DNA of 64,000 bases, taken from IMG/VR virus record IMGVR_UViG_3300013094_000040, positions 3,338 to 67,337 of that record, one strand, 5' to 3'. Positions 1 through 64,000 of this stretch are shown piece by piece (position 1 is the first letter of the stretch; each line of letters opens with the position of its first letter). Source of the DNA: a virus. Under the pieces are notes generated by a model, which was not told where the DNA came from, searched no databases, and worked only from the letters and a program-made list of their open reading frames with translations. The translations under genes were made by a program, and so were the position numbers.

Positions 1-1128
1 TTTGGCCAATTGGTATTCTTCTTCGTGCATCTTCTTTAACGAAGGGCTAACAGATTCCATTACGGCCGTTGTTTTATCTGTTACTGTGCCAAAGTGTGCC
101 ATACGATCTTGTATAGCCGCGGTGCTTTCTTTGGTCATTCCCTGTAAAGCATCCATAAAGTCAGCACGAGCTTTTGGATCCATTTTTTGTAGCTCAATTT
201 GCATACGCATTGATGAAGTGGCTGCGTCTGCTTGTGCTTGTTGTTCTTTAGCACTCTTACCAGTTAAATCTGAGATTAATTTTAAATCACGTGCATATTG
301 TTCTGTTTGGGCAGCAACCTCTGCATTAGAAGCATTGAGTTTGCCCATTGGTCCTGCCATACGTTGCATGGTTGTAGCGTATGCGTCAGCCTGCTCTTCC
401 ATGTTCATACCAAGAGCAAACATACCCTGACGAGCTTCTTTACCACCAGCAGCCATGGCTTCAGCCATACGTTTGCTACCAGCGGACACACCCAGACCCG
501 AACGTGTTAATGCATCAGTATTGGCCGCAGTGGCTGCACTCATTTGCTCCAGAGTCATACCACCCTCTTGGGCAGTTTTGGTCATTGCTGTCAGGCCACC
601 GGCATAGATTGCGCCGGCTTGTCCCATCTTTTGATAACTGGCAATCATCTTGCCAGTTTGAGAAATCATAAAGTCTATGCCAGTTTTAGCTAAACTTGCT
701 AAAGCATTGGCAGCAACACTGGCAGTTTGACCTACAGCAACTAACGCAGCGCCACCGGGTTTACCGGCTTTTTTCAGGTCTTCGCCTGCTGACATTAATG
801 CTTGTGCGCCAACCTGTACACCGGTATTGACAGTATCTACTGCCATCTTCATGCCAGCACCGGCGGCAGCAAATGCATCACCACTGGCCATAGCACCTTG
901 GGCTACTTGTAAAAATCCAGAAGTAACCTGGCCGATAACTCGTCCACTCATATAGCCTAAACCGCGGCTCAGTGACTGGAATTCGTCTGTAGCATCTTCA
1001 ACCCCAAGAATCAATTTTGCGTATTGCTTACGCATCTTGTCAATTTCTTGAAGTTCCTTTTCACGGGACTTGGTAGTTTTTTCTAACAGTTCCGTTTCTT
1101 TGGCTTTATTTTCTTCTTCGGTGGGCAT
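1..1128 (-). CDS. Tape-measure-like protein, N-terminal part (runs off the window edge)
   Basis: Not in the ORF track. ATG at 1128-1126 preceded by AGGT; starts MPTEEENKAKETELLEKTTKSREKELQEIDKMRKQYAKL and the same frame reads MHEEEYQLAK at base 1. Ala/Gly/Gln-rich, helical composition; late promoter motif upstream; next to gp26-like gene. Confidence 0.7.
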   Translation of the reverse strand, partial: MPTEEENKAKETELLEKTTKSREKELQEIDKMRKQYAKLILGVEDATDEFQSLSRGLGYMSGRVIGQVTSGFLQVAQGAMASGDAFAAAGAGMKMAVDTVNTGVQVGAQALMSAGEDLKKAGKPGGAALVAVGQTASVAANALASLAKTGIDFMISQTGKMIASYQKMGQAGAIYAGGLTAMTKTAQEGGMTLEQMSAATAANTDALTRSGLGVSAGSKRMAEAMAAGGKEARQGMFALGMNMEEQADAYATTMQRMAGPMGKLNASNAEVAAQTEQYARDLKLISDLTGKSAKEQQAQADAATSSMRMQIELQKMDPKARADFMDALQGMTKESTAAIQDRMAHFGTVTDKTTAVMESVSPSLKKMHEEEYQLAK

Positions 1129-1135
1129 TTTTACC

Positions 1136-1143
1136 TATAAATA
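1136..1143 (+). promoter_or_regulatory. T4-type late promoter TATAAATA driving the gp26-like gene
   Basis: Exact T4 gp55 consensus 35 nt upstream of ATG 1178; a gp55 homolog is encoded in the window. Confidence 0.7.
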
Positions 1144-1160
1144 TCTAAGTATATCAATTA

Positions 1161-1168
1161 TATTTATA
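1161..1168 (-). promoter_or_regulatory. T4-type late promoter TATAAATA driving the tape-measure-like gene
   Basis: TATTTATA on the + strand is TATAAATA on the - strand, 33 nt upstream of the ATG at 1128. Confidence 0.7.
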
Positions 1169-1177
1169 GGAAAAAAT

Positions 1178-2041
1178 ATGCCTCAATTACCAAATAATGC
1201 TAATGTAAACCCATTAGCTAAACATTTTCGCCAGCCTTCTGTTTACATAACACTAACCAGTGGGGGAAAGTATTGGAAAGACGGCTCGCTCGAGTTACCA
1301 GTTAATGGAAAAATTCCAGTATATCCTATGACTGCCAAAGACGAAATTGTGCTAAGAACACCCGATGCCTTAATCGACGGTACCAGCGTAGTACAGGTTG
1401 TGCAGAGTTGTTGCCCTAACATTAAAAATGCCTGGGAAATGCCCAGCGTTGATGTGGACAGCACCATAATTGCTATACGTATTGCCAGCTATGGACCAAA
1501 TATGCCAGTTAGCTCAAAATGCCCCCATTGCGGTGAAGAACACGACTACGATGTTAATTTAAGCGATGCATTAGATAAAATTGTCATGCCCGATTATAGT
1601 CAACCAGTTAATGTTAGCAACGAGATAAGTGTTAAATTAAAACCAATGACTTATCGCCAGGTCAGTAAAGCTGGAAGTATTACCTATGAAGAACAAAGAT
1701 TGATACAGACTCTCCAGGATGAAAATATGCCAGACGAGGAGAGAAAAATCAAATTCAACGGACATGTGCAACGCATGGTCGAATTAAGTGTAGAAAATGT
1801 AGCTGCTTGTACAGAAAGCATTACGGTTGATGGGTCAGACGAAGTAACAAACCCAGCGTTTATTAGAGAATACTATGCCAACGCTGAAACTAATGTCCTT
1901 AAACAAATTCAAGATAGAATACAAGAATTTGCCAATGTTATTAGTATCAAGCCAGTGGATGTAAAATGTACATCCTGCGACGCTTCATTTAAACTTTCAA
2001 TTGATTTTGATTACTCAAGTTTTTTCGGCAAAGGCTTTTGA
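1178..2041 (+). CDS. Baseplate hub assembly protein, T4 gp26-like
   Basis: Probable true start MPQLPNN at 1178 (TAGGA RBS). Motifs LTSGGKYW, PMTAKDEI, IRIASYG, CPHC...CTSC zinc pairs and C-terminal FF resemble the gp26 family. Confidence 0.75.
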   Translation: MPQLPNNANVNPLAKHFRQPSVYITLTSGGKYWKDGSLELPVNGKIPVYPMTAKDEIVLRTPDALIDGTSVVQVVQSCCPNIKNAWEMPSVDVDSTIIAIRIASYGPNMPVSSKCPHCGEEHDYDVNLSDALDKIVMPDYSQPVNVSNEISVKLKPMTYRQVSKAGSITYEEQRLIQTLQDENMPDEERKIKFNGHVQRMVELSVENVAACTESITVDGSDEVTNPAFIREYYANAETNVLKQIQDRIQEFANVISIKPVDVKCTSCDASFKLSIDFDYSSFFGKGF

Positions 2042-2256
2042 TTCTCGGCAACGAAGATATCATAACGTTGCTTAACCGATACGATAGAGAATCAAAAGCC
2101 TTACGCGAAGAATTATTAAGAATGTGTTGGTATATGCGTGGTGGCATTACCTATGATGAGGCATTTATGCTCACTCAGGAAGAACGCGAACTTATTAACA
2201 AGATCATTAAAGAAAATATGGAAACAACTAAAAAGTCAGGATTGCCATTCTTTTAA
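2038..2256 (+). CDS. Small baseplate hub assembly protein, T4 gp51-like (possibly expressed as a -1 frameshift extension of the upstream gene)
   Basis: 72-aa helical ORF (WYMRGGITYDEAFMLTQEERELI) directly after the gp26-like gene; TTG start without a clear RBS. Confidence 0.6.
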   Translation: MILGNEDIITLLNRYDRESKALREELLRMCWYMRGGITYDEAFMLTQEERELINKIIKENMETTKKSGLPFF

Positions 2257-2272
2257 GATCTCTAACGAGATC

Positions 2273-2304
2273 TGTTGTTTCGCTTTGCTCACAACATTTT
2301 TTTT
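2273..2304 (+). terminator. Probable intrinsic terminator of the gp26/gp51 unit
   Basis: TGTTGT...ACAACA stem followed by T8; preceded by a perfect hairpin AGATCTC-TAAC-GAGATCT (2256-2273). Confidence 0.45.
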
Positions 2305-2309
2305 ATTAT

Positions 2310-2697
2310 TGATGTTTTTCAGTATCATCCAGATTTATCAGTCACACTTTGCCCGCTAAAGGGGCAAAATGAAATTGTAGCATCATCCGAGTAGCACAAT
2401 CACTTAGCGTTAGAACTACATACTTACGTATACACAGGCGGTTGTCCGGTACCTGCTCGTTCTGTCTTTATACAACGGCGGTTTGTAAACATACGCTAAC
2501 ACATTTACAAACGTGTGAGATTTCCTCACTCTTTTAGCCTTTTCCTAATACTTTTCAAACAATCAAACCGCTTATAGGCGTATGCGATCCGGGTCCTGTT
2601 AAGGATACTGATTGAGTGCTCTCGGGCGCAGAGAGGCTTCCGTCCGGGTATAGTTAAATCCCTTGTCTTAGACACATGATGTTGACCTGTGCGAGTC
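2310..2697 (-). ncRNA. Putative large structured non-coding RNA (unassigned family)
   Basis: No credible ORF. At least nine helices, several with G-U pairs valid only on the minus strand, a GUAA tetraloop, and a 7-bp loop-to-distal complement (2493-2499 with 2404-2410). Boundaries approximate. Confidence 0.65.
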
Positions 2698-3132
2698 TTA
2701 ACTGCCTAATTTATTTTTTATATGGGAGCCATGGACACGGACTTGAATATGTCCGTTATAATAATCATCTGATTCTAAGACTTGGTGTCTAAATTGTTCT
2801 CTTGCTTCTATGTAACTACATTCTGCTTTGCTTTTGCAATAATATAGTATTTCTCTTGTAAAATTGTCAATGCCTAATTCAGCCACATCTTTGTTTAATT
2901 CAATATTTGAGCCATAATATGTTTGCCAATCCGAGTCTATCTTACCCTTAATTTTCTTGCGTTTCTTCTTGCCATTCTTTAGTTTAACCATACGATACGT
3001 AGTTTTGCTAAACTTTGCTAATTTTTTGCCAATATATTTCCTGCCAGACAGTTTATTAGTGATCAAATAAACAAATCCGACACAATCTTCGGGTAAAATT
3101 TCTACAATAGAGTTTTCGAATAACCATGACAT
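2698..3132 (-). CDS. GIY-YIG endonuclease, T4 endonuclease II (DenA)-like
   Basis: GFVYLITN...RKYIGKK GIY-YIG motif, DWQTYYGS, FTREIL, E...YYN; 144 aa. Confidence 0.8.
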   Translation of the reverse strand: MSWLFENSIVEILPEDCVGFVYLITNKLSGRKYIGKKLAKFSKTTYRMVKLKNGKKKRKKIKGKIDSDWQTYYGSNIELNKDVAELGIDNFTREILYYCKSKAECSYIEAREQFRHQVLESDDYYNGHIQVRVHGSHIKNKLGS

Positions 3133-3138
3133 GCATTG

Positions 3139-3145
3139 TAGTTAT
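3139..3145 (-). promoter_or_regulatory. Late-promoter variant ATAACTA, 6 nt upstream of the nuclease ATG
   Basis: Matches the ATAA(A/G)TA motif seen before structural genes; no SD sequence between motif and ATG. Confidence 0.45.
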
Positions 3146-3179
3146 CTCTCTGTAACATGATAGTAATATAGTCTTGAAA

Positions 3180-4949
3180 TTACGCAATATCTACATCTGT
3201 ATTGTAACTTGTGTACCCGTTTTCCTTAACAACGTGCAGAGTATTGTTTACACGCCCTGCAAGTTCGTCTTTGTGCGACACTAACCAAATTGACTTGTTA
3301 GCTTCGCGACTCATCTTTTTCAGGATAGCCAGGCTGTTTTCCACGCCCGAGCTATCCATACCGCTGTCAACTAACTCGTCAATAAACAACAAGTTAATAG
3401 GCTGATATAAACTTTCCCAAACATCTCGGAACGCCCAGCTCAAGGATAAGATCAAGCGGTTACGTTCTCCCCGTGATAGGTTGTCAAAGTCTAAATCTCT
3501 TCCCAATTCCGTAATGCTTACGCTAAGATCATTGTTGAACTTAACGGTGTGTGGTAAGCCAATACGATCAAGGTACTGTCCCAAGCGGGCATTTAAGTAA
3601 CTTAAATTCTGGTCAATAATACGTTTACGAATAAACGAATCTTTGTTTGTTAATAGTTTAAGCAAAAATTCCTGATGATCTTTTACATTTGTTAGATCAT
3701 TGATTATATCAAATTTAATTTCTTCTACGCCTTGCGTTTGCATTTCTGCAATTTGTTCTGTGTACGGATCTTCTTCGGCCTGCTTGGTAGCTAATTGTGT
3801 AATCAAACTATCAACTGTGGCTTGATGATGAATAGCATCTGATTCCCGATCGTAAAATGTTTCAGGACGTGGACCTAAACGGCCCAGCCCGTCGTGAGCC
3901 GACTGTAGTTCAACCAGGGTGGCAGCATGTGCTTCCGCTGACTCAGTTGCTCCTGCCAAATCTCTCTGCTTCTGTCCCAATACTTGTTGGTGCTTCTCGT
4001 CATGGAACTCTTGACCGCAGGTATGACACGTATGATTTTCCAACGAAACAAGTTCTGCTGAGATCTTAGTAATAGTTTTTTCTTCGCGGGCGACATCCAT
4101 TTTGGATCTCGCAATCGCCGACGATAGTTCATTGATATCCTTGCGAGTTTGATCCCACGTTTTAAACGCTTGGTGTGCCTGAATCTCGGACGCGATGTCG
4201 ATCTTCTGTAGCTCTTCAAGCGCCGTTTGTAATTTCTGTACCTCTTCTGCATGTTTAGTCACCCACAATGTTTGTCGACGCTTTAACGATTCTATTTGTT
4301 CTTCAATACGTTTGTTAGCATCGCCTACTGCTTTAATGCGAGCTTCTTCGGCAGTAATAGCATCTTTGGTAGCCTTATTAGCTTCTTTTAATCTGTCAGC
4401 CTTTTCAGACAACATAGTGATACCAAGCAACTGTTCAATAATAGTACGTTGATCATTGGCTTTAAGTGCTAAAAATGGTTCAGTATAGGTATTAAGTGCC
4501 ACAATATGTTTGAACATGTCGTGACTCATACCTAACATACGTTCTATCTCTGCTTGTGTTTCTCTTGAATCGCCTTGTGCATCATCGGTAATTTCTCGTT
4601 CAACGCTACCCACAAAGAACTTCATTGTGTTGGGTTTACGTCCACGTTCGATTCGATAGCTTTCGCCATCCTTTTCAAAATCAATAGTAACCATCATATT
4701 CTTTTGGTTAGTTTTATTGATTAAATTATCTTTCTTGATGTTGGTAAGTGCGTTGCCATATAAGGCATAACTGAGTGCATTGATAATAGTGGTTTTACCC
4801 GTACCATTACGTGCTCCTGTGTCGTCGCCACCTAAATCTAAGTTTTCGCCTAAGACCAAAGTGAGATCTTGTCGATCAAAGTTTACTGCCTGAGTGGTAT
4901 TACCCACGCTCATAAAATTCTTAACGGTTAGATCTTTTATTTTAAACAT
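3180..4949 (-). CDS. gp46: Recombination endonuclease ATPase subunit (Rad50/SbcC family)
   Basis: KNFMSVG, Walker A NGTGKTT, coiled coil with CHTC zinc hook, signature LSRGE, Walker B LFIDE, SH motif. Confidence 0.95.
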   Translation of the reverse strand: MFKIKDLTVKNFMSVGNTTQAVNFDRQDLTLVLGENLDLGGDDTGARNGTGKTTIINALSYALYGNALTNIKKDNLINKTNQKNMMVTIDFEKDGESYRIERGRKPNTMKFFVGSVEREITDDAQGDSRETQAEIERMLGMSHDMFKHIVALNTYTEPFLALKANDQRTIIEQLLGITMLSEKADRLKEANKATKDAITAEEARIKAVGDANKRIEEQIESLKRRQTLWVTKHAEEVQKLQTALEELQKIDIASEIQAHQAFKTWDQTRKDINELSSAIARSKMDVAREEKTITKISAELVSLENHTCHTCGQEFHDEKHQQVLGQKQRDLAGATESAEAHAATLVELQSAHDGLGRLGPRPETFYDRESDAIHHQATVDSLITQLATKQAEEDPYTEQIAEMQTQGVEEIKFDIINDLTNVKDHQEFLLKLLTNKDSFIRKRIIDQNLSYLNARLGQYLDRIGLPHTVKFNNDLSVSITELGRDLDFDNLSRGERNRLILSLSWAFRDVWESLYQPINLLFIDELVDSGMDSSGVENSLAILKKMSREANKSIWLVSHKDELAGRVNNTLHVVKENGYTSYNTDVDIA

Positions 4950-4955
4950 TAGTCA

Positions 4956-4984
4956 AGTATAGATTTATTTTTCTGAATAGTCAA
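4956..4984 (-). promoter_or_regulatory. Sigma70-type promoter of gp46 (TTGACT-17-TATACT)
   Basis: Near-consensus -35/-10 with 17-nt spacer; -10 ends 6 nt before the ATG. Confidence 0.7.
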
Positions 4985-4986
4985 TT

Positions 4987-6417
4987 TTAGTTTTTTCTAA
5001 AATCTTGTCTTAGCGATTCGTGGTCAAGTTTGAATTCTTCGTATTTTTGTTTATTTAGATAAGCAACCTTATCAAATTGTAGTCGGCTGAACTTTTCTGA
5101 TAACTTTGAATTAACGTCATCCAAATTAATCTGTCCTTGCCAAACCGCAATATAAATCTTTTGATATGCCACATCTACTACCACGTCAGCAGAAACACCA
5201 TTTTGATTTACAATATCAGCAAGCTCACTGATTTGGAAATCTGTTTCGTTAATACGATAAAAGTTCGAACGCCCAAGGTGTGTGTAACCATCTACACTAT
5301 TGCCGGCAAACAAATCTTCCAATTGAATAGTCTGCGGATAAAGAGCTGGACAACCCACGGATAATTTTCCATCAACAATGTTGACCTTAAAAAATTGGTC
5401 AACAGTATTGCCCATATAGTTTATTTGATAATTGTCTGTTGTGGTTGTTGCGTCTATAGTTCTTAATAGGATAGGCCCACAGGTCTCGTTGCCACCAAAC
5501 ATACTACGTAGACGTGCAACTCGAACCTTTTGTATTTTTTCCACATAGTCTGGAGTGATATAGTACCCACCAACAATAATATCAATGCTGTGTTCAAATT
5601 GCATTTCGTTTTTAATCATGTAATCTAACATGTTGTCCAACATAGATTTCCAGGATAACATCAATCGAGAAATTTTGTTTGCAATGACGAAATTGACAAA
5701 CTCCTCAACATCATCGGTAAACTGACTGACAAATTGATAATGTTCGTCTGCACCAGCAAAACCCGGTAAAAAATTAGCCATTAATACAGCTGCATGATGC
5801 ATATTGCGTACATGAGCAATGCGTTGATTTTTTAAATCAAGTACAACGGCATTACGTTTACCAATTCTATAGAGTTGTTGGTGTGTGTATGTTAATAATT
5901 TTGGCTCACCGGTAGTACCGCTGGAAGTAGTCCATAATAAAACATCATCCGGCGCAGAGAAAATCTTAGTAGATACGTTATTAAAAGTTGCTGGATTATC
6001 AATAGTATACTCGTGAAAAATATCTTCCTGCATGGTTTTTGTGCTGTAACGCCGGCACATGTTTACCAGACTGGGAGTATTTTTAGTTACATTATCGTAA
6101 TAGATTAAATCAACAAACCCCCAGGATTTTACCAAAGTTTCCATTTTGCTTGAATAGCCATCTTCTCGTGTTGGCTTCTCGGGAAAAATTAAAATTTTTA
6201 ATCCCAACTCTGCTGCAGCAAAAAATAAAGAAGTATAGGTAAAACTAACAGATTGATCGACCAGGCCAATACTCATGCCGGGTCGCATATGATATTTTTC
6301 AAATAGTATAATTTTCCAAAAGTTGATATTGTCGTTTAACTCTTGGTTAGTAAATGTATTTTTTTGATCGTGATAAGATAAATTCTGCGTGACGTAATCA
6401 CGACTGATGACTTCCAT
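4987..6417 (-). CDS. ANL-superfamily adenylating enzyme (acyl-CoA synthetase/AMP-binding-like)
   Basis: P-loop TTSSGTTGEPK, FGGNETCG, HLGRS...RIN motifs. Confidence 0.75.
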   Translation of the reverse strand: MEVISRDYVTQNLSYHDQKNTFTNQELNDNINFWKIILFEKYHMRPGMSIGLVDQSVSFTYTSLFFAAAELGLKILIFPEKPTREDGYSSKMETLVKSWGFVDLIYYDNVTKNTPSLVNMCRRYSTKTMQEDIFHEYTIDNPATFNNVSTKIFSAPDDVLLWTTSSGTTGEPKLLTYTHQQLYRIGKRNAVVLDLKNQRIAHVRNMHHAAVLMANFLPGFAGADEHYQFVSQFTDDVEEFVNFVIANKISRLMLSWKSMLDNMLDYMIKNEMQFEHSIDIIVGGYYITPDYVEKIQKVRVARLRSMFGGNETCGPILLRTIDATTTTDNYQINYMGNTVDQFFKVNIVDGKLSVGCPALYPQTIQLEDLFAGNSVDGYTHLGRSNFYRINETDFQISELADIVNQNGVSADVVVDVAYQKIYIAVWQGQINLDDVNSKLSEKFSRLQFDKVAYLNKQKYEEFKLDHESLRQDFRKN

Positions 6418-7436
6418 TATAAACTCCTATAGATGTCTAACAATAAATTTTTATTAAATTGTTCGCTTTCGATACTGCTTAACTGCCCGTAGACAATTTG
6501 ATCAACTGATTCAAATTCGATATTGCCCTGTATTTCATAATCAGTTAAGTCGGTAACCTTGGCAGGGATAAGCGTAATTTCACGTAAGTTGTAAGTGTCG
6601 ATAAATGTTTCTTTGATAAAAGTAGCTTCTTCGTAGCTAATATCAATGTCTAAATTAACACGCACATGCATATTTGGTTTTAGCATGGCCTCTGTGTGTT
6701 TGAGCACATCCGACAAATTAAACACACGATACATGGGCTGATCAGGCCAGGCATAGTATACAGGGTCTTTGTCCCATTCTAATATCATAAGGCCTCTGTC
6801 ATCGTCGCCGGCATCGGCATAGTTATGTGGAAAACAGTTGCCCAAATAAGTCACATTGCCGCGAGTCTGTCGCTTATGGAAATGTCCGGAAAACACATGC
6901 TCAAATCCGGCTAAGTCGTGCTTTGGATCCACTTCGCCGTGGTCGGGCATAGCTACCATAGCATTCATCAAGTATCCAGGCAGTTCAAAGTGCCCAAACA
7001 TATACTTGCCTTTGAGCTTCTTTAATCGTTTGAAGTCGTCGCCCACAAGCCACGGAGCAATAGTGACGTCGCCGATAGTAGTCCAATCGTTACAAATATG
7101 GATGTTAGTAAGGTGTTTGGCCCACTCCACACTTTGTACATCACGCTTATCGCGATAATACAAATCATGGTTGCCTGGAATAAAGTATGTTTGATCAAAG
7201 TTAGCATTCAGGTGCTCCAGTGCTTGTAGACTGTATTGTAGCGTAAGGATGTTAATGCTGGCACGATTATTATGCCAGTCACCCAAAAACAAACAGGTGT
7301 CGCATCCTTCCTCTCGGGCTTTAGCAGTTGCCCACTTTACAAAATTTAAACAGTCTTCGTTGTGTAGCGTACTGTTCGACTTCAATCCAAAATGGATGTC
7401 CGTAAACACAGCCGCCTTCTTAAAAAGGTTAGTCAT
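6417..7436 (-). CDS. gp47: Recombination endonuclease nuclease subunit (Mre11/SbcD family)
   Basis: Metallophosphoesterase motifs TDIHFG, LGDW, PGNHD, GHFE, SGHFH; lies between gp55 and gp46 as in T4. Confidence 0.95.
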   Translation of the reverse strand: MTNLFKKAAVFTDIHFGLKSNSTLHNEDCLNFVKWATAKAREEGCDTCLFLGDWHNNRASINILTLQYSLQALEHLNANFDQTYFIPGNHDLYYRDKRDVQSVEWAKHLTNIHICNDWTTIGDVTIAPWLVGDDFKRLKKLKGKYMFGHFELPGYLMNAMVAMPDHGEVDPKHDLAGFEHVFSGHFHKRQTRGNVTYLGNCFPHNYADAGDDDRGLMILEWDKDPVYYAWPDQPMYRVFNLSDVLKHTEAMLKPNMHVRVNLDIDISYEEATFIKETFIDTYNLREITLIPAKVTDLTDYEIQGNIEFESVDQIVYGQLSSIESEQFNKNLLLDIYRSL

Positions 7437-7444
7437 AGTATACT

Positions 7445-7473
7445 AATATAGAGGATTAAATGAGCGAAGTCAA
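7445..7473 (-). promoter_or_regulatory. Sigma70-type promoter of gp47 (TTGACT-17-TATATT)
   Basis: 17-nt spacer; -10 ends 8 nt before the ATG; no SD. Confidence 0.6.
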
Positions 7474-7477
7474 AGAC

Positions 7478-8374
7478 TTATTCGTCCGAGTCGTGACTTG
7501 CACCACCACCACTACCCCATTGTCCACCACCGGAGCTCATGCCCTGGCGTGTATAGCTTGGCATCAAGCCATTCTGTTCCATAATGTCATCGCGTAGGTT
7601 TTGGTTACGCTTTTCAATATTTAGAACACGAGTAAATGAGTTTGTAATTGCTGCTGTATAATAAGCAAATGGATTTTGTGACTTAGCTTCGTCAAACTGT
7701 AGACCAATTTGACTTAACTGTAAGAGTGCTTGACTACGCATTTCGTCATTGTAGGTATAACCACGCCAGTTGCTACGTGTAGCATAGCGTTCACATAATT
7801 TAATAAACATATGAGCCAGTTTAGGAGTCATCTTGCCGTGATCTTTGCTAAACTTGCCGGTCTTTAATCCACCGGCCCAATGACTTTTACCCACAAGTTC
7901 GGGTTCGCCTTGGTCGTTTAATTTATAGTGTTGGAATGGAGGAAAGTTTACCTTGACGTATTTGGTATGAGTAGTGTCTAATTCGTCGTATTCAGTTAAT
8001 AACGGATCCTCGTCATCTTCAATTTCCAAGGCATTCATACGTGCTTTTTTAGTTTTAGCATCGTCAACTGGAATATGATCCCAAGTCATTACTCGGAATA
8101 CTACATCTGTGTCAGGGACATCTTTGAGTTTAACTTCAAATTCGTCTAATTTACGCTTAACACCATCTTTGGTAGCTTCTTCGTGTGCTAATTTAGCCAA
8201 TCGTTCAGCACGGTTTTTACGTGCCTCTAACGTGTTCTTTTTGTTGATTTTTTCTACCGATGGTAAAATAATATCATAATCCGCATACTCTTGTTTGGTA
8301 TAGCTACAGTAGGTAGTTTTACTTTTGTGTATTTCTTTGAGTATGTCTTTGTTGTTTAAATAATTGTGTTTCAT
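7478..8374 (-). CDS. gp55: Late-transcription sigma factor
   Basis: HNYLNNKD N-terminus and RSNWRGYTYNDEM...FDEAKSQNPFAYYTAAITNSFTRVLNIEK match the gp55 family; start reassigned to MKHNYL (GGAGA RBS). Confidence 0.9.
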   Translation of the reverse strand: MKHNYLNNKDILKEIHKSKTTYCSYTKQEYADYDIILPSVEKINKKNTLEARKNRAERLAKLAHEEATKDGVKRKLDEFEVKLKDVPDTDVVFRVMTWDHIPVDDAKTKKARMNALEIEDDEDPLLTEYDELDTTHTKYVKVNFPPFQHYKLNDQGEPELVGKSHWAGGLKTGKFSKDHGKMTPKLAHMFIKLCERYATRSNWRGYTYNDEMRSQALLQLSQIGLQFDEAKSQNPFAYYTAAITNSFTRVLNIEKRNQNLRDDIMEQNGLMPSYTRQGMSSGGGQWGSGGGASHDSDE

Positions 8375-8403
8375 TTTAATGATGTCTCCCGACAAGTTAG
8401 TGC

Positions 8404-8432
8404 ATACTAACATATTACATATCCTGTGTCAA
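8404..8432 (-). promoter_or_regulatory. Sigma70-type promoter of gp55 (TTGACA-17-TAGTAT)
   Basis: Perfect -35 and 17-nt spacer upstream of gp55. Confidence 0.65.
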
Positions 8433-8460
8433 CCGATTAATAATAGCCGTTTATTTTTTG

Positions 8461-8468
8461 AATAAATA
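8461..8468 (+). promoter_or_regulatory. Late promoter AATAAATA at the head of the baseplate operon
   Basis: ATAA(A/G)TA also occurs at 12621, 15918, 16342, 32618, 35955 and 39892, each in a short intergenic gap before a structural gene. Confidence 0.6.
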
Positions 8469-8490
8469 TTATATATTAGGGCATTAGCAT

Positions 8491-9363
8491 ATGGGTCTTT
8501 TTGACGATACACCTTCTTTTGATACTTCGGCATTTAGTTCCGGGTTTGACAATGTAGTAAACTCTGTTAGTAACGGGTCGGCTGCTGACTTCAATAACGT
8601 AACTAATTCTATTACCGGGGCAATCAACGTCAGTGCAAATCGACTGTTAAGTGCTGGATTAAATTTTGGTGGAGGCTCAACTGGCCTGGGCTTGCTAAAT
8701 TCAACTCCCACTATAAACATCAATGGTGGCCAAGCAAAAGATTGGCGTGTTAGACTAAGCCTTCCGGTTAATTTTCCAGCTATTATGAATGGACAAAATT
8801 TAGCACCACTTAGCCGAACAGGCAACGGTGTGGTTTTTCCATACACTCCTACTGTTGCAGTAACACACAATGCTCGCTATCAAGAACAATCGCTCACACA
8901 TAGTAATTATAAGAATTATTTCTACGAAGGCTCGGATGTGGCAGAAATAAATATTTCTGGCGAATTTACTGTGCAGAACATTGCCGAAGGCCAATACTTA
9001 ATGGCGGCAATTTACTTCTTTAGAACCTGTACCAAGATGTTTTTTGGTGCAGATCAATTGGCAGGAAATCCTCCACCAATATTATTCTTAGACGGTTACG
9101 GAGATTTTTATTTCCCCCACGTTAGTTGCATAGTTAAATCGTTTACACATAATATGCCGGCCGACGTTGACTATTTAGAAATACCTACAAACACTTTAGG
9201 TAACTACGTATCGAGATTACCAACTACAAGTACCATTAGTGTTACTGTACAACCTGTTTACAGTCGTCAAAATGTTTACAATAGATTTAATTTAAATCAG
9301 TTTGCATCAGGACAACTAATAGGACAAAGTACAGGCGGCACAGATATAGCAGGATTCATTTAA
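8491..9363 (+). CDS. Baseplate/tail-tube initiator protein (gp48/gp54-like)
   Basis: DWRVRL, VFPYTPTV, INISGEFT, PPPILFLDGYG pattern typical of tube-fold initiators; first gene of the baseplate operon. Confidence 0.6.
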   Translation: MGLFDDTPSFDTSAFSSGFDNVVNSVSNGSAADFNNVTNSITGAINVSANRLLSAGLNFGGGSTGLGLLNSTPTININGGQAKDWRVRLSLPVNFPAIMNGQNLAPLSRTGNGVVFPYTPTVAVTHNARYQEQSLTHSNYKNYFYEGSDVAEINISGEFTVQNIAEGQYLMAAIYFFRTCTKMFFGADQLAGNPPPILFLDGYGDFYFPHVSCIVKSFTHNMPADVDYLEIPTNTLGNYVSRLPTTSTISVTVQPVYSRQNVYNRFNLNQFASGQLIGQSTGGTDIAGFI

Positions 9364-9671
9364 TGGCTTCAACATCAAATTACAGTCGCAGTAGTCCTTA
9401 TTATAGCACACCTTCTTTTGGGAAGTTTTTAGATATATTAGACTACAGACCAATTGATAAGCAACCCGATGACGTTGTTTATGTAATTAATAATACCTAT
9501 CAATATAGACCTGATTTATTAGCCTACGACTTATATGGAGATAGTTCCTTGTGGTGGGTGTTTCGTGCTCGTAATCCCAACGCCATTGAGGATCCATTGT
9601 TAGATTTTCGTGCAGGCGTAACAATTTACATACCTAATAAGAATACCTTAACCGCCAGCCTGGGAGTTTAA
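9363..9671 (+). CDS. Baseplate wedge protein, gp53/LysM-like
   Basis: YRPDLLAYDLYGDSSLWWVF...N...GVTIYIP motif. Confidence 0.8.
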   Translation: MASTSNYSRSSPYYSTPSFGKFLDILDYRPIDKQPDDVVYVINNTYQYRPDLLAYDLYGDSSLWWVFRARNPNAIEDPLLDFRAGVTIYIPNKNTLTASLGV

Positions 9672-9674
9672 TCC

Positions 9675-12605
9675 ATGGCTATATTCACCAAGTATACAGT
9701 TGTTAAAGATCCCAACACTGGTCAAGATATAGAATTTGGCCAGTTGTCACAGGCTGATCAACAAACAATACTTGATGCTGACTCTGCACAGACAGCAAGC
9801 GAAATATCTGGTGCATCAACAGAAACAGCAGGAGATGCAACAAACCCTTCTGCCAATGCCAGCACACAAAATACTGGAACAGACTCTGGGTCAAATTCTT
9901 CTGCTACACCGCTGTCTGAAGAAGAAATACAAGCACAAGATAATCCTCCGGCAGATAACACTGACACAGTAAATCCCAACGAAAAACCAATTAACCCAGC
10001 AGATCCCAATGCCTGGGACAGCGAAGACTCGGCAACATTTAATCCAAAGTCAACTGGTAGCATGGCCGGTAAACTACCCAGTAACATGGGCGGTACTCTT
10101 AATGCCGGACAAAGCATAGGTACAGACAGTAGCGGACAAGGCTATGTTTCCAGCGTAAATCTATTACATCAATATCCCAGCTATACATATGGATTAACAT
10201 TACACGCATTGACTCCGGCAGACTATGCTCAATTGGTAGACAATCCAAAAGGCTGGAGACCATCGTTGACCTTAATAAGTTCTGCCAGTAGATATAAAAA
10301 CAGTAGAAGTGCATATTTTAAAGATGACTTTTATTTTGAAGATCTTAAAATTTCTACGGTGATTGCGCCAACAGCGGAAACCAAGGCTACCAATGGCATT
10401 GATTTATCTTTTACTATCATTGAGCCATATGGTATGACGCTAATAGATAGACTATTGGATTTTAGTCAATATGAAGTACGTATACAAAACTATTTAGAAG
10501 TTCCGTATGTTTTGGAAATTAATTTCTTTGCCTATACCGACAGCGGCCAGGTATTATTAAACCCGTTGACCAAGTGGTTTCCTATTAACCTGAGAGAAAT
10601 GAAGATACGCAACAGCGTCAAAGGAACTGAGTATCAGGTACAGGCTACTCCTTACAATCATCAGGCCTATACACAAAATTTTCAAACAATTAAATCTGCT
10701 GTTGAAGTAACTGCTAAAACTGTTGGTGACTACTTCAATGGTAACGACACCGATACAGCAACAACCGCATCGGCAATGGATGCTTATTATGCAGCCAACC
10801 CAGACAAAAAGCGTCCTGGTAAAGTAGACCCGGCAAAAAATACAGCAAAAGCACCTGCACCAAAATCTGCACAGCCAGTCAATGATCCCCCTGCGGTTGA
10901 TGTAAATGGCAACACCACAGGGCAGACAACAGCCGACCCAGCAGCTGCCGCAACAGACACAACGCCAACTCCAATAACGCCTACTATTAAAACAAACAGT
11001 TTGGCGGCTGCTTATAATGCTTGGCAACAAGCGGCATTAGAGGGTGGCGACCAGGAAGTAGCCGACAGTATTTCTTTTGTAATAATGGATGCAAACATCA
11101 ATGGACTGCCACCTAACGCTATTAAAAATGCCAAAGTAGCATTTCCTAATAAAACAGACGTGTCAAAAACACCAGCATCTTCTAACGATAAAGCCGGTAC
11201 AAACGCAAATGCAACCAATAACGATCCAAAGAAAAGTGCAAAAACACCTGCGGCTCAAGGCGATACAATGAATACCCAGACTTTTACAATCAATGCTGGC
11301 ACAAGTATTGTATCTGTAATAGATCAAGTTATAACCAACAGCGAGTACATAACAAACCAATTGGTTGAAACAGAAACCTCAACCTCAACGTCAGACGCAA
11401 GATCCAGCGCAGAAAATCTTAGCAAAGCATTAGGCGACAAACCTGTCTATTGGTACAAGGTAGTGCCCAAACTTGAAATTACTAAATTTGACGAAACACG
11501 CCAGACCTGGGGCAAACACGTAACTTTTTATATTACTCCTTATCTTTATTATAACGGCAGAGATCCGCGTGCCGCCAAATCAAAATTGCCACACGCTGTT
11601 AAAGATTACCAATATTTTTATACTGGAAAAAATAGAGATATTATTAATTTTGATATTGATTTTAATGCATTGTTTTTTAATGCTGTCTTAATAGATAAAA
11701 AACAAAAAGAAGTCACAGCAAAATATAAAGGCTCAACTGAGGAAGATACTACCAAGAGTAAATCAGAAAAACAAGTAGGATATCAAAATCCTGCGCCAAC
11801 TAAAAAAGTATTAGTAGCCGGATCTGCTACCAGCGGCGGTGGTGCAATTACCAAAGCTGACACGCAAAACAGTCAAAGTTTTAAAGATAATCTTTATACC
11901 TATGTTGGCGGCGACATGATAAACTTAGACGTAAGAATCATTGGCGACCCTGATTTTATCAAACAAGATGATGTATTGTTTGGACCGGGTACTACAGGTG
12001 GCGACACGGGCCAGGGCAGAGTCAATGGCGCCTCGGGCAGTTTATCTATGGATTCAGGACAGATTTTTTGCAATGTAAGTTTTAAATCAGCTGCTGACAT
12101 TATGCCAGAAGGAAATCCGCGCGGACAACTACGCTATTATGGCACAGAATCCCAGGCAGCATTCAGTGGGTTCTACTGTATTCAAACTGTTGATAGTGAG
12201 TTCCATAACGGCAAGTTTACGCAATCGTTAAAAATGTATCGCCAACCAAATCAGCCTGGCGATGGTACTTCTCCAACATCGGCATCGACTACCACTGGCA
12301 GTTCTCGACTGGCATCAATAAACAGTGATTTAAAAACACTTGTTTTAAATGGAAGTTCCAAGGTCTCGGGCAAATCAATTGACAAAGCTCTACCAGATGG
12401 AAAACTTGCTGACATAGTAGGCGGAAATAAAACTCCAGCCTGGGAAGAAGATTTTCCAACACCCAAGCCAGACCCAACAGAATTGACAGTTGACCCAACA
12501 GTTGAAGCAGGCAACAGCGACGATGGATTAGTAGCAGTCGTTGATGGGGGTTCAACAGAACCAATTGGTGATAACAGTAACACCGACGGTACCCTTATTG
12601 TTTAA
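9675..12605 (+). CDS. Baseplate hub protein (gp27-like) with low-complexity insertions
   Basis: Lies between the gp53-like and gp5-like genes; FTIIEPYG, LDVRIIGDPDF, FSGFYCIQTVDSEFHNGKFTQSLKM hub motifs. Confidence 0.6.
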   Translation: MAIFTKYTVVKDPNTGQDIEFGQLSQADQQTILDADSAQTASEISGASTETAGDATNPSANASTQNTGTDSGSNSSATPLSEEEIQAQDNPPADNTDTVNPNEKPINPADPNAWDSEDSATFNPKSTGSMAGKLPSNMGGTLNAGQSIGTDSSGQGYVSSVNLLHQYPSYTYGLTLHALTPADYAQLVDNPKGWRPSLTLISSASRYKNSRSAYFKDDFYFEDLKISTVIAPTAETKATNGIDLSFTIIEPYGMTLIDRLLDFSQYEVRIQNYLEVPYVLEINFFAYTDSGQVLLNPLTKWFPINLREMKIRNSVKGTEYQVQATPYNHQAYTQNFQTIKSAVEVTAKTVGDYFNGNDTDTATTASAMDAYYAANPDKKRPGKVDPAKNTAKAPAPKSAQPVNDPPAVDVNGNTTGQTTADPAAAATDTTPTPITPTIKTNSLAAAYNAWQQAALEGGDQEVADSISFVIMDANINGLPPNAIKNAKVAFPNKTDVSKTPASSNDKAGTNANATNNDPKKSAKTPAAQGDTMNTQTFTINAGTSIVSVIDQVITNSEYITNQLVETETSTSTSDARSSAENLSKALGDKPVYWYKVVPKLEITKFDETRQTWGKHVTFYITPYLYYNGRDPRAAKSKLPHAVKDYQYFYTGKNRDIINFDIDFNALFFNAVLIDKKQKEVTAKYKGSTEEDTTKSKSEKQVGYQNPAPTKKVLVAGSATSGGGAITKADTQNSQSFKDNLYTYVGGDMINLDVRIIGDPDFIKQDDVLFGPGTTGGDTGQGRVNGASGSLSMDSGQIFCNVSFKSAADIMPEGNPRGQLRYYGTESQAAFSGFYCIQTVDSEFHNGKFTQSLKMYRQPNQPGDGTSPTSASTTTGSSRLASINSDLKTLVLNGSSKVSGKSIDKALPDGKLADIVGGNKTPAWEEDFPTPKPDPTELTVDPTVEAGNSDDGLVAVVDGGSTEPIGDNSNTDGTLIV

Positions 12606-12646
12606 TGGGCCTTAGAACAAATAAGTACACATAACAGGATTTTTTA

Positions 12647-15600
12647 ATGCCAATAGATAAAGTTTCCAGATCAAAATTGCCTAAATGGGCTGCTCGCGAC
12701 ACAGCCGCTGGGCAAAAATTTGACACGGCTACTTATATGGGCGTTGTCAAAGACAACAAAGACCCTATTCGCGGAGGCCGACTACGTGTATGGATTCCAG
12801 ACTTTGGTGGTGATCAAACAGATGAAAAATTCTGGCAAACAGTTTCTTATGCCAGCCCATTCTTTGGTGCTACATTTGTAGGCGATGCGGTTGCAAATAA
12901 TAAATTTACCACTACAAATCATACCTATGGTATGTGGATGGTGCCACCTGATATTAATAACCAAGTTCTATGTACGTTTGTCAATGGTGACCCCGATCGT
13001 GGATTTTGGTTTGCCTGTGTAAATCCTACACTTAGTCACTGGATGGTGCCGGGTATTGCAGCCGGCAACAAAGTTGATACAGGTAATGTCAGTGATATAA
13101 TTGGTGCAAGTATTACAACAGGACAAAGTTTGCCTGTGGTTGAATACAATGACAGCGAAGCAACTGCATTTACTTCTACCTTCTTTAATAATCCAAAACC
13201 GGTACACGAATGGCAAGCTAATATACTATTCCAACAAGGTCTTGATAAAGATCCTGTACGTGGTGCAACAAGTTCTACAAGTCAACGCGAAAGCCCAAGC
13301 CATGTATTTGGTATTAGTACCCCAGGCCGCGCATATGGCAACGATCCTGCTGAAGATCCTGAATACGGTAAAAAATTAGCCGACGGTACTATTACAGAAA
13401 AAGACTATGCTGTGTTTGCACGTAAAGGTGGACATACTTTTGTTATGGACGACGGCGATGTTGAAGGAACAGATCAGTTAGTTCGTATACGTAGTGCTGG
13501 TGGTCACGAGATATTAATGAATGATAAAGAGCAAACTCTATACATCATTAACTCGGCGGGTTCAAACTGGATAGAATTAAATCAAGATGGTACAATGAAT
13601 ATCTACAACAGTGGAAGTTTCAGTGTACGTTCTGAGGGCGATATAAATTTTTACTCTGATGCAAACGTTAATATTGATTCAGCAAGCTCAATTAATTTTA
13701 ATGCTGCAACCAGCATTAAAGTAACATCAGCAGATATTGGAGCCAGTGCCACTAACTCCATGCTATTATACGGTGCCAGCAAAATGGATGTGGGTACAGG
13801 CGGTACGTTGACTACAGGTGCAGCAACTACCAGCATTGGCAGTACAGGTCCTATTAATATTGCTGGAACTACATTAGATCTTAACTCAAATCCTGGTAGC
13901 AATAATATCACAGGATTTAACCCACAAACATCAGTATTCCCAGATGCCAGCTACGACACAGTAACAAGACAATGGGCAAGTAAACCACAACAGGTAACCA
14001 GTATTGTTACCACATTACCCACACACGAACCTTACCCACGCACACCACCTGGCCCTATACCAACAAAAACTTTAGCAGCTAAAACTTGCGAAATTAAAAA
14101 CGGGCAAGCACCAGCCAGCTATACTCTGCCACCGGCCAATGGCAACAAATTAGATGGTGGTAAAGTTCGCGGACAACCAGTGCCTTGGACAACAGATTCA
14201 GCATTCCTTGACAAGGTCAAATCTGTAGCCAGCTCATTGAATTTAAATTACATGGACATGTTGGCCTGTATGCATTTAGAAACCATTGGTACTATGGATC
14301 CAGGTATTACCAATAGCTTAGGATTTACAGGTTTAATTCAATTTGGTAAACCTGCTGCCACAGCCTGCGGAACTACACAAGAGTCTCTACGCAACATGGA
14401 TCGTGTAACACAATGCGATTACGTATTAAAATATTTCCAAGTTAATAAACTAAATCAGAAAGCACCAAACCCAAGATTAGTAGATATCTATCTGACTATT
14501 CTTTGGCCAGCGGCTGTTGGGCAGGCATTGGATAAAGTTATTTGGAGTCAAAACGACAAAACAGCAGTATTCTATAATGCCAATCACGGATTTGACACAA
14601 CCAAGTCTGGACAAATTACTGTACAAATGGTTGCAACCAGTATTGATACACACTTGGCAGCAGTTAAACAAGCATTGGCCAATGCCGGAGCAAAGTCAGA
14701 ATCCCCACCGGGGCAATTACAGTCTGGATCGGGTGCTACAGTAACCGACGGATCTGGCAAACCAATAAACGCTGGCTCGGCAAATACCGGTGGACAAGAT
14801 GTTGGATTAACGCAGGCAGCAGGCAAGAGTGTATCGGGCACTTGCCCTCCGGAGTGGATGAATCGCAAAGAAGCATACGATCCTCCGGCAACTATTGGTA
14901 CAGCCAGCCCCAGCTTTACACAGTTACAAGTCAAAGCATTACACGCAGAATTGGGTTATTTTGAAAGCCAGTGGGCCTATGATAAATTTACAGGCACACA
15001 AATTGGAAAATATCAATTCAGTGCCGACGAACTTGCTGGTGCCGGCTATATCAAACCTGATGCTATTACACAATACCAAGATGGCACACTGGGCAATGGC
15101 GAAAGTTGGAGTGGTAAAGACAAAGTTAATAGTCAGGGCGATTTTGTTTCTGCAAAACAACAACAAGACATTATTCAAAATAATGAATTTACAGATTTTT
15201 ACGCCGCATTAGGTGCAAACGGTGGTATTGTATCGTCAGACGATATATGTACAGCTGCTGGTATGGTGTTTGTGGCTCATATGTATCGTAGTGCTGATTT
15301 AGCACTACAGTGGCGTAAGCAAGGTTTTGTTGATAATCCTCCTGCTAACATTGGCAAGGCTGGTACACCAGAGGATTATTTCAATCACGGTCGTTACGCA
15401 ATTGATATTTTAGCGGTTAATGCTCAACCAAGTCCAGCTGACAGAGGAAAACCACCTAACGGTTCTAACTTGACCGGTATTGATCCAAATGCTGTATTGG
15501 CATTTGCAGGTTCGGGTTCGGGAACATTATCCGGATTCCAACAAACAAGCACAGCGTTCCAAGATGCACTACTACAAGCTGCACAGGCCTATCTACAGGC

Positions 15601-15910
15601 CACTGGCAAGAAGATCATGATCAATAGTGCTTATCGTAGCGCAGAATACCAACAGGGATTATATGACCGTTGGGTACAAGCAGGTGGACACATGCCCGAT
15701 AAACCAACTGCAGGTGGTATCACTACACCAACTAATCCAAGAAGTTCCGCAAATTATCACGACAGTCACGGAGATGGTGTAGCTATTGATAGCTCACAGT
15801 CCGAGTCAGTCAGTAACACTATCGATTTACCCAAATATGGCCTGCGTTGGGGCGGAACATTTAGAAGCCCAGATAGAGTCCATATTCAGTTAGCGGCATT
15901 TAAACCATAA
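12647..15910 (+). CDS. Baseplate central spike (gp5/VgrG-like) with C-terminal peptidoglycan hydrolase domains
   Basis: OB-fold DPIRGGRLRVWIP, GHTFVMDD...GHEILMND beta-helix region, THEP motif, two lysozyme-like segments and an M15-type peptidase (SAYRS...SH..G.AID...DRVHIQ). Confidence 0.85.
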   Translation: MPIDKVSRSKLPKWAARDTAAGQKFDTATYMGVVKDNKDPIRGGRLRVWIPDFGGDQTDEKFWQTVSYASPFFGATFVGDAVANNKFTTTNHTYGMWMVPPDINNQVLCTFVNGDPDRGFWFACVNPTLSHWMVPGIAAGNKVDTGNVSDIIGASITTGQSLPVVEYNDSEATAFTSTFFNNPKPVHEWQANILFQQGLDKDPVRGATSSTSQRESPSHVFGISTPGRAYGNDPAEDPEYGKKLADGTITEKDYAVFARKGGHTFVMDDGDVEGTDQLVRIRSAGGHEILMNDKEQTLYIINSAGSNWIELNQDGTMNIYNSGSFSVRSEGDINFYSDANVNIDSASSINFNAATSIKVTSADIGASATNSMLLYGASKMDVGTGGTLTTGAATTSIGSTGPINIAGTTLDLNSNPGSNNITGFNPQTSVFPDASYDTVTRQWASKPQQVTSIVTTLPTHEPYPRTPPGPIPTKTLAAKTCEIKNGQAPASYTLPPANGNKLDGGKVRGQPVPWTTDSAFLDKVKSVASSLNLNYMDMLACMHLETIGTMDPGITNSLGFTGLIQFGKPAATACGTTQESLRNMDRVTQCDYVLKYFQVNKLNQKAPNPRLVDIYLTILWPAAVGQALDKVIWSQNDKTAVFYNANHGFDTTKSGQITVQMVATSIDTHLAAVKQALANAGAKSESPPGQLQSGSGATVTDGSGKPINAGSANTGGQDVGLTQAAGKSVSGTCPPEWMNRKEAYDPPATIGTASPSFTQLQVKALHAELGYFESQWAYDKFTGTQIGKYQFSADELAGAGYIKPDAITQYQDGTLGNGESWSGKDKVNSQGDFVSAKQQQDIIQNNEFTDFYAALGANGGIVSSDDICTAAGMVFVAHMYRSADLALQWRKQGFVDNPPANIGKAGTPEDYFNHGRYAIDILAVNAQPSPADRGKPPNGSNLTGIDPNAVLAFAGSGSGTLSGFQQTSTAFQDALLQAAQAYLQATGKKIMINSAYRSAEYQQGLYDRWVQAGGHMPDKPTAGGITTPTNPRSSANYHDSHGDGVAIDSSQSESVSNTIDLPKYGLRWGGTFRSPDRVHIQLAAFKP

Positions 15911-15929
15911 AAACGGGATAAGTATATAC

Positions 15930-16310
15930 ATGGCTACAACATTATACAAAGGTTTTAGTACCGTTGATCGTTACAAAAAGTTTCGTCTTAGCGATATAAA
16001 TTTGGTTAAACAAGATTTAATCAATCATTTTCGTATACGCAAAGGCGAAAAGCTCATGCAACCAAATTTTGGTACTATTATTTGGACCATGTTGTTTGAA
16101 CCAATGACAGATGTAGTCCATCAAGCCATAGTAGCTGATGTAAAAACCATAGTTGGCTACGATCCTCGCACTAAACTGTTAAACATTACAATCAACGAGT
16201 ACGATCAAGGCATACAGATAGGTATAGACTTATTGTATATCCCTACTAATCAGACAACAGCACTACAATTAAAGTTTGATGCACAGTCGGCTTCCCTCAC
16301 CGCGCAGTAA
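15930..16310 (+). CDS. gp25: Baseplate wedge subunit, gp25-like
   Basis: LVKQDLINHFRIRKGEKLMQPNFGT...LFEP...YDPR signature. Confidence 0.9.
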   Translation: MATTLYKGFSTVDRYKKFRLSDINLVKQDLINHFRIRKGEKLMQPNFGTIIWTMLFEPMTDVVHQAIVADVKTIVGYDPRTKLLNITINEYDQGIQIGIDLLYIPTNQTTALQLKFDAQSASLTAQ

Positions 16311-16369
16311 CCTCGAATAATATACCCTGTTTTTAATTGTAATAAATACTCTATAAGGGATATATTCGC

Positions 16370-19300
16370 ATGGCTATAACAACACGTCAGACAAACTTAT
16401 TGGTGAATCAAGACTGGACTACCCTGTACCAGAGCTTCAAAAACGCCGATTTCCAAAGCTATGATTTTGAAACTATTCGCAAGTCAATGATTGACTATTT
16501 GCGTAATTATTATCCTGAAGATTTTAACGATTTTACAGAATCAAGTGAGTACGTAGCCCTAATAGATCTAATTGCTTTCTTGGGACAGAGTTTAGCATTC
16601 CGCACAGACTTAAATGCTCGTGAAAATTTCTTTGACACAGCAGAACGCCGCGACAGCATACTTAAATTAGCCAGCCTAATTAATTATAATGCCAAACGTA
16701 ATACCCCAGCATCGGGTTATTTAAAAATTGACAGCGTTACCACAACCGAATCAGTCTTTGACAGCAATGGATTAAACCTTGCTAATTTATTAATCAATTG
16801 GAATGATACCACAAACGAAGATTGGCAAGAACAATTTACTGCTATTTTCAATGCGGCCTTGGTCAACGGACAGGCCATTGGTAGCCCGGGGAATACACAG
16901 ACTATTAATAATATTTTAACCAGCGAATATTCTGTTAATTTAGTTGGCGGAGTATTGCCTACATATGGATTTAATGCGTTAATTGCCGGAAACAATACTG
17001 GCTTTGAAGCTGTCAGTGCTACCAGTGTTGGGCAGACGTATGTTTACGAAGCCAGTCCGGCACCCAGTGGTAAATTTAATATTTTATATCAAAATGACAA
17101 TTTAGGTAATGGTAGTATCAATACCGGTTACTTTGTTTATTTTAAACAAGGTGCATTAAACGCACTTACTTTAAATTTACAACAAAGTTTACCTAATAGA
17201 AGTGTCAGCGTTAACTACGATAATATCAATGACACTGACGTCTGGTTATATCAATTAGACAATAACGGCAACCCATCGACTATATGGTCCAGTGTTCCTG
17301 CTATTGCCGGTATCAACATCATTTATAATCAAAGTGTTAACCGTAACCTATATCAGATTAAAACTCGTAGCAACGACCAAATTGATTTGGTATTTGGTGA
17401 TGGCTCGTTTGCTAATATTCCACAGGGTAACTTTAAACTTTATTATCGTGTAAGCAACGGACAGAGTTATAAAATTACTCCAGATGAAATGCAAAACATT
17501 GTTATTCCATTGGCCTACGTTAGCAAAAATAATACTGTTGAAACATTAACCATCAGTGCCAGTTTAAATTATACTGTAACTAATTCCTCTACACGAGAAC
17601 TAATTGACAGTATTCGTGTTAAAGCACCACAACAATACTATACACAAAATCGTATGATTACAGGAGAAGATTATAATCTTTTCCCATACACTAATTTTAA
17701 TGACATTCTAAAAGTCAAGGCAGTTAATCGTACCAGTTCAGGTATTAGCCGATATTTAGACGTCTTGGATGTCACAGGAAAATATTCCAGCACCAACGTA
17801 TTCTGTACAGACGGTATACTATATAGACAATCAACAGTACCAAGTTCAACATTTACATTTTCGTCTATTAACGATATCAATAATGTTATCTACAATACTG
17901 TCTTGCCAATTCTAAACAGCACAGAAGTAAAACATTTTTATTATGCTAATTTTACCAGATACACACCACCGGGAGTTAATATCTGGGCACAAGAAACTGC
18001 CGATTCGGGTACCTGTACCGGTAATATTGTTGACTCTGGCAATGCTATTAGAAATGTTGGATACGTAACCGGCAACGAATTAAAATATATTGTTACTGGA
18101 GCCCTACTAAGATTTAATGCAGGTAATGGCAAGTATTTTGATGCACAAAACATAATTAAAACTGGTACACCAAAATACGAGCACGATAAAACTTATATCT
18201 ACGCCAGCGTAATCTCAACTGCAAACAGCAATACTATAACTGTAAGTCAGGTTATTCCTTCTGGAGCGGTATTAGACACTATTATTCCTGTGTTTAAAAA
18301 TGATTTTACAAATTCAATATTTGTAAATCAAATGATTAATCTGATTCAAAGTTATAAAAACTTTGGTATTAGATATGACATGCCAAGTCAGAGTTGGATT
18401 ATTATTCCTCCTGACTTTTTAAACCTTGGCGATTTCAGTTTAGATAGAACTGGTAATACAAGTATACTTGGCTCTGACAGTTCATGGATTGTGGCATTTA
18501 CCTACAACGGTATCAGCTACAATATAGCACATCGTAGCTTACAATACGTATTTGAAAGTGCTGCCGAAACACGTTTTTACTTTGATCCTAATGTCAAGGT
18601 ATTTGATAGTAAAACTGGTTTAACAGTAATTGACCAAATTAACGTGCTTAAAACAAATACACAGGCTGACAGTTTAAACCCAATTGGGCATACACAGTCT
18701 TGGAAAATTTACAATAACATTGTTGCTTCCGACGGCTATATTGACAATACTCAAGTTTTAATTACTTTCCCAAGTACTAACAACGACGGTATTCCAGACG
18801 ACCCAGATTTGTTTGACAACATTGTTGATCCAATGGTAAATCCTAATAAGAAATATGTTTTCTTTGAAATAGTAAAATCAACAAACAGTAGCCAGGGTAA
18901 TTTTTTAACTATGTCACCAGTTGATAATAGTACAGTGGTTACAGATTATGCAACAAAAACTAACATATTAACTAATCAAAATCTTTACGTTAATGGTCAG
19001 TTATTCTATGCCACTGCTGAAAATGCCTTTTACACTTTGACAATTGATTCATCTAACGTAATAACATTGACACTGGCTACTAATTATTCTGCAGAAGTAG
19101 GACGTCAACAGTTGTACTTCCAATACAGACATAACAGTCCAAACGATCGTCGTATCGATCCAAGTCCAAACAATATCATGGACTTGTATATCTTGACTAC
19201 CGAATATTCTAATGCCTATTTGGCATGGATACAAGATACTACCGGGACTGTTACTGAGCCAATGTTGCCAACAAATGATCAATTGAAATTGTCATATGGA

Positions 19301-19759
19301 TCTGGTCCTAAGAGTTTAGAAAACTACAAGGCACTTAGCGACACAATCATTTACAACTCTGGAAAATACAAACCAGTCTTTGGTGACAAAGCAGATCCAA
19401 ACCTACAGGCTACTTTTAAGATTGTTAAGAATCCTAATTTAACTATTAGTGACAACGATGTTATTAGCCAGACTATTTCTGCTATTAATGCTTATTTTGC
19501 AACATCTAATTGGGACTTTGGTGAAACTTTCTATTTTAGTGAGTTAGCAACATATCTACATAATAAATTGGCTCCAAACGTGGCCAGCGTTATTATTGTT
19601 CCTACAAACACAGACACAGCCTTTGGCGGACTAATGCAGATTAATGCTAACCCCGACGAAGTTATCATTAGTTGTGCTACCGCTAAAAATGTACAAATTA
19701 TCAGTGCAATTACAGCGGCGCAGATTAATCAAACACTGGCTGGAAATACTATTGTATAA
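16370..19759 (+). CDS. gp6: Baseplate wedge subunit, gp6-like
   Basis: DFETIRKSMIDYLR, ENFFDTAERRDSILKLA, LVFGDG, QNRMITGEDY, DFGETFYFSEL; follows gp25. Confidence 0.85.
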   Translation: MAITTRQTNLLVNQDWTTLYQSFKNADFQSYDFETIRKSMIDYLRNYYPEDFNDFTESSEYVALIDLIAFLGQSLAFRTDLNARENFFDTAERRDSILKLASLINYNAKRNTPASGYLKIDSVTTTESVFDSNGLNLANLLINWNDTTNEDWQEQFTAIFNAALVNGQAIGSPGNTQTINNILTSEYSVNLVGGVLPTYGFNALIAGNNTGFEAVSATSVGQTYVYEASPAPSGKFNILYQNDNLGNGSINTGYFVYFKQGALNALTLNLQQSLPNRSVSVNYDNINDTDVWLYQLDNNGNPSTIWSSVPAIAGINIIYNQSVNRNLYQIKTRSNDQIDLVFGDGSFANIPQGNFKLYYRVSNGQSYKITPDEMQNIVIPLAYVSKNNTVETLTISASLNYTVTNSSTRELIDSIRVKAPQQYYTQNRMITGEDYNLFPYTNFNDILKVKAVNRTSSGISRYLDVLDVTGKYSSTNVFCTDGILYRQSTVPSSTFTFSSINDINNVIYNTVLPILNSTEVKHFYYANFTRYTPPGVNIWAQETADSGTCTGNIVDSGNAIRNVGYVTGNELKYIVTGALLRFNAGNGKYFDAQNIIKTGTPKYEHDKTYIYASVISTANSNTITVSQVIPSGAVLDTIIPVFKNDFTNSIFVNQMINLIQSYKNFGIRYDMPSQSWIIIPPDFLNLGDFSLDRTGNTSILGSDSSWIVAFTYNGISYNIAHRSLQYVFESAAETRFYFDPNVKVFDSKTGLTVIDQINVLKTNTQADSLNPIGHTQSWKIYNNIVASDGYIDNTQVLITFPSTNNDGIPDDPDLFDNIVDPMVNPNKKYVFFEIVKSTNSSQGNFLTMSPVDNSTVVTDYATKTNILTNQNLYVNGQLFYATAENAFYTLTIDSSNVITLTLATNYSAEVGRQQLYFQYRHNSPNDRRIDPSPNNIMDLYILTTEYSNAYLAWIQDTTGTVTEPMLPTNDQLKLSYGSGPKSLENYKALSDTIIYNSGKYKPVFGDKADPNLQATFKIVKNPNLTISDNDVISQTISAINAYFATSNWDFGETFYFSELATYLHNKLAPNVASVIIVPTNTDTAFGGLMQINANPDEVIISCATAKNVQIISAITAAQINQTLAGNTIV

Positions 19760-19774
19760 TAAACGGACCCTGTA

Positions 19775-22700
19775 ATGGCAGCTATAAAAACTATAAATTT
19801 TTTACCTGAAGTATTTAGAACTAATACTAATCAGAAATTTCTAAATGCTACATTGGACCAGTTGGTTACTCCACCGGACCTGAGAAAAGTTAATGCCTAT
19901 ATAGGTCGTAAGTTTGCGCCTACATTTAAAAGCACAGACAACTATCAACCTGAGCCAACTACTCTAAGACAAAATTATCAATTAGAACCAAGCGTAGTTG
20001 TTAAAGATAAAACAACTGGTGATATTAATTTCTTTAGTAGCTATGTTGATTTAATAAATCAACTTAAACACGACGGTGCTTACACAGAAAATCAAAACAG
20101 ATTATTCAAAAGCGAAACATACAGTTTTGATGGCCTATTTGATTTTGACAAGTTTGTAAACTTTAATCAATACTACTGGTTGCCTACTGGGCCCGACCCA
20201 GTGCAAGTGTTTGGATCGGGTGTTGAAGCACAAGCAACATATACAGTAACACGTGACCCAAGTACAGGCAGTTATCATTTTACCGGATCCGGTGATGCTC
20301 CAAACCCAATATTACGTTTGGCACGCGGTGGTACATATAAATTTATAGTTAATCAGCCCGGCTACCCATTTTGGATTCAAAGTAGTGTTGGAACTTCGGG
20401 TTTAAAAACAGGACAAAGTAATTTATCAAGCCGTGATGTATTGGGCGTTGATAACAATGGCGCAGAAGTTGGCACTATTACATTTAATGTTCCACAGACA
20501 ACCGCGCAAGATTACTATGTCTATATGCCATTGGTAGCCACAGTCGATCTGGCTACGGATATTAGCTATACAAATATTCAGAATCATTTATTAAGCACAG
20601 TTGTACAAAATTATAAAGGCATTGACAATGTTATAAGTCAGCTGTCAAATAAAACATTGATATTTGTAAACAAAGATATTGATGACGCATTGTGGACTGC
20701 CGAAGGATTGCTTGACCGTTATGGCTACGATGTCAGTGGCGGATTTGATGGTGGCGGAATGGTACCAGCTGAGCAACGTCGCGGAGTATGGCGTTTACAG
20801 TTAATACCAATTGACGGCGATTACATTGTTAATTTAGTTCCCGACACAGCAGTTGGTGTTAACCAAAGAGTCTTTGTTGCCGGCGGACAAACACATGCCG
20901 AAGAAACTTATTATCTAAATGCAGATTTTGGATACTATACATTAGTACCAAATATTACAGCATCCTTGCCTACTATATTTTATCAAGATGGTGTGGGCAG
21001 TAAATTTGTAGGCGAAATTAATTTAGTTGATATCAATGATAATACTCTTAATGTTGACAAAGATATTATTGGCGCTAAAAATTATACAAGTCCCAATGGC
21101 GTTTCATTTACCAATGGATTAAAGATTACATTTGATTCCAGTGCCAGTCCAATTGGTTATGCTGGCAATACCTATTATGTTGAAGGTGTCGGTACAGCTA
21201 TTAAATTATTAAATGTTACTGATTTTATAACTCCTGAAACTTACGCAGACAATGGAATCACTACTCCTGACTACATTACTGTTAATCGTGCCAGCCAGGA
21301 TTTAAATCCTTGGTCTCGTAGCAATCGTTGGTTCCACATAGATGTTATTAAAGCTGTTGCTGCTTATAATAATGCTCCACCTACACTGGAGCAGAGATAT
21401 CGTGCCAGCCGTGCTATTATTGAGTTTGAAGCTGACCTACAGTTATACAATTTTGGTCGCCAGGCAAAAACTCCGATTGATATTTTTGATAACACCATTA
21501 CTGATGCTCGTAACTCTGTTGAACTTAATGATTACTTTGTTCTTGATGGGGTAGTTTTAAAAGATGGTATGCGTGTGGTATTTGCCAACGACTTTGATCC
21601 TACAGTTAGAGGACAAATTTTCAATGTTAATTTATCCAGCATCAATGAACAAACTTTGGTTACATTGAGTCCTGCTGAAGATTCTTATGTTGCACCAAAC
21701 AGTAATTTAATTGTATTACAGGGCAATACACATAGAGGTAAACAGTATTGGTATGATGGCTCTAATTGGATTGAAGGACAACAAAAAGTATCAGTAAATC
21801 AAACACCAATGTTTGATGTTGTTGACGGTAACGGGATCAGTCTTGGTGATTCTACAGCATACCCTGGTTCAACATTTGCTACTACTAAAAATAATCTTGG
21901 CACAGCCATTGGTGGGACACCAATCTTTTCTTATAAAGTTGGCACAGGAACTCCAGACCAAATTTTAGGCTTTCCTTTAAGCTACAGAACATTTAATCAA
22001 GTTGGTGATATACAATTTGTTAACAACTTTGACAGCGATAAATTTAGTTATACCGGTGTTGTTGATCAAAATATTAACACCGCTGGAACTTTGCAGCAGA
22101 ACAACAGCCTTACTGCTTATAACCTACGCAACGCCTGGCTAACTGCAACAGAAACCAGCAAGCAGTATCAGGTAATCAACGGCATATACGATGGTACAAA
22201 TCCATACTTCCGAGTGGACGTGGTTCCTTATTCGGCTACCACAGTACCTTATATTAAAGTTTATAAAAACTTTGCAGAGTTACCTCCAAGCAAATATCAA
22301 TTAGGTAATGCCGGTGTTAATTATTACGTTCATGTAAAAGATTCTACAATGGTTGCAGGCGACCAAATTGACATTGCAATCTATGGTAATAATGTTAGTG
22401 CATTGGGCTATTACCAAGTGCCTACAAACTTAGATTTTAACAGTGAAAATGCTAACTTTGATACGTTAACTTTAGGACAACTACGTAACCACTTGGTATC
22501 GTTAGTGTCAAACAGTACACAGGTAACAGGTTCAGGTCTTGGCGAAAACAACCTAAGAGACGTACCTATTAAAGCTCAAGGCGGTAATATTTTACAAAAT
22601 GCCAGCCCAGTATTGTACAGTGAGTTATTCTTAGTTGACACAGATGCTAATTTTATAAAAGGTCTGGAATTAGCAAGACACAACTATGGCAGAATTAAAA

Positions 22701-25700
22701 ATAAAATTTTAGAAACTGCAACAAACTTAAAATCAATAGTGTCAGCTGACATTCCTGGAACATTAGATAAAATTTTACAAGGTATTAATAGCGTAAAAAA
22801 TAATACGTTCCCGTGGTATTATTCTGACATGGTGCCCTATGGTCCATTGAAGAATGTGATTACATATACCGTAGTAAATGCTGAACAGTCAGACTACGAA
22901 ATAACAAACATTTTCAGCGATACTCAATTAAGCAATCGTGCTGTATTAGTATACATTAATGATATACAACAAACTCTTGGCACAGATTATCAATTTGATA
23001 CTACTCGTGCTGGTATTACATTCTTAAAAACATTAAACTATGGTGATGTAATTACCATTAACGAATATAATAATACCGATGGCAATTATATTCCAGAGAC
23101 TCCAACTAAATTAGGTTTATATCCTAAATTTAAACCTGGTATCCTAATAGACAATACCTATCGCGAACCGGTAACAGTAATTCAAGGACACGACGGATCA
23201 ATTACTCCGTCCTTTGGGGACTTCAGAGATCAATTGCTTTTAGAATTTGAATTACGCATTTACAATAACATTAAAGTTGATCATGTTCGCAACACTGAGT
23301 TTTTATATAACTATTTGCCGGGTAAGTTTAGACGTTCTGACTACTCAAACAGAGAGTTTACTCAACTATTAACAAGAAGCTTCTTGCAATGGGCAGGTAG
23401 TAATAGAGTTGACTTTACAACTAATAGCTACTTTGAATCCTCGGATCCCTTTACCTGGAATTACAGTAAATTTGTTGATACTGTAAACGGGGAAGCGTTA
23501 CCAGGAACATGGCGAGCCATTTTTAATTATTTCTACGATACCGATCGTCCACATACACATCCGTGGGAAATGTTGGGAATAAGCGAAGAACCATCATGGT
23601 GGCAAGGACGTTATGGCCCTGCTCCATATACTGGCGGTAACCTTGTATTATGGAATGACTTAGCATTAGGTTATGTATGGAACAACGGAAGTCCATATAC
23701 AGATCCAAGATTTGTCAGACCAAATCTATTGAACATTATACCAGTAGATGAAAATGGCATCTTACGTTCGCCAACTTCATATATTGTTAAGAGTTTCAAC
23801 AGTAATCAGGCCAATGGTAGTTATAATGTAGGACAACAAGGTCCAGTTGAAACAGCATGGCGTCGTAGCAGTGACTATCCTTATGCTGTACAAGAAGCCC
23901 TGGCATTGGCAGCACCAGCATACTACTTTGGTAGTTTAATGGATGTTACTCGTTACTATAAAAATTCTGATCTTAATCAATTTGTATTAGCTGATACACT
24001 ACAGCGTATCACTCCTTCGGCTGTGAGAATTAACGGCCAGCAAATTGACAATTCAACTTCATTTTACAGAGTAGCCGGTTATATTAACTGGATATCAGAC
24101 TATCTACGAAGTATTGGTATTGATCCAGTGACAAAAATTACTGGATACCTAAACAATGTTTCTGTACAATTAGGCTATAAGATGGCCGGCTACAGCGATG
24201 CTTCTTTCTTAGAAGTATTGGCAGAACAAGCAAGTCCAACCAGTACAACTAATAGTATTGTTGTTCCTAACGAAAACTATAAAATACAACTTTATAAATC
24301 AACTCCAGTTCAGACTATAACTTATAGTGCTGTTATTGTTGAAAAGAGTGAAAACGGATATACCGTAAGTGGATACGATACCAGCAATCCATATTTTACT
24401 ATTATTCCAAGTTTGGCAAATAATAATGCCTATACTATAACAGCATTAAATGATGTTGGTGTCATTTACAATGACTATCAAAAATATAAAGTTACTGTAC
24501 CCTACGGATTTGAATTTAATAATAAACAACAGGTAGTTGATTTCTTAGTCAGCTACGAGCGTTTCTTGCGCGGTAGTGGTGTAGCATTCACTGACTTTGA
24601 TTCAGATTTAAATCTACAGAGAGATTTTAAGTTAAGTGCTCAAGAGTTCTTAACCTGGAGTCAACAAGGCTGGACTGTTGGTAGCGTATTAGTATTAAGT
24701 CCAATTTTATCACACTTAGTGGTTAATGTTCCATCCGGAGTAGTTGATCAAGTTGAAAATACTCCATTGGGAAGTCGTATTCTCGATACCGGTTATAATT
24801 TTATCAAATACAACGCCTTCTCGGTTACCAGAACGGATAATAATTTTACAGTAACCGCAATTAACAATCAAACTATTGCCTTGGCTGTATTAGACGTAGT
24901 CGAATATGAACACGTATTAATTTTTGATAACATCACAGCATTTAATGACGTTATCTATGTACCAACATTGGGCAACAGACAATACCGTTTAAAACTTGTT
25001 GGACAAAAAACTGGCTCATGGACCGGTGCACTAAATCCACCTGGATTTATCTACAATAGTCCAAAGGTAGATGCATGGCAACCTGGCAAAGACTATGCCT
25101 TGGGTTCATTGGTAACTTATAAGAATTCTTATTATACCGCTACGCAGAGCTTAACAGCAACAACTACATTCAATCCATCAGAGTGGCAGAATATCAGTAG
25201 CAATCAATTGCACACTGGTCTATTGCCAAACTTTAGCTATAACTCAGGCAAGGCACAAAGATTTAATAGTCTAACAGATCCTGAGTTGCAAGGCGACTTT
25301 TCAAGATTTGTGGGAACAGAAATTGGCTTCCGTCCACGCCAATACTTAACAAACTTTGGTATCGATATTCCAACACAGGCACAGTTTTATCAAGGTTATA
25401 TCAGACAAAAGGGTACAATGAACTCGGTTACAGCCTTTACTGCTGCGGGTTTCAATGGTGTCAATAGTACAATTAATCTATACGAAGAATGGGCTATGCG
25501 TGTTGGCGAGTATGGCGCATTACACAATAATCAGTTTGTCGAATTAGAATTAGTCGAAGGCACATTCAATGGCGATCCGGTAACATTTACGCTACTGCCA
25601 AACAATGTAGTTAATGTAGATCACACTATTAGTGTGTATCCTGCTAATTTATATCTAACCAGCGATACTTATAGCCCGTCAATTTTCCAAAATAGAGATG

Positions 25701-28700
25701 AGTCAAGTTTTTATGAAAACGATATATTAACAGCAGGCTATGTTAAAAAAGACGACATCGATATTCAGATATTTGACATGGCCAGCTACGGCGAACTTAA
25801 TCAACATTTGAATCAAATTTCTGTTGGTAAGAAGATTTGGGCTGCAAAAGATAACACTACTACAAGTTGGAATGTATACCGTGTTACAGAAACCAATTTA
25901 TCAGTAGTTAGTTTTGCCTACTCTGTAGATGTTATGGCCCTGGTAACTACTTTAACCCCGCATTCATTTGTCTACGGTGATATAATTGTTGTTAGAGGAT
26001 TTGATGATCGCATCAACGGATTCTATCAAGTATATAACGTAGTTGACGCATATAGCTTTACAGTTGTAGTTCCAGCAACAATGTTGGATACTGTAAAATC
26101 TGCAGGTGCTGTACTTGGCTTAGGCCCAGTTTATAAATTGGTAAGTCTACGTCTTAAGAATTCAACAGACTTAACAGCTCTTACTCCTCCTAATGAGTGG
26201 ATCGACGGGGATAAACTTTGGTCCGACTATGATCAAAATACCGGTGGTTGGGTAGTTTACAATAAATCAACTCCGTGGACCACTGCCAACACCGATGTGT
26301 TGAATAATATTAGTATGGAGTTAGATGCTAACAGCTATGTAACTAATTCTGGATTTGGTACTGTAACCGCAATCAATCCTACTGCTACATTTGCTGCTGC
26401 CAGCATGCCAACATTAAACAATGGCAACGTAATAGTATTTGTCTCTAATGTTGCTAACAACAATACATTTACCATGGTTGGTAATCTTGGACAACGCTCG
26501 GGTGGTACACTATTTGGCTCAAGTCTATCAGCAAGTAATAATTTATTATATATTGGTCATCCAGGCGATGGTGCAACACAGGCTGGCCGAGTACATATTC
26601 ACAAGTTTAATGGTGTATCATCATTCCCTTGGTCGCAGACACTAACAAGCCCAACAACTGCCAATGGAGACAACTATGGTTATAGTGTTTCGGCAAGTGA
26701 CGACGGAACTTGGTTGTATGTTGGTGCGCCCGGTGTTGGTAATGTCTACGTTTATCACAGCAATACAACAGGTTACTATAGTTTAGCCAATACTATTGTT
26801 GGTAACAATTATGTCAGCACCGGTAATGCCATTGCTTCACAATTTGGTTATACTGTAAACACAACCAGTGATGGCGCTCAAACTATTGTGGGTGCTCCAT
26901 ATGAGCGTGTCAATGGTGTTGCTGCTGCCGGTGCAGTTTATGTTTACAATCGTAGTCAAGAAAGTTTTGTAGCCAACGGTGGCAATGTTTATTATCCACA
27001 ATTCCCTATTTCTACAAGTACAGTTAAAGTTACTGTCAATGGTACTGTACAAAATAGTGGCTTCACTGCTTATACAGGTAATGTATCGTTTACTCAGCCT
27101 CCTGTAGTTGGAACAATTATCACAGTCGACACTAATGAGATACAGCTATTAGAAAAACTAACCAGTCCTGCACCAACATCGGGCGGCGCATTTGGTATAG
27201 TATCGCACATTGCTGGCAATGATGCAGACATTTACGTTGCCAGTCCCGGTTATAGTGAACCAGGTTACCACAGTGGCATTGTCTACAGATTTGTAAACTC
27301 AGGCGCTAACTATGGAACCATTACCAGCACAGTAGCCGATGCTACTGTTGTTTCTGGCAACAATTTCTATATCAATGGCTGCTTGGTACAAGTTTCTGGA
27401 ACCACATTGGCCAATGTGGCAACCGCAATCAATTCTGCTAATATTGCCGGTGTTAGTGCTGTTGCACAAGACTATGGTTATCTAACTATCAACAGCACAG
27501 TCACAACACCATTTGAAAAGTTAATAATTGCACCCGGCACTGGCACAATATTAACAGACATGGGACTCAGTACATTTGCTAATGTACAAGCATTAAAACA
27601 CCCAGGTAAAGCAGATGTTAATGCCTTTGGTAGTCAAATCACTTCTAATAAAGATTCTACATCGTTGGTAATTAGCGCCAGCCGCGGCGCATCGTTTAAC
27701 ATGATGTCATTTGACAAAATTACAAACGAAACATATTTTGACACTGGATCAACTGCTTTCCACGATGGTATTGAAGGATCGGGTGTTGTGTTTATCTATG
27801 GATTGGTTGAAGGTTCATTAAGTGTATCTACACCAGATCAGTACGTATTGGTACAACAATTACAAAATACATCATTATCAAGCAACGACCAATTTGGCAC
27901 AAGTTTAGCATTGGCTGGTAATGTACTGTTGGTTGGTGCTCCCGGTGACAGTAATCACGTTGGTATAGATCCATTGTCTGAACGTCAGATAAACATTCCA
28001 AGTGCTGGTACATACTACACATACAATAACTTTACTGGAAACATTGGTTGGGATATTATTAACAGTCAACAACCTAAAGTAGATCTTGATAGCATTACAA
28101 GAATGTATATCTACAATAAATCTACGCAGACTCTGTTGACTAACTTTGATTATATTGATCCAGCCAAGGGCAAAGTGTTAGGTGCTGCTCAAGAAGATTT
28201 AGACTACATCACAGCCTATGATCCAGCAATATATAATGCTGCTGTTGGTGTTGGCGAAAACGAACCAAATCTTTCTGTAAACAATGATTATCATTGGGGT
28301 GCAGAACAGGTAACCAAAACCTGGTGGGATATTGGCAAAGTTCGTTACTACGACTATGAACAAGGTAATTTAACATATCGTTCAAATAACTGGGGATCAA
28401 CTTTCCCTGGCAGTAAGATACAGGTTGCTGAATGGGTAATGAGTGCAGTTCCTCCAAGCCAATACAAAGGCAGTGGAACACCATTGTACCCAGACAATAG
28501 TGCTTATGTAATTGAAAGTTATGTAGATCCTGTTTCAAAACTATTACGCAGTCGTTACTATTATTGGGTAATTAACAAAGCCACAAGAGAAATAGATTCT
28601 AATCATATCAATAGTATTAACACAATACAGGATATCATTGCCAACCCGGCAGCGCAGGCTATTCCTTATGCAGCTGTATTGAGAGATGATACTATTAGTC

Positions 28701-31700
28701 TTTATAATGTGTCTGACTATTTGATTGGTTCTGGAAATACTATAGTATTCCACGCAGACCACGATAGTTTAAAAAATACAAATATTATTCATAATGAATA
28801 TCAATTGATTCAAGAAGGAAGAAGCGGTAGCTTTATTCCTGATCGCATTATTAAGAAAATGATTGACAGTTTGTCTGGCACAGACATACTTGGAAATCCT
28901 GTACCAGATGTTTCATTGACTCCGCAGACTAAATTAGGTATAGGCACCAGCCCTAACCAAACAATATTTGTTGATCGTTTAACTGCCTTGGAGAATTTTG
29001 TACAATATGTCAACAACGTATTAATTCAATATCCTATCGTTGAAGAATATAACATCAACGGATTGTACAGTTCAGATCCACAACCAGGCATTGAAAACTA
29101 TGATTACTCTGTTAATAACTATGCAGAATTAACCTATATTGATACTGCTGGTTTATTAGTTGGCTATACTGTATTAGTAAAACAAGATGAAAATAACAAG
29201 GGACTGTGGGCTACATATTCCTGGGCCGGCACAACCTGGACACTGGTTTCTGTACAAAGTTACTATACTCCATTCTACTGGTCGTTTGTAAACTGGTACG
29301 ACACTACATACGACTCAACTGGTAAGGTTACATATCAGGTTGCTACCTATCCAGATTTAGTAACATTATCGCCTGGCATAAATGATACAGCCAAAGTCTT
29401 AAACAGAGGAAATGGTCAATTTTCTATCTATCGTTGGAACGGTTCGGCGTGGAATTTAGTTGGCTTGGAAAACGGTACAATACAATTAAACAGCAATTTG
29501 TATACTACAACTGTTGCCAGCAACGAAATACGTATTATATTCAATGCTATTCAGAATAACATTTTTGTAGATAATTTAAAATCTCACTTTAATGATTTAT
29601 TCTTCTTTATGATTAATTATGTGTTGACTGAACAAAAATCAGTTGACTGGGTATTCAAAACAAGTTTTGTCACAATCTTCCATCAATTGAGAGAGTTAAT
29701 ACAATATCCTTCGTTTATTCAAGATAACCAAACTTATTACGAAAACTATATCAATGAGGTTAAACCTTATAGAACCAGCATTCGTGAATATTTGATTAAC
29801 TATAATGGTACAGACGAGTACTATGGCGACACAACCGACTTTGATATTCCAGCAACATATATTAGTAATGTTAATGCTTATCGTAGTCCAAACGGTACTG
29901 TATCGTCAGATGCCTATGCATTGGCTAATTTACCACAGTACAGCTCGTGGTATAATAATCATGGATATGGCATTGCTTCTGTTAAAGTTTCTAATCCTGG
30001 ATCAGGTTACTACTTGCCGCCAGTTGTTAATGTTATAGGTGGTGGTGGTACTGGCGCGGTTGTTACGGCCGATGTTGACATCACATCAAATACTATTTCT
30101 CGTTTTAATGTAATTAATCCAGGCAGTGGCTATACTTCAACTCCAACTATTTCTATTGTTGGTACAGGAACAGGCGCAGTGGGCTACCCAACATTGATTG
30201 GGCAACATTATGTAGCACGTATTCCAACATTGGATATTACATTAGATAGCAATACTCATGCACGAGCTGGCGATATTATTACGCAACCAGCTACAAGTGC
30301 TGCTGGTGTAGTGTATTCTGCTACTGCCGGCGGTAATGTTTTAACTCTTAAAGATGTTAACTTAATTGATGTTACTGGAACATTTAAGGCCGGTGAATAC
30401 TTGTACTTAAATGCTACTCCATTAAATGTTCGTCCGGGTGTGCCAACAACAACATTAACTGTTAATGGTAATGTTAATCTCAAAGCTGGTGACATTTTGT
30501 TACAGTCGGGGTCTGGTGCACAAGGCGAAGTCTATGCTGATACAACTACCAACACAGTTAAACTTTGGAACGTATCGGGTACGTTCCTAAGCGGACGTTG
30601 GTTAAGTAAAGCTGGTTCTAATATTGCTGTTTACCCAACGTTCTATACAGTAGAGTCTGGCGCAAGTCCGTTTAATCTATACACAACTTTGGTAGATGAA
30701 AGTTATAACAAAATAAGAACTTTTGACACTACAATTAAATTTGACCGTGTTAGCTATAGCAGTAACGTAACTGCTTGGAGTAAAAACGATTCTTATAGTT
30801 TCTTAAGTGACTTTGATCAACCAGGCGACAACTGGGATGAATTACCATTTGACGGAATTATTTCATCCGACTGGGTAAGATACAATGGCAAAGGCTATGA
30901 AGCAGTTGGTGTTGTCTACAGTAGTGCTACCTTAAAACTAAGTGGTAACATTTCGGCCAATATTGGCGATTATGTTACTCAGCTTAATACTGAAGCTAAT
31001 GCACAGATAATTTCTATCAGTAGTAACAATAGCCTTATTACAGTATCTAATGTTACCAGCAACTTTGTAAGACGCAATGGTAATATAGCAATAAATGGTG
31101 TAGTTACAAATGTAAATCCTGTAGCGGTTAATAACATATTTGACTACACACAATTTAGAGCCATTGGCGGAGAAGAGTTTTCTACAGCAGCAGATCGTAT
31201 ATCGGCCAGCTATATTCCAAGCGCCAACATGCCTGGCCTGGATATGAAACAGTTAATGTCTGGAATGACATATCCAGGTGTTCGTGTTGATGGATTAAAA
31301 TACAATGCCACAAGTTCTGTAATTACTTCTAACGTAGTAGCATTCTTTACAACTAATGCTACAATGATAAGTTCAAATATTGCTAAACTTAACTTTACTA
31401 CATTTGGTTTAGAAACTCGTTTACCACTTACTGTAACCAATACGGATACTGACACTACAGCTAATGTGAAAATTTTAAGTATTGCACCAGACAAGATGGT
31501 ATTAAATGGTGTGATGAGTAATATTGCGTTAGGATCAAATGTATCTATTGTTTATTTTGATTCTAATAATCCTATCTACTTAGATACAATTATTCAAAGT
31601 AGCTATTTAGACACAGCATTAGGAACCCGTGCCGAGGATATTAATATCGACGGTGGCGCCTATTACGACATTTATAGTAGCCATGCACCTGAGGAATTAG

Positions 31701-32608
31701 TACCCGGCATTACATTTGATAATTTAAACATCAAAGTGACCACAAGATTACACAGTAATACTACACCAGTAAGTTATCGTATTGTACACAATATGAATAC
31801 AAATGCTGCTGCAATTGACTATAGTCTATGGCCACAGTATTATGCTATCTTTAATTCAAATACTACAACGCTAACAGCTAATTTAAATATTACTGATGCT
31901 AACATACACGTTACCAATGCCAACGTGTTTATGACACCTAATCCAAATACATACCCACCAACCCCTGGCGTGGTATATATCAACGGTGAAAAAATTACAT
32001 ATTGGACTATTGATCGCCACAACAATGTACTTGGACAAATACGTCGTGCTGTTGATGGAACAGGTGCTCCGCAGGTACACGCAATTGGTAGCTTAGTTGA
32101 AGAATCATCTGTTAACCAACTATTGCCAACTTCCACAGTGGCTAACGTCCATACTACATCATGGCTAAATGGTCCAACAGTTCCAAGTGCCGAAGTTATC
32201 ATTGATACTGTAGGTGATACATTTACGCAGGATTTACCGGGTACAGTTAATATTATAAGATTCTTACCAGGTGCACAAGAATTTATTACCTTGTCTACAA
32301 ATGTAGCGTTTGCAGCAGGAGATACAATTACACAACCTGCAACTGGTGCTACAGCCATAGTATCGGGCAGTATCGCACAGGTACAGGCCAATTTAGGAAC
32401 TATAGTTGGTAATACAATTTCTGTATTGGCTACTTCTGTAACTGGTACATTTGATACTACAGAAGAAATTCCGGCCAACAGTTATGTATGGAAAAATGGT
32501 GCTAACGTAGTTGCACAGGTAACTGGCATTTCCTTTAACATCACTGACGGATATGGATTAGAGCGCAGTACAACAATACAAGCTCAGTTTATACGTAACG
32601 GGGTATGA
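19775..32608 (+). CDS. Giant (4277 aa) baseplate wedge/structural protein (gp7-like position) with FG-GAP propeller repeats
   Basis: Follows gp6. FLPEVFRT N-terminus; YINEVKPYRT; repeats FGSSLSAS..LYIGHPG, YGYSVSASDDG..LYVGAPG, FGTSLALAG..LLVGAPG; NPGSGY..P repeats. Confidence 0.7.
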   Translation: MAAIKTINFLPEVFRTNTNQKFLNATLDQLVTPPDLRKVNAYIGRKFAPTFKSTDNYQPEPTTLRQNYQLEPSVVVKDKTTGDINFFSSYVDLINQLKHDGAYTENQNRLFKSETYSFDGLFDFDKFVNFNQYYWLPTGPDPVQVFGSGVEAQATYTVTRDPSTGSYHFTGSGDAPNPILRLARGGTYKFIVNQPGYPFWIQSSVGTSGLKTGQSNLSSRDVLGVDNNGAEVGTITFNVPQTTAQDYYVYMPLVATVDLATDISYTNIQNHLLSTVVQNYKGIDNVISQLSNKTLIFVNKDIDDALWTAEGLLDRYGYDVSGGFDGGGMVPAEQRRGVWRLQLIPIDGDYIVNLVPDTAVGVNQRVFVAGGQTHAEETYYLNADFGYYTLVPNITASLPTIFYQDGVGSKFVGEINLVDINDNTLNVDKDIIGAKNYTSPNGVSFTNGLKITFDSSASPIGYAGNTYYVEGVGTAIKLLNVTDFITPETYADNGITTPDYITVNRASQDLNPWSRSNRWFHIDVIKAVAAYNNAPPTLEQRYRASRAIIEFEADLQLYNFGRQAKTPIDIFDNTITDARNSVELNDYFVLDGVVLKDGMRVVFANDFDPTVRGQIFNVNLSSINEQTLVTLSPAEDSYVAPNSNLIVLQGNTHRGKQYWYDGSNWIEGQQKVSVNQTPMFDVVDGNGISLGDSTAYPGSTFATTKNNLGTAIGGTPIFSYKVGTGTPDQILGFPLSYRTFNQVGDIQFVNNFDSDKFSYTGVVDQNINTAGTLQQNNSLTAYNLRNAWLTATETSKQYQVINGIYDGTNPYFRVDVVPYSATTVPYIKVYKNFAELPPSKYQLGNAGVNYYVHVKDSTMVAGDQIDIAIYGNNVSALGYYQVPTNLDFNSENANFDTLTLGQLRNHLVSLVSNSTQVTGSGLGENNLRDVPIKAQGGNILQNASPVLYSELFLVDTDANFIKGLELARHNYGRIKNKILETATNLKSIVSADIPGTLDKILQGINSVKNNTFPWYYSDMVPYGPLKNVITYTVVNAEQSDYEITNIFSDTQLSNRAVLVYINDIQQTLGTDYQFDTTRAGITFLKTLNYGDVITINEYNNTDGNYIPETPTKLGLYPKFKPGILIDNTYREPVTVIQGHDGSITPSFGDFRDQLLLEFELRIYNNIKVDHVRNTEFLYNYLPGKFRRSDYSNREFTQLLTRSFLQWAGSNRVDFTTNSYFESSDPFTWNYSKFVDTVNGEALPGTWRAIFNYFYDTDRPHTHPWEMLGISEEPSWWQGRYGPAPYTGGNLVLWNDLALGYVWNNGSPYTDPRFVRPNLLNIIPVDENGILRSPTSYIVKSFNSNQANGSYNVGQQGPVETAWRRSSDYPYAVQEALALAAPAYYFGSLMDVTRYYKNSDLNQFVLADTLQRITPSAVRINGQQIDNSTSFYRVAGYINWISDYLRSIGIDPVTKITGYLNNVSVQLGYKMAGYSDASFLEVLAEQASPTSTTNSIVVPNENYKIQLYKSTPVQTITYSAVIVEKSENGYTVSGYDTSNPYFTIIPSLANNNAYTITALNDVGVIYNDYQKYKVTVPYGFEFNNKQQVVDFLVSYERFLRGSGVAFTDFDSDLNLQRDFKLSAQEFLTWSQQGWTVGSVLVLSPILSHLVVNVPSGVVDQVENTPLGSRILDTGYNFIKYNAFSVTRTDNNFTVTAINNQTIALAVLDVVEYEHVLIFDNITAFNDVIYVPTLGNRQYRLKLVGQKTGSWTGALNPPGFIYNSPKVDAWQPGKDYALGSLVTYKNSYYTATQSLTATTTFNPSEWQNISSNQLHTGLLPNFSYNSGKAQRFNSLTDPELQGDFSRFVGTEIGFRPRQYLTNFGIDIPTQAQFYQGYIRQKGTMNSVTAFTAAGFNGVNSTINLYEEWAMRVGEYGALHNNQFVELELVEGTFNGDPVTFTLLPNNVVNVDHTISVYPANLYLTSDTYSPSIFQNRDESSFYENDILTAGYVKKDDIDIQIFDMASYGELNQHLNQISVGKKIWAAKDNTTTSWNVYRVTETNLSVVSFAYSVDVMALVTTLTPHSFVYGDIIVVRGFDDRINGFYQVYNVVDAYSFTVVVPATMLDTVKSAGAVLGLGPVYKLVSLRLKNSTDLTALTPPNEWIDGDKLWSDYDQNTGGWVVYNKSTPWTTANTDVLNNISMELDANSYVTNSGFGTVTAINPTATFAAASMPTLNNGNVIVFVSNVANNNTFTMVGNLGQRSGGTLFGSSLSASNNLLYIGHPGDGATQAGRVHIHKFNGVSSFPWSQTLTSPTTANGDNYGYSVSASDDGTWLYVGAPGVGNVYVYHSNTTGYYSLANTIVGNNYVSTGNAIASQFGYTVNTTSDGAQTIVGAPYERVNGVAAAGAVYVYNRSQESFVANGGNVYYPQFPISTSTVKVTVNGTVQNSGFTAYTGNVSFTQPPVVGTIITVDTNEIQLLEKLTSPAPTSGGAFGIVSHIAGNDADIYVASPGYSEPGYHSGIVYRFVNSGANYGTITSTVADATVVSGNNFYINGCLVQVSGTTLANVATAINSANIAGVSAVAQDYGYLTINSTVTTPFEKLIIAPGTGTILTDMGLSTFANVQALKHPGKADVNAFGSQITSNKDSTSLVISASRGASFNMMSFDKITNETYFDTGSTAFHDGIEGSGVVFIYGLVEGSLSVSTPDQYVLVQQLQNTSLSSNDQFGTSLALAGNVLLVGAPGDSNHVGIDPLSERQINIPSAGTYYTYNNFTGNIGWDIINSQQPKVDLDSITRMYIYNKSTQTLLTNFDYIDPAKGKVLGAAQEDLDYITAYDPAIYNAAVGVGENEPNLSVNNDYHWGAEQVTKTWWDIGKVRYYDYEQGNLTYRSNNWGSTFPGSKIQVAEWVMSAVPPSQYKGSGTPLYPDNSAYVIESYVDPVSKLLRSRYYYWVINKATREIDSNHINSINTIQDIIANPAAQAIPYAAVLRDDTISLYNVSDYLIGSGNTIVFHADHDSLKNTNIIHNEYQLIQEGRSGSFIPDRIIKKMIDSLSGTDILGNPVPDVSLTPQTKLGIGTSPNQTIFVDRLTALENFVQYVNNVLIQYPIVEEYNINGLYSSDPQPGIENYDYSVNNYAELTYIDTAGLLVGYTVLVKQDENNKGLWATYSWAGTTWTLVSVQSYYTPFYWSFVNWYDTTYDSTGKVTYQVATYPDLVTLSPGINDTAKVLNRGNGQFSIYRWNGSAWNLVGLENGTIQLNSNLYTTTVASNEIRIIFNAIQNNIFVDNLKSHFNDLFFFMINYVLTEQKSVDWVFKTSFVTIFHQLRELIQYPSFIQDNQTYYENYINEVKPYRTSIREYLINYNGTDEYYGDTTDFDIPATYISNVNAYRSPNGTVSSDAYALANLPQYSSWYNNHGYGIASVKVSNPGSGYYLPPVVNVIGGGGTGAVVTADVDITSNTISRFNVINPGSGYTSTPTISIVGTGTGAVGYPTLIGQHYVARIPTLDITLDSNTHARAGDIITQPATSAAGVVYSATAGGNVLTLKDVNLIDVTGTFKAGEYLYLNATPLNVRPGVPTTTLTVNGNVNLKAGDILLQSGSGAQGEVYADTTTNTVKLWNVSGTFLSGRWLSKAGSNIAVYPTFYTVESGASPFNLYTTLVDESYNKIRTFDTTIKFDRVSYSSNVTAWSKNDSYSFLSDFDQPGDNWDELPFDGIISSDWVRYNGKGYEAVGVVYSSATLKLSGNISANIGDYVTQLNTEANAQIISISSNNSLITVSNVTSNFVRRNGNIAINGVVTNVNPVAVNNIFDYTQFRAIGGEEFSTAADRISASYIPSANMPGLDMKQLMSGMTYPGVRVDGLKYNATSSVITSNVVAFFTTNATMISSNIAKLNFTTFGLETRLPLTVTNTDTDTTANVKILSIAPDKMVLNGVMSNIALGSNVSIVYFDSNNPIYLDTIIQSSYLDTALGTRAEDINIDGGAYYDIYSSHAPEELVPGITFDNLNIKVTTRLHSNTTPVSYRIVHNMNTNAAAIDYSLWPQYYAIFNSNTTTLTANLNITDANIHVTNANVFMTPNPNTYPPTPGVVYINGEKITYWTIDRHNNVLGQIRRAVDGTGAPQVHAIGSLVEESSVNQLLPTSTVANVHTTSWLNGPTVPSAEVIIDTVGDTFTQDLPGTVNIIRFLPGAQEFITLSTNVAFAAGDTITQPATGATAIVSGSIAQVQANLGTIVGNTISVLATSVTGTFDTTEEIPANSYVWKNGANVVAQVTGISFNITDGYGLERSTTIQAQFIRNGV

Positions 32609-32645
32609 TAATACAAAATAAATATAAGATATCGGACGAACTAAT

Positions 32646-33713
32646 ATGTCAACAACAATAACCATACAAGGCTTGCCACTGGTAACATCTGTACAAGATG
32701 CTACATATTTCCCTACAGAAACTGGGGGAATTACCAGTGCTGCTCAGCTAATAACACTAAAAAATTACATGACTACGCTACCAAATTTAACGGTAGCTGG
32801 CTCAATTGGCGGAACTTTAGTAACAGGCCCACAACCAAACATCACATCGTTGGGAACTTTAGTTGGCATGAACACATCGGGGCAGATAGTCAGTACATTC
32901 CCAGATTCTGGCCCAAATGGTGCACCACCTTTAATTGTAAACAGCACTGGTTTTGTAGCAAACTTATATGTGGCCCGTGCTGCATTTGCTGATGCTGCCG
33001 CCGGTGGTTTAACTTTAAACAGCACATTTTCTGCATCTGGTACAAGCGATGCTAATATCACTGGTAACTCAACTCATATTACTGCCACGTTAAAAACTGT
33101 TAATACCAACGTTGGAGTATGGGGCGGTAACGTGGGACTGACTTATTTAATTCCGCAGATCACAGTTAATAATAAAGGGCTGGTCACATCTGCTGCCAAT
33201 ATTGCAGTTGATTTAGATTTACCACATCGTGCTGTTACTGACTTACGCGGTACTGCTGGCCAGACTGCTGTTAGTGCAAACGTTGGTGTATCCTATGTAA
33301 GTATAACAGACCCAGTGAGTGTGGGCAATTTATATGCATCGGGTAATGTAGCTGGTGCAACAGTATACGACAATGGTAATCGAGTAATTACCAGCGTTAC
33401 AGCTATTTCTGGCAATGGTATCTCTGTAACTGGAGCAACAACTGCCACACAAACTAATTTAAAAATTGACAACACCGGAGTTCTTGGATTAGCAGGCGGA
33501 ACTGGTATAAATGTTTCAGCTACCACCGGTAATGTTAGCGTAACCAACACCGGTGTTATTACAGCAACAGGTACAAACGGTATTACAACTTCAGCTACAT
33601 CTGGTGCAGTATCCGTATATCCCACAGCAGGATACAATGGATTTGGACGACGCACAGTATCTACAGCAGCACCATCGGGCGGATCCGACGGAGATATATG
33701 GTATCAAATATAA
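32646..33713 (+). CDS. Tail fibre protein
   Basis: Thr/Gly/Asn-rich, ITVNNKGLVTSA and GxGIxV repeats; ends APSGGSDGDIWYQI. Confidence 0.7.
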   Translation: MSTTITIQGLPLVTSVQDATYFPTETGGITSAAQLITLKNYMTTLPNLTVAGSIGGTLVTGPQPNITSLGTLVGMNTSGQIVSTFPDSGPNGAPPLIVNSTGFVANLYVARAAFADAAAGGLTLNSTFSASGTSDANITGNSTHITATLKTVNTNVGVWGGNVGLTYLIPQITVNNKGLVTSAANIAVDLDLPHRAVTDLRGTAGQTAVSANVGVSYVSITDPVSVGNLYASGNVAGATVYDNGNRVITSVTAISGNGISVTGATTATQTNLKIDNTGVLGLAGGTGINVSATTGNVSVTNTGVITATGTNGITTSATSGAVSVYPTAGYNGFGRRTVSTAAPSGGSDGDIWYQI

Positions 33714-33716
33714 TCT

Positions 33717-35945
33717 ATGCCAAATTTATATGTTAATGACGCCAGCATCGGTTCTCCGACTACGGTCACGGCTTATACATTATTAGTAGGCGGTGGTGGA
33801 GGGGGCGGCTTTGCCCAGTCCGGAGTAGGTGGTGGCGGAGGTGGCGCAGGTGGTTTTCTTGACAATCAACCAATTACCCTTGATTTAAAAAAATCTTATC
33901 CCGTTGTAGTCGGTGCAGGCGGCATTGACACACAAAACGGACAAAATTCTACATTTGGCGGATACACAGCCTACGGTGGCGGTCATGGCGGCTGGCCCGG
34001 TAGGGGCAATCCTGGTTCAGGACAAGATGGTGGCTCAGGTGGCGGATCAGTAGGAGATTCAACCGGCAATGGAGCCAATGGTGGCGGTGCAGGCGTTCCC
34101 GGGCAAGGACACAGTGGAGGTGCAGGTGACGGCCGCAGATTGTATTATGATCATTGCAGTGGCGGAGGTGGAGGCGGAGCCGGTGGTCCTGGTGGATCAG
34201 GAGGCGGTGCTGCTGGCGGGTCTGGAGCCAGAAGTCAATTAACAGGATTTATCTATGCTGCCGGCGGAGTTGGTGGTATAGCAGAAGCGTGGACTCCGGG
34301 TATAAATGCTGCACCTAACACAGGTAACGGTGGCGGTGGTGCAAGTCAAGCACAGCCTGGATCGGGCGGTACATATGAACCGGGTGGACACGGCGGTTCT
34401 GGTATAGTAGTTGTACAATATCAATCTCCTTCGGGACAACCATTGTTTTCGGGCGGTACAATTACTACTACCGGCCCATTTATTACTCATACATTTACAC
34501 AATCTGGCACATTAACTGGGTTTGGCGTTGCAGGTGATTGGCACTTAGTTGAACAAATCTACGTCAACGCACCAAATGTTCCAGTACCATATGTGCCCAG
34601 CACAGTAACATTAAGTGTACACCTTGTTGGCGGAGGTGGTGGGGGTGGCGGTAATGACAGTCATCCAGGTTCTGCGGGTTATCCAGGACACCAAATTGAT
34701 GGTACAATAGATATAAACCTAACTGATAGCGTAAACGTCTATATGGGCGGCGGCGGAGCTGCCGGTGCGTCGGGTGTAGCGGGGTGGGGTGGTGGAGCAG
34801 GTGGATCATCATCGATTGGATATAATGGTGGCTCGGGTGGAGCTGCCGGTGGAGCGGGAAGTTCCGGCGCAGGTGGTGGCGGTGGTGGAGCCACAGTACT
34901 TGAAATAAATGGAACACCTGTAGCAGTAGCTGCCGGGGGTGGCGGTGGTGGTGGAGGCGGAAACGTTGGTGCTGCCTGGGGTAAAGGACAACAATATGGC
35001 TATCAATCCAGTGGATCTACTGCTGGTGGTCATGGACAAGATAAAGGTGGTGACGGTGGTGGAGCAGGTGGAGGCGGCGGTGGTTATGATGGTGGTGCAG
35101 GCGGCGCTGTCTATGGCGGCGACGAAGGAGCCTGGGCAGGATCAGATGGCAACAATTTAGTTCCAAGCGGCTGGAGCTCTGCACCTTATACTAATGCTGG
35201 TGGTATAGCACAGTCCGGTACAGGTGGCGCAATTACTATATCGTATAATTCTCCAACAGGCACTCCATATTTTACTGGCGGATTAATAACAGTATCAGGC
35301 ACAAAAATTATACATAGATTTAACCAAGATGGCGCTTTATCAACATCATTGATACCAAGTTACAGCAATGGTGATTGGCGACGTGTACGTAAGGTGTTTA
35401 TACATGATAACGGGGTATGGAAACAATCATGGCCTTCAACTGGAACCGAAACATTTATAACTGGGTCCGGCACATTTACAGTACCACCTGGCATATATGC
35501 AATAACTGTTGACGCTGTAGGCGGCGGCGGGGGTGGTGGTGGAGCCGGCGGCGACGAAGAACCAATTCCTACCGGTGGTGGCGGCGGTGGTGGAGGCCTA
35601 TTTAAAGGAGTAATCCCTGTGACCCCGGGTACGGTACTAAATTGGAGTATTGGTCAAGGCGGAGCTGGCGGCGCTGTTGGCAGTAATGGTGGCGATGGCA
35701 GCTCTACTATTTTTGGAGCAGCAGTGGCCACTGGTGGTCAGGGCGGCGGATGTGATGGCACCGGTGGCTCAAGTGTTACTGGAACTCCGGGCGGGAATGG
35801 TCCCTATGCTGGCGGCGAAGCTAATTACTCTGGTGGAACAGGTGGAGCACCAAATGGCGGTAATGGCGGTGGTTATTATGAGGACGGCGAATACGGACTT
35901 CCGGGTGGAGATGGCGGCGCAGGGTCATTAACAATATCCTGGTAA
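33717..35945 (+). CDS. Glycine-rich tail adhesin-like protein (three Gly-rich modules)
   Basis: Three units starting VGGGGGGG and ending GxGxVxxxY/W; WxxV..V....GxWK..WP anchor-like motif. Confidence 0.7.
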   Translation: MPNLYVNDASIGSPTTVTAYTLLVGGGGGGGFAQSGVGGGGGGAGGFLDNQPITLDLKKSYPVVVGAGGIDTQNGQNSTFGGYTAYGGGHGGWPGRGNPGSGQDGGSGGGSVGDSTGNGANGGGAGVPGQGHSGGAGDGRRLYYDHCSGGGGGGAGGPGGSGGGAAGGSGARSQLTGFIYAAGGVGGIAEAWTPGINAAPNTGNGGGGASQAQPGSGGTYEPGGHGGSGIVVVQYQSPSGQPLFSGGTITTTGPFITHTFTQSGTLTGFGVAGDWHLVEQIYVNAPNVPVPYVPSTVTLSVHLVGGGGGGGGNDSHPGSAGYPGHQIDGTIDINLTDSVNVYMGGGGAAGASGVAGWGGGAGGSSSIGYNGGSGGAAGGAGSSGAGGGGGGATVLEINGTPVAVAAGGGGGGGGGNVGAAWGKGQQYGYQSSGSTAGGHGQDKGGDGGGAGGGGGGYDGGAGGAVYGGDEGAWAGSDGNNLVPSGWSSAPYTNAGGIAQSGTGGAITISYNSPTGTPYFTGGLITVSGTKIIHRFNQDGALSTSLIPSYSNGDWRRVRKVFIHDNGVWKQSWPSTGTETFITGSGTFTVPPGIYAITVDAVGGGGGGGGAGGDEEPIPTGGGGGGGGLFKGVIPVTPGTVLNWSIGQGGAGGAVGSNGGDGSSTIFGAAVATGGQGGGCDGTGGSSVTGTPGGNGPYAGGEANYSGGTGGAPNGGNGGGYYEDGEYGLPGGDGGAGSLTISW

Positions 35946-35987
35946 TAAATTGCAATAAATATATAGATAATTAGGTAGAAAATAAAC

Positions 35988-36692
35988 ATGATAGATACAA
36001 CTCAAAATCCTATACAAGGTGAAAAACCCGAGCGTAAACCCGACGAAACCGGCGGTTTTTACGTACAGGGACATATCAAGATTCACGATCCAGAGTCTAA
36101 AGAAGTTTTTGTAGATAAACGTAATGCTATCCACTATGAAAACATTAGTCAGGCTATTGCTTATTGTTTGAGCAATAAAAACGGAACAAGCGGAAATTAT
36201 ATATATGAAATGCGTTTTGGTAACGGCGGAAGCAGTATCGATCCAACCGGCGTAATTACATATTTGCCTCCTAATACTGGTACACAAAATTCTAATTTAT
36301 ACAATCCTACCTATAGTAAAATTGTTGACGACACCAGCGCATCTAATTTAGACCCTACACGTAATTATATTCAAATTCGTCATATTCCGGGCACAGTCTA
36401 TACAGATATTTTAGTTACTTGTTTATTAGACTACGGCGAACCTGCTGGCCAAACTGCATTTGATAACAGTCAAACTTTAGCAGATACATATACGTTCGAC
36501 GAATTGGGACTAATTGGTCGTAGCACAGACGGTAGTGTTGATCAAACATCTGCTGGTTCATTTGTTTCTGACACAGGTCCTATGCTAACACACGTTATTT
36601 TCCACCCAGTACAAAAGAGTTTAAATCGACTAATTCAAATTGACTATACTGTACGCATACAAACCCTAACTAATTTGAGCAGTATTGCCTAA
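35988..36692 (+). CDS. Conserved virion structural protein (baseplate/fibre attachment)
   Basis: Beta-rich; GHIKIHD, MRFGNGG, FDELGL, THVIFHPVQKSLNR; own late promoter; inside the tail module. Confidence 0.55.
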   Translation: MIDTTQNPIQGEKPERKPDETGGFYVQGHIKIHDPESKEVFVDKRNAIHYENISQAIAYCLSNKNGTSGNYIYEMRFGNGGSSIDPTGVITYLPPNTGTQNSNLYNPTYSKIVDDTSASNLDPTRNYIQIRHIPGTVYTDILVTCLLDYGEPAGQTAFDNSQTLADTYTFDELGLIGRSTDGSVDQTSAGSFVSDTGPMLTHVIFHPVQKSLNRLIQIDYTVRIQTLTNLSSIA

Positions 36693-36704
36693 GGATAATC
36701 GGAC

Positions 36705-37868
36705 ATGTCTTATTTAATTACTCAACCCGATGGAACATTAGTACTACAGGTATTAGATGGCACCGCCGACGGTCCCAAAGTTAATCCTGGACTAAATGCT
36801 TCTGACATTAATTTAATCGGACATAACTATCCTAACTATGGCCAGTTACAAAACGAAAACTTTATCAGCTTACTACAAAATTTTGCCAATGACACTCCGC
36901 CCTCACAGCCGTTGCCTGGCGAATTGTGGTATGATACCAGCACTGGATTTTTAAAAGTATACAATGGTACTAACTTTATTGCTGTAAGTCCTTTAATAAT
37001 TTCTGCTACAACGCCAGATACACGATTTGTTGGGGTAGAGTGGTGGGACACAACTAATGAACAACTTAAAGTATTCAACGGAACAAATTGGAAAGTAATT
37101 GGTCCAGCATATAGCATAGTAGATGGCATCAGCGGTGCTATTGTTGAGCACGTGATTGATACTAATAATGCTTCGCACACCGTTGTAAAAGTCTATACAA
37201 ACGGTAATTTAATTTCTATAGCCAGTGCAGATGCAACATTTACTCCATTGGTTAGTATTCCTGGATTCCCGGTAATCAATCCTGGCGTTACTTTAAACGC
37301 CAACGGCAATACTCTGATGTATGGAACATCAGTTAATGCACAGCAATTGGGCGGTATTACAGCTGCTAATTATGCTCGCACTGACATTTCGTCAACCTTT
37401 GGAGCTAATATTGCAATAGGCGGCGGGAAACTTGCTATTAACGCATCTCCCGATGGACATATTGGTTTAGTTAACTCTACCATTAGGGGCAACGTTGCAA
37501 TATATAACAATGTCAACGGATTAAGCACACGTACACTACATATCAGTGGTGTAGATGGTAGTGTTGTAGTAGCAAATGATCCAACAGTTCCAATGGGCGT
37601 AGCAACTAAAAACTATGTAGACTCTTCTATTGTTACAGCAACAACTCCATTGGCTACAAGTGTAAGTCCTGGGTTTTCAGGTAATGCAACCTACAACGTT
37701 TCTCTATTACCATCAGACAATACCAATTTATTAGCCACTACAGCCTGGACCCAAAGTGCTATTTCTGCCAGCCTTACTGGACCATGGTTTGGTAGTGCTA
37801 AATTTGTAAGTACAGACACACCAGGCCCAGCAGACGGAAACATTGGGGACTTCTGGTTCCAGATTTAA
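36705..37868 (+). CDS. Tail fibre protein
   Basis: N-terminal LIGHNYPNYG..NENF..LLQNFA...P..GELWYD domain shared with 39925; ATKNYVD; ends DGNIGDFWFQI. Confidence 0.75.
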   Translation: MSYLITQPDGTLVLQVLDGTADGPKVNPGLNASDINLIGHNYPNYGQLQNENFISLLQNFANDTPPSQPLPGELWYDTSTGFLKVYNGTNFIAVSPLIISATTPDTRFVGVEWWDTTNEQLKVFNGTNWKVIGPAYSIVDGISGAIVEHVIDTNNASHTVVKVYTNGNLISIASADATFTPLVSIPGFPVINPGVTLNANGNTLMYGTSVNAQQLGGITAANYARTDISSTFGANIAIGGGKLAINASPDGHIGLVNSTIRGNVAIYNNVNGLSTRTLHISGVDGSVVVANDPTVPMGVATKNYVDSSIVTATTPLATSVSPGFSGNATYNVSLLPSDNTNLLATTAWTQSAISASLTGPWFGSAKFVSTDTPGPADGNIGDFWFQI

Positions 37869-37873
37869 ACACC

Positions 37874-39868
37874 ATGACATTTTTAAAGTACGGTCTTACC
37901 AGAATCAAAGATGCGAACGGTAACTGGAAGCCGCTAAAAGGTCTGTGGCAAAAAACACAAGATTCTCTAACAGGCGAGATTGCCTGGACTCCAGTTAAAG
38001 ACTGGTATACCAAAGCACCGCAAGATGGTGGCTGGCACAGAATTTATCCTACCCCTGCTGGTATAAACACCGCTAATCCTACAAGTTTTAATTTTAGAAT
38101 TTATCAACACTGGTCCAGCGGAACGCAACAAATTAATTTTTCTAATACTGGCGATTACCCATTGACTATTAGCAACATCGTTGCTAATGATGGATCCTCT
38201 ACTATTACCACTTTAGATCTAACAGGTATTAATGGCGGTTTGCCTTTTACAATGCAACCGGGCGACTCAGGATATATTAATTTTAGTGTCAAAGGTATTA
38301 ACATAGGAACAAGCCTGGGAAATATTGTATTCACACAAGATGTTGGTTACTTTGGTACAGATGGTAATGCTGCCTACTGGCCCGGTAATCAAACAGTTAT
38401 TCCTGTTACCAGCTTAGTGTTAGCTGATGTAGCGGGGATAGTAGTTTCACCAAATCCAATTGTTTATAATTCATACGTTGAAGATCCTCCCAGTTCGATC
38501 AATGTTAGAATTGCCTCTGGCACCAACAGCCCTCCTTATGGCGCTAATTTAAATATCTCAAACATTACTATATCTGGCAATGGCTCAGTTAGTAATGTGC
38601 CGACAACTGTTGGATTTAACTTTGACACTTACACCGCAAACACCGCACCGTTTACATTAACAGCGTCTAATTTAAACATTGGTGTTTACAATTCTACTAT
38701 TACAATTAATAGTAATGCTAATAATAATTTGCCCGGTGGATATATAACCGTTCCTGTAGTTCTCAACGTTATTAAACCACACGGAAATCAAGTGTTTGGC
38801 ACTCCTGGAACCTATACCTGGACTGTACCACTTGGAGTTCATCATATTACAACCTACGCTGTGGGCGGAGGTGGCGGCGGAGGCGGATCCTCATATAGAT
38901 TTGGCTATGGATCTGGCGGTGGTGGCGGCGGATATTCTACCGTGTCTGTCAATAACTTTACTGTTACTCCTGGACAAAGTTATTCAATCACAGTTGGAGC
39001 TGGCGGTGCAGGTGGCGCCGGAGATATTAGTACAGCAGGTGGCGGAGGTGGAAGAGTCTATGGCGGAACTGGTGGCACCAGTGTATTCTCTGGACCAGCT
39101 GGTTCATTATCGGCCACAGGTGGACAAGGCGGCGAATCGGGCCGTTACGATGACGACGGCGATAACGATTTTGACGAAGGTGGAGAAGATGCGGGCGGTA
39201 GCGCCGGACCAGGAGGTACATCCGGCCAACACGACACAGCAAACCATCAGGGCGGTGGATTCCATGGGGCTAACATGCCCGGAGGCACTGGCGGAAATAA
39301 TGGCTTTGTGTTTATATCAGGAAATCCACCCGGACAACCAACCGATCAAATTTTAAATGCTACTGCTTACGGTCCTAACATACCAATGTATCCAGCGACT
39401 AACGGAGTTTATCCAGGATTCTTAAATGCGTATGGTGTATGGAATGTTCCAAATGCTGGAGATTGGGGACATAACGATGCCAGCTTTGGTGTAGCCTACG
39501 CTACATACATACAAACAGCTGGCAATTATACTGTATACGCCTGTTGCGATAATGCTTGTCAGGTTACTATTAACGGTATTGATGTGGTTAATAATGCCAA
39601 TTGGGGTACTGTTAATTCGGGACCTATATATCTTACACCTGGAAATTTAACCATTAATATTGCGGCACAGAATTGGGGAGGTCCAGCCAGCGTAGCAGTA
39701 GCTTTAGCAGATCCTTCGGGAAATTATGTTTGGACAACCAGAAGCATTAACGTATTAGTACCAGATTCGCGAAATATCTACGGACGCGGCGGAAATGGCG
39801 CAGATGCTGCTGGCGCATCCTTGCCAGGATTCCCGGGCAATTCTGGTGCTGTAATTATAAATTGGTAG
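37874..39868 (+). CDS. Glycine-rich adhesin-like protein with Ig-like and lectin-like domains
   Basis: Trp-rich N-terminal anchor, NTGDYPLTISNI Ig-like repeats, PGTYTWTVP..VGGGGGGG module, CDN..V.ING beta-sandwich. Confidence 0.65.
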   Translation: MTFLKYGLTRIKDANGNWKPLKGLWQKTQDSLTGEIAWTPVKDWYTKAPQDGGWHRIYPTPAGINTANPTSFNFRIYQHWSSGTQQINFSNTGDYPLTISNIVANDGSSTITTLDLTGINGGLPFTMQPGDSGYINFSVKGINIGTSLGNIVFTQDVGYFGTDGNAAYWPGNQTVIPVTSLVLADVAGIVVSPNPIVYNSYVEDPPSSINVRIASGTNSPPYGANLNISNITISGNGSVSNVPTTVGFNFDTYTANTAPFTLTASNLNIGVYNSTITINSNANNNLPGGYITVPVVLNVIKPHGNQVFGTPGTYTWTVPLGVHHITTYAVGGGGGGGGSSYRFGYGSGGGGGGYSTVSVNNFTVTPGQSYSITVGAGGAGGAGDISTAGGGGGRVYGGTGGTSVFSGPAGSLSATGGQGGESGRYDDDGDNDFDEGGEDAGGSAGPGGTSGQHDTANHQGGGFHGANMPGGTGGNNGFVFISGNPPGQPTDQILNATAYGPNIPMYPATNGVYPGFLNAYGVWNVPNAGDWGHNDASFGVAYATYIQTAGNYTVYACCDNACQVTINGIDVVNNANWGTVNSGPIYLTPGNLTINIAAQNWGGPASVAVALADPSGNYVWTTRSINVLVPDSRNIYGRGGNGADAAGASLPGFPGNSGAVIINW

Positions 39869-39924
39869 CAGGAACTGTTTATTAAAAGCTCATAAATAAC
39901 AATAATACCGCGGAGCAATGAAGA

Positions 39925-41403
39925 ATGCCTTATAATTTAACCCTAACTAACGGAACTGTGCTTGAGACATTAGCAGACGGTTCTGCTGACACCTCAACTA
40001 CAAGTATTAACCTAATTGGTAAAAACTTTGCTGGTTATGGTATCTATTTAAATGAAAATTTTATCAAATTACTGGAGCATTTTGCTAACAGTACAGCACC
40101 CGCAAATCCTTTAAAAGGACAACTTTGGTGGGACACTGGTAATTTATCATTAAAAATTTGGAATGGCTCAATTTGGAAAGCTGTTGGTGGCTCGGTTGCT
40201 AATAGTAGCCCCCCAACAAATGCTCTTGCTGGCGACCTATGGTTTAACAGCGGCAACGGTGTATTAAATGTTTATTCTGGTAGTGATTGGATCACTATTG
40301 GTCCAGCTACACCTCCAGGCACAGCATTGACTGGCGTATTAGGTAATAACTTAACAGACAACGTGTCGGGACTACACACAGTTGGTAACGTTGTGGTTAA
40401 TAATAAATTAGCTGGCATTGTTAGTACAGAAGCAAATCCATTTACTTTACCAACACCGGTAGCTGGATTTACAACGATAAACCCCGGATTTAATATTGCT
40501 AACAACGTGGTTGTTAGCGGTAACATCACAGCACAAAATATTGTAATTTCTGGAAACGCAACATTAAATGGCCAGGCTATTGCTACTACCAGTGGCGGCG
40601 GAACAGCTACTTTTGCGGCTCTTAATAATACACCAATTGGTAATGCAACACCAAGCACTGGCGTCTTTACTACACTATCAGCAACTACAAGTTTAGCGGT
40701 CACTGGCTCGTTAACATTAAATGGTGTTCCTGTTGCTACAGCATCGGGCGGTGCTATTAATGGAACTCCAATTGGTAACGTTGCACCAAGTACAGGTGCC
40801 TTTACAACATTAAGTGCCAGCGGTGCAACAGCATTGAACACAGCAACAGGCGCAAGTTTCCAAGGTATTATTGGTAACGTTTCACCAAAGCCAGCATATT
40901 TTACCACAGTCAGCGTTTCTGGTGCAATAACACCAGCATCAAACGCTGCTATTGATTTGGGTAGTACAAGTAACTGGTTTAACAATGTGTATGGTACTTC
41001 TATGCATGCCAAATATGCTGACTTAGCAGAACGTTTTGAAGCAGATCAACCATATTCAGCTGGTACAGTTGTTGAATTGGGCGGCCCTGCAGAAATTATG
41101 GCAGCTGGCGAAGATTTAAGCGAGAATGTCTTCGGCGTCATAAGTACTAATGCAGCGTATTTAATGAATTCTACTGCTGGTACCGACAGCACACATCCTC
41201 CTGTAGCAGTACAAGGACGTGTTCCTGTTAGAGTAGTAGGTAAAATACGCAAAGGCGATCGTTTAGTTAGTGCCGGTAATGGCTTAGCCAGAGCAGGTGC
41301 TCGCAGTGAAATTACCACATGGAACGTAATTGGTCGCGCATTAGAAGATAAACTCGATACAGCCGAAGGTACCATTGAAGCTGTAGTTAAATTAAATTCG
41401 TAA
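39925..41403 (+). CDS. Tail fibre protein with C-terminal chaperone/peptidase-like domain
   Basis: Same N-terminal domain as 36705; C-terminal AKYADLAERFEAD...GVIST...GRVPVRVVG..KGDRLV typical of fibre intramolecular chaperones. Confidence 0.75.
   Translation: MPYNLTLTNGTVLETLADGSADTSTTSINLIGKNFAGYGIYLNENFIKLLEHFANSTAPANPLKGQLWWDTGNLSLKIWNGSIWKAVGGSVANSSPPTNALAGDLWFNSGNGVLNVYSGSDWITIGPATPPGTALTGVLGNNLTDNVSGLHTVGNVVVNNKLAGIVSTEANPFTLPTPVAGFTTINPGFNIANNVVVSGNITAQNIVISGNATLNGQAIATTSGGGTATFAALNNTPIGNATPSTGVFTTLSATTSLAVTGSLTLNGVPVATASGGAINGTPIGNVAPSTGAFTTLSASGATALNTATGASFQGIIGNVSPKPAYFTTVSVSGAITPASNAAIDLGSTSNWFNNVYGTSMHAKYADLAERFEADQPYSAGTVVELGGPAEIMAAGEDLSENVFGVISTNAAYLMNSTAGTDSTHPPVAVQGRVPVRVVGKIRKGDRLVSAGNGLARAGARSEITTWNVIGRALEDKLDTAEGTIEAVVKLNS
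40561..40818 (+). repeat. Intragenic degenerate tandem duplication in the fibre gene
   Basis: TLNG..IAT..GG...LNNTPIGNATPSTGVFTTLSA versus TLNG..VAT..GG.INGTPIGNVAPSTGAFTTLSA. Confidence 0.7.
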
Positions 41404-41415
41404 TAGGAAAAAAAC

Positions 41416-42375
41416 ATGTCATACAGTCAAGGTGGCTTAATTGATGCTAACGATTATAACAATTATGTAGGTAACGACCCAACTACTGGGTCAGGAACAC
41501 TAAACGCTGTTTGGGGTGTTGGTAGCGGAAATGCCGGATATGGATTGACTACAATTCCAAAAGCAGCAACAAGTGCTGGATTAGTAACAGCCGGACAGTG
41601 GGCTACATTCTTTAGCAGATTGAATACCATGTATGGTCATCAATTAAACACTGGATCTGGTATCAGTAGTACTGTTAACACTGGAGACTTGATTACATTC
41701 CAGAGTTCGTTAAACACAGCTATTGCTAATATATACAGTAACCGTTTAAGTTGTTATGCTCGTGGCTCTGTTGCCACAGTTGGTTCAAATCCTTATACAT
41801 TTAACTGGTCCGCTGGTTCTACAGCAAGTGCAGAAAGCAGTAGTTTTTCAAGAACTGTTAGTTTTGCATCTGGTGATGCTGCACGTTATTTCTTTAACCA
41901 AGGCGGTAGAATTAGATTTGTAACTGTTAGTGCAACAAACAACAATAGCCAAGGTCGTTCAGCAGACTTGGTTGATTTGATTAACAATAAAATTGGTACT
42001 ATCTCCAACTTTGCTTATGGTAGTAACGCTGGTCGTTCTGGTTCGGGTGGTCAAGGCGTTACCAACAATACTGGACTTGGCTATTATAGCTTGTCCTCGG
42101 GTGCTCAAACTTTAGTTCAAGTAACCAGTACCGGATATCCATACAGCGGTGACTACATATCTATCAGCGTTAACTCAAACGGTACTAACGTATCTGGCCA
42201 CGGCGACTGTGGATCAACAATTACATTTAACGTTACTACTTACCTTGGTGGACTACAGTCAGACTTTGGTAACAAAGCGGTTAACATCAGCTGGAATCAC
42301 CGTATTGACATTGAATATCCAGAAAATACTTACCTTAGCGGTACTCCAAGTTACGGATCAATTTCAGTTTCCTAA
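41416..42375 (+). CDS. Virion structural/fibre-associated protein
   Basis: Ser/Gly/Asn/Thr-rich; WG.G.GNAGYG, F.S.DAARYFFNQGG motifs; last gene of the tail module. Confidence 0.55.
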   Translation: MSYSQGGLIDANDYNNYVGNDPTTGSGTLNAVWGVGSGNAGYGLTTIPKAATSAGLVTAGQWATFFSRLNTMYGHQLNTGSGISSTVNTGDLITFQSSLNTAIANIYSNRLSCYARGSVATVGSNPYTFNWSAGSTASAESSSFSRTVSFASGDAARYFFNQGGRIRFVTVSATNNNSQGRSADLVDLINNKIGTISNFAYGSNAGRSGSGGQGVTNNTGLGYYSLSSGAQTLVQVTSTGYPYSGDYISISVNSNGTNVSGHGDCGSTITFNVTTYLGGLQSDFGNKAVNISWNHRIDIEYPENTYLSGTPSYGSISVS

Positions 42376-42387
42376 TACCATTTTAGG

Positions 42388-42416
42388 TTGACATCCAGGG
42401 TGTAAGATAGTATACT
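42388..42416 (+). promoter_or_regulatory. Sigma70-type promoter (TTGACA-17-TATACT) heading the tailoring-enzyme operon
   Basis: Near-perfect consensus 27 nt upstream of ATG 42444. Confidence 0.75.
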
Positions 42417-42440
42417 AACTGTCTACACCCATTTTCATTT
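42398..42440 (+). terminator. Hairpin overlapping the promoter; possible terminator of the tail operon
   Basis: GGGTGT(A)AGATAGT-ATACTA-ACTGTCTACACCC followed by ATTTTCATTT. Confidence 0.45.
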
Positions 42441-42443
42441 AAT

Positions 42444-42758
42444 ATGACCGACATAGAAAAACTCACCAACGAAGTGCGCCGTGCCACTGACTATCAGGCT
42501 AATAAAAAATTCTTACGAGAAAAAATTCAAACAGATTTACATTATGCCCACAACGGCGGACTGTTTAAGATTACTCCGGAGTTAATTGCTTTTACGCAGG
42601 GCTGGCCAATGGATGATATGTATTTAGAAGATGTTTATGGTAATCCAATTCAAGTTGACCGGCCGGTATTCTTAATACAGGCACAGCAACACTATCAAAA
42701 AGTAATGAACACCTGGCACCAACAACATGCAGAACTCAAAAAAATCCGCCGAGTCTAA
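42444..42758 (+). CDS. Hypothetical protein
   Basis: 104-aa ORF, first gene of the operon, overlapping the next gene. Confidence 0.7.
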   Translation: MTDIEKLTNEVRRATDYQANKKFLREKIQTDLHYAHNGGLFKITPELIAFTQGWPMDDMYLEDVYGNPIQVDRPVFLIQAQQHYQKVMNTWHQQHAELKKIRRV

Positions 42759-43572
42759 AGGTGTCTTGGTATTTGCCTTTAATACTGAAGCTGTTGACTA
42801 TGTCAGCATAGCAGATCAGTCCAGTCGTCTAATTCAACATAATTTGGGACTGCCAGTTACTATAGTAACCGACCCAGACAGCGATCCCAAATTTGAATAT
42901 GATCATATTATTAGACTAACACCAGACGATGGGCAGGTCAATTATAGAGGCGCAATTAATAATCAAACTGTCAGTTGGCGTAATTTTGGACGATATCTTG
43001 CTTACGATCTCAGCCCATATGACAGTACTATTCTTCTTGACACAGATTATTTGGTGTTAGACGATAGTCTTACAACTTTATTTAAAACAGACTTCGATTA
43101 TCGACTAATGCATCATAATGTTTCAACATCAAGTTACGATGTTGAAGTAATGGGAAATACCAGTTTACCCTATGTCTGGGCTACAGTTGTGCTGTTTAGA
43201 AAATCTGAACGTGCCCGTATGTTGTTTGAGTTAGTTGGAAAAATTCAGCGTAACTATTCTTACTATCGTGCTCTGTATAATATTACTAATCAACGTTTTA
43301 GAAATGATTTTGCTTTTACAATAGCCAATACCATACTAAGTGGATATTCGTTGAATGAAACTCAAAGTATCCCCTGGGGCATGCTCAGCATCTATCACGA
43401 AATTGAAACATTAACGCCGCTGGGTAGTTTTATAAAAGTAAATCATACTCAAACTCCATCTGGCAAATGGCCGTTGACAACTATATTGCCACAACAGAAT
43501 ATACATATATTGGATAAAAATTATTTGTTAACCGATAACTTCAAAGAATTTGTGGATGGTGTTTGTGGATAA
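42727..43572 (+). CDS. Glycosyltransferase-like protein (GT-A fold, GT8-like)
   Basis: KGVLVFAFN...Y, LSPYDSTILLDTDY (DxD motif), WATVVLFRK, FRNDFAF. Confidence 0.7.
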   Translation: MQNSKKSAESKGVLVFAFNTEAVDYVSIADQSSRLIQHNLGLPVTIVTDPDSDPKFEYDHIIRLTPDDGQVNYRGAINNQTVSWRNFGRYLAYDLSPYDSTILLDTDYLVLDDSLTTLFKTDFDYRLMHHNVSTSSYDVEVMGNTSLPYVWATVVLFRKSERARMLFELVGKIQRNYSYYRALYNITNQRFRNDFAFTIANTILSGYSLNETQSIPWGMLSIYHEIETLTPLGSFIKVNHTQTPSGKWPLTTILPQQNIHILDKNYLLTDNFKEFVDGVCG

Positions 43573-44422
43573 AGCACCATTGGGATTTGTTACATTTGCA
43601 CAGAATACTCAGGATGTAGATTATCTTGAGTTAGCATATTTACAAGCATTAAACATCAAAGCTACCCAGACAAATAACCAATGTGCGGTTATAGTGGATC
43701 TTGCAACCAAGGAGAAAATTAATGAGCGTCATCGTAATACTTTTGATTATATTATTGATTTGCCCACCGATAATAATAGCAGCACCAGCAATTGGAAACT
43801 GGCTAATGAATATCAAGTCTTTAGGCTTACGCCTTTTAAAGAAACAATAAAGTTAGAAAGTGATTTATTGTTTACAGGCAGCGTGGATCATTGGTGGCCG
43901 GCATTGCGTTTGCGTAATGTAGTACTCAGTACAGGATGCCGCGATTATCAAGGTAATTTAAGTGATGTAAGAAAATATAGACAATTTTTTGATGATAATA
44001 ATTTACCCGATGTCTATAATGGATTAATGTATTTTAGATACAGCCAAGAAGCATTTAATTTTTTTGCCGCAGCAGAAACAGTATTTCAAAACTGGAAGGA
44101 TATAAAAGATCAATTTAAAAATTGCAGAGAAGATACTCCCAGTACCGATGTACTATACGCTATAACAGCACTATTGGTTGGCGAGGAAACCTGCACTATA
44201 CCAAGTTTAGATTTTATAAATTTTGTACACATGAAGTCGGGTATACAGGGTTGGTCAGATGCTCGTACTTGGACAGAAACTGTAGTTGGCGAACAAGATG
44301 AAGATATAATTCGAATTAATAATATAAATCAATATCATCCTGTACACTATTACGATAAAAATTATGCCACTGAAGAATTAATTAAATATTATGAGTCAAG
44401 AACAGCAAACATTTTGGGATGA
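43550..44422 (+). CDS. Glycosyltransferase-like protein (paralog of the upstream gene; ExD variant)
   Basis: GFVTFAQN..VDY, LTPFKETIKLESDLL, YNGLMYF, FVHMK; start codon uncertain (GTG 43565 possible). Confidence 0.65.
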   Translation: MWMVFVDKAPLGFVTFAQNTQDVDYLELAYLQALNIKATQTNNQCAVIVDLATKEKINERHRNTFDYIIDLPTDNNSSTSNWKLANEYQVFRLTPFKETIKLESDLLFTGSVDHWWPALRLRNVVLSTGCRDYQGNLSDVRKYRQFFDDNNLPDVYNGLMYFRYSQEAFNFFAAAETVFQNWKDIKDQFKNCREDTPSTDVLYAITALLVGEETCTIPSLDFINFVHMKSGIQGWSDARTWTETVVGEQDEDIIRINNINQYHPVHYYDKNYATEELIKYYESRTANILG

Positions 44423-44750
44423 ACTTTCTTCTGCCATAGAAGAATTTAAACCAATTCCAATTGAGTATAGATTACACTATAATGAACTTGGTGAAATCTA
44501 TGCCAGCTCGATGACCAACCACCCCGAGTCTAATAGATATATAGTAGTTGATAAAACTGTCTACGAACAATCTTTTTTATATCGTGTTTTACATGGTAAG
44601 ATAGTTAAGATTGAAACAGACAATGGATATCGTGTACAATTAAAAAAATCCGACACAGGATTTCAAGTAGTAAAAGATCACGCAGGAATTCTATTAGAAG
44701 AAAACGAAACATATAATCAAACGGAGTACTATGCCTACAGAAATAATTGA
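44391..44750 (+). CDS. Hypothetical protein
   Basis: 119-aa ORF overlapping both neighbours. Confidence 0.65.
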   Translation: MSQEQQTFWDELSSAIEEFKPIPIEYRLHYNELGEIYASSMTNHPESNRYIVVDKTVYEQSFLYRVLHGKIVKIETDNGYRVQLKKSDTGFQVVKDHAGILLEENETYNQTEYYAYRNN

Positions 44751-45627
44751 TGTAGCAGATTTAGACTGCATATTTTTAACTTATGACGAACCAAAAAAAG
44801 AAGAATTCTGGATACAAATCTCAAACATGGTCCCATGGGCCAAACGAGTGGACGGAGTTAAAGGCAGTGACGCCGCTCACAAAGCGGCTGCAGACGCTTC
44901 TGACACAGACCGTTTTGTGCTTATTGATGGTGACAATATTCCAGATCCTGAGTTTTTCAACCTACAACTGGTTCTTGACGATTCTAATCGTTCTTGCGTT
45001 TTTCGTTGGAGGGCTCGCAACGCTGTTAATGGATTAATGTACGGTAATGGAGGTATGAGTTCGTGGACCAAAGAGTTTGTTTATAACATGCGTACACACG
45101 AAGCAACAGACGGCACAGCAGAGAATGATGTAGAGTTTTGTTTTTATCCTAACTACTGGGCAATGGCTGATTGTTACTCGACAACATATCCTAACGCTAC
45201 TCCGTTCCAAGCCTGGCGTGCCGGCTTCCGAGAAGGTGTTAAGATGTGTTTGGACCGCGGAGCAAAGCCTACACTACAAGAATTTGAATCACGTGTTAAC
45301 AGTCGTAACTACGATAATTTATGCATCTGGCAAACAGTAGGAGCAGATGCAGACAATGGCTTTTGGGCTATATACGGAGCCCGACTTGGAACATTTATGA
45401 TCATGGTTGAAGGGTGGGATTATCGCCAGGTACAAAACTTTGATGTATTAGCAAAACTGTGGGAGTCATTTAGTAACGATGGCCCGGACCAATGTACCAG
45501 TGTAGGAGACATATTGCGTAAAAAATTAAGTTTGCCTATTGTTGACATGGATGCAGACGAAAGTCGATTCTTTAAGCATCATTATAAAGCTGGATTTAAA
45601 AATCGAGGGCCAATGGTGAGAGAATGA
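44731..45627 (+). CDS. Glycosyltransferase-like protein (GT-A)
   Basis: DCIFLTYDEP, RVDGVKGSDAAHKAAA, FVLIDGDN (DxD), YGNGG, QAWRAGFREGVKM. Confidence 0.65.
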   Translation: MPTEIIDVADLDCIFLTYDEPKKEEFWIQISNMVPWAKRVDGVKGSDAAHKAAADASDTDRFVLIDGDNIPDPEFFNLQLVLDDSNRSCVFRWRARNAVNGLMYGNGGMSSWTKEFVYNMRTHEATDGTAENDVEFCFYPNYWAMADCYSTTYPNATPFQAWRAGFREGVKMCLDRGAKPTLQEFESRVNSRNYDNLCIWQTVGADADNGFWAIYGARLGTFMIMVEGWDYRQVQNFDVLAKLWESFSNDGPDQCTSVGDILRKKLSLPIVDMDADESRFFKHHYKAGFKNRGPMVRE

Positions 45628-46157
45628 AACTATTAGTCAATGGTGCAAGTTTTAGTTATGGTATAGGTAGTTGGCCTGAGTTATTGCCAGCCGATACAAC
45701 TAATTTAAGTCAATGGAATGCTGGTAACACTTACATACAGGCAAGTACAAACGAGGAACTGCATAAAAATTCCTACGACATGGTTATTGTAATGTGGTCA
45801 CCGTTTGATAGAACAGATACTCGTATAAGTGCAACAGAATGGAAATTTGAAACAGATACAGAAACAGATCAATGGATTCGATACGAATCAAGTTTACGTA
45901 GAATTATTATGCTACAAGAGTTTTTAAAGTATCGTAATCAACCTTACTTGTTTACGTTTGCACGTACACTAAAACAGTTTGATAAATTTACAGAATTATA
46001 CAATCAACTTGATCAAACACAAGTATTTCCTCTGACTCTACAGTCTGTAATTAAAGAAAATAACTGGTATGCTACAGATGGAGTACATCCTAATTTAGAA
46101 GCACATCAGTATTATGCCAAGCAGTTAACAGAATATCTGGAAGGAAGATTAAAATGA
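45624..46157 (+). CDS. SGNH/GDSL hydrolase-like protein
   Basis: LLVNGASFSYG block I, AGN, DGVHP block V. Confidence 0.7.
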   Translation: MKLLVNGASFSYGIGSWPELLPADTTNLSQWNAGNTYIQASTNEELHKNSYDMVIVMWSPFDRTDTRISATEWKFETDTETDQWIRYESSLRRIIMLQEFLKYRNQPYLFTFARTLKQFDKFTELYNQLDQTQVFPLTLQSVIKENNWYATDGVHPNLEAHQYYAKQLTEYLEGRLK

Positions 46158-47245
46158 AACGTGCAGTTATTTGCGTTAAAAATCCTGAACTCCGTATTCC
46201 AGAATTAGAAAATGAATATAGTCTAATGATTGTAAGTCCTGATTCTTCTGAGTCAAGAATGAATTATCTGTTAGAAAAATCAGACTACAGTCTATTAGTA
46301 ACCGATACAGGCACAAAAACTCGCAACGGTAAAGATTACCCGGGTGAAAGATTATATTGGTACACCAGCGGTACCACAGGAGACAGTAAGTTCTACGGAT
46401 TCAATGATGAACAAAAGAATATAATGACACAGTCAATGATTGATGCTTATCATCTTGATGCTAACCATAGATATTCATCTGTTATGCCACTGTGGCATGC
46501 TCATGGGCAACACTTTTACTGGGCAACAAAACAAGCTGGATGCGAGACTAAATTTTTTAATACTAAACAATTTCACTTAGTGGAAGCAAGTCGCCCAACA
46601 CTAATGACAGCAATTCCTAAAATTATTAATTTTTTTACAAGATATCAATTTCCAGACTTAAAGTTAATTGTATCGGCGTCGGTGGCATTTCCGTTAACAA
46701 AATTAAAAATAGCTCAGGACTACTATCGGGTTCCTATTCTTGATGCGTTTGGTATGACAGAAGCCATGGGATTTTGTATTACTAATCCACTCAATGGACC
46801 TATCAAGCCCGGCACGGTTGGACGACCTTTTAGCGTCGAAGCAAAGTTAGAAGGAAATCGACTATTAATTAAAGGACCAACTGTAGTAGTTGATGGCTGG
46901 ATGGATACTGGTGATTTAGCAACAGTAGATGAAGATGGTTACTATACTATAATTGGTCGTAGCGTAGAACAAATAAATGTCAATGGGATAAAAGTCAATC
47001 CTTTAAGTTTAGAAGCGCAACTATTGGAAAAGTTTTTTGATCTGCAACAAGTAACAATATTTGGTGAACATGATGTTAACTGTATATACGTAGGCGATGT
47101 TGCTGAAACAGAAATACGTAGATTTCTTCTGTCGTTGGGAGATCATTGCTTTCCAAAATTGTTAATTAAAACGGATGAAATCCCAACAAACGAAAACGGC
47201 AAAATATCAAGAAAATATCTATCGAGGAATTTTATAAAATGTTAA
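46154..47245 (+). CDS. Acyl-CoA synthetase/AMP-binding enzyme (compact)
   Basis: YTSGTTGDSK, PLWHAHG, FGMTEA, TGDLA, IIGR, NGKISR. Confidence 0.85.
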   Translation: MKRAVICVKNPELRIPELENEYSLMIVSPDSSESRMNYLLEKSDYSLLVTDTGTKTRNGKDYPGERLYWYTSGTTGDSKFYGFNDEQKNIMTQSMIDAYHLDANHRYSSVMPLWHAHGQHFYWATKQAGCETKFFNTKQFHLVEASRPTLMTAIPKIINFFTRYQFPDLKLIVSASVAFPLTKLKIAQDYYRVPILDAFGMTEAMGFCITNPLNGPIKPGTVGRPFSVEAKLEGNRLLIKGPTVVVDGWMDTGDLATVDEDGYYTIIGRSVEQINVNGIKVNPLSLEAQLLEKFFDLQQVTIFGEHDVNCIYVGDVAETEIRRFLLSLGDHCFPKLLIKTDEIPTNENGKISRKYLSRNFIKC

Positions 47246-47679
47246 TTAAAGAAACACACACAAGAACAATTACCAAAGCAGTCTTATACCGAATAGCATC
47301 TGTTATTGCAATAATGCTGTTAACTGTATTTTTTGGTGGCGACCTGCAGTCTGCAATTAAAGTTGGTGCCGGGGTGATTGTATTTGGTACAGCAATTTAT
47401 TACCTACACGAGCGTGTATGGATTCGATTTATCTGGGGCAGAACCAACACTGGATCGGACAGAGTTAATCGAAGTTTGGCCAAAACAGTAATCTATCGTG
47501 CAATAACAATGGTAGTAAGTTTTATACTTGCTAAGGTTTTTATTACAGGTAGTAGTAATGCCACAGCAGTAGAGTTTGCTATTGCACAGGCAGTGACCAA
47601 TATGTGTTTGTTCTTTATAACCGAGCGTATATTTAATACAATTTCCTGGGGACTAACAGTAGAACAACAAGATGAGTAA
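47239..47679 (+). CDS. DUF2061-like membrane protein (internally duplicated)
   Basis: Two RT/S..K...YR...hydrophobic...(H/T)ER.(W/F)..I.WG units. Confidence 0.7.
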   Translation: MLIKETHTRTITKAVLYRIASVIAIMLLTVFFGGDLQSAIKVGAGVIVFGTAIYYLHERVWIRFIWGRTNTGSDRVNRSLAKTVIYRAITMVVSFILAKVFITGSSNATAVEFAIAQAVTNMCLFFITERIFNTISWGLTVEQQDE

Positions 47680-49057
47680 ATCAAATTTTTTAGCATCTGC
47701 AGAATCAATGAAGGAGAGTCTTGGTCCTGCTCTTTGTTTGGCCAAGTGGCAACAGGTAAGTTTACATTTGCCGACTGGACTTAACAATAGTTGCTATCAT
47801 CCGCCGTTACATGCTATAGATCCTGTGCCACTTGTTGCTAATCCAGGTGCATTACATAATACAGCACATAAAAAAGCACAGCGGGTTATTATGTTAAAAG
47901 ACGAACGTCCAAATGAATGTAGTTATTGTTGGACGCAGGAGGACATGGGAAATCTAAGCGACAGGCATTATCGTTCTGGAGAACCATGGGCCGCAGAACA
48001 TTACGAAAAAATAAAAAACAGTACAGGAGAAGAAGATGACGTTGTACCCAGTTATGTTGAAGTTAACTTTAATCACGGCTGTAATCTCAAATGTAGTTAT
48101 TGCAGTCCGCAGTTTAGTTCCTCGTGGGCCGAAGAAGTTGCGAGATATGGAGGGTTTCCTACTGGCACTATTCACAATGATCCCAGTCACTTTACTGGTC
48201 GTAATCGTCCTATCCCTGCTCGAGAAGACAACCCCTATGTAACAGCATTTTGGAATTGGTGGCCTACACTATATCCGCGACTAAAACACTTTCGAATGAC
48301 CGGTGGCGAACCATTGATGGATAAGAATACTTACAAGGTATTTGACTATGTCTTGGCCATGCCAAATCCAGAATTGCACTTAGACGTAACCAGTAACTTT
48401 AGTGTGGAACCTGTTTTATTTGAAAAGTATCTGGGCTATGTCAAACAATTATGTAATACTCAAATTGAACATTTCATGCAGTATGTTAGCTTAGATTCGG
48501 GCACACCCGCACACGCTGAATACATTAGGCATGGATTGGATATGAATAGATTGGTTGATTATGTTGATCGATACTTGACCGAAGTTCCATCGCGTAATAG
48601 TCTGACATTTATTATTACAATGAATAATTTGAGTGTGCTGGGACTGCAACGCCAATTGGACTATATTTTAAGTCTACGTCGCAAACACAGTACAACATAT
48701 CAACGTGTTTGGTTTGATACTCCCTTGCTTAGACAACCTCGCTGGCAAAGCCTACAAATCTTGCCACCTGTGTATGTTTCGGTATTAGAGCGTGTAGCCG
48801 ATTGGATGGATCTCAACATGGAAACCGCCGAAGATCCATTTCACGGCTTTAAAGACTATGAAGTACAGCGTATGCGCCGCGACATAGATTGGATGAAAGA
48901 AGGTTGCAATCTTGATCCAGAGTACGTTAAAATGCAACGTGCTGATTTTTATCGATTCTTTAACGAGCACGATAAACGCAGACATACTGACTTTTTAAAA
49001 ACATTCCCGGAGATGAAAGAATTCTGGAAAGAGTGCGAATATTATGCCAAAAATTAA
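47672..49057 (+). CDS. Radical SAM protein with N-terminal SPASM/twitch-like cluster
   Basis: CNLKCSYC, TGGEPLM; N-terminal CLAKW..SCYH..ECSYCW. Confidence 0.9.
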   Translation: MSKSNFLASAESMKESLGPALCLAKWQQVSLHLPTGLNNSCYHPPLHAIDPVPLVANPGALHNTAHKKAQRVIMLKDERPNECSYCWTQEDMGNLSDRHYRSGEPWAAEHYEKIKNSTGEEDDVVPSYVEVNFNHGCNLKCSYCSPQFSSSWAEEVARYGGFPTGTIHNDPSHFTGRNRPIPAREDNPYVTAFWNWWPTLYPRLKHFRMTGGEPLMDKNTYKVFDYVLAMPNPELHLDVTSNFSVEPVLFEKYLGYVKQLCNTQIEHFMQYVSLDSGTPAHAEYIRHGLDMNRLVDYVDRYLTEVPSRNSLTFIITMNNLSVLGLQRQLDYILSLRRKHSTTYQRVWFDTPLLRQPRWQSLQILPPVYVSVLERVADWMDLNMETAEDPFHGFKDYEVQRMRRDIDWMKEGCNLDPEYVKMQRADFYRFFNEHDKRRHTDFLKTFPEMKEFWKECEYYAKN

Positions 49058-50039
49058 TTTAACAGAACAATTAAAATTTGGTAAAACATTTTGTCCGTTG
49101 CCGTTTATAAGTTATCATACTAATGTAAAAAAACAGAGAAAACTATGTTGCATATCTCCCAAAGTTGTTGATGACACAAGGTTAACTGAAATTCGTACAG
49201 ATATATTAAATGATGTAGAAGTTGTTGAGTGTACAAAGTGTTATAAGCAAGAAGAATCTAAATTGATTAGTCGCAGACAGCAACTACTCAGAGATTGGTT
49301 AGTAAACGAAGAAGATGTTGTTGCAGCAATTGAAACACATCTGGCAGGTAATGAACCGGCCTATGTTGACTACGATCTTAGATACAGCAATCTCTGCAAT
49401 TTAGAATGTCAAACTTGTAACGCAACTGACAGTAGTTCGATCGCATTGCGAGCAGGGATTGCATTGCCGTTTTTGCAGTATGAGCCAGAAATTGATATTA
49501 ACAAAAATGCAAAAAGAATTTATTTTGCCGGGGGAGAACCATTTTTAATAAAATCTTTTAGTCGTTTGCTTGATACTGTTGAAAACACCGACTGCGAAAT
49601 TATTATTAATACAAATGCTACAACACTATCCAGCCATATGCTACTGTCATTGGATAGGTTTAGTAATATTAGTTTTACAGTCAGCATAGATGGATTTGGA
49701 CAGTTGAACGAACAAATTAGAAAAAATAGCCAGTGGGATAAATTAGAATCTAACTTAGAAATATTAGCCAATCGCTATAATGGATATCAAGGAATAAATG
49801 TTAATACCGTTGTACAAAAAGATAATGTAAATCATTTATTAGAATTAGGGCAGTGGATAGAAAGTAAGACAATAACTCTATGGAGATTGACAGTTCTTGA
49901 CAAGCCTGAGGAATTTCATTTTTCTTTAAACAACAATATAACAATACCCGATGAGTTGTTAGAATTGCCCATAGTTCGTTCTAATATTGAAACTTTAAAA
50001 ACATTAGAATATATAAAAGATTATGCCAAGACAAAATAA
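49044..50039 (+). CDS. Radical SAM protein
   Basis: CNLECQTC, AGGEPF, INTN, SIDG; N-terminal CPLP..CC..CTKC. Confidence 0.9.
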   Translation: MPKINLTEQLKFGKTFCPLPFISYHTNVKKQRKLCCISPKVVDDTRLTEIRTDILNDVEVVECTKCYKQEESKLISRRQQLLRDWLVNEEDVVAAIETHLAGNEPAYVDYDLRYSNLCNLECQTCNATDSSSIALRAGIALPFLQYEPEIDINKNAKRIYFAGGEPFLIKSFSRLLDTVENTDCEIIINTNATTLSSHMLLSLDRFSNISFTVSIDGFGQLNEQIRKNSQWDKLESNLEILANRYNGYQGINVNTVVQKDNVNHLLELGQWIESKTITLWRLTVLDKPEEFHFSLNNNITIPDELLELPIVRSNIETLKTLEYIKDYAKTK

Positions 50040-51378
50040 CGAAACAGATTTAGAATACAAACGTAGAGTGATTGACATTAAGTCAGAATCATTCTGTGGA
50101 GCTAAGTGGTACAATGCTACTATATGGTTAGGGTCGGGGATGACTACAAGTTGTCATCATCCACTACCACATAAAGTAGAAGTAGCAGATGTTGAAGCGA
50201 ACCCAAAAGCACTTCATAACACTCCTAAGAAAAAAGAGGAACGTGCTATGATGCAGAAAGGAGAGCGTCCAGCAGGTTGTGAATACTGCTGGAAAATAGA
50301 AGATATCGGTAGGGACAATATTTCAGACCGAGTTTATAAAACAGTTATATATACAGACGAAGAATTGGAGACAGCCTATGTTGGGCCATCACGCAACGAT
50401 GTGGATTTACGAACGCTTGAAATTGCTTTTGATCGCACATGCAATTTTGGGTGTAGTTACTGTAACCCTGCTTTCAGTAGCACTTGGGTTAAAGATATTG
50501 ACACCAATGGACCTTTTACCGGCCTCACTTCAGACGGCAGGAATCATTTTACTCATAGCCATGGAAGTAGTCAGCTATATAAGTTTGGTGAGACTAATCC
50601 TTACGTTGAAGCGTTCTTTAAGTGGTGGGAATCAGACCTAAGTCGTACACTAACAGAGTTACGTCTTACTGGTGGGGAACCCCTGATGTCCGGGGACACT
50701 TGGAAGTTATTAGAATGGTTCAAGACCAAAGATGTCAATCCCGACATGCGATTTGCCATGAACAGCAATCTTGGTGCCAAAGACGATTTAATTGATCGAC
50801 TAATTGACGCTACACACAGTATTCGACATTTCCATTTATACACCAGTAATGAAAGCATGAGTCAACAAAGCGAATACATTCGCGACGGGCTTGTCTGGGA
50901 CACCTGGGCTAATAATGTAGAAAAAGTCTTAACCAATGGCAATATAGAAGGTTTCCATATGATGTGCACCATTAACGCATTATGCTTAGATACTCTGGAC
51001 AGTTTCTTAGAGTGCTGCATGAATTGGAAACGTGAGTACGGAAAAGACTTCCCTACATTTTCGCTAAATATATTACGATTCCCAAGTTTTCAAAGTCCTT
51101 TAGTACTACCAGATGGAATTCGCACTCACTATAAAATTAGATTGCAAGAATGGCTAACAGCCAATCAAAATGATCCTTTATTGCATCAGTTTGAAATTAA
51201 TCAACTGCAACGCCTAATTGATTATTTAGATGTAGTTAAAACTCCACACGCAGACGCTGCAGAACAACATATATTACAGCAAGACTTCAAACGTTTTTAT
51301 ACACAATATGATCAACGTAGAAATAAAAACTTTACAGAAGCTTTCCCTACATTAGCCAGTTGGTACAATTCATTATGA
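50023..51378 (+). CDS. Radical SAM protein (close paralog of 47672)
   Basis: CNFGCSYC, TGGEPLM; CGAKW..SCHH..GCEYCW; shares GRN...NPYV.AF..WW with 47672. Confidence 0.9.
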   Translation: MPRQNNETDLEYKRRVIDIKSESFCGAKWYNATIWLGSGMTTSCHHPLPHKVEVADVEANPKALHNTPKKKEERAMMQKGERPAGCEYCWKIEDIGRDNISDRVYKTVIYTDEELETAYVGPSRNDVDLRTLEIAFDRTCNFGCSYCNPAFSSTWVKDIDTNGPFTGLTSDGRNHFTHSHGSSQLYKFGETNPYVEAFFKWWESDLSRTLTELRLTGGEPLMSGDTWKLLEWFKTKDVNPDMRFAMNSNLGAKDDLIDRLIDATHSIRHFHLYTSNESMSQQSEYIRDGLVWDTWANNVEKVLTNGNIEGFHMMCTINALCLDTLDSFLECCMNWKREYGKDFPTFSLNILRFPSFQSPLVLPDGIRTHYKIRLQEWLTANQNDPLLHQFEINQLQRLIDYLDVVKTPHADAAEQHILQQDFKRFYTQYDQRRNKNFTEAFPTLASWYNSL

Positions 51379-52691
51379 CAGACAAATTAGAAAATTATTA
51401 TAAAAATTACAACTATGGATTCCGTAAGCCAGTCTACATTGACGAAAAAGACTTACGAGAAGATCAACTTGATCGCCTAATCAAGAGCGATACATTTTGT
51501 ATGATTCCGTGGCTTCATATGCATGCCTTTCCAGATGGTCGTGCTTTTCCTTGTTGTCTAAGCGAACCTGAGTATCCTATTGGCAATCTCAAAACACAGA
51601 CTATGCGCGAAATATGGAACGACGAACCATTAAAACAAATGCGTCGTAATATGCTTGATGAAAAACCTTGTAAGGAATGTAATAAGTGTTACGAGCAAGA
51701 AAAATCAAAGTTGTTTAGTATGCGCGAAAGTGCCAATAAAAACTTTGGACACCATGTAGGCATAGTTGATGATACAAAGGAAGACGGCACCTATGACGAT
51801 TTTAAACTACGTTACTATGATATTCGCTTTAGTAACCTTTGTAATTTTGCGTGTCGCACATGCGGTGGTATATTCTCGAGTAATTGGCACAAGGATGAAA
51901 AAGCCGCAGGATGGAATCCACAATACCCAGCAATAATGTATGCCGGTAAAGACGAAGATGATATGTGGGAACAGATGCAAGAGCATATCCCGCACCTTGA
52001 ACAAATTTATTGGGCCGGTGGCGAACCACTAATTATGAAAGAACACTGGAAAGTACTTGACGAGTTAGTCAAACGAGAAATGTTCCATGTACGCCTAATC
52101 TACAATACAAACTTTAGCGAGCTTAAATTTAAAGGACGTGATGTTCTTGAAATGTGGAAATTGTTTGATTGCGTTAGTGTGGGCGCCAGCTTAGATGGTA
52201 GTTATGCTCGTGGCGAATATATACGCAAAGGACAAGACTGGCGCCAAACAGTAGAAAATCGCGAACGTATGTTAGAGATTTGTCCCAACGTAGACTTTTA
52301 TGTATCAAGTACTGTTAGTATGATGAACGTGTTACATATTACAGACTTCCACAGAGAATGGGTAGATTTAGGTCTACTACGCCCAATGGATTGGAATATT
52401 AATATTCTACAACACCCACATAGATATCGTGTTGATGTATTGCCCGAACATCTTAAACAACAGGCCAAAGAAAAAATTGAAAAACATTTAGAATGGCTCG
52501 AACCGCAGGATACACTACTACGTGCTACCAGTGGTTATCAGGGAGTTGTTAATTTTATGATGCAACAAGACAGCACACACGAACTAAAGAACTTTTTCCA
52601 CACCAACGATCAAATTGATCGTGTACGCAACGAAGACTTTTTTACAGTATTCCCAGAACTAAATGACATCAGACAATATAAACCTTCCTGA
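51375..52691 (+). CDS. Radical SAM protein
   Basis: CNFACRTC, AGGEPL, YNTN, SLDG; CMIPW..CC..CNKC; start at the ATGA overlap at 51375. Confidence 0.9.
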   Translation: MTDKLENYYKNYNYGFRKPVYIDEKDLREDQLDRLIKSDTFCMIPWLHMHAFPDGRAFPCCLSEPEYPIGNLKTQTMREIWNDEPLKQMRRNMLDEKPCKECNKCYEQEKSKLFSMRESANKNFGHHVGIVDDTKEDGTYDDFKLRYYDIRFSNLCNFACRTCGGIFSSNWHKDEKAAGWNPQYPAIMYAGKDEDDMWEQMQEHIPHLEQIYWAGGEPLIMKEHWKVLDELVKREMFHVRLIYNTNFSELKFKGRDVLEMWKLFDCVSVGASLDGSYARGEYIRKGQDWRQTVENRERMLEICPNVDFYVSSTVSMMNVLHITDFHREWVDLGLLRPMDWNINILQHPHRYRVDVLPEHLKQQAKEKIEKHLEWLEPQDTLLRATSGYQGVVNFMMQQDSTHELKNFFHTNDQIDRVRNEDFFTVFPELNDIRQYKPS

Positions 52692-53907
52692 CACAATATG
52701 TATGTTGCCCTGGATTAGTGTTGAAACCAGTCCAATGGGTACTACACGTCCGTGCTGTTTAGCACACGAAGAAATTCGTGACGAGTATGGCGCTAAGTAT
52801 GATCTAAATCACACAGACTTAGAAACTGTTTACCACAGTGAATACATGCAAGAGCTACGCAGAGAATTTCGACGAGGTGAAAAGCCCGCGACCTGTAGTC
52901 GTTGCTGGGACGAAGAAGCTGCCGGTCGCGATAGTAAACGTATACACAGTCGCGTTAGATTAAAAGAACTATATCCGCAGGTAGATTGGGCCAATGATAA
53001 TCCAGATCAACTTTGGTTTGTTGATTTAAAATTAGGCAACATCTGTAACTTAAAATGCCGTATCTGTGGGTCGTGGTCGTCGAGCAGTTGGGCTACAGAA
53101 GAAATGAATTACCTACCGCCAGGCGAGGATAAGAAGTCACACATTGCCTATACCTGGTTACGGCAAGGTGCTTGGCCACGCAAGACAACAACATTCTGGG
53201 ATAATATGCGAGCCCTGTTGCCCAATATCAAGTACTTTGAGTTTACAGGTGGCGAGCCTTGGATGATCCAGGAACACTTTGATCTACTACAATATGCTGT
53301 GGATCAAGGACATAGTCGCAATATTGATATACATTATAATACCAATGGAACACAATCACCGGATCACGAAGAAATTTGGAAACACTTTGGGCGTGTCGAC
53401 ATTGCTTTTAGTATTGACAATGTAGGCGATCGTTTTGAATACGAACGCTTTGGCGCCAGCTGGACAACTGTAAACGAAACAATTGATCGTACTCACGCAA
53501 TGAAAGCCTCTACTTGCCCAAATATTACTACTCAATTATGTTTTACTATTAACATACAAAATGTCTATTATTTAGATGAACTACTGGCCTGGGCGGATAC
53601 TAAGAATTTTGGTAGTGTACACTTTAATATGTTACACAGTCCCGAAGTTATGAATATACAGAATATGACACCCCGAGCACAAGAGTTAGTCTTAACAAAA
53701 TTAAAAAATACTCAATGGGCCAACAGCCACTATCAACAAGAAATTGATAATGTAATTAAATTTATTGAATTAGGCGCAGGCAACGAGGGAGTTGAGTTCC
53801 GTAGACGTATGAAGGAAACTGATGCATATCGTCATCAAGATTTCAGAGATACACACCCTGAAATAGCCGAGGCCATGGGTTATGCCGCAGATACAAGTAA
53901 CATTTAA
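52663..53907 (+). CDS. Radical SAM protein
   Basis: CNLKCRIC, TGGEP, YNTN, SID; CMLPW..CC..CSRC. Confidence 0.9.
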   Translation: MTSDNINLPDTICMLPWISVETSPMGTTRPCCLAHEEIRDEYGAKYDLNHTDLETVYHSEYMQELRREFRRGEKPATCSRCWDEEAAGRDSKRIHSRVRLKELYPQVDWANDNPDQLWFVDLKLGNICNLKCRICGSWSSSSWATEEMNYLPPGEDKKSHIAYTWLRQGAWPRKTTTFWDNMRALLPNIKYFEFTGGEPWMIQEHFDLLQYAVDQGHSRNIDIHYNTNGTQSPDHEEIWKHFGRVDIAFSIDNVGDRFEYERFGASWTTVNETIDRTHAMKASTCPNITTQLCFTINIQNVYYLDELLAWADTKNFGSVHFNMLHSPEVMNIQNMTPRAQELVLTKLKNTQWANSHYQQEIDNVIKFIELGAGNEGVEFRRRMKETDAYRHQDFRDTHPEIAEAMGYAADTSNI

Positions 53908-54670
53908 AGATTGCCCTACGTTAGAATTAGACATTGCCGAAACAGCGGTAGGCTATAGCTATGCCAACTTAATTAAATCTAACTACGAACAAGAGTTTCC
54001 TATATTTAGGGACAGGCCCAAATACACAGTTGAATATATGTTGGAGTTAGCAAGAGAAGCTAAACTAAAACTTGGATGGTCTTGGGAATTTGATCATTAT
54101 GATGTTGGTGTAACTGCTTTACTACACAAAGACTTAGAAGAATTATTGGCCAATGGGTTTGATCGTGTACCAGCTGAATTAGATCATTTGTTACACGAGT
54201 TACACTATTGTTTACATTTAATACAGTTTGGACAAAAACAAAAAAGAGATGCTTGGTTGCAAATAGAATGGTTTAATGATGCAGGATTTGAATTACCTGG
54301 CACAGATCTTTTCCAGCACACACTAAAATTTGGCGACTTACGATTACAAAATCCCTATGTAGGGCATGGACCGTTACAAATATTTTTAGAAAAAGATTAT
54401 ACAAATATTTCACAAACTTGTAAATTTCATGATTTTGTACGCCCAGGCATTAATATAGTAATTGCCAATTTTGATAAACCTGTTGACGTTGACGCAATTA
54501 TTTCAGCATTTAAAGATCATGCACCTGAGTTTGTTGAAGAGCATACAGAAGAAAAAATTATTAGTTATATTGGATACCCTGTGATTGGTCGTGTAGCAAA
54601 TTTAGATGCATTAGTTGCGGTTGCTAATGCGCCCGTATTAAATTTAGAAAGTATTACATTCAATGGTTGA
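53882..54670 (+). CDS. Hypothetical protein (distant paralog of 57141)
   Basis: LH..(L/F)E, L(H/N)..(L/C)H and Y..(I/L)G.(V/I) patterns shared with 57141. Confidence 0.65.
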   Translation: MPQIQVTFKDCPTLELDIAETAVGYSYANLIKSNYEQEFPIFRDRPKYTVEYMLELAREAKLKLGWSWEFDHYDVGVTALLHKDLEELLANGFDRVPAELDHLLHELHYCLHLIQFGQKQKRDAWLQIEWFNDAGFELPGTDLFQHTLKFGDLRLQNPYVGHGPLQIFLEKDYTNISQTCKFHDFVRPGINIVIANFDKPVDVDAIISAFKDHAPEFVEEHTEEKIISYIGYPVIGRVANLDALVAVANAPVLNLESITFNG

Positions 54671-55868
54671 TAACTTAAAGTTATACGTACTCGAAGAAGA
54701 TTATAATATGATGGCCGGAGCCGACTGGCCAAGTTTTCGCGATTATTTAAATGGCGCTGTTGGCAAAAACCCAACCATACAAAAAGAATTAGATAAATTT
54801 ACTGAAGAACAAATAGCATTAGGCCCTAAAAAAGTTTTTAATGTAACCTGGACTACCAAATACCGACCAACAAATTTTGACGACCCTGACCACGACTTAG
54901 TTTATAAACGACAGGCATTTAATTTGCCCAGTGTTAAAACAGGAATAAAACATCGTTGCTATGTGCCATTTACAAATGTAACAGTTGACGTAAATGGCAG
55001 AGTATTTGTCTGCCACTGTGATGGATTCGTGCCTTTCCCTGTGGGACATATTATGGATTTTCATAGTTTTGATGAAATTTTTTCAAGTCCCAAGGCTGTG
55101 GAAATTCAAGAATCTATTGCATCCGGTGAGTATAATTTTTGTGCAGTAGATCAGTGCGGTATGCGATATGCCCCAGGCAATGTAATAACACCTTTGTCCT
55201 TATACATACAAATTGATATAAGCTGTAATATTACTTGCCCAAGCTGTAGAGAACATATGGTCTTTATCAAAGATGAGCAAATTATTGATGGGTATTTTGT
55301 CTGGACCGAACGAATGAAAGAGTGGATTGCTAAATCAGATAAACCTGTACGAGTAGAATTAGCCGGCGGTGATCCTTTTGCAAGTCTTTTGTACAAGCGT
55401 GTGATTGATTCTTACGCAGAGTTATCAACAATTAATTTTAGCATTAAAACAAATGCTTTGTTAATGAAAAAGAATTCTGAAACAATTGATAAAATAAAAG
55501 ACAAAACAGTCTTTAGTATTAGCATAGATGCAGCTACAAAGGAAACTTATGAAATAGTTAGACGTGGCGGAGACTGGGATCAACTGATATCTAATTTAGA
55601 ATATTTTTTAACTTTGAATAAAACAGCATTAGGCAATTTTGTAATACAACGAGCCAATTATAAAGAATGCATAGACTTTGTAAAGTTCTGCCGTCAATAT
55701 AAACTAATACCAAATTTTACAGCTTTACAAGATTGGGGCACATGGCACAACTTTGATGAGCAATGTGTACATATTCCAAGTTCACCTCACTACGAAGAAT
55801 TTAAAGAAATTTTTAAAAACAAAATTTTTAAAACAGTCAATTTAAGTTCTATTAAGGCATGGCTATGA
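54663..55868 (+). CDS. Radical SAM protein
   Basis: CNITCPSC, AGGDPF, KTN, SIDAA; CYVPF..CHC twitch-like region. Confidence 0.9.
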   Translation: MVDNLKLYVLEEDYNMMAGADWPSFRDYLNGAVGKNPTIQKELDKFTEEQIALGPKKVFNVTWTTKYRPTNFDDPDHDLVYKRQAFNLPSVKTGIKHRCYVPFTNVTVDVNGRVFVCHCDGFVPFPVGHIMDFHSFDEIFSSPKAVEIQESIASGEYNFCAVDQCGMRYAPGNVITPLSLYIQIDISCNITCPSCREHMVFIKDEQIIDGYFVWTERMKEWIAKSDKPVRVELAGGDPFASLLYKRVIDSYAELSTINFSIKTNALLMKKNSETIDKIKDKTVFSISIDAATKETYEIVRRGGDWDQLISNLEYFLTLNKTALGNFVIQRANYKECIDFVKFCRQYKLIPNFTALQDWGTWHNFDEQCVHIPSSPHYEEFKEIFKNKIFKTVNLSSIKAWL

Positions 55869-57157
55869 CAAAACCCGATACCTTATGTATGGCACCCTGG
55901 ACGCATACTTACCTTAGTCCACAGACTGAGCGCCGTATGTGTTGTGCAAGTAGAGAACCTGCACAAAACTTTGAACAGTATATAGACACAGCAAGTGGCA
56001 CAGGTAAGTATATACCTATTACATTAGACGAACATTGGAACTCAGATCATATGCGGTCAGTACGTCGGCGCATGATGGCAGGTGAAACACTACCCGAATG
56101 TGATGTATGCAATAGTAAGTTATTAAACACCGACGTTTACCGTAGTTATTTTAACCAGCTGTTTGGGCATAAGTACTTAGATGCAATGGCAATGACAGAT
56201 GTTACGGGTTTTACTACAATGAAACCTGTGTCGTGGGATTATCGCTTTAGTAATCTCTGTAACTTTAAATGCCGTATGTGTGGCGATATGTTGTCCAGCG
56301 CCTGGGAAAGTGAACAACGTCAGCATCAAATGATTGACTGGACTAATCCAAAAAACAATTGGATGAAGCCCGAAGTAAAGAAAGAAATTGAACAGTTCCA
56401 AGACACGCAAATTGAACAAGAGTTTGCCGACGCAGTAGAGGAACATCGAGTAGAAGAAGTGTACTGGGTAGGTGGCGAGCCGTTGATGTATGAACAGCAT
56501 TGGCGGTATATGAAACGTATTGTTGAATTAGGAGATGGTCCAAATGTTTACGCTCGATATAACACAAATCTTAGTCGTGTTAATTATAGGGGCATTAATC
56601 TCTATCGTGACATTTTGGCTGGGCTTCGAGACTGGCAAATCTGTGCAAGCATCGATGGTACGGGCCGAATTGGAGAGTATATTCGATCAGGTCTTAATTT
56701 TGATGAATGGCTTAAGAACTTCACTGAAGGAATTACGTACAGCAAACACAGCCGCCAAGTCCGTATGGACTTCACTCTTACTACACCAGGACTCTTTGAA
56801 GTACAAAAGATACAAGAACTCGCGAAAACTCTCGGAGTAGACGTATTAGCCAAAGTAGTTTTTAGTTTTTCCCCGGATATCATTATGTCTCCGCTGGCAC
56901 TACCTAAGTCGGTATTACACCCTTGGGTAGACGAAATAGTTGCCGGCTTAGAACCTGGCGCCCTGCGCGACATAATGGTCCAACTTAAAACCCGTCCCAC
57001 GTTTGCTGAACAATGGCCCGACACATATCAATCAGGTCTGCAACGTGGCAAACAACGCATCTTACGACTTGAACAAATCCGAAATGATCAGTATACTATG
57101 CGTGATATACTTGCAGAAAGATCCGAAGCATTAGAATGGTATGACTCAATCAGTTAA
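55865..57157 (+). CDS. Radical SAM protein
   Basis: CNFKCRMC, VGGEPL, YNTN, SIDG; CMAPW..CC..CDVC; start at the ATGA overlap at 55865. Confidence 0.9.
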   Translation: MTKPDTLCMAPWTHTYLSPQTERRMCCASREPAQNFEQYIDTASGTGKYIPITLDEHWNSDHMRSVRRRMMAGETLPECDVCNSKLLNTDVYRSYFNQLFGHKYLDAMAMTDVTGFTTMKPVSWDYRFSNLCNFKCRMCGDMLSSAWESEQRQHQMIDWTNPKNNWMKPEVKKEIEQFQDTQIEQEFADAVEEHRVEEVYWVGGEPLMYEQHWRYMKRIVELGDGPNVYARYNTNLSRVNYRGINLYRDILAGLRDWQICASIDGTGRIGEYIRSGLNFDEWLKNFTEGITYSKHSRQVRMDFTLTTPGLFEVQKIQELAKTLGVDVLAKVVFSFSPDIIMSPLALPKSVLHPWVDEIVAGLEPGALRDIMVQLKTRPTFAEQWPDTYQSGLQRGKQRILRLEQIRNDQYTMRDILAERSEALEWYDSIS

Positions 57158-58223
57158 AATAATATTAAGAAATCCACTGAATTATCGTGATCAAATTGAT
57201 TATACAATCAATGTATTTGACCACGAACTTGGTGCTGACTGGACTCAAGCACTTGCGGAGTTACTGCAATCTGGGAACCTGTTAGAAAAGAATTTCTGTT
57301 TCATGGGATTTCCTAAAACAGCACGTACATTAGAATATCTATGTAACGAACTTAACCAACACGTTCAAACAATTAATAACTTTTTTACAGATTATCAAAT
57401 TGAAGAAACATTTACACCAGACAATGTAGTTGGATTTGACTGGGCCGACAATGGCGTTAACCATGAGATAATGAACCGACTACACAATCACTTTGAGCGA
57501 CTACAAGGTACAGTATGGGGGCTAAGTGATTGGTATAAACGTGCAGACTATGAAACCAAATATGCAATTCGTCAATTGAACAATATATGTCATGAGATGG
57601 AAAATTTAATTCTCAGTCGACGCAAATTGTCAACTGACCCATATTGGGTACGTCCAAGCCAAATTACTACTTTTTTAAATGCTCGTCGTTACGATTTAAA
57701 AGACACACATCGTCAAGGATTTTTAACCAACGGTTATGATCGTGTCTTGGGTGGTGTTTATATGCACTGGACACAAATAGGTAAGACCTTATACGAAGTA
57801 TTCCGTGATGAAGGTGCACCTGAGCTAACAGAAACAGTATGCGAAGCTATTACTGAGTTACGTTATTATAGCGGAGAGTTTGATGTTGAATGGGGCAACA
57901 ATATTACCCTGGGTGGCGGACATTTCTGGCACGATAAAGAGCAGTCAGCATTCCGTGAATGGTTGGTTAACAACAATCGCGATCCCGCAGATCCTAAGCT
58001 GAGTTTAGGATACTTGCCATTGGGTCAGATTGACTTAACTGGCAGTTTTGGTACAACAGATTATAAAACTATTTGGGACACACTAAGCAGTCACTTAGAC
58101 ATATATAGAATAGAAGTAGATGGAGTATCAGCTGAGTTTGACTACTGCTGGTCCGACGCTACATATAAGCAAATGCAAATAGACATGATGAGGCCAGGAT
58201 ATGATTATAGTAGCCGGGGGTGA
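57141..58223 (+). CDS. Hypothetical protein
   Basis: 360-aa ORF coupled to its neighbours; NRLHNHFE, LNNICHEME His-containing helices. Confidence 0.7.
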   Translation: MTQSVKIILRNPLNYRDQIDYTINVFDHELGADWTQALAELLQSGNLLEKNFCFMGFPKTARTLEYLCNELNQHVQTINNFFTDYQIEETFTPDNVVGFDWADNGVNHEIMNRLHNHFERLQGTVWGLSDWYKRADYETKYAIRQLNNICHEMENLILSRRKLSTDPYWVRPSQITTFLNARRYDLKDTHRQGFLTNGYDRVLGGVYMHWTQIGKTLYEVFRDEGAPELTETVCEAITELRYYSGEFDVEWGNNITLGGGHFWHDKEQSAFREWLVNNNRDPADPKLSLGYLPLGQIDLTGSFGTTDYKTIWDTLSSHLDIYRIEVDGVSAEFDYCWSDATYKQMQIDMMRPGYDYSSRG

Positions 58224-59037
58224 TAGTTTTGTCTATGGTAGCGAACTATCAGATTGCGATACGTTTAAAGGCGCTCGTGGTAAAAATTTTAAATATAGTC
58301 TAAAAACATTTACGGCATTGGTATCTGCAGACTACGATTATGAATGCGTAGCCTGGCCTGGCTATGGAAATGATTCTATAGCACGTAGAGTTATCGCCGA
58401 GTGTGAGTCTATATTTCCTGAACGTCCAGTGGTTATTGTAAGTTGGACATTCCCGGGCAGATATGAATTTAGATTTAATTATAGTACCAATCAGATAAAC
58501 AGTCCGTGGCATACTATTACTCCCTGGACTGTAAACACTATCGATGCTATTAAAAAAGAATATGCAACCTTTGATGAAAAAACATTAACAGACCAAATAG
58601 CCGCATTAGATCGTGCTCAAAAAACTGGAGTAGCGGATTTTGCTGACACATTCTATCGTCACGTTGGCAATAATGAATACTGGGAAATATATTCTTCACT
58701 TAAAGAAATTGTTTATCTGCAAAACTATTTAAAAACAAATAATATACCATATTTGTTTACCTGTGCTGACAACAGTATATGGTACAATAATACCATTGAC
58801 AGAGCCGACAACATTATACATAGCCTAACAGAACAAATACGCAGAGATCAAGAAAATTGGTTTTGGTTCCCAGCTGGAATAAATCCACAGGATACGCAAA
58901 GCCCAAGAGGTTTTTATCAGTGGGCCATAGAGAATAAATACCCAGTAGGAACAACACATCCATTAGATGAAGCACATCAGGCAGCAGCCAAATTAATACA
59001 AGGAAAATTCAATGAGTTGGTTAAGAAATCTGTATAA
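58201..59037 (+). CDS. SGNH/GDSL hydrolase-like protein
   Basis: VAGGDSFVYG, PGYGN, SWT...R, THPLDEAH. Confidence 0.75.
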   Translation: MIIVAGGDSFVYGSELSDCDTFKGARGKNFKYSLKTFTALVSADYDYECVAWPGYGNDSIARRVIAECESIFPERPVVIVSWTFPGRYEFRFNYSTNQINSPWHTITPWTVNTIDAIKKEYATFDEKTLTDQIAALDRAQKTGVADFADTFYRHVGNNEYWEIYSSLKEIVYLQNYLKTNNIPYLFTCADNSIWYNNTIDRADNIIHSLTEQIRRDQENWFWFPAGINPQDTQSPRGFYQWAIENKYPVGTTHPLDEAHQAAAKLIQGKFNELVKKSV

Positions 59038-59113
59038 CAGAATCAAGCTGGAAATCCAATACCGTAAAAAATTAAAAGAACTACGTAAACGAGATCCATT
59101 TATCTATAAATGA
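59012..59113 (+). CDS. Small basic protein (33 aa) missing from the ORF track
   Basis: MSWLRNLYNRIKLEIQYRKKLKELRKRDPFIYK; AGGA RBS; overlaps the upstream stop and forms an ATGA overlap with the next gene. Confidence 0.7.
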   Translation: MSWLRNLYNRIKLEIQYRKKLKELRKRDPFIYK

Positions 59114-59802
59114 AAACAATATTGGCCATTGGTGACAGTTACACCTATGGAGCAGAATTACCCGACGCCGGCCACGAAAGAGGCAACGATGGATTTTTTG
59201 TTTACAATAATCCAAGCCAATTTGCCTGGCCACAGGTATTAGCTAATAAATTAGATTCTTCGGTTACCAATTTGGGATTACCCGGGGGAAGCAATGATAG
59301 GATCTTTAGAGTTACCATAGATACCCTAATCCAAAATACATACGATTTAGTCATATGCGCTTGGACAGATGTAGCAAGACTGGATTTGGTATTTAACGGA
59401 CAAGAGCTTCCGGTAACTGCTACCAGCAGTTGGCATCACAGACAATTTAAATGGTTACCAGAATATTTTGCTCAACACTATGAAGATCGACATGCTACCC
59501 AAAGTTGGTTAGTTAAACTGTTAGCACTACAAGAATATCTTAAAGGTCGCAATCAACGGTACATTTTTGTTAATATGCAGAGTAACTGGGATTGGGCAAA
59601 TGATTTAACAAAACTCGATCTTGCTCATTATTTAGATCAAGTTGATAGCCAATACTTTTTAGGTTGGAACACCGGAGAAGGAATGACTTGTTGGCAAGGT
59701 GATTGTGTTAAAGGACCCGCAGGACATCCACTGGAACTTGGACACGAACGAATAGCAGATAAAATTTATGAACATATTGGGAATCTCGGCTGGCTTTCAT
59801 GA
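59110..59802 (+). CDS. SGNH/GDSL hydrolase-like protein
   Basis: AIGDSYTYG, PGGSN, AWT...R, GHPLELGH. Confidence 0.75.
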   Translation: MKTILAIGDSYTYGAELPDAGHERGNDGFFVYNNPSQFAWPQVLANKLDSSVTNLGLPGGSNDRIFRVTIDTLIQNTYDLVICAWTDVARLDLVFNGQELPVTATSSWHHRQFKWLPEYFAQHYEDRHATQSWLVKLLALQEYLKGRNQRYIFVNMQSNWDWANDLTKLDLAHYLDQVDSQYFLGWNTGEGMTCWQGDCVKGPAGHPLELGHERIADKIYEHIGNLGWLS

Positions 59803-61249
59803 CGCTGCCGCTACAGTAATCAACAATCAAGGCGATATCTTGTATGCTGGACACGCAGAGCGTTACAGCAAAATTAAGAACGATCCTGATCTACATCGAG
59901 AAATGTTTTTTGATTTAGCACGTGGTCGTCACATTGATCATATTGCTTACTATGAAACTCCTTGGAAGAAACAACTACGCCAGCTATATTCAGGACAGGG
60001 CGTAGAGTGGAACAAGTTAACTACCGGCCAGGTACTTAACAAACAGTTACAGGGATTCTTTACAGGTGTTCCTGTTACAACACATAATCATCACCTAAGC
60101 CATGCCGCAGCAGGATTTCAAACCAGCCCCTACGATCGAGCCACAGTAGTAGTTATTGACGCTATTGGTGAATTTGATACAGTAAGTATCTGGGGTGCTC
60201 ACTACGACAATGGAGTTGCTCGGTATCACCGGCTATGGGGACAACGATATCCTCACAGTATCGGATTGTTTTATAGTGCTATGACCAAACGTATTGGACT
60301 TAAACCCATGGAAGATGAATATATCCTTATGGGCATGAGTGCCTACGGTAGAGATTGGAAACAAAGCGACATATTAGAAAACGACTTTGTTGAAGAATTA
60401 TACGATGTAAAATTTAAACAAAATTTACATCTTGGAGTTGACAATACCTACATGAGTCACGTTAGCCAAGAAGATATTGCCATTGGTGCCCAGGCACTTG
60501 CAGAAAAATTAATTTATAATGTAATGGTTCGTGCCAAGTGTTTTGGCTGGAGCCGCAATTTGGTATACATGGGAGGGGTAGCACTTAACTGCCTTGCTAA
60601 TAGAAACTTAGGAGACTATTTTGATAATATATGGATTATGCCTAATCCTGGCGATGCTGGTAGTAGCCTTGGCGCCGCCGCTTTGGTTTATGGCGGCCGT
60701 CTTAACTGGCGCGATGCTTATCTGGGCCACTGCATTCCTGGTCCTTACCCTGTTAACTCTGCCCTGGATCATTTACTTAGTGATCGCATTGTGGGTGTTG
60801 CATCTGGTGCTGCCGAGTTTGGACCGAGAGCCTTAGGCAATCGTAGTTTGTTAGCAGACCCACGTGGCAATGATATAAAGGATAAAGTAAATGAAATCAA
60901 ACGCAGACAAAAGTTTCGACCCTTTGCACCGGTTATTCTGGAGGAGTATGTTGATCAGTATTTTGATCTCCCTGATGGTTGGAGTGACAGTAGGTATATG
61001 CAAATCGTCGGTTATTGTAGGAATCCTGAGTTATTTCCTGCTATTACCCATGTTGATGGTACCAGTAGGATACAGACTGTACCAGCTGATGGATCAGGAA
61101 TCAGAGAATTATTAGAAAAGTGGTATGTAATGACTGGCTGTCCAATGTTATTGAACACCTCATTAAACATTCGTGGAGAGCCAATGGTTAACGATCGTGC
61201 AGATGCCGATCGCTTTGAAAAATTATATAATGTAAAGGTGGTATCATGA
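59768..61249 (+). CDS. Carbamoyltransferase (NodU/CmcH/TobZ family)
   Basis: GIS..FHDAAA, ERYSKIKND, HHLSHAA, IDAIGE, GGVALNC, PGDAG, EFGPRALGNRS, RPFAP, HVDGTSRIQTV, LNTSLN. Confidence 0.95.
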   Translation: MNILGISAGFHDAAATVINNQGDILYAGHAERYSKIKNDPDLHREMFFDLARGRHIDHIAYYETPWKKQLRQLYSGQGVEWNKLTTGQVLNKQLQGFFTGVPVTTHNHHLSHAAAGFQTSPYDRATVVVIDAIGEFDTVSIWGAHYDNGVARYHRLWGQRYPHSIGLFYSAMTKRIGLKPMEDEYILMGMSAYGRDWKQSDILENDFVEELYDVKFKQNLHLGVDNTYMSHVSQEDIAIGAQALAEKLIYNVMVRAKCFGWSRNLVYMGGVALNCLANRNLGDYFDNIWIMPNPGDAGSSLGAAALVYGGRLNWRDAYLGHCIPGPYPVNSALDHLLSDRIVGVASGAAEFGPRALGNRSLLADPRGNDIKDKVNEIKRRQKFRPFAPVILEEYVDQYFDLPDGWSDSRYMQIVGYCRNPELFPAITHVDGTSRIQTVPADGSGIRELLEKWYVMTGCPMLLNTSLNIRGEPMVNDRADADRFEKLYNVKVVS

Positions 61250-62082
61250 CACAACGTATTTTAATTATGGGTTTACCTGGTGCAGGCAAAACAACATTAG
61301 CAGCAGCTCTTAAACGCTATTTAGAAGAACACGGGGATATTAGCTATGGCCGAGCATTAAATGAATTCATCGATCCCAAGGTCTTAGTAAACTGGTTCAA
61401 CGCCGATGATATTCGTCGCAAATATAACGACTGGGACTTCTCCAATGACGGTCGTATTCGTCAAAGTCTACGTATGTTTCAGTTTAGTATGGAAGCCGGT
61501 GGGGACTATGTTATCTGTGACTTTGTTGCTCCTTTAGTTGAAATGCGTAATAACTTCAAAGCCGACTGGACTATTTGGGTAGACACTATTCGCGAAGGAC
61601 GTTATGCTGATACTAATGCCGCATTTGTTGAACCCGAAGTTTACGATTTCCGTGTCACAGAACAGGCAGCAGAAAAATGGGCAGAGTTTATTGGACAACA
61701 CATAATTGACCGTCGCCGCCGCCCCGTATTCGACTGGCGGAAAGAAACTGTGCAGATGTTGGGACGTTGGCAACCATGGCATGATGGACACCGCGCACTA
61801 TTTGAACGACTAATACAGCGTACAGGACAGGTAGTTATACAAATACGCGACTGTCAAGGCTGGCAAGGTAGTAATCCATTTGAAATAGAAAAGGTTAAAT
61901 CATTTATTCGTCGCGATTTAGATCCTATCTATCAGGGTCAGTATGAAATACAAGTAGTGCCTAACATTGTACATATTGGTTGGGGCCGTGGCGTAGGATA
62001 TACAAGCGGAGAAGAAACATTTGATGACTCTGTAACCGACATCTCGGCTACAAAGATTCGTAAGGAACTGGGGCTTGGCTAA
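61246..62082 (+). CDS. Adenylyl-sulfate kinase-like P-loop domain fused to an HxGH nucleotidyltransferase domain
   Basis: GLPGAGKTT, NADDIR, DFS..GR..Q; C-terminal GRWQPWHDGH, NPF, ISATKIR. Confidence 0.8.
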   Translation: MTQRILIMGLPGAGKTTLAAALKRYLEEHGDISYGRALNEFIDPKVLVNWFNADDIRRKYNDWDFSNDGRIRQSLRMFQFSMEAGGDYVICDFVAPLVEMRNNFKADWTIWVDTIREGRYADTNAAFVEPEVYDFRVTEQAAEKWAEFIGQHIIDRRRRPVFDWRKETVQMLGRWQPWHDGHRALFERLIQRTGQVVIQIRDCQGWQGSNPFEIEKVKSFIRRDLDPIYQGQYEIQVVPNIVHIGWGRGVGYTSGEETFDDSVTDISATKIRKELGLG

Positions 62083-62272
62083 AAGGATTTGGAAAACGTT
62101 GTCTTGGAGATTTATAGGATCCGGGTCAACGTTTTTAATCAGTTATGTTGTAACAGGGCAGGCATTTGTTGCCACCAGTATAGCAGTAGCCCAAATTATT
62201 GCCAATACCGTTTTATATTATATGCACGAAACTGCGTGGGACAAATTTTCACGTAGCTCAGACCAACATTGA
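62075..62272 (+). CDS. DUF2061-like small membrane protein
   Basis: KTLSWR...T...LYYMHETAW; TTG start. Confidence 0.7.
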   Translation: MAKRIWKTLSWRFIGSGSTFLISYVVTGQAFVATSIAVAQIIANTVLYYMHETAWDKFSRSSDQH

Positions 62273-63327
62273 TCTAAAAAGCCGTTACTGTAAAATCTAC
62301 GATAATTATGATCTAAGGTAGATTGCATTTCTTTTAATAAGTCTTCAAGATCACGTAAGTCGTAACCACAAATTTTTTGAATTAGATTTGTAACAGCAGT
62401 CATACGTTCTACAGGATCTTCGATAGTGTCGTAACTTTCGTCCCACCAATAGTCAAATGTTTTAAATCCATAGCTACGTAGATATTTTAAACTACCAGCA
62501 GGGCCAACAACAATAAAAGGCATACGACTTACGATAGGTTTAAACACTTTTTCTGTTAGATGATCTTTGCGATCCCAGTAGCAAGTTTCAGTAACAACAT
62601 AGACAAAACTTTCCTGTGTTTCGGGAATAGCATTTAATGTAAAACTTTGATTGGGAATCGATTGATCTTTAAAGTCTATGCGAAGTTCGGGCAGTTGTTC
62701 TACAGTAGAGATTGTATCTTTGATTAGCGTTGCGTCCAATTGACTTGATTCTAAATGCTCAACATAATCGCCACCATCGGGACAAATTTTACTGTAGCTA
62801 ACATGTCCGTAGTCTAATAAGTTACGTTTGGCTAATTCACTGACCAACAATGTACGGTAGACCCTATGTCCTCCGGTCAGTCGATTAAAACAAATATACT
62901 TTTTAGATAGTATTCGTTTACCGGGATCTATCATCAATGGATGATATCGATAGCCGCGAAACCAATCTGCTGCTGCAAATGCGTGATGGAAGTAATAAGC
63001 AGTTGGCCAATTGTAACGTTGTTTTATCGTATCCAAGGGCTCGCTATTTTGTTCGGTGGTGACTAATACAAATGGTGCCTGAAATTTTTCTTGAACATAA
63101 TCAAGTAATCTATGATTATATTCTCCGTAGATGGGCTCTTGGTCATAAAATATAAACATAGGGCTATTTTTAACATAACCAGAAATGTGTCCATAGTAGT
63201 CAGTTATGGTTTCTATATTTTCTGGTTGAGTTGCTCCAAAAGGTCGTAGGTAAAGTAGCCTGCGATATGTTACAATAGGTTGAAGTGCCAGAAATATATT
63301 TTCGTAGTGACTGTGAATATTATACAT
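62218..63327 (-). CDS. Hypothetical protein, possibly glycosyltransferase-related
   Basis: VVTET...LTEKVFKPI...PFIVVG...LRSYGFKTF..WDESYD; TEK motif recalls GT10/GT-B-like proteins. Confidence 0.6.
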   Translation of the reverse strand: MYNIHSHYENIFLALQPIVTYRRLLYLRPFGATQPENIETITDYYGHISGYVKNSPMFIFYDQEPIYGEYNHRLLDYVQEKFQAPFVLVTTEQNSEPLDTIKQRYNWPTAYYFHHAFAAADWFRGYRYHPLMIDPGKRILSKKYICFNRLTGGHRVYRTLLVSELAKRNLLDYGHVSYSKICPDGGDYVEHLESSQLDATLIKDTISTVEQLPELRIDFKDQSIPNQSFTLNAIPETQESFVYVVTETCYWDRKDHLTEKVFKPIVSRMPFIVVGPAGSLKYLRSYGFKTFDYWWDESYDTIEDPVERMTAVTNLIQKICGYDLRDLEDLLKEMQSTLDHNYRRFYSNGFLDQCWSELRENLSHAVSCI

Positions 63328-64000
63328 GTTTGATGTTTTTTATTGGGGACCAAAGCCCAACTTATTCGAATTTGAAAAACCTGCTCAGGATTTAGCAGAT
63401 GCCGCACGGCAGAGCAAAACCAAGTTCTGCTGGTATATTTATGGGGGCAACGATTACACAGACTTTAGTTTCGACTTTATACCAGTGCCATGGGAAGAAC
63501 AGTATATACATGTTTGGCCCGACCAGTGGCAAGACAATGGCAGAGTTTATTTGATTAACATTGATACAGTAGATCAAAAGCAATGGCATTATCGTAAGGA
63601 TCAACAGGTACGCACCGTTAATCAAGCTGACATATACTATGTTGATCATCAAAACGGTACAATAGCACGTCATCAATTTGATGTGTTAAAAGAACACAAT
63701 CCCAATATCCATAAAACACGTTTTATGGACAACTACTTAGACACATTCCGCCGAATCATAAACACAGCCAAAACAGAATATGTTTGGATTATTAATAGTG
63801 TTTGTGATTATACTACATTTGATTTTAATTGGCACCCAAGCCAATGGCAAGAAGAAATGATTCATTGCTTTCCCAGTGATAGTCAACGACGCGGAGATAC
63901 ATTTTACATTCACGTAGAATCGTTTAGCCAACAAATGATTGATTTGGAATTACTGGATTGGTTTAATGTTATCAACTATTCAGAAGATCAAAGAGTATTC
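63326..64000 (+). CDS. Partial hypothetical protein with tandem degenerate GT-A-like repeats (runs off the window edge)
   Basis: Not in the ORF track; open frame MFDVFYWGPKPNLF... to base 64000; two similar units KT..(C/V)W.I....DYT.F.F...P..W.E..IH..P. Confidence 0.7.
   Translation, partial: MFDVFYWGPKPNLFEFEKPAQDLADAARQSKTKFCWYIYGGNDYTDFSFDFIPVPWEEQYIHVWPDQWQDNGRVYLINIDTVDQKQWHYRKDQQVRTVNQADIYYVDHQNGTIARHQFDVLKEHNPNIHKTRFMDNYLDTFRRIINTAKTEYVWIINSVCDYTTFDFNWHPSQWQEEMIHCFPSDSQRRGDTFYIHVESFSQQMIDLELLDWFNVINYSEDQRVF

What the first reader, a model, noticed from the sequence alone, without database searches (positions are those of the whole stretch)
2310..3145. Large structured RNA immediately downstream of a GIY-YIG nuclease
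Seen: the ~390 nt after the nuclease stop are non-coding in an otherwise gene-dense window and fold on the minus strand (coordinates are + strand). Helices: CUCUC/GAGAG (2619-2635); CAAUCAG/UUGAUUG (2608-2614 with 2560-2566) enclosing UCCU/AGGA; GUGAG/CUCAC (2515-2529); a 12-bp stem (2481-2512); AGAAC/GUUCU closing GCAGGU/GCCUGU (2434-2456) and UAUAC-GUAA-GUAUG (2419-2432, GNRA loop); CAUUUUGCCC/GGGCAAAGUG (2345-2371). At least five helices need G-U pairs that would be A-C mismatches on the + strand, which points to a minus-strand RNA rather than DNA palindromes. The loop UUAGCGU of the 12-bp stem is perfectly complementary to ACGCUAA ~85 nt downstream (pseudoknot), and GGAUGAU occurs twice (2382-2388, 2324-2330). 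I see no terminator between gene and RNA, so it is probably co-transcribed from the ATAACTA late promoter. The nuclease has a very basic insertion (KLKNGKKKRKKIKGK). Inference: a nuclease-associated RNA (guide, scaffold or antitoxin), a ribozyme-sized phage RNA, or a replication-primer RNA. I do not recognise the family.
Basis: partly seen in the sequence, partly recalled or inferred. Interest (0 to 1): 0.85.

Follow-up and report, generated by a model that had tools for sequence, protein, structure and literature searches.

The report
Phage RNA extending the Polynucleobacter-1 motif
The stretch after the nuclease gene encodes a real, roughly 380-base folded RNA of an uncultured giant T4-like phage: its first third is an already catalogued RNA motif of unknown function, and the rest is a conserved double-pseudoknot core that is in no catalogue.

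Summary
Window 2322-2697 (minus strand) encodes a structured RNA. Its 5' 141 nt (2557-2697) are a full-length, high-scoring match to Rfam RF01718 Polynucleobacter-1 (80.9 bits, cut-off 37). That refutes "I do not recognise the family" for this part.

The 3' ~235 nt (2322-2556) match nothing in Rfam. They are conserved in more than 200 viral contigs. On 97 distinct sequences, 94.9% of cells pair against 77.0% in shuffles, and 38 of 48 pairs show compensatory changes.

In viral contigs Polynucleobacter-1 is always followed by this core: 79 of 82 loci, and the other 3 are cut short. Some phages carry the core behind a different 5' domain.

The two GGAUGAU boxes are always identical to each other, through 14 variants. 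This is unexplained.

An obligate nuclease partnership is not supported. The RNA also follows a PD-(D/E)XK nuclease, or no nuclease at all. Four complete phage genomes with the nuclease lack the RNA.

Function is unknown. My best guess is a trans-acting scaffold or decoy. No expression data were available.

The parts
2698..3132 (-). Gene of a 144-aa stand-alone GIY-YIG nuclease (SegE-type catalytic domain only). It is the upstream neighbour, not shown to be part of the RNA's function.
   Evidence: Pfam PF19835, E 4.5e-32, residues 3-129. PHROG 447, annotated 'NAD synthetase'. Invariant residues across 8 homologues include FVY, Y-x-GKK, R58, R93-E94, E109 and N126.
2557..2697 (-). 5' domain of the RNA = Rfam RF01718 Polynucleobacter-1, full length.
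   Evidence: 80.9 bits against a gathering score of 37, model positions 1-141 of 141. It starts at the base after the nuclease stop codon.
2530..2556 (-). A-rich linker ending in GGCUAAAAGA; conserved lead-in to the core.
   Evidence: Alignments A1, A3 and A5; model R1 positions 1-14.
2515..2529 (-). H1 hairpin (GUGAG / CUCAC). In many relatives it is a 6-bp stem with a GNRA loop.
   Evidence: 6 of 6 pairs have changes on both sides, though only 80% of cells pair in A5, where two length variants are aligned.
2480..2513 (-). H2, a 12-13 bp hairpin. Its apical loop UUAGCGU (2493-2499) is the 5' strand of pseudoknot PK1.
   Evidence: 13 of 13 pairs covary, 96.8% paired.
2472..2476 (-). GUUGU, the 5' strand of pseudoknot PK2.
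   Evidence: It pairs with ACAAC (2441-2445). Columns 90/125 UA:63 CG:34; 91/124 GC:72 AU:23; 92/123 UA:82 GC:7 AU:3.
2413..2462 (-). S3 (2459-2462 with 2413-2416) encloses S4 (2452-2455 with 2435-2438). The 13-nt S4 loop UACCGGACAACCG (2439-2451) is nearly invariant and holds the 3' strand of PK2. The element also holds a lineage-specific GNRA hairpin (2419-2432).
   Evidence: S3: 4 of 4 pairs covary, 98.5% paired. S4: 2 of 4 covary, 100% paired. The hairpin insert is variable or absent in relatives.
2404..2410 (-). ACGCUAA, the 3' strand of pseudoknot PK1.
   Evidence: 6 of 6 pairs covary, 98.3% paired. In an alignment-free test, at least 13 different loop sequences were each matched by their own partner.
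2380..2403 (-). Twin motif, copy 1: GUGA-N9-ACUC-GGAUGAU-GC.
   Evidence: Its 7-nt box is identical to that of copy 2 in every sequence examined.
2345..2371 (-). H5 hairpin between the twin motifs.
   Evidence: 4 of 9 pairs covary, 91.3% paired.
2322..2345 (-). Twin motif, copy 2: GUGAC-N7-AUCU-GGAUGAU-AC. This is the last conserved element of the RNA.
   Evidence: The R1 model match runs on to 2294.
2257..2296 (.). Two hairpins shared with the convergent plus-strand gene (orf72, 2038-2256). On the plus strand the second is followed by a run of eight T. The 3' end of the RNA is undefined.
   Evidence: Read from the sequence. A terminator-like site on the plus strand at 2256-2273.

Best explanation
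Window 2322-2697 (minus strand) encodes a stand-alone structured non-coding RNA of about 380 nt. It belongs to an uncultured jumbo T4-like phage.

Shown:
- The RNA is modular. An exchangeable 5' domain (here Rfam Polynucleobacter-1) is fused to a conserved core.
- The core has five helices locked by two pseudoknots. It carries two copies of a bipartite single-stranded motif (GUGAC, a spacer of about 7 nt, AYCU, then a 7-nt box), one on each side of hairpin H5.

Inferred:
- The RNA is transcribed as the 3' end of the gp55-gp47-gp46-nuclease transcription unit, and may be cut out of that transcript.
- The rigid core acts in trans as a scaffold or decoy. It would present the two identical boxes to two copies of one partner: a dimeric protein, or two copies of one nucleic-acid sequence.
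- Its position next to the nuclease gene is inherited gene order, not a functional pairing.
For: Real RNA, minus strand: covariation statistics, the alignment-free pseudoknot test, and frequent G-U intermediates.

Known 5' domain.

Core absent from Rfam: (E up to 5).

One RNA rather than two:
- Loci found from the Polynucleobacter-1 side carry the core directly after it in 79 of 82 cases. The other 3 have 84 nt or less of sequence left.
- Loci found from the nuclease side carry the core in 73 of 80 cases. The other 7 have 221 nt or less left.

Modularity:
- In alignment A1, 6 of 23 sequences have another 5' domain and 1 has a third kind.
- No Rfam family reaches its gathering score there.
- One bacterial genome of 151 sampled has Polynucleobacter-1 (96 bits) without the core.

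Twin boxes:
- Columns 239/307, 240/308, 243/311 and 245/313 are identical in 96 of 96 distinct sequences (normalised mutual information 1.0).
- No third column covaries with them.
- 14 box variants are each shared by both copies.

Co-transcription:
- The RNA starts at the base after the stop codon.
- In L018 it starts 4 nt after an inserted ORF.
- There is no terminator-like site between gene and RNA.
- The promoter-like site inside the nuclease gene is conserved in only 4 of 69 distinct sequences.

Independence from the nuclease.
Against: - I have no expression data of any kind. No RNA run was listed, which is not evidence either way.
- No partner is identified.
- The window holds no extra copies of the motif or of its complement beyond chance. 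It covers only about 19% of the genome.
- Strict identity of the two boxes could instead reflect a direct contact between them, or a structural motif.
- The RNA follows a nuclease gene (GIY-YIG or PD-(D/E)XK), directly or one gene away, in 170 of 177 informative loci. A functional link within this phage clade is therefore not excluded.
- Sitting at the end of an operon also fits a cis-acting 3' element.
Confidence: 0.4

Rival explanations
1. Nuclease-associated RNA. The RNA binds the adjacent small nuclease as a guide, scaffold, inhibitor or antitoxin. The twin boxes would be the binding sites of a nuclease dimer.
For: The RNA is adjacent to, or one gene away from, a nuclease gene in 170 of 177 informative loci. 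When the GIY-YIG gene is absent from the slot, another nuclease (PF24608) takes its place and the RNA stays. The nuclease has a conserved, very basic stretch and no separate nucleic-acid-binding domain.
Against: Full-length RNAs in L094, L107 and L178 have no nuclease gene beside them, and their contigs hold no GIY-YIG homologue, though these are only 12-26% complete. 0 of 4 complete cultured phage genomes with a nuclease homologue (37-50% identity) hold the core or Polynucleobacter-1. Standard box variants occur behind both nuclease types (L115, L127, L188). All adjacency is one inherited gene order.
Confidence: 0.12
2. Cis-acting 3' element of the operon. A compact pseudoknotted fold protects the upstream mRNA from 3' exonucleases, ends transcription, or feeds back on translation of the last gene.
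For: The RNA always starts directly after the stop codon of whatever ORF lies upstream. In most loci it is the last element before convergent genes.
Against: About 380 nt with two pseudoknots, a swappable 5' domain and twin boxes kept strictly identical is far more than known 3' stabilisers need. This is an inference from general knowledge. In L094, L107 and L178 the RNA lies between same-strand genes of other kinds.
Confidence: 0.15
3. Homing-site neighbour. The RNA gene is a highly conserved target, next to which free-standing endonuclease genes settle, as seg genes do in T4. The link would be selfish-DNA biology.
For: The nuclease is of the SegE type. The slot holds alternative nucleases and, in 14 loci, an extra unknown ORF between nuclease and RNA, so it is a variable spot.
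Against: No empty site (gp46 directly followed by the RNA) was seen among 177 informative loci. The nuclease is fixed and better conserved (73-87% identity) than many gp46 copies (55-95%). It lacks the C-terminal DNA-binding domain of Seg enzymes (144 aa, domain 3-129). The replacement is annotated as a junction resolvase-like protein, which fits a recombination role beside gp46/gp47.
Confidence: 0.1
4. Ribozyme. The double-pseudoknot core catalyses self-cleavage or processing, for example its own release from the operon transcript.
For: Size, two pseudoknots and a nearly invariant 13-nt loop are in the range of known ribozymes. A 5' end flush with a stop codon would need processing.
Against: No Rfam ribozyme family matches at E up to 5. 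No conserved cleavage-site signature was recognised. Nothing was tested.
Confidence: 0.08
5. DNA-level element. The direct repeats are protein-binding sites, for example of a replication origin, and the RNA fold is secondary.
For: Two direct repeats that change in concert resemble iterons that co-evolve with a binding protein.
Against: 38 of 48 base pairs show compensatory change with many G-U intermediates, and both pseudoknots covary. Only selection on a single-stranded minus-strand RNA predicts this.
Confidence: 0.04

Closest known systems
Polynucleobacter-1 RNA motif (Rfam RF01718; Weinberg et al. 2010, PMC2864571)
   Same: Window 2557-2697 is a full-length member (80.9 bits). The paper's Table 1 lists it as a probable RNA from Burkholderiales and fresh water or estuary, with function open (passages only).
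   Different: The Rfam model covers only the first 141 nt. In viral contigs it is always followed by a conserved core of about 235 nt. The table marks it as probably cis-regulatory, but here nothing lies downstream on the same strand. I could not see the paper's supplementary alignment and gene-context files, so the authors may have noted some of this.
Large ornate phage-associated RNAs of unknown function (GOLLD, ROOL); named from recall
   Same: Large, multi-helix, pseudoknotted RNAs carried by phages, known from metagenomes, with no established function.
   Different: No Rfam match to any of them at E up to 5. This RNA is smaller, and it is not next to tRNA genes in the window (no tRNA in 64 kb).
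Type III toxin-antitoxin RNAs (ToxI with ToxN); features recalled
   Same: A repeated RNA motif beside a nuclease gene, and pseudoknots.
   Different: The order is reversed: here the RNA follows the gene. There are only two repeats, embedded in a larger unique fold. The nuclease is GIY-YIG, not a ToxN-type endoribonuclease. The RNA also occurs without the nuclease.
Guide RNAs of mobile-element nucleases (the omega RNAs of IscB and TnpB, including HEARO); recalled
   Same: A structured RNA of a few hundred nt encoded beside a nuclease gene.
   Different: No Rfam hit. The nuclease is of another fold and has no known RNA-guided relatives. There are no transposon ends. The RNA and the nuclease occur without each other.
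Protein-sponge RNAs with repeated single-stranded sites (CsrB type); recalled
   Same: Repeated short motifs, here a GGA-containing box in the window, displayed by a structured RNA. This is the working model for how it acts.
   Different: There are only two sites. The GGA is not conserved: boxes such as AGAUGAA, ACAUGAA and ACGAAAU occur. It is therefore not a CsrA sponge.

Membership tests
Rfam RF01718 Polynucleobacter-1 | Covariance-model score at or above the curated gathering score (37 bits). | tested here: met
   80.9 bits, E 1.4e-15 over the whole window. Same hit in the whole record.
Rfam RF01718 Polynucleobacter-1 | Full-length match with the consensus helices. | tested here: met
   Model positions 1-141 of 141. 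Only one pair is marked non-standard in the alignment.
Rfam RF01718 Polynucleobacter-1 | The family model describes the whole RNA. | tested here: not met
   A conserved core of about 235 nt follows in 79 of 82 viral loci; the other 3 are cut by contig ends. The core matches no Rfam family. The window RNA is a member whose family model is incomplete for phage copies.
Group I intron carrying a GIY-YIG homing endonuclease gene | Intron core recognisable, ORF inside the intron, and a host gene split into exons. | tested here: not met
   No Intron_gpI hit at E up to 5. Only 47 nt lie between the gp46 stop and the nuclease start. gp46 (589 aa) is complete.
Free-standing Seg-type homing endonuclease | N-terminal GIY-YIG catalytic domain. 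| tested here: met
   PF19835, E 4.5e-32.
Free-standing Seg-type homing endonuclease | C-terminal DNA-binding domain, and a patchy presence or absence among close relatives (features recalled). | tested here: not met
   The protein is 144 aa, with the catalytic domain at residues 3-129. It is present in every informative syntenic locus unless replaced by PF24608, and no empty site was seen.
Type III toxin-antitoxin system (ToxIN-like) | Tandem antitoxin repeats upstream of a ToxN/AbiQ-family endoribonuclease gene (recalled). | tested here: not met
   The RNA is downstream and has two non-tandem repeats. The protein is GIY-YIG.
Known large phage RNAs and ribozymes in Rfam (GOLLD, ROOL, HEARO, self-cleaving classes) | Covariance-model match. 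| tested here: not met
   Only RF01718 is reported for 2150-3250 at E up to 5.

The most novel reading that the evidence does not exclude
The core is a new class of large phage RNA, and its two boxes touch each other or a second RNA directly. Strict same-position identity (G with G, A with A, U with U) through 14 variants, with no third covarying column, is what a parallel homo-base-paired contact would give. So would a symmetric RNA assembly, or a catalytic site built from two identical strands. It is not what a co-evolving protein site would give. If so, this would be an RNA with an unusual tertiary or quaternary motif, possibly a ribozyme or a multimeric particle, and Polynucleobacter-1 would be only one of its plug-in domains.
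Probability: 0.15. Interest if true: 0.85.

Novelty: new variant of a known kind. Interest (0 to 1): 0.6.

Why it matters
Polynucleobacter-1 has been an orphan Rfam motif since 2010. My searches of the held papers found it in only one paper.

This work places it in phages. It shows that in viral contigs the motif is the first third of a much larger RNA. It gives the full architecture: five helices, two covarying pseudoknots, twin boxes and a swappable 5' domain. It also gives a working covariance model.

The RNA is present in every sufficiently long locus of the gp46-nuclease-RNA gene order that I examined. That clade of uncultured T4-like phages has contigs of up to about 355 kb. Such conservation suggests a function important for infection.

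The RNA is large enough for structural study, and the identity-coupled twin boxes give a sharp hypothesis that can be tested by mutation.

It also corrects two annotations. The neighbouring GIY-YIG family is labelled 'NAD synthetase' in public records. And the motif is probably not a 5' regulatory leader in these phages.

Tried and rejected
- Thermodynamic folding as evidence: not significant on either strand. RNAalifold on its own found only part of the structure.
- An all-against-all covariation scan on the mixed alignment A2 was swamped by the split into two clades. I replaced it with tests of a stated structure.
- A terminal helix between the leader and the tail of the RNA: own partners pair no better than partners from other sequences (5.35 against 5.26). 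The start of the RNA could be located by regular expression in only 21 of 98 sequences, so this is a weak test.
- Extra copies of the twin motif, or of its complement, in the window: none beyond chance. My first two patterns fitted copy 2 badly.
- A k-turn, a CsrA-type site, a start codon or a coding reading of the boxes: considered by eye and rejected. The needed flanking helices are absent, the GGA and AUG are not conserved, and the two boxes lie 58 nt apart, so out of frame.
- Coding potential from stop-free stretches: uninformative.
- An internal promoter in the nuclease gene: not conserved.
- The 'ATAACTA' promoter: not enriched.
- blastn of 2200-3200 against 50,697 phage records: no match.
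- Genome-collection scan with the 18-nt core pattern: 120 stretches were found. Of the 100 I then searched (L201-L300), 0 carry more than a 17-23 nt local match, so these are chance hits in GC-rich genomes. L301-L320 were not searched.
- RNA sequencing runs: no RNA holder was listed, so no reads could be laid.
- Sequence search of solved structures with the nuclease: only one weak hit, E 0.48.
- Literature searches found nothing on this RNA beyond the 2010 table row. For PMC2864571 I saw passages only. For all other papers I saw only listings and the starts of abstracts. The additional files of PMC2864571 hold the motif's alignment and gene context and may bear on the claims about its extent and cis-regulatory label.
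- I did not use structure prediction, complex prediction, the metagenome scan or the protein database searches.
Full report
**Setting.** The window comes from a 67,337-base virus record that CheckV rates 19% complete. On the minus strand it carries homologues of T4 gp55 (7478-8413), gp47/SbcD (6417-7436), an AMP-binding enzyme (4987-6417) and gp46/SbcC (3180-4949). Next comes a 144-aa protein that is a SegE-type GIY-YIG domain and nothing else (2698-3132; PF19835, E 4.5e-32, residues 3-129). A baseplate-hub gene (1178-2041) and a 72-codon ORF (2038-2256) converge from the plus strand. Between them lie 441 bases (2257-2697) with only short ORFs and no tRNA or tmRNA. Related contigs reach 337-355 kb, so this is a jumbo T4-like phage.

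Folding energy alone does not distinguish the region from shuffles: z = -1.42 on the minus strand and -0.89 on the plus strand.

Rfam gives one hit in the whole window. It is RF01718 Polynucleobacter-1 at 2557-2697 on the minus strand, with 80.9 bits against a cut-off of 37 and covering model positions 1-141 of 141. Nothing else appears in 2150-3250 even at E up to 5.

**Relatives.** The nuclease has at least 524 relatives in viral contigs. The best 80 (73-87% identity) keep the gene order gp46, nuclease, non-coding stretch, then convergent orf72 and hub, sometimes with extra genes inserted. blastn showed the whole non-coding stretch conserved at 66-79% identity.

An alignment of 23 clean intergenic regions showed two things. 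The 3' two-thirds are conserved in all. The 5' third comes in at least three unrelated forms: Polynucleobacter-1 in 16 sequences, a second form in 6 and a third in 1.

A pattern from the Polynucleobacter-1 domain found another 120, of which 82 were new loci.

**Structure of the core.** I defined five helices (H1, H2, S3, S4, H5) and two pseudoknots.
- PK1 joins the apical loop of H2 to the segment just before the first GUGA.
- PK2 joins GUUGU upstream of S3 to ACAAC in the 13-nt S4 loop.

On a plain MAFFT alignment of 48 sequences, 94.2% of cells pair against 78.3% in column shuffles (0 of 500 reach it) and 35-47% when partners are slid. 31 of 47 pairs change on both sides.

A covariance model built from the nested helices only (R1) hits the window once, at 2294-2542 with 180.5 bits. 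Aligned to that model, 97 distinct sequences give 94.9% paired against 77.0% in shuffles and 36-46% when slid. 38 of 48 pairs are compensatory. The nested helices of that alignment lean towards the model, but the pseudoknots were not in it. PK1 has 6 of 6 covarying pairs at 98.3% paired, and PK2 has 3 of 6 at 99.1%.

An alignment-free test on 91 sequences found at least 13 different H2 loops, each complementary to its own downstream partner. The mean Watson-Crick run was 6.24 with a sequence's own partner and 4.60 with other sequences' partners, many of which share the same loop. Frequent G-U intermediates fix the strand as minus.

**One RNA, modular.**
- From the nuclease side, 73 of 80 loci carry the core downstream. 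The other 7 end within 221 nt of the gene.
- From the Polynucleobacter-1 side, 79 of 82 new loci carry the core right after it. The other 3 have 84, 45 and 24 nt left.
- So in viral contigs the Rfam motif is the 5' domain of a larger RNA.
- The second 5' form reaches no Rfam gathering score in 20 loci scanned. Only L158, a Polynucleobacter-1 type, and a tRNA in L198 were reported.
- Conversely, among 151 genomes sampled from one bacterial family, one genome of about 2.0 Mb has Polynucleobacter-1 at 96 bits. It lies in an ORF-poor stretch between two ORFs that look like tyrosine recombinases (my reading of the translations, not tested against Pfam). No R1 core follows it: the best score is 5.4 bits with filters off.
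- The 5' domain is therefore a module that also exists apart from the core.

**The twin boxes.** The two GGAUGAU copies are parts of a longer bipartite repeat (GUGAC, a spacer of about 7 nt, AYCU, then a 7-nt box) on either side of H5.

Across 96 distinct sequences, four variable box positions are identical between the copies without exception. Examples are GG:58 with AA:38, and UU:68 with AA:24 and GG:4. Normalised mutual information is 1.0, and no other column of the RNA, including the 5' domain, covaries with them. Over all types, 14 box variants occur, each shared by both copies.

This is identity, not complementarity. It changes often, and independently at three positions. I can offer two readings. 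Either the boxes bind two copies of one partner, or they contact each other or a symmetric RNA directly. I could not decide between these. The window holds no extra copies of the box or of its complement beyond chance.

**Link to the nuclease.** I classified the loci by what lies upstream of the RNA.

| Locus set | Informative loci | GIY-YIG adjacent | GIY-YIG, one unknown ORF between | PF24608 PD-(D/E)XK nuclease | No nuclease upstream |
|---|---|---|---|---|---|
| Core-pattern set | 105 | 84 | 10 | 5 | 6 |
| Polynucleobacter-1 set | 72 | 66 | 4 | 1 | 1 |

The intervening ORF is 274-296 aa and matches no Pfam or PHROG family. The PF24608 protein is annotated in PHROGs as a RusA-like junction resolvase.

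Of the 6 core-set loci with no nuclease upstream, three (L094, L107, L178) hold full-length RNAs (39-53 bits). Their upstream neighbours are an unknown 98-aa ORF, an Mtd_N-domain protein and a PNP_UDP_1-family phosphorylase. Their contigs, 12-26% complete, hold no GIY-YIG or gp46 homologue. Of the other three, L119 is a short piece of a contig already counted, and L163 and L198 have only partial matches.

In the other direction, the nuclease family is widespread in cultured T4-like phages: 497 records, mostly cyanophages, often labelled 'NAD synthetase'. In four complete genomes (37-50% identity) the gene is followed by 28-148 nt of spacer, where annotation exists. Neither R1 nor RF01718 matches anywhere in them (positive controls).

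The nuclease keeps the residues expected of an active GIY-YIG enzyme (the residue roles are recalled from I-TevI). It is fixed in its slot beside gp46/gp47, lacks a DNA-binding domain, and can be replaced by a resolvase-like nuclease. I therefore read it as a recombination or repair nuclease of the phage, not a homing enzyme or an RNA-guided one. This is an inference.

**Transcription.**
- The RNA begins at the base after the stop codon.
- In L018 it begins 4 nt after the inserted ORF.
- No terminator-like site lies between gene and RNA.
- The strong sigma-70-like site inside the nuclease gene is conserved in only 4 of 69 distinct sequences.
- The T4-type TATAAATA occurs only twice, both copies in the divergent structural-gene spacer at 1136-1168.

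Co-transcription with the gp55-47-46 unit, possibly followed by processing, is the simplest reading. It remains untested, because no RNA run was listed.

**Verdict.** This is a real, large, double-pseudoknotted phage RNA. Its 5' third is already known as Polynucleobacter-1. Its conserved core, its modular build and its identity-coupled twin boxes are, as far as Rfam 15 and my paper searches show, undescribed. The supplementary files of the 2010 paper, which I could not open, might qualify that. An obligate nuclease partnership is not supported. Function is unknown. I favour a trans-acting scaffold or decoy that presents two identical sites (confidence about 0.4). The rivals are a nuclease partner, a cis-acting 3' element, a homing-site neighbour, a ribozyme and a DNA-level element.

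Noticed in passing
window 1136-1143 (+) and 1161-1168 (-): These are the only two exact copies of the T4 late-promoter consensus TATAAATA in 64 kb (8.8 expected by chance). They face outwards in the spacer between the 376-aa minus-strand ORF and the baseplate-hub gene, so they look like a divergent pair of late promoters (the consensus is recalled).
   Followed up: no
window 4987-6417 (-): A 476-aa AMP-binding (adenylate-forming) enzyme gene sits between the gp47 and gp46 homologues, which are adjacent in T4 (the T4 gene order is recalled).
   Followed up: no
window 19775-32608 (+): A single ORF of 4277 codons, flanked by several ORFs of 976-1129 codons. Not examined.
   Followed up: no
window 2698-3132 (-); GenBank records: This small GIY-YIG family (PHROG 447) is labelled 'NAD synthetase' in PHROGs and in many GenBank phage records. 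Pfam places it firmly in SegE_GIY-YIG, so the label is probably a propagated mis-annotation.
   Followed up: partly
L407 1311-2288 (genome handle G100): A bacterial Polynucleobacter-1 copy (96 bits) lies in a nearly ORF-free stretch of about 950 nt, between two ORFs that look like tyrosine recombinases. The roughly 300 nt after it show an H1-like and a long H2-like hairpin by eye but no R1 match. This may be a different 3' partner domain.
   Followed up: partly
L019, L057, L060, L061, L079, L038 (first ~125 nt after the nuclease gene): A second conserved 5' domain replaces Polynucleobacter-1 in front of the same core. It matches no Rfam family at gathering score and was not modelled. L069 has a third form.
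   Followed up: partly
L018 3429-4253, L099 4369-5259, L100 8190-9017: An ORF of 274-296 codons with no Pfam or PHROG family is inserted between the nuclease gene and the RNA in 14 loci.
   Followed up: partly
L094, about 850 nt downstream of the RNA (stored coordinates 8968-9576, minus strand): In one locus where the RNA is not next to a nuclease gene, a 3'-5' exoribonuclease of the Rv2179c-like family lies nearby on the same strand.
   Followed up: no
L213 827-844, 1378-1395, 3585-3602 (Cyclobacteriaceae MAG chromosome): Three copies of the 18-nt core-loop pattern lie within 3 kb of a bacterial chromosome. R1 gave only 17-nt local matches at two of the three copies (828-844 and 1379-1395), so this is not the RNA, perhaps an unrelated repeat.
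   Followed up: no
L198 2061-2149 (-) and 5088-5130 (-): A viral contig with a tRNA gene and a partial match to the S3/S4 part of the core only (38 bits, model positions 79-121). It may be a fragment or a distant relative.
   Followed up: no
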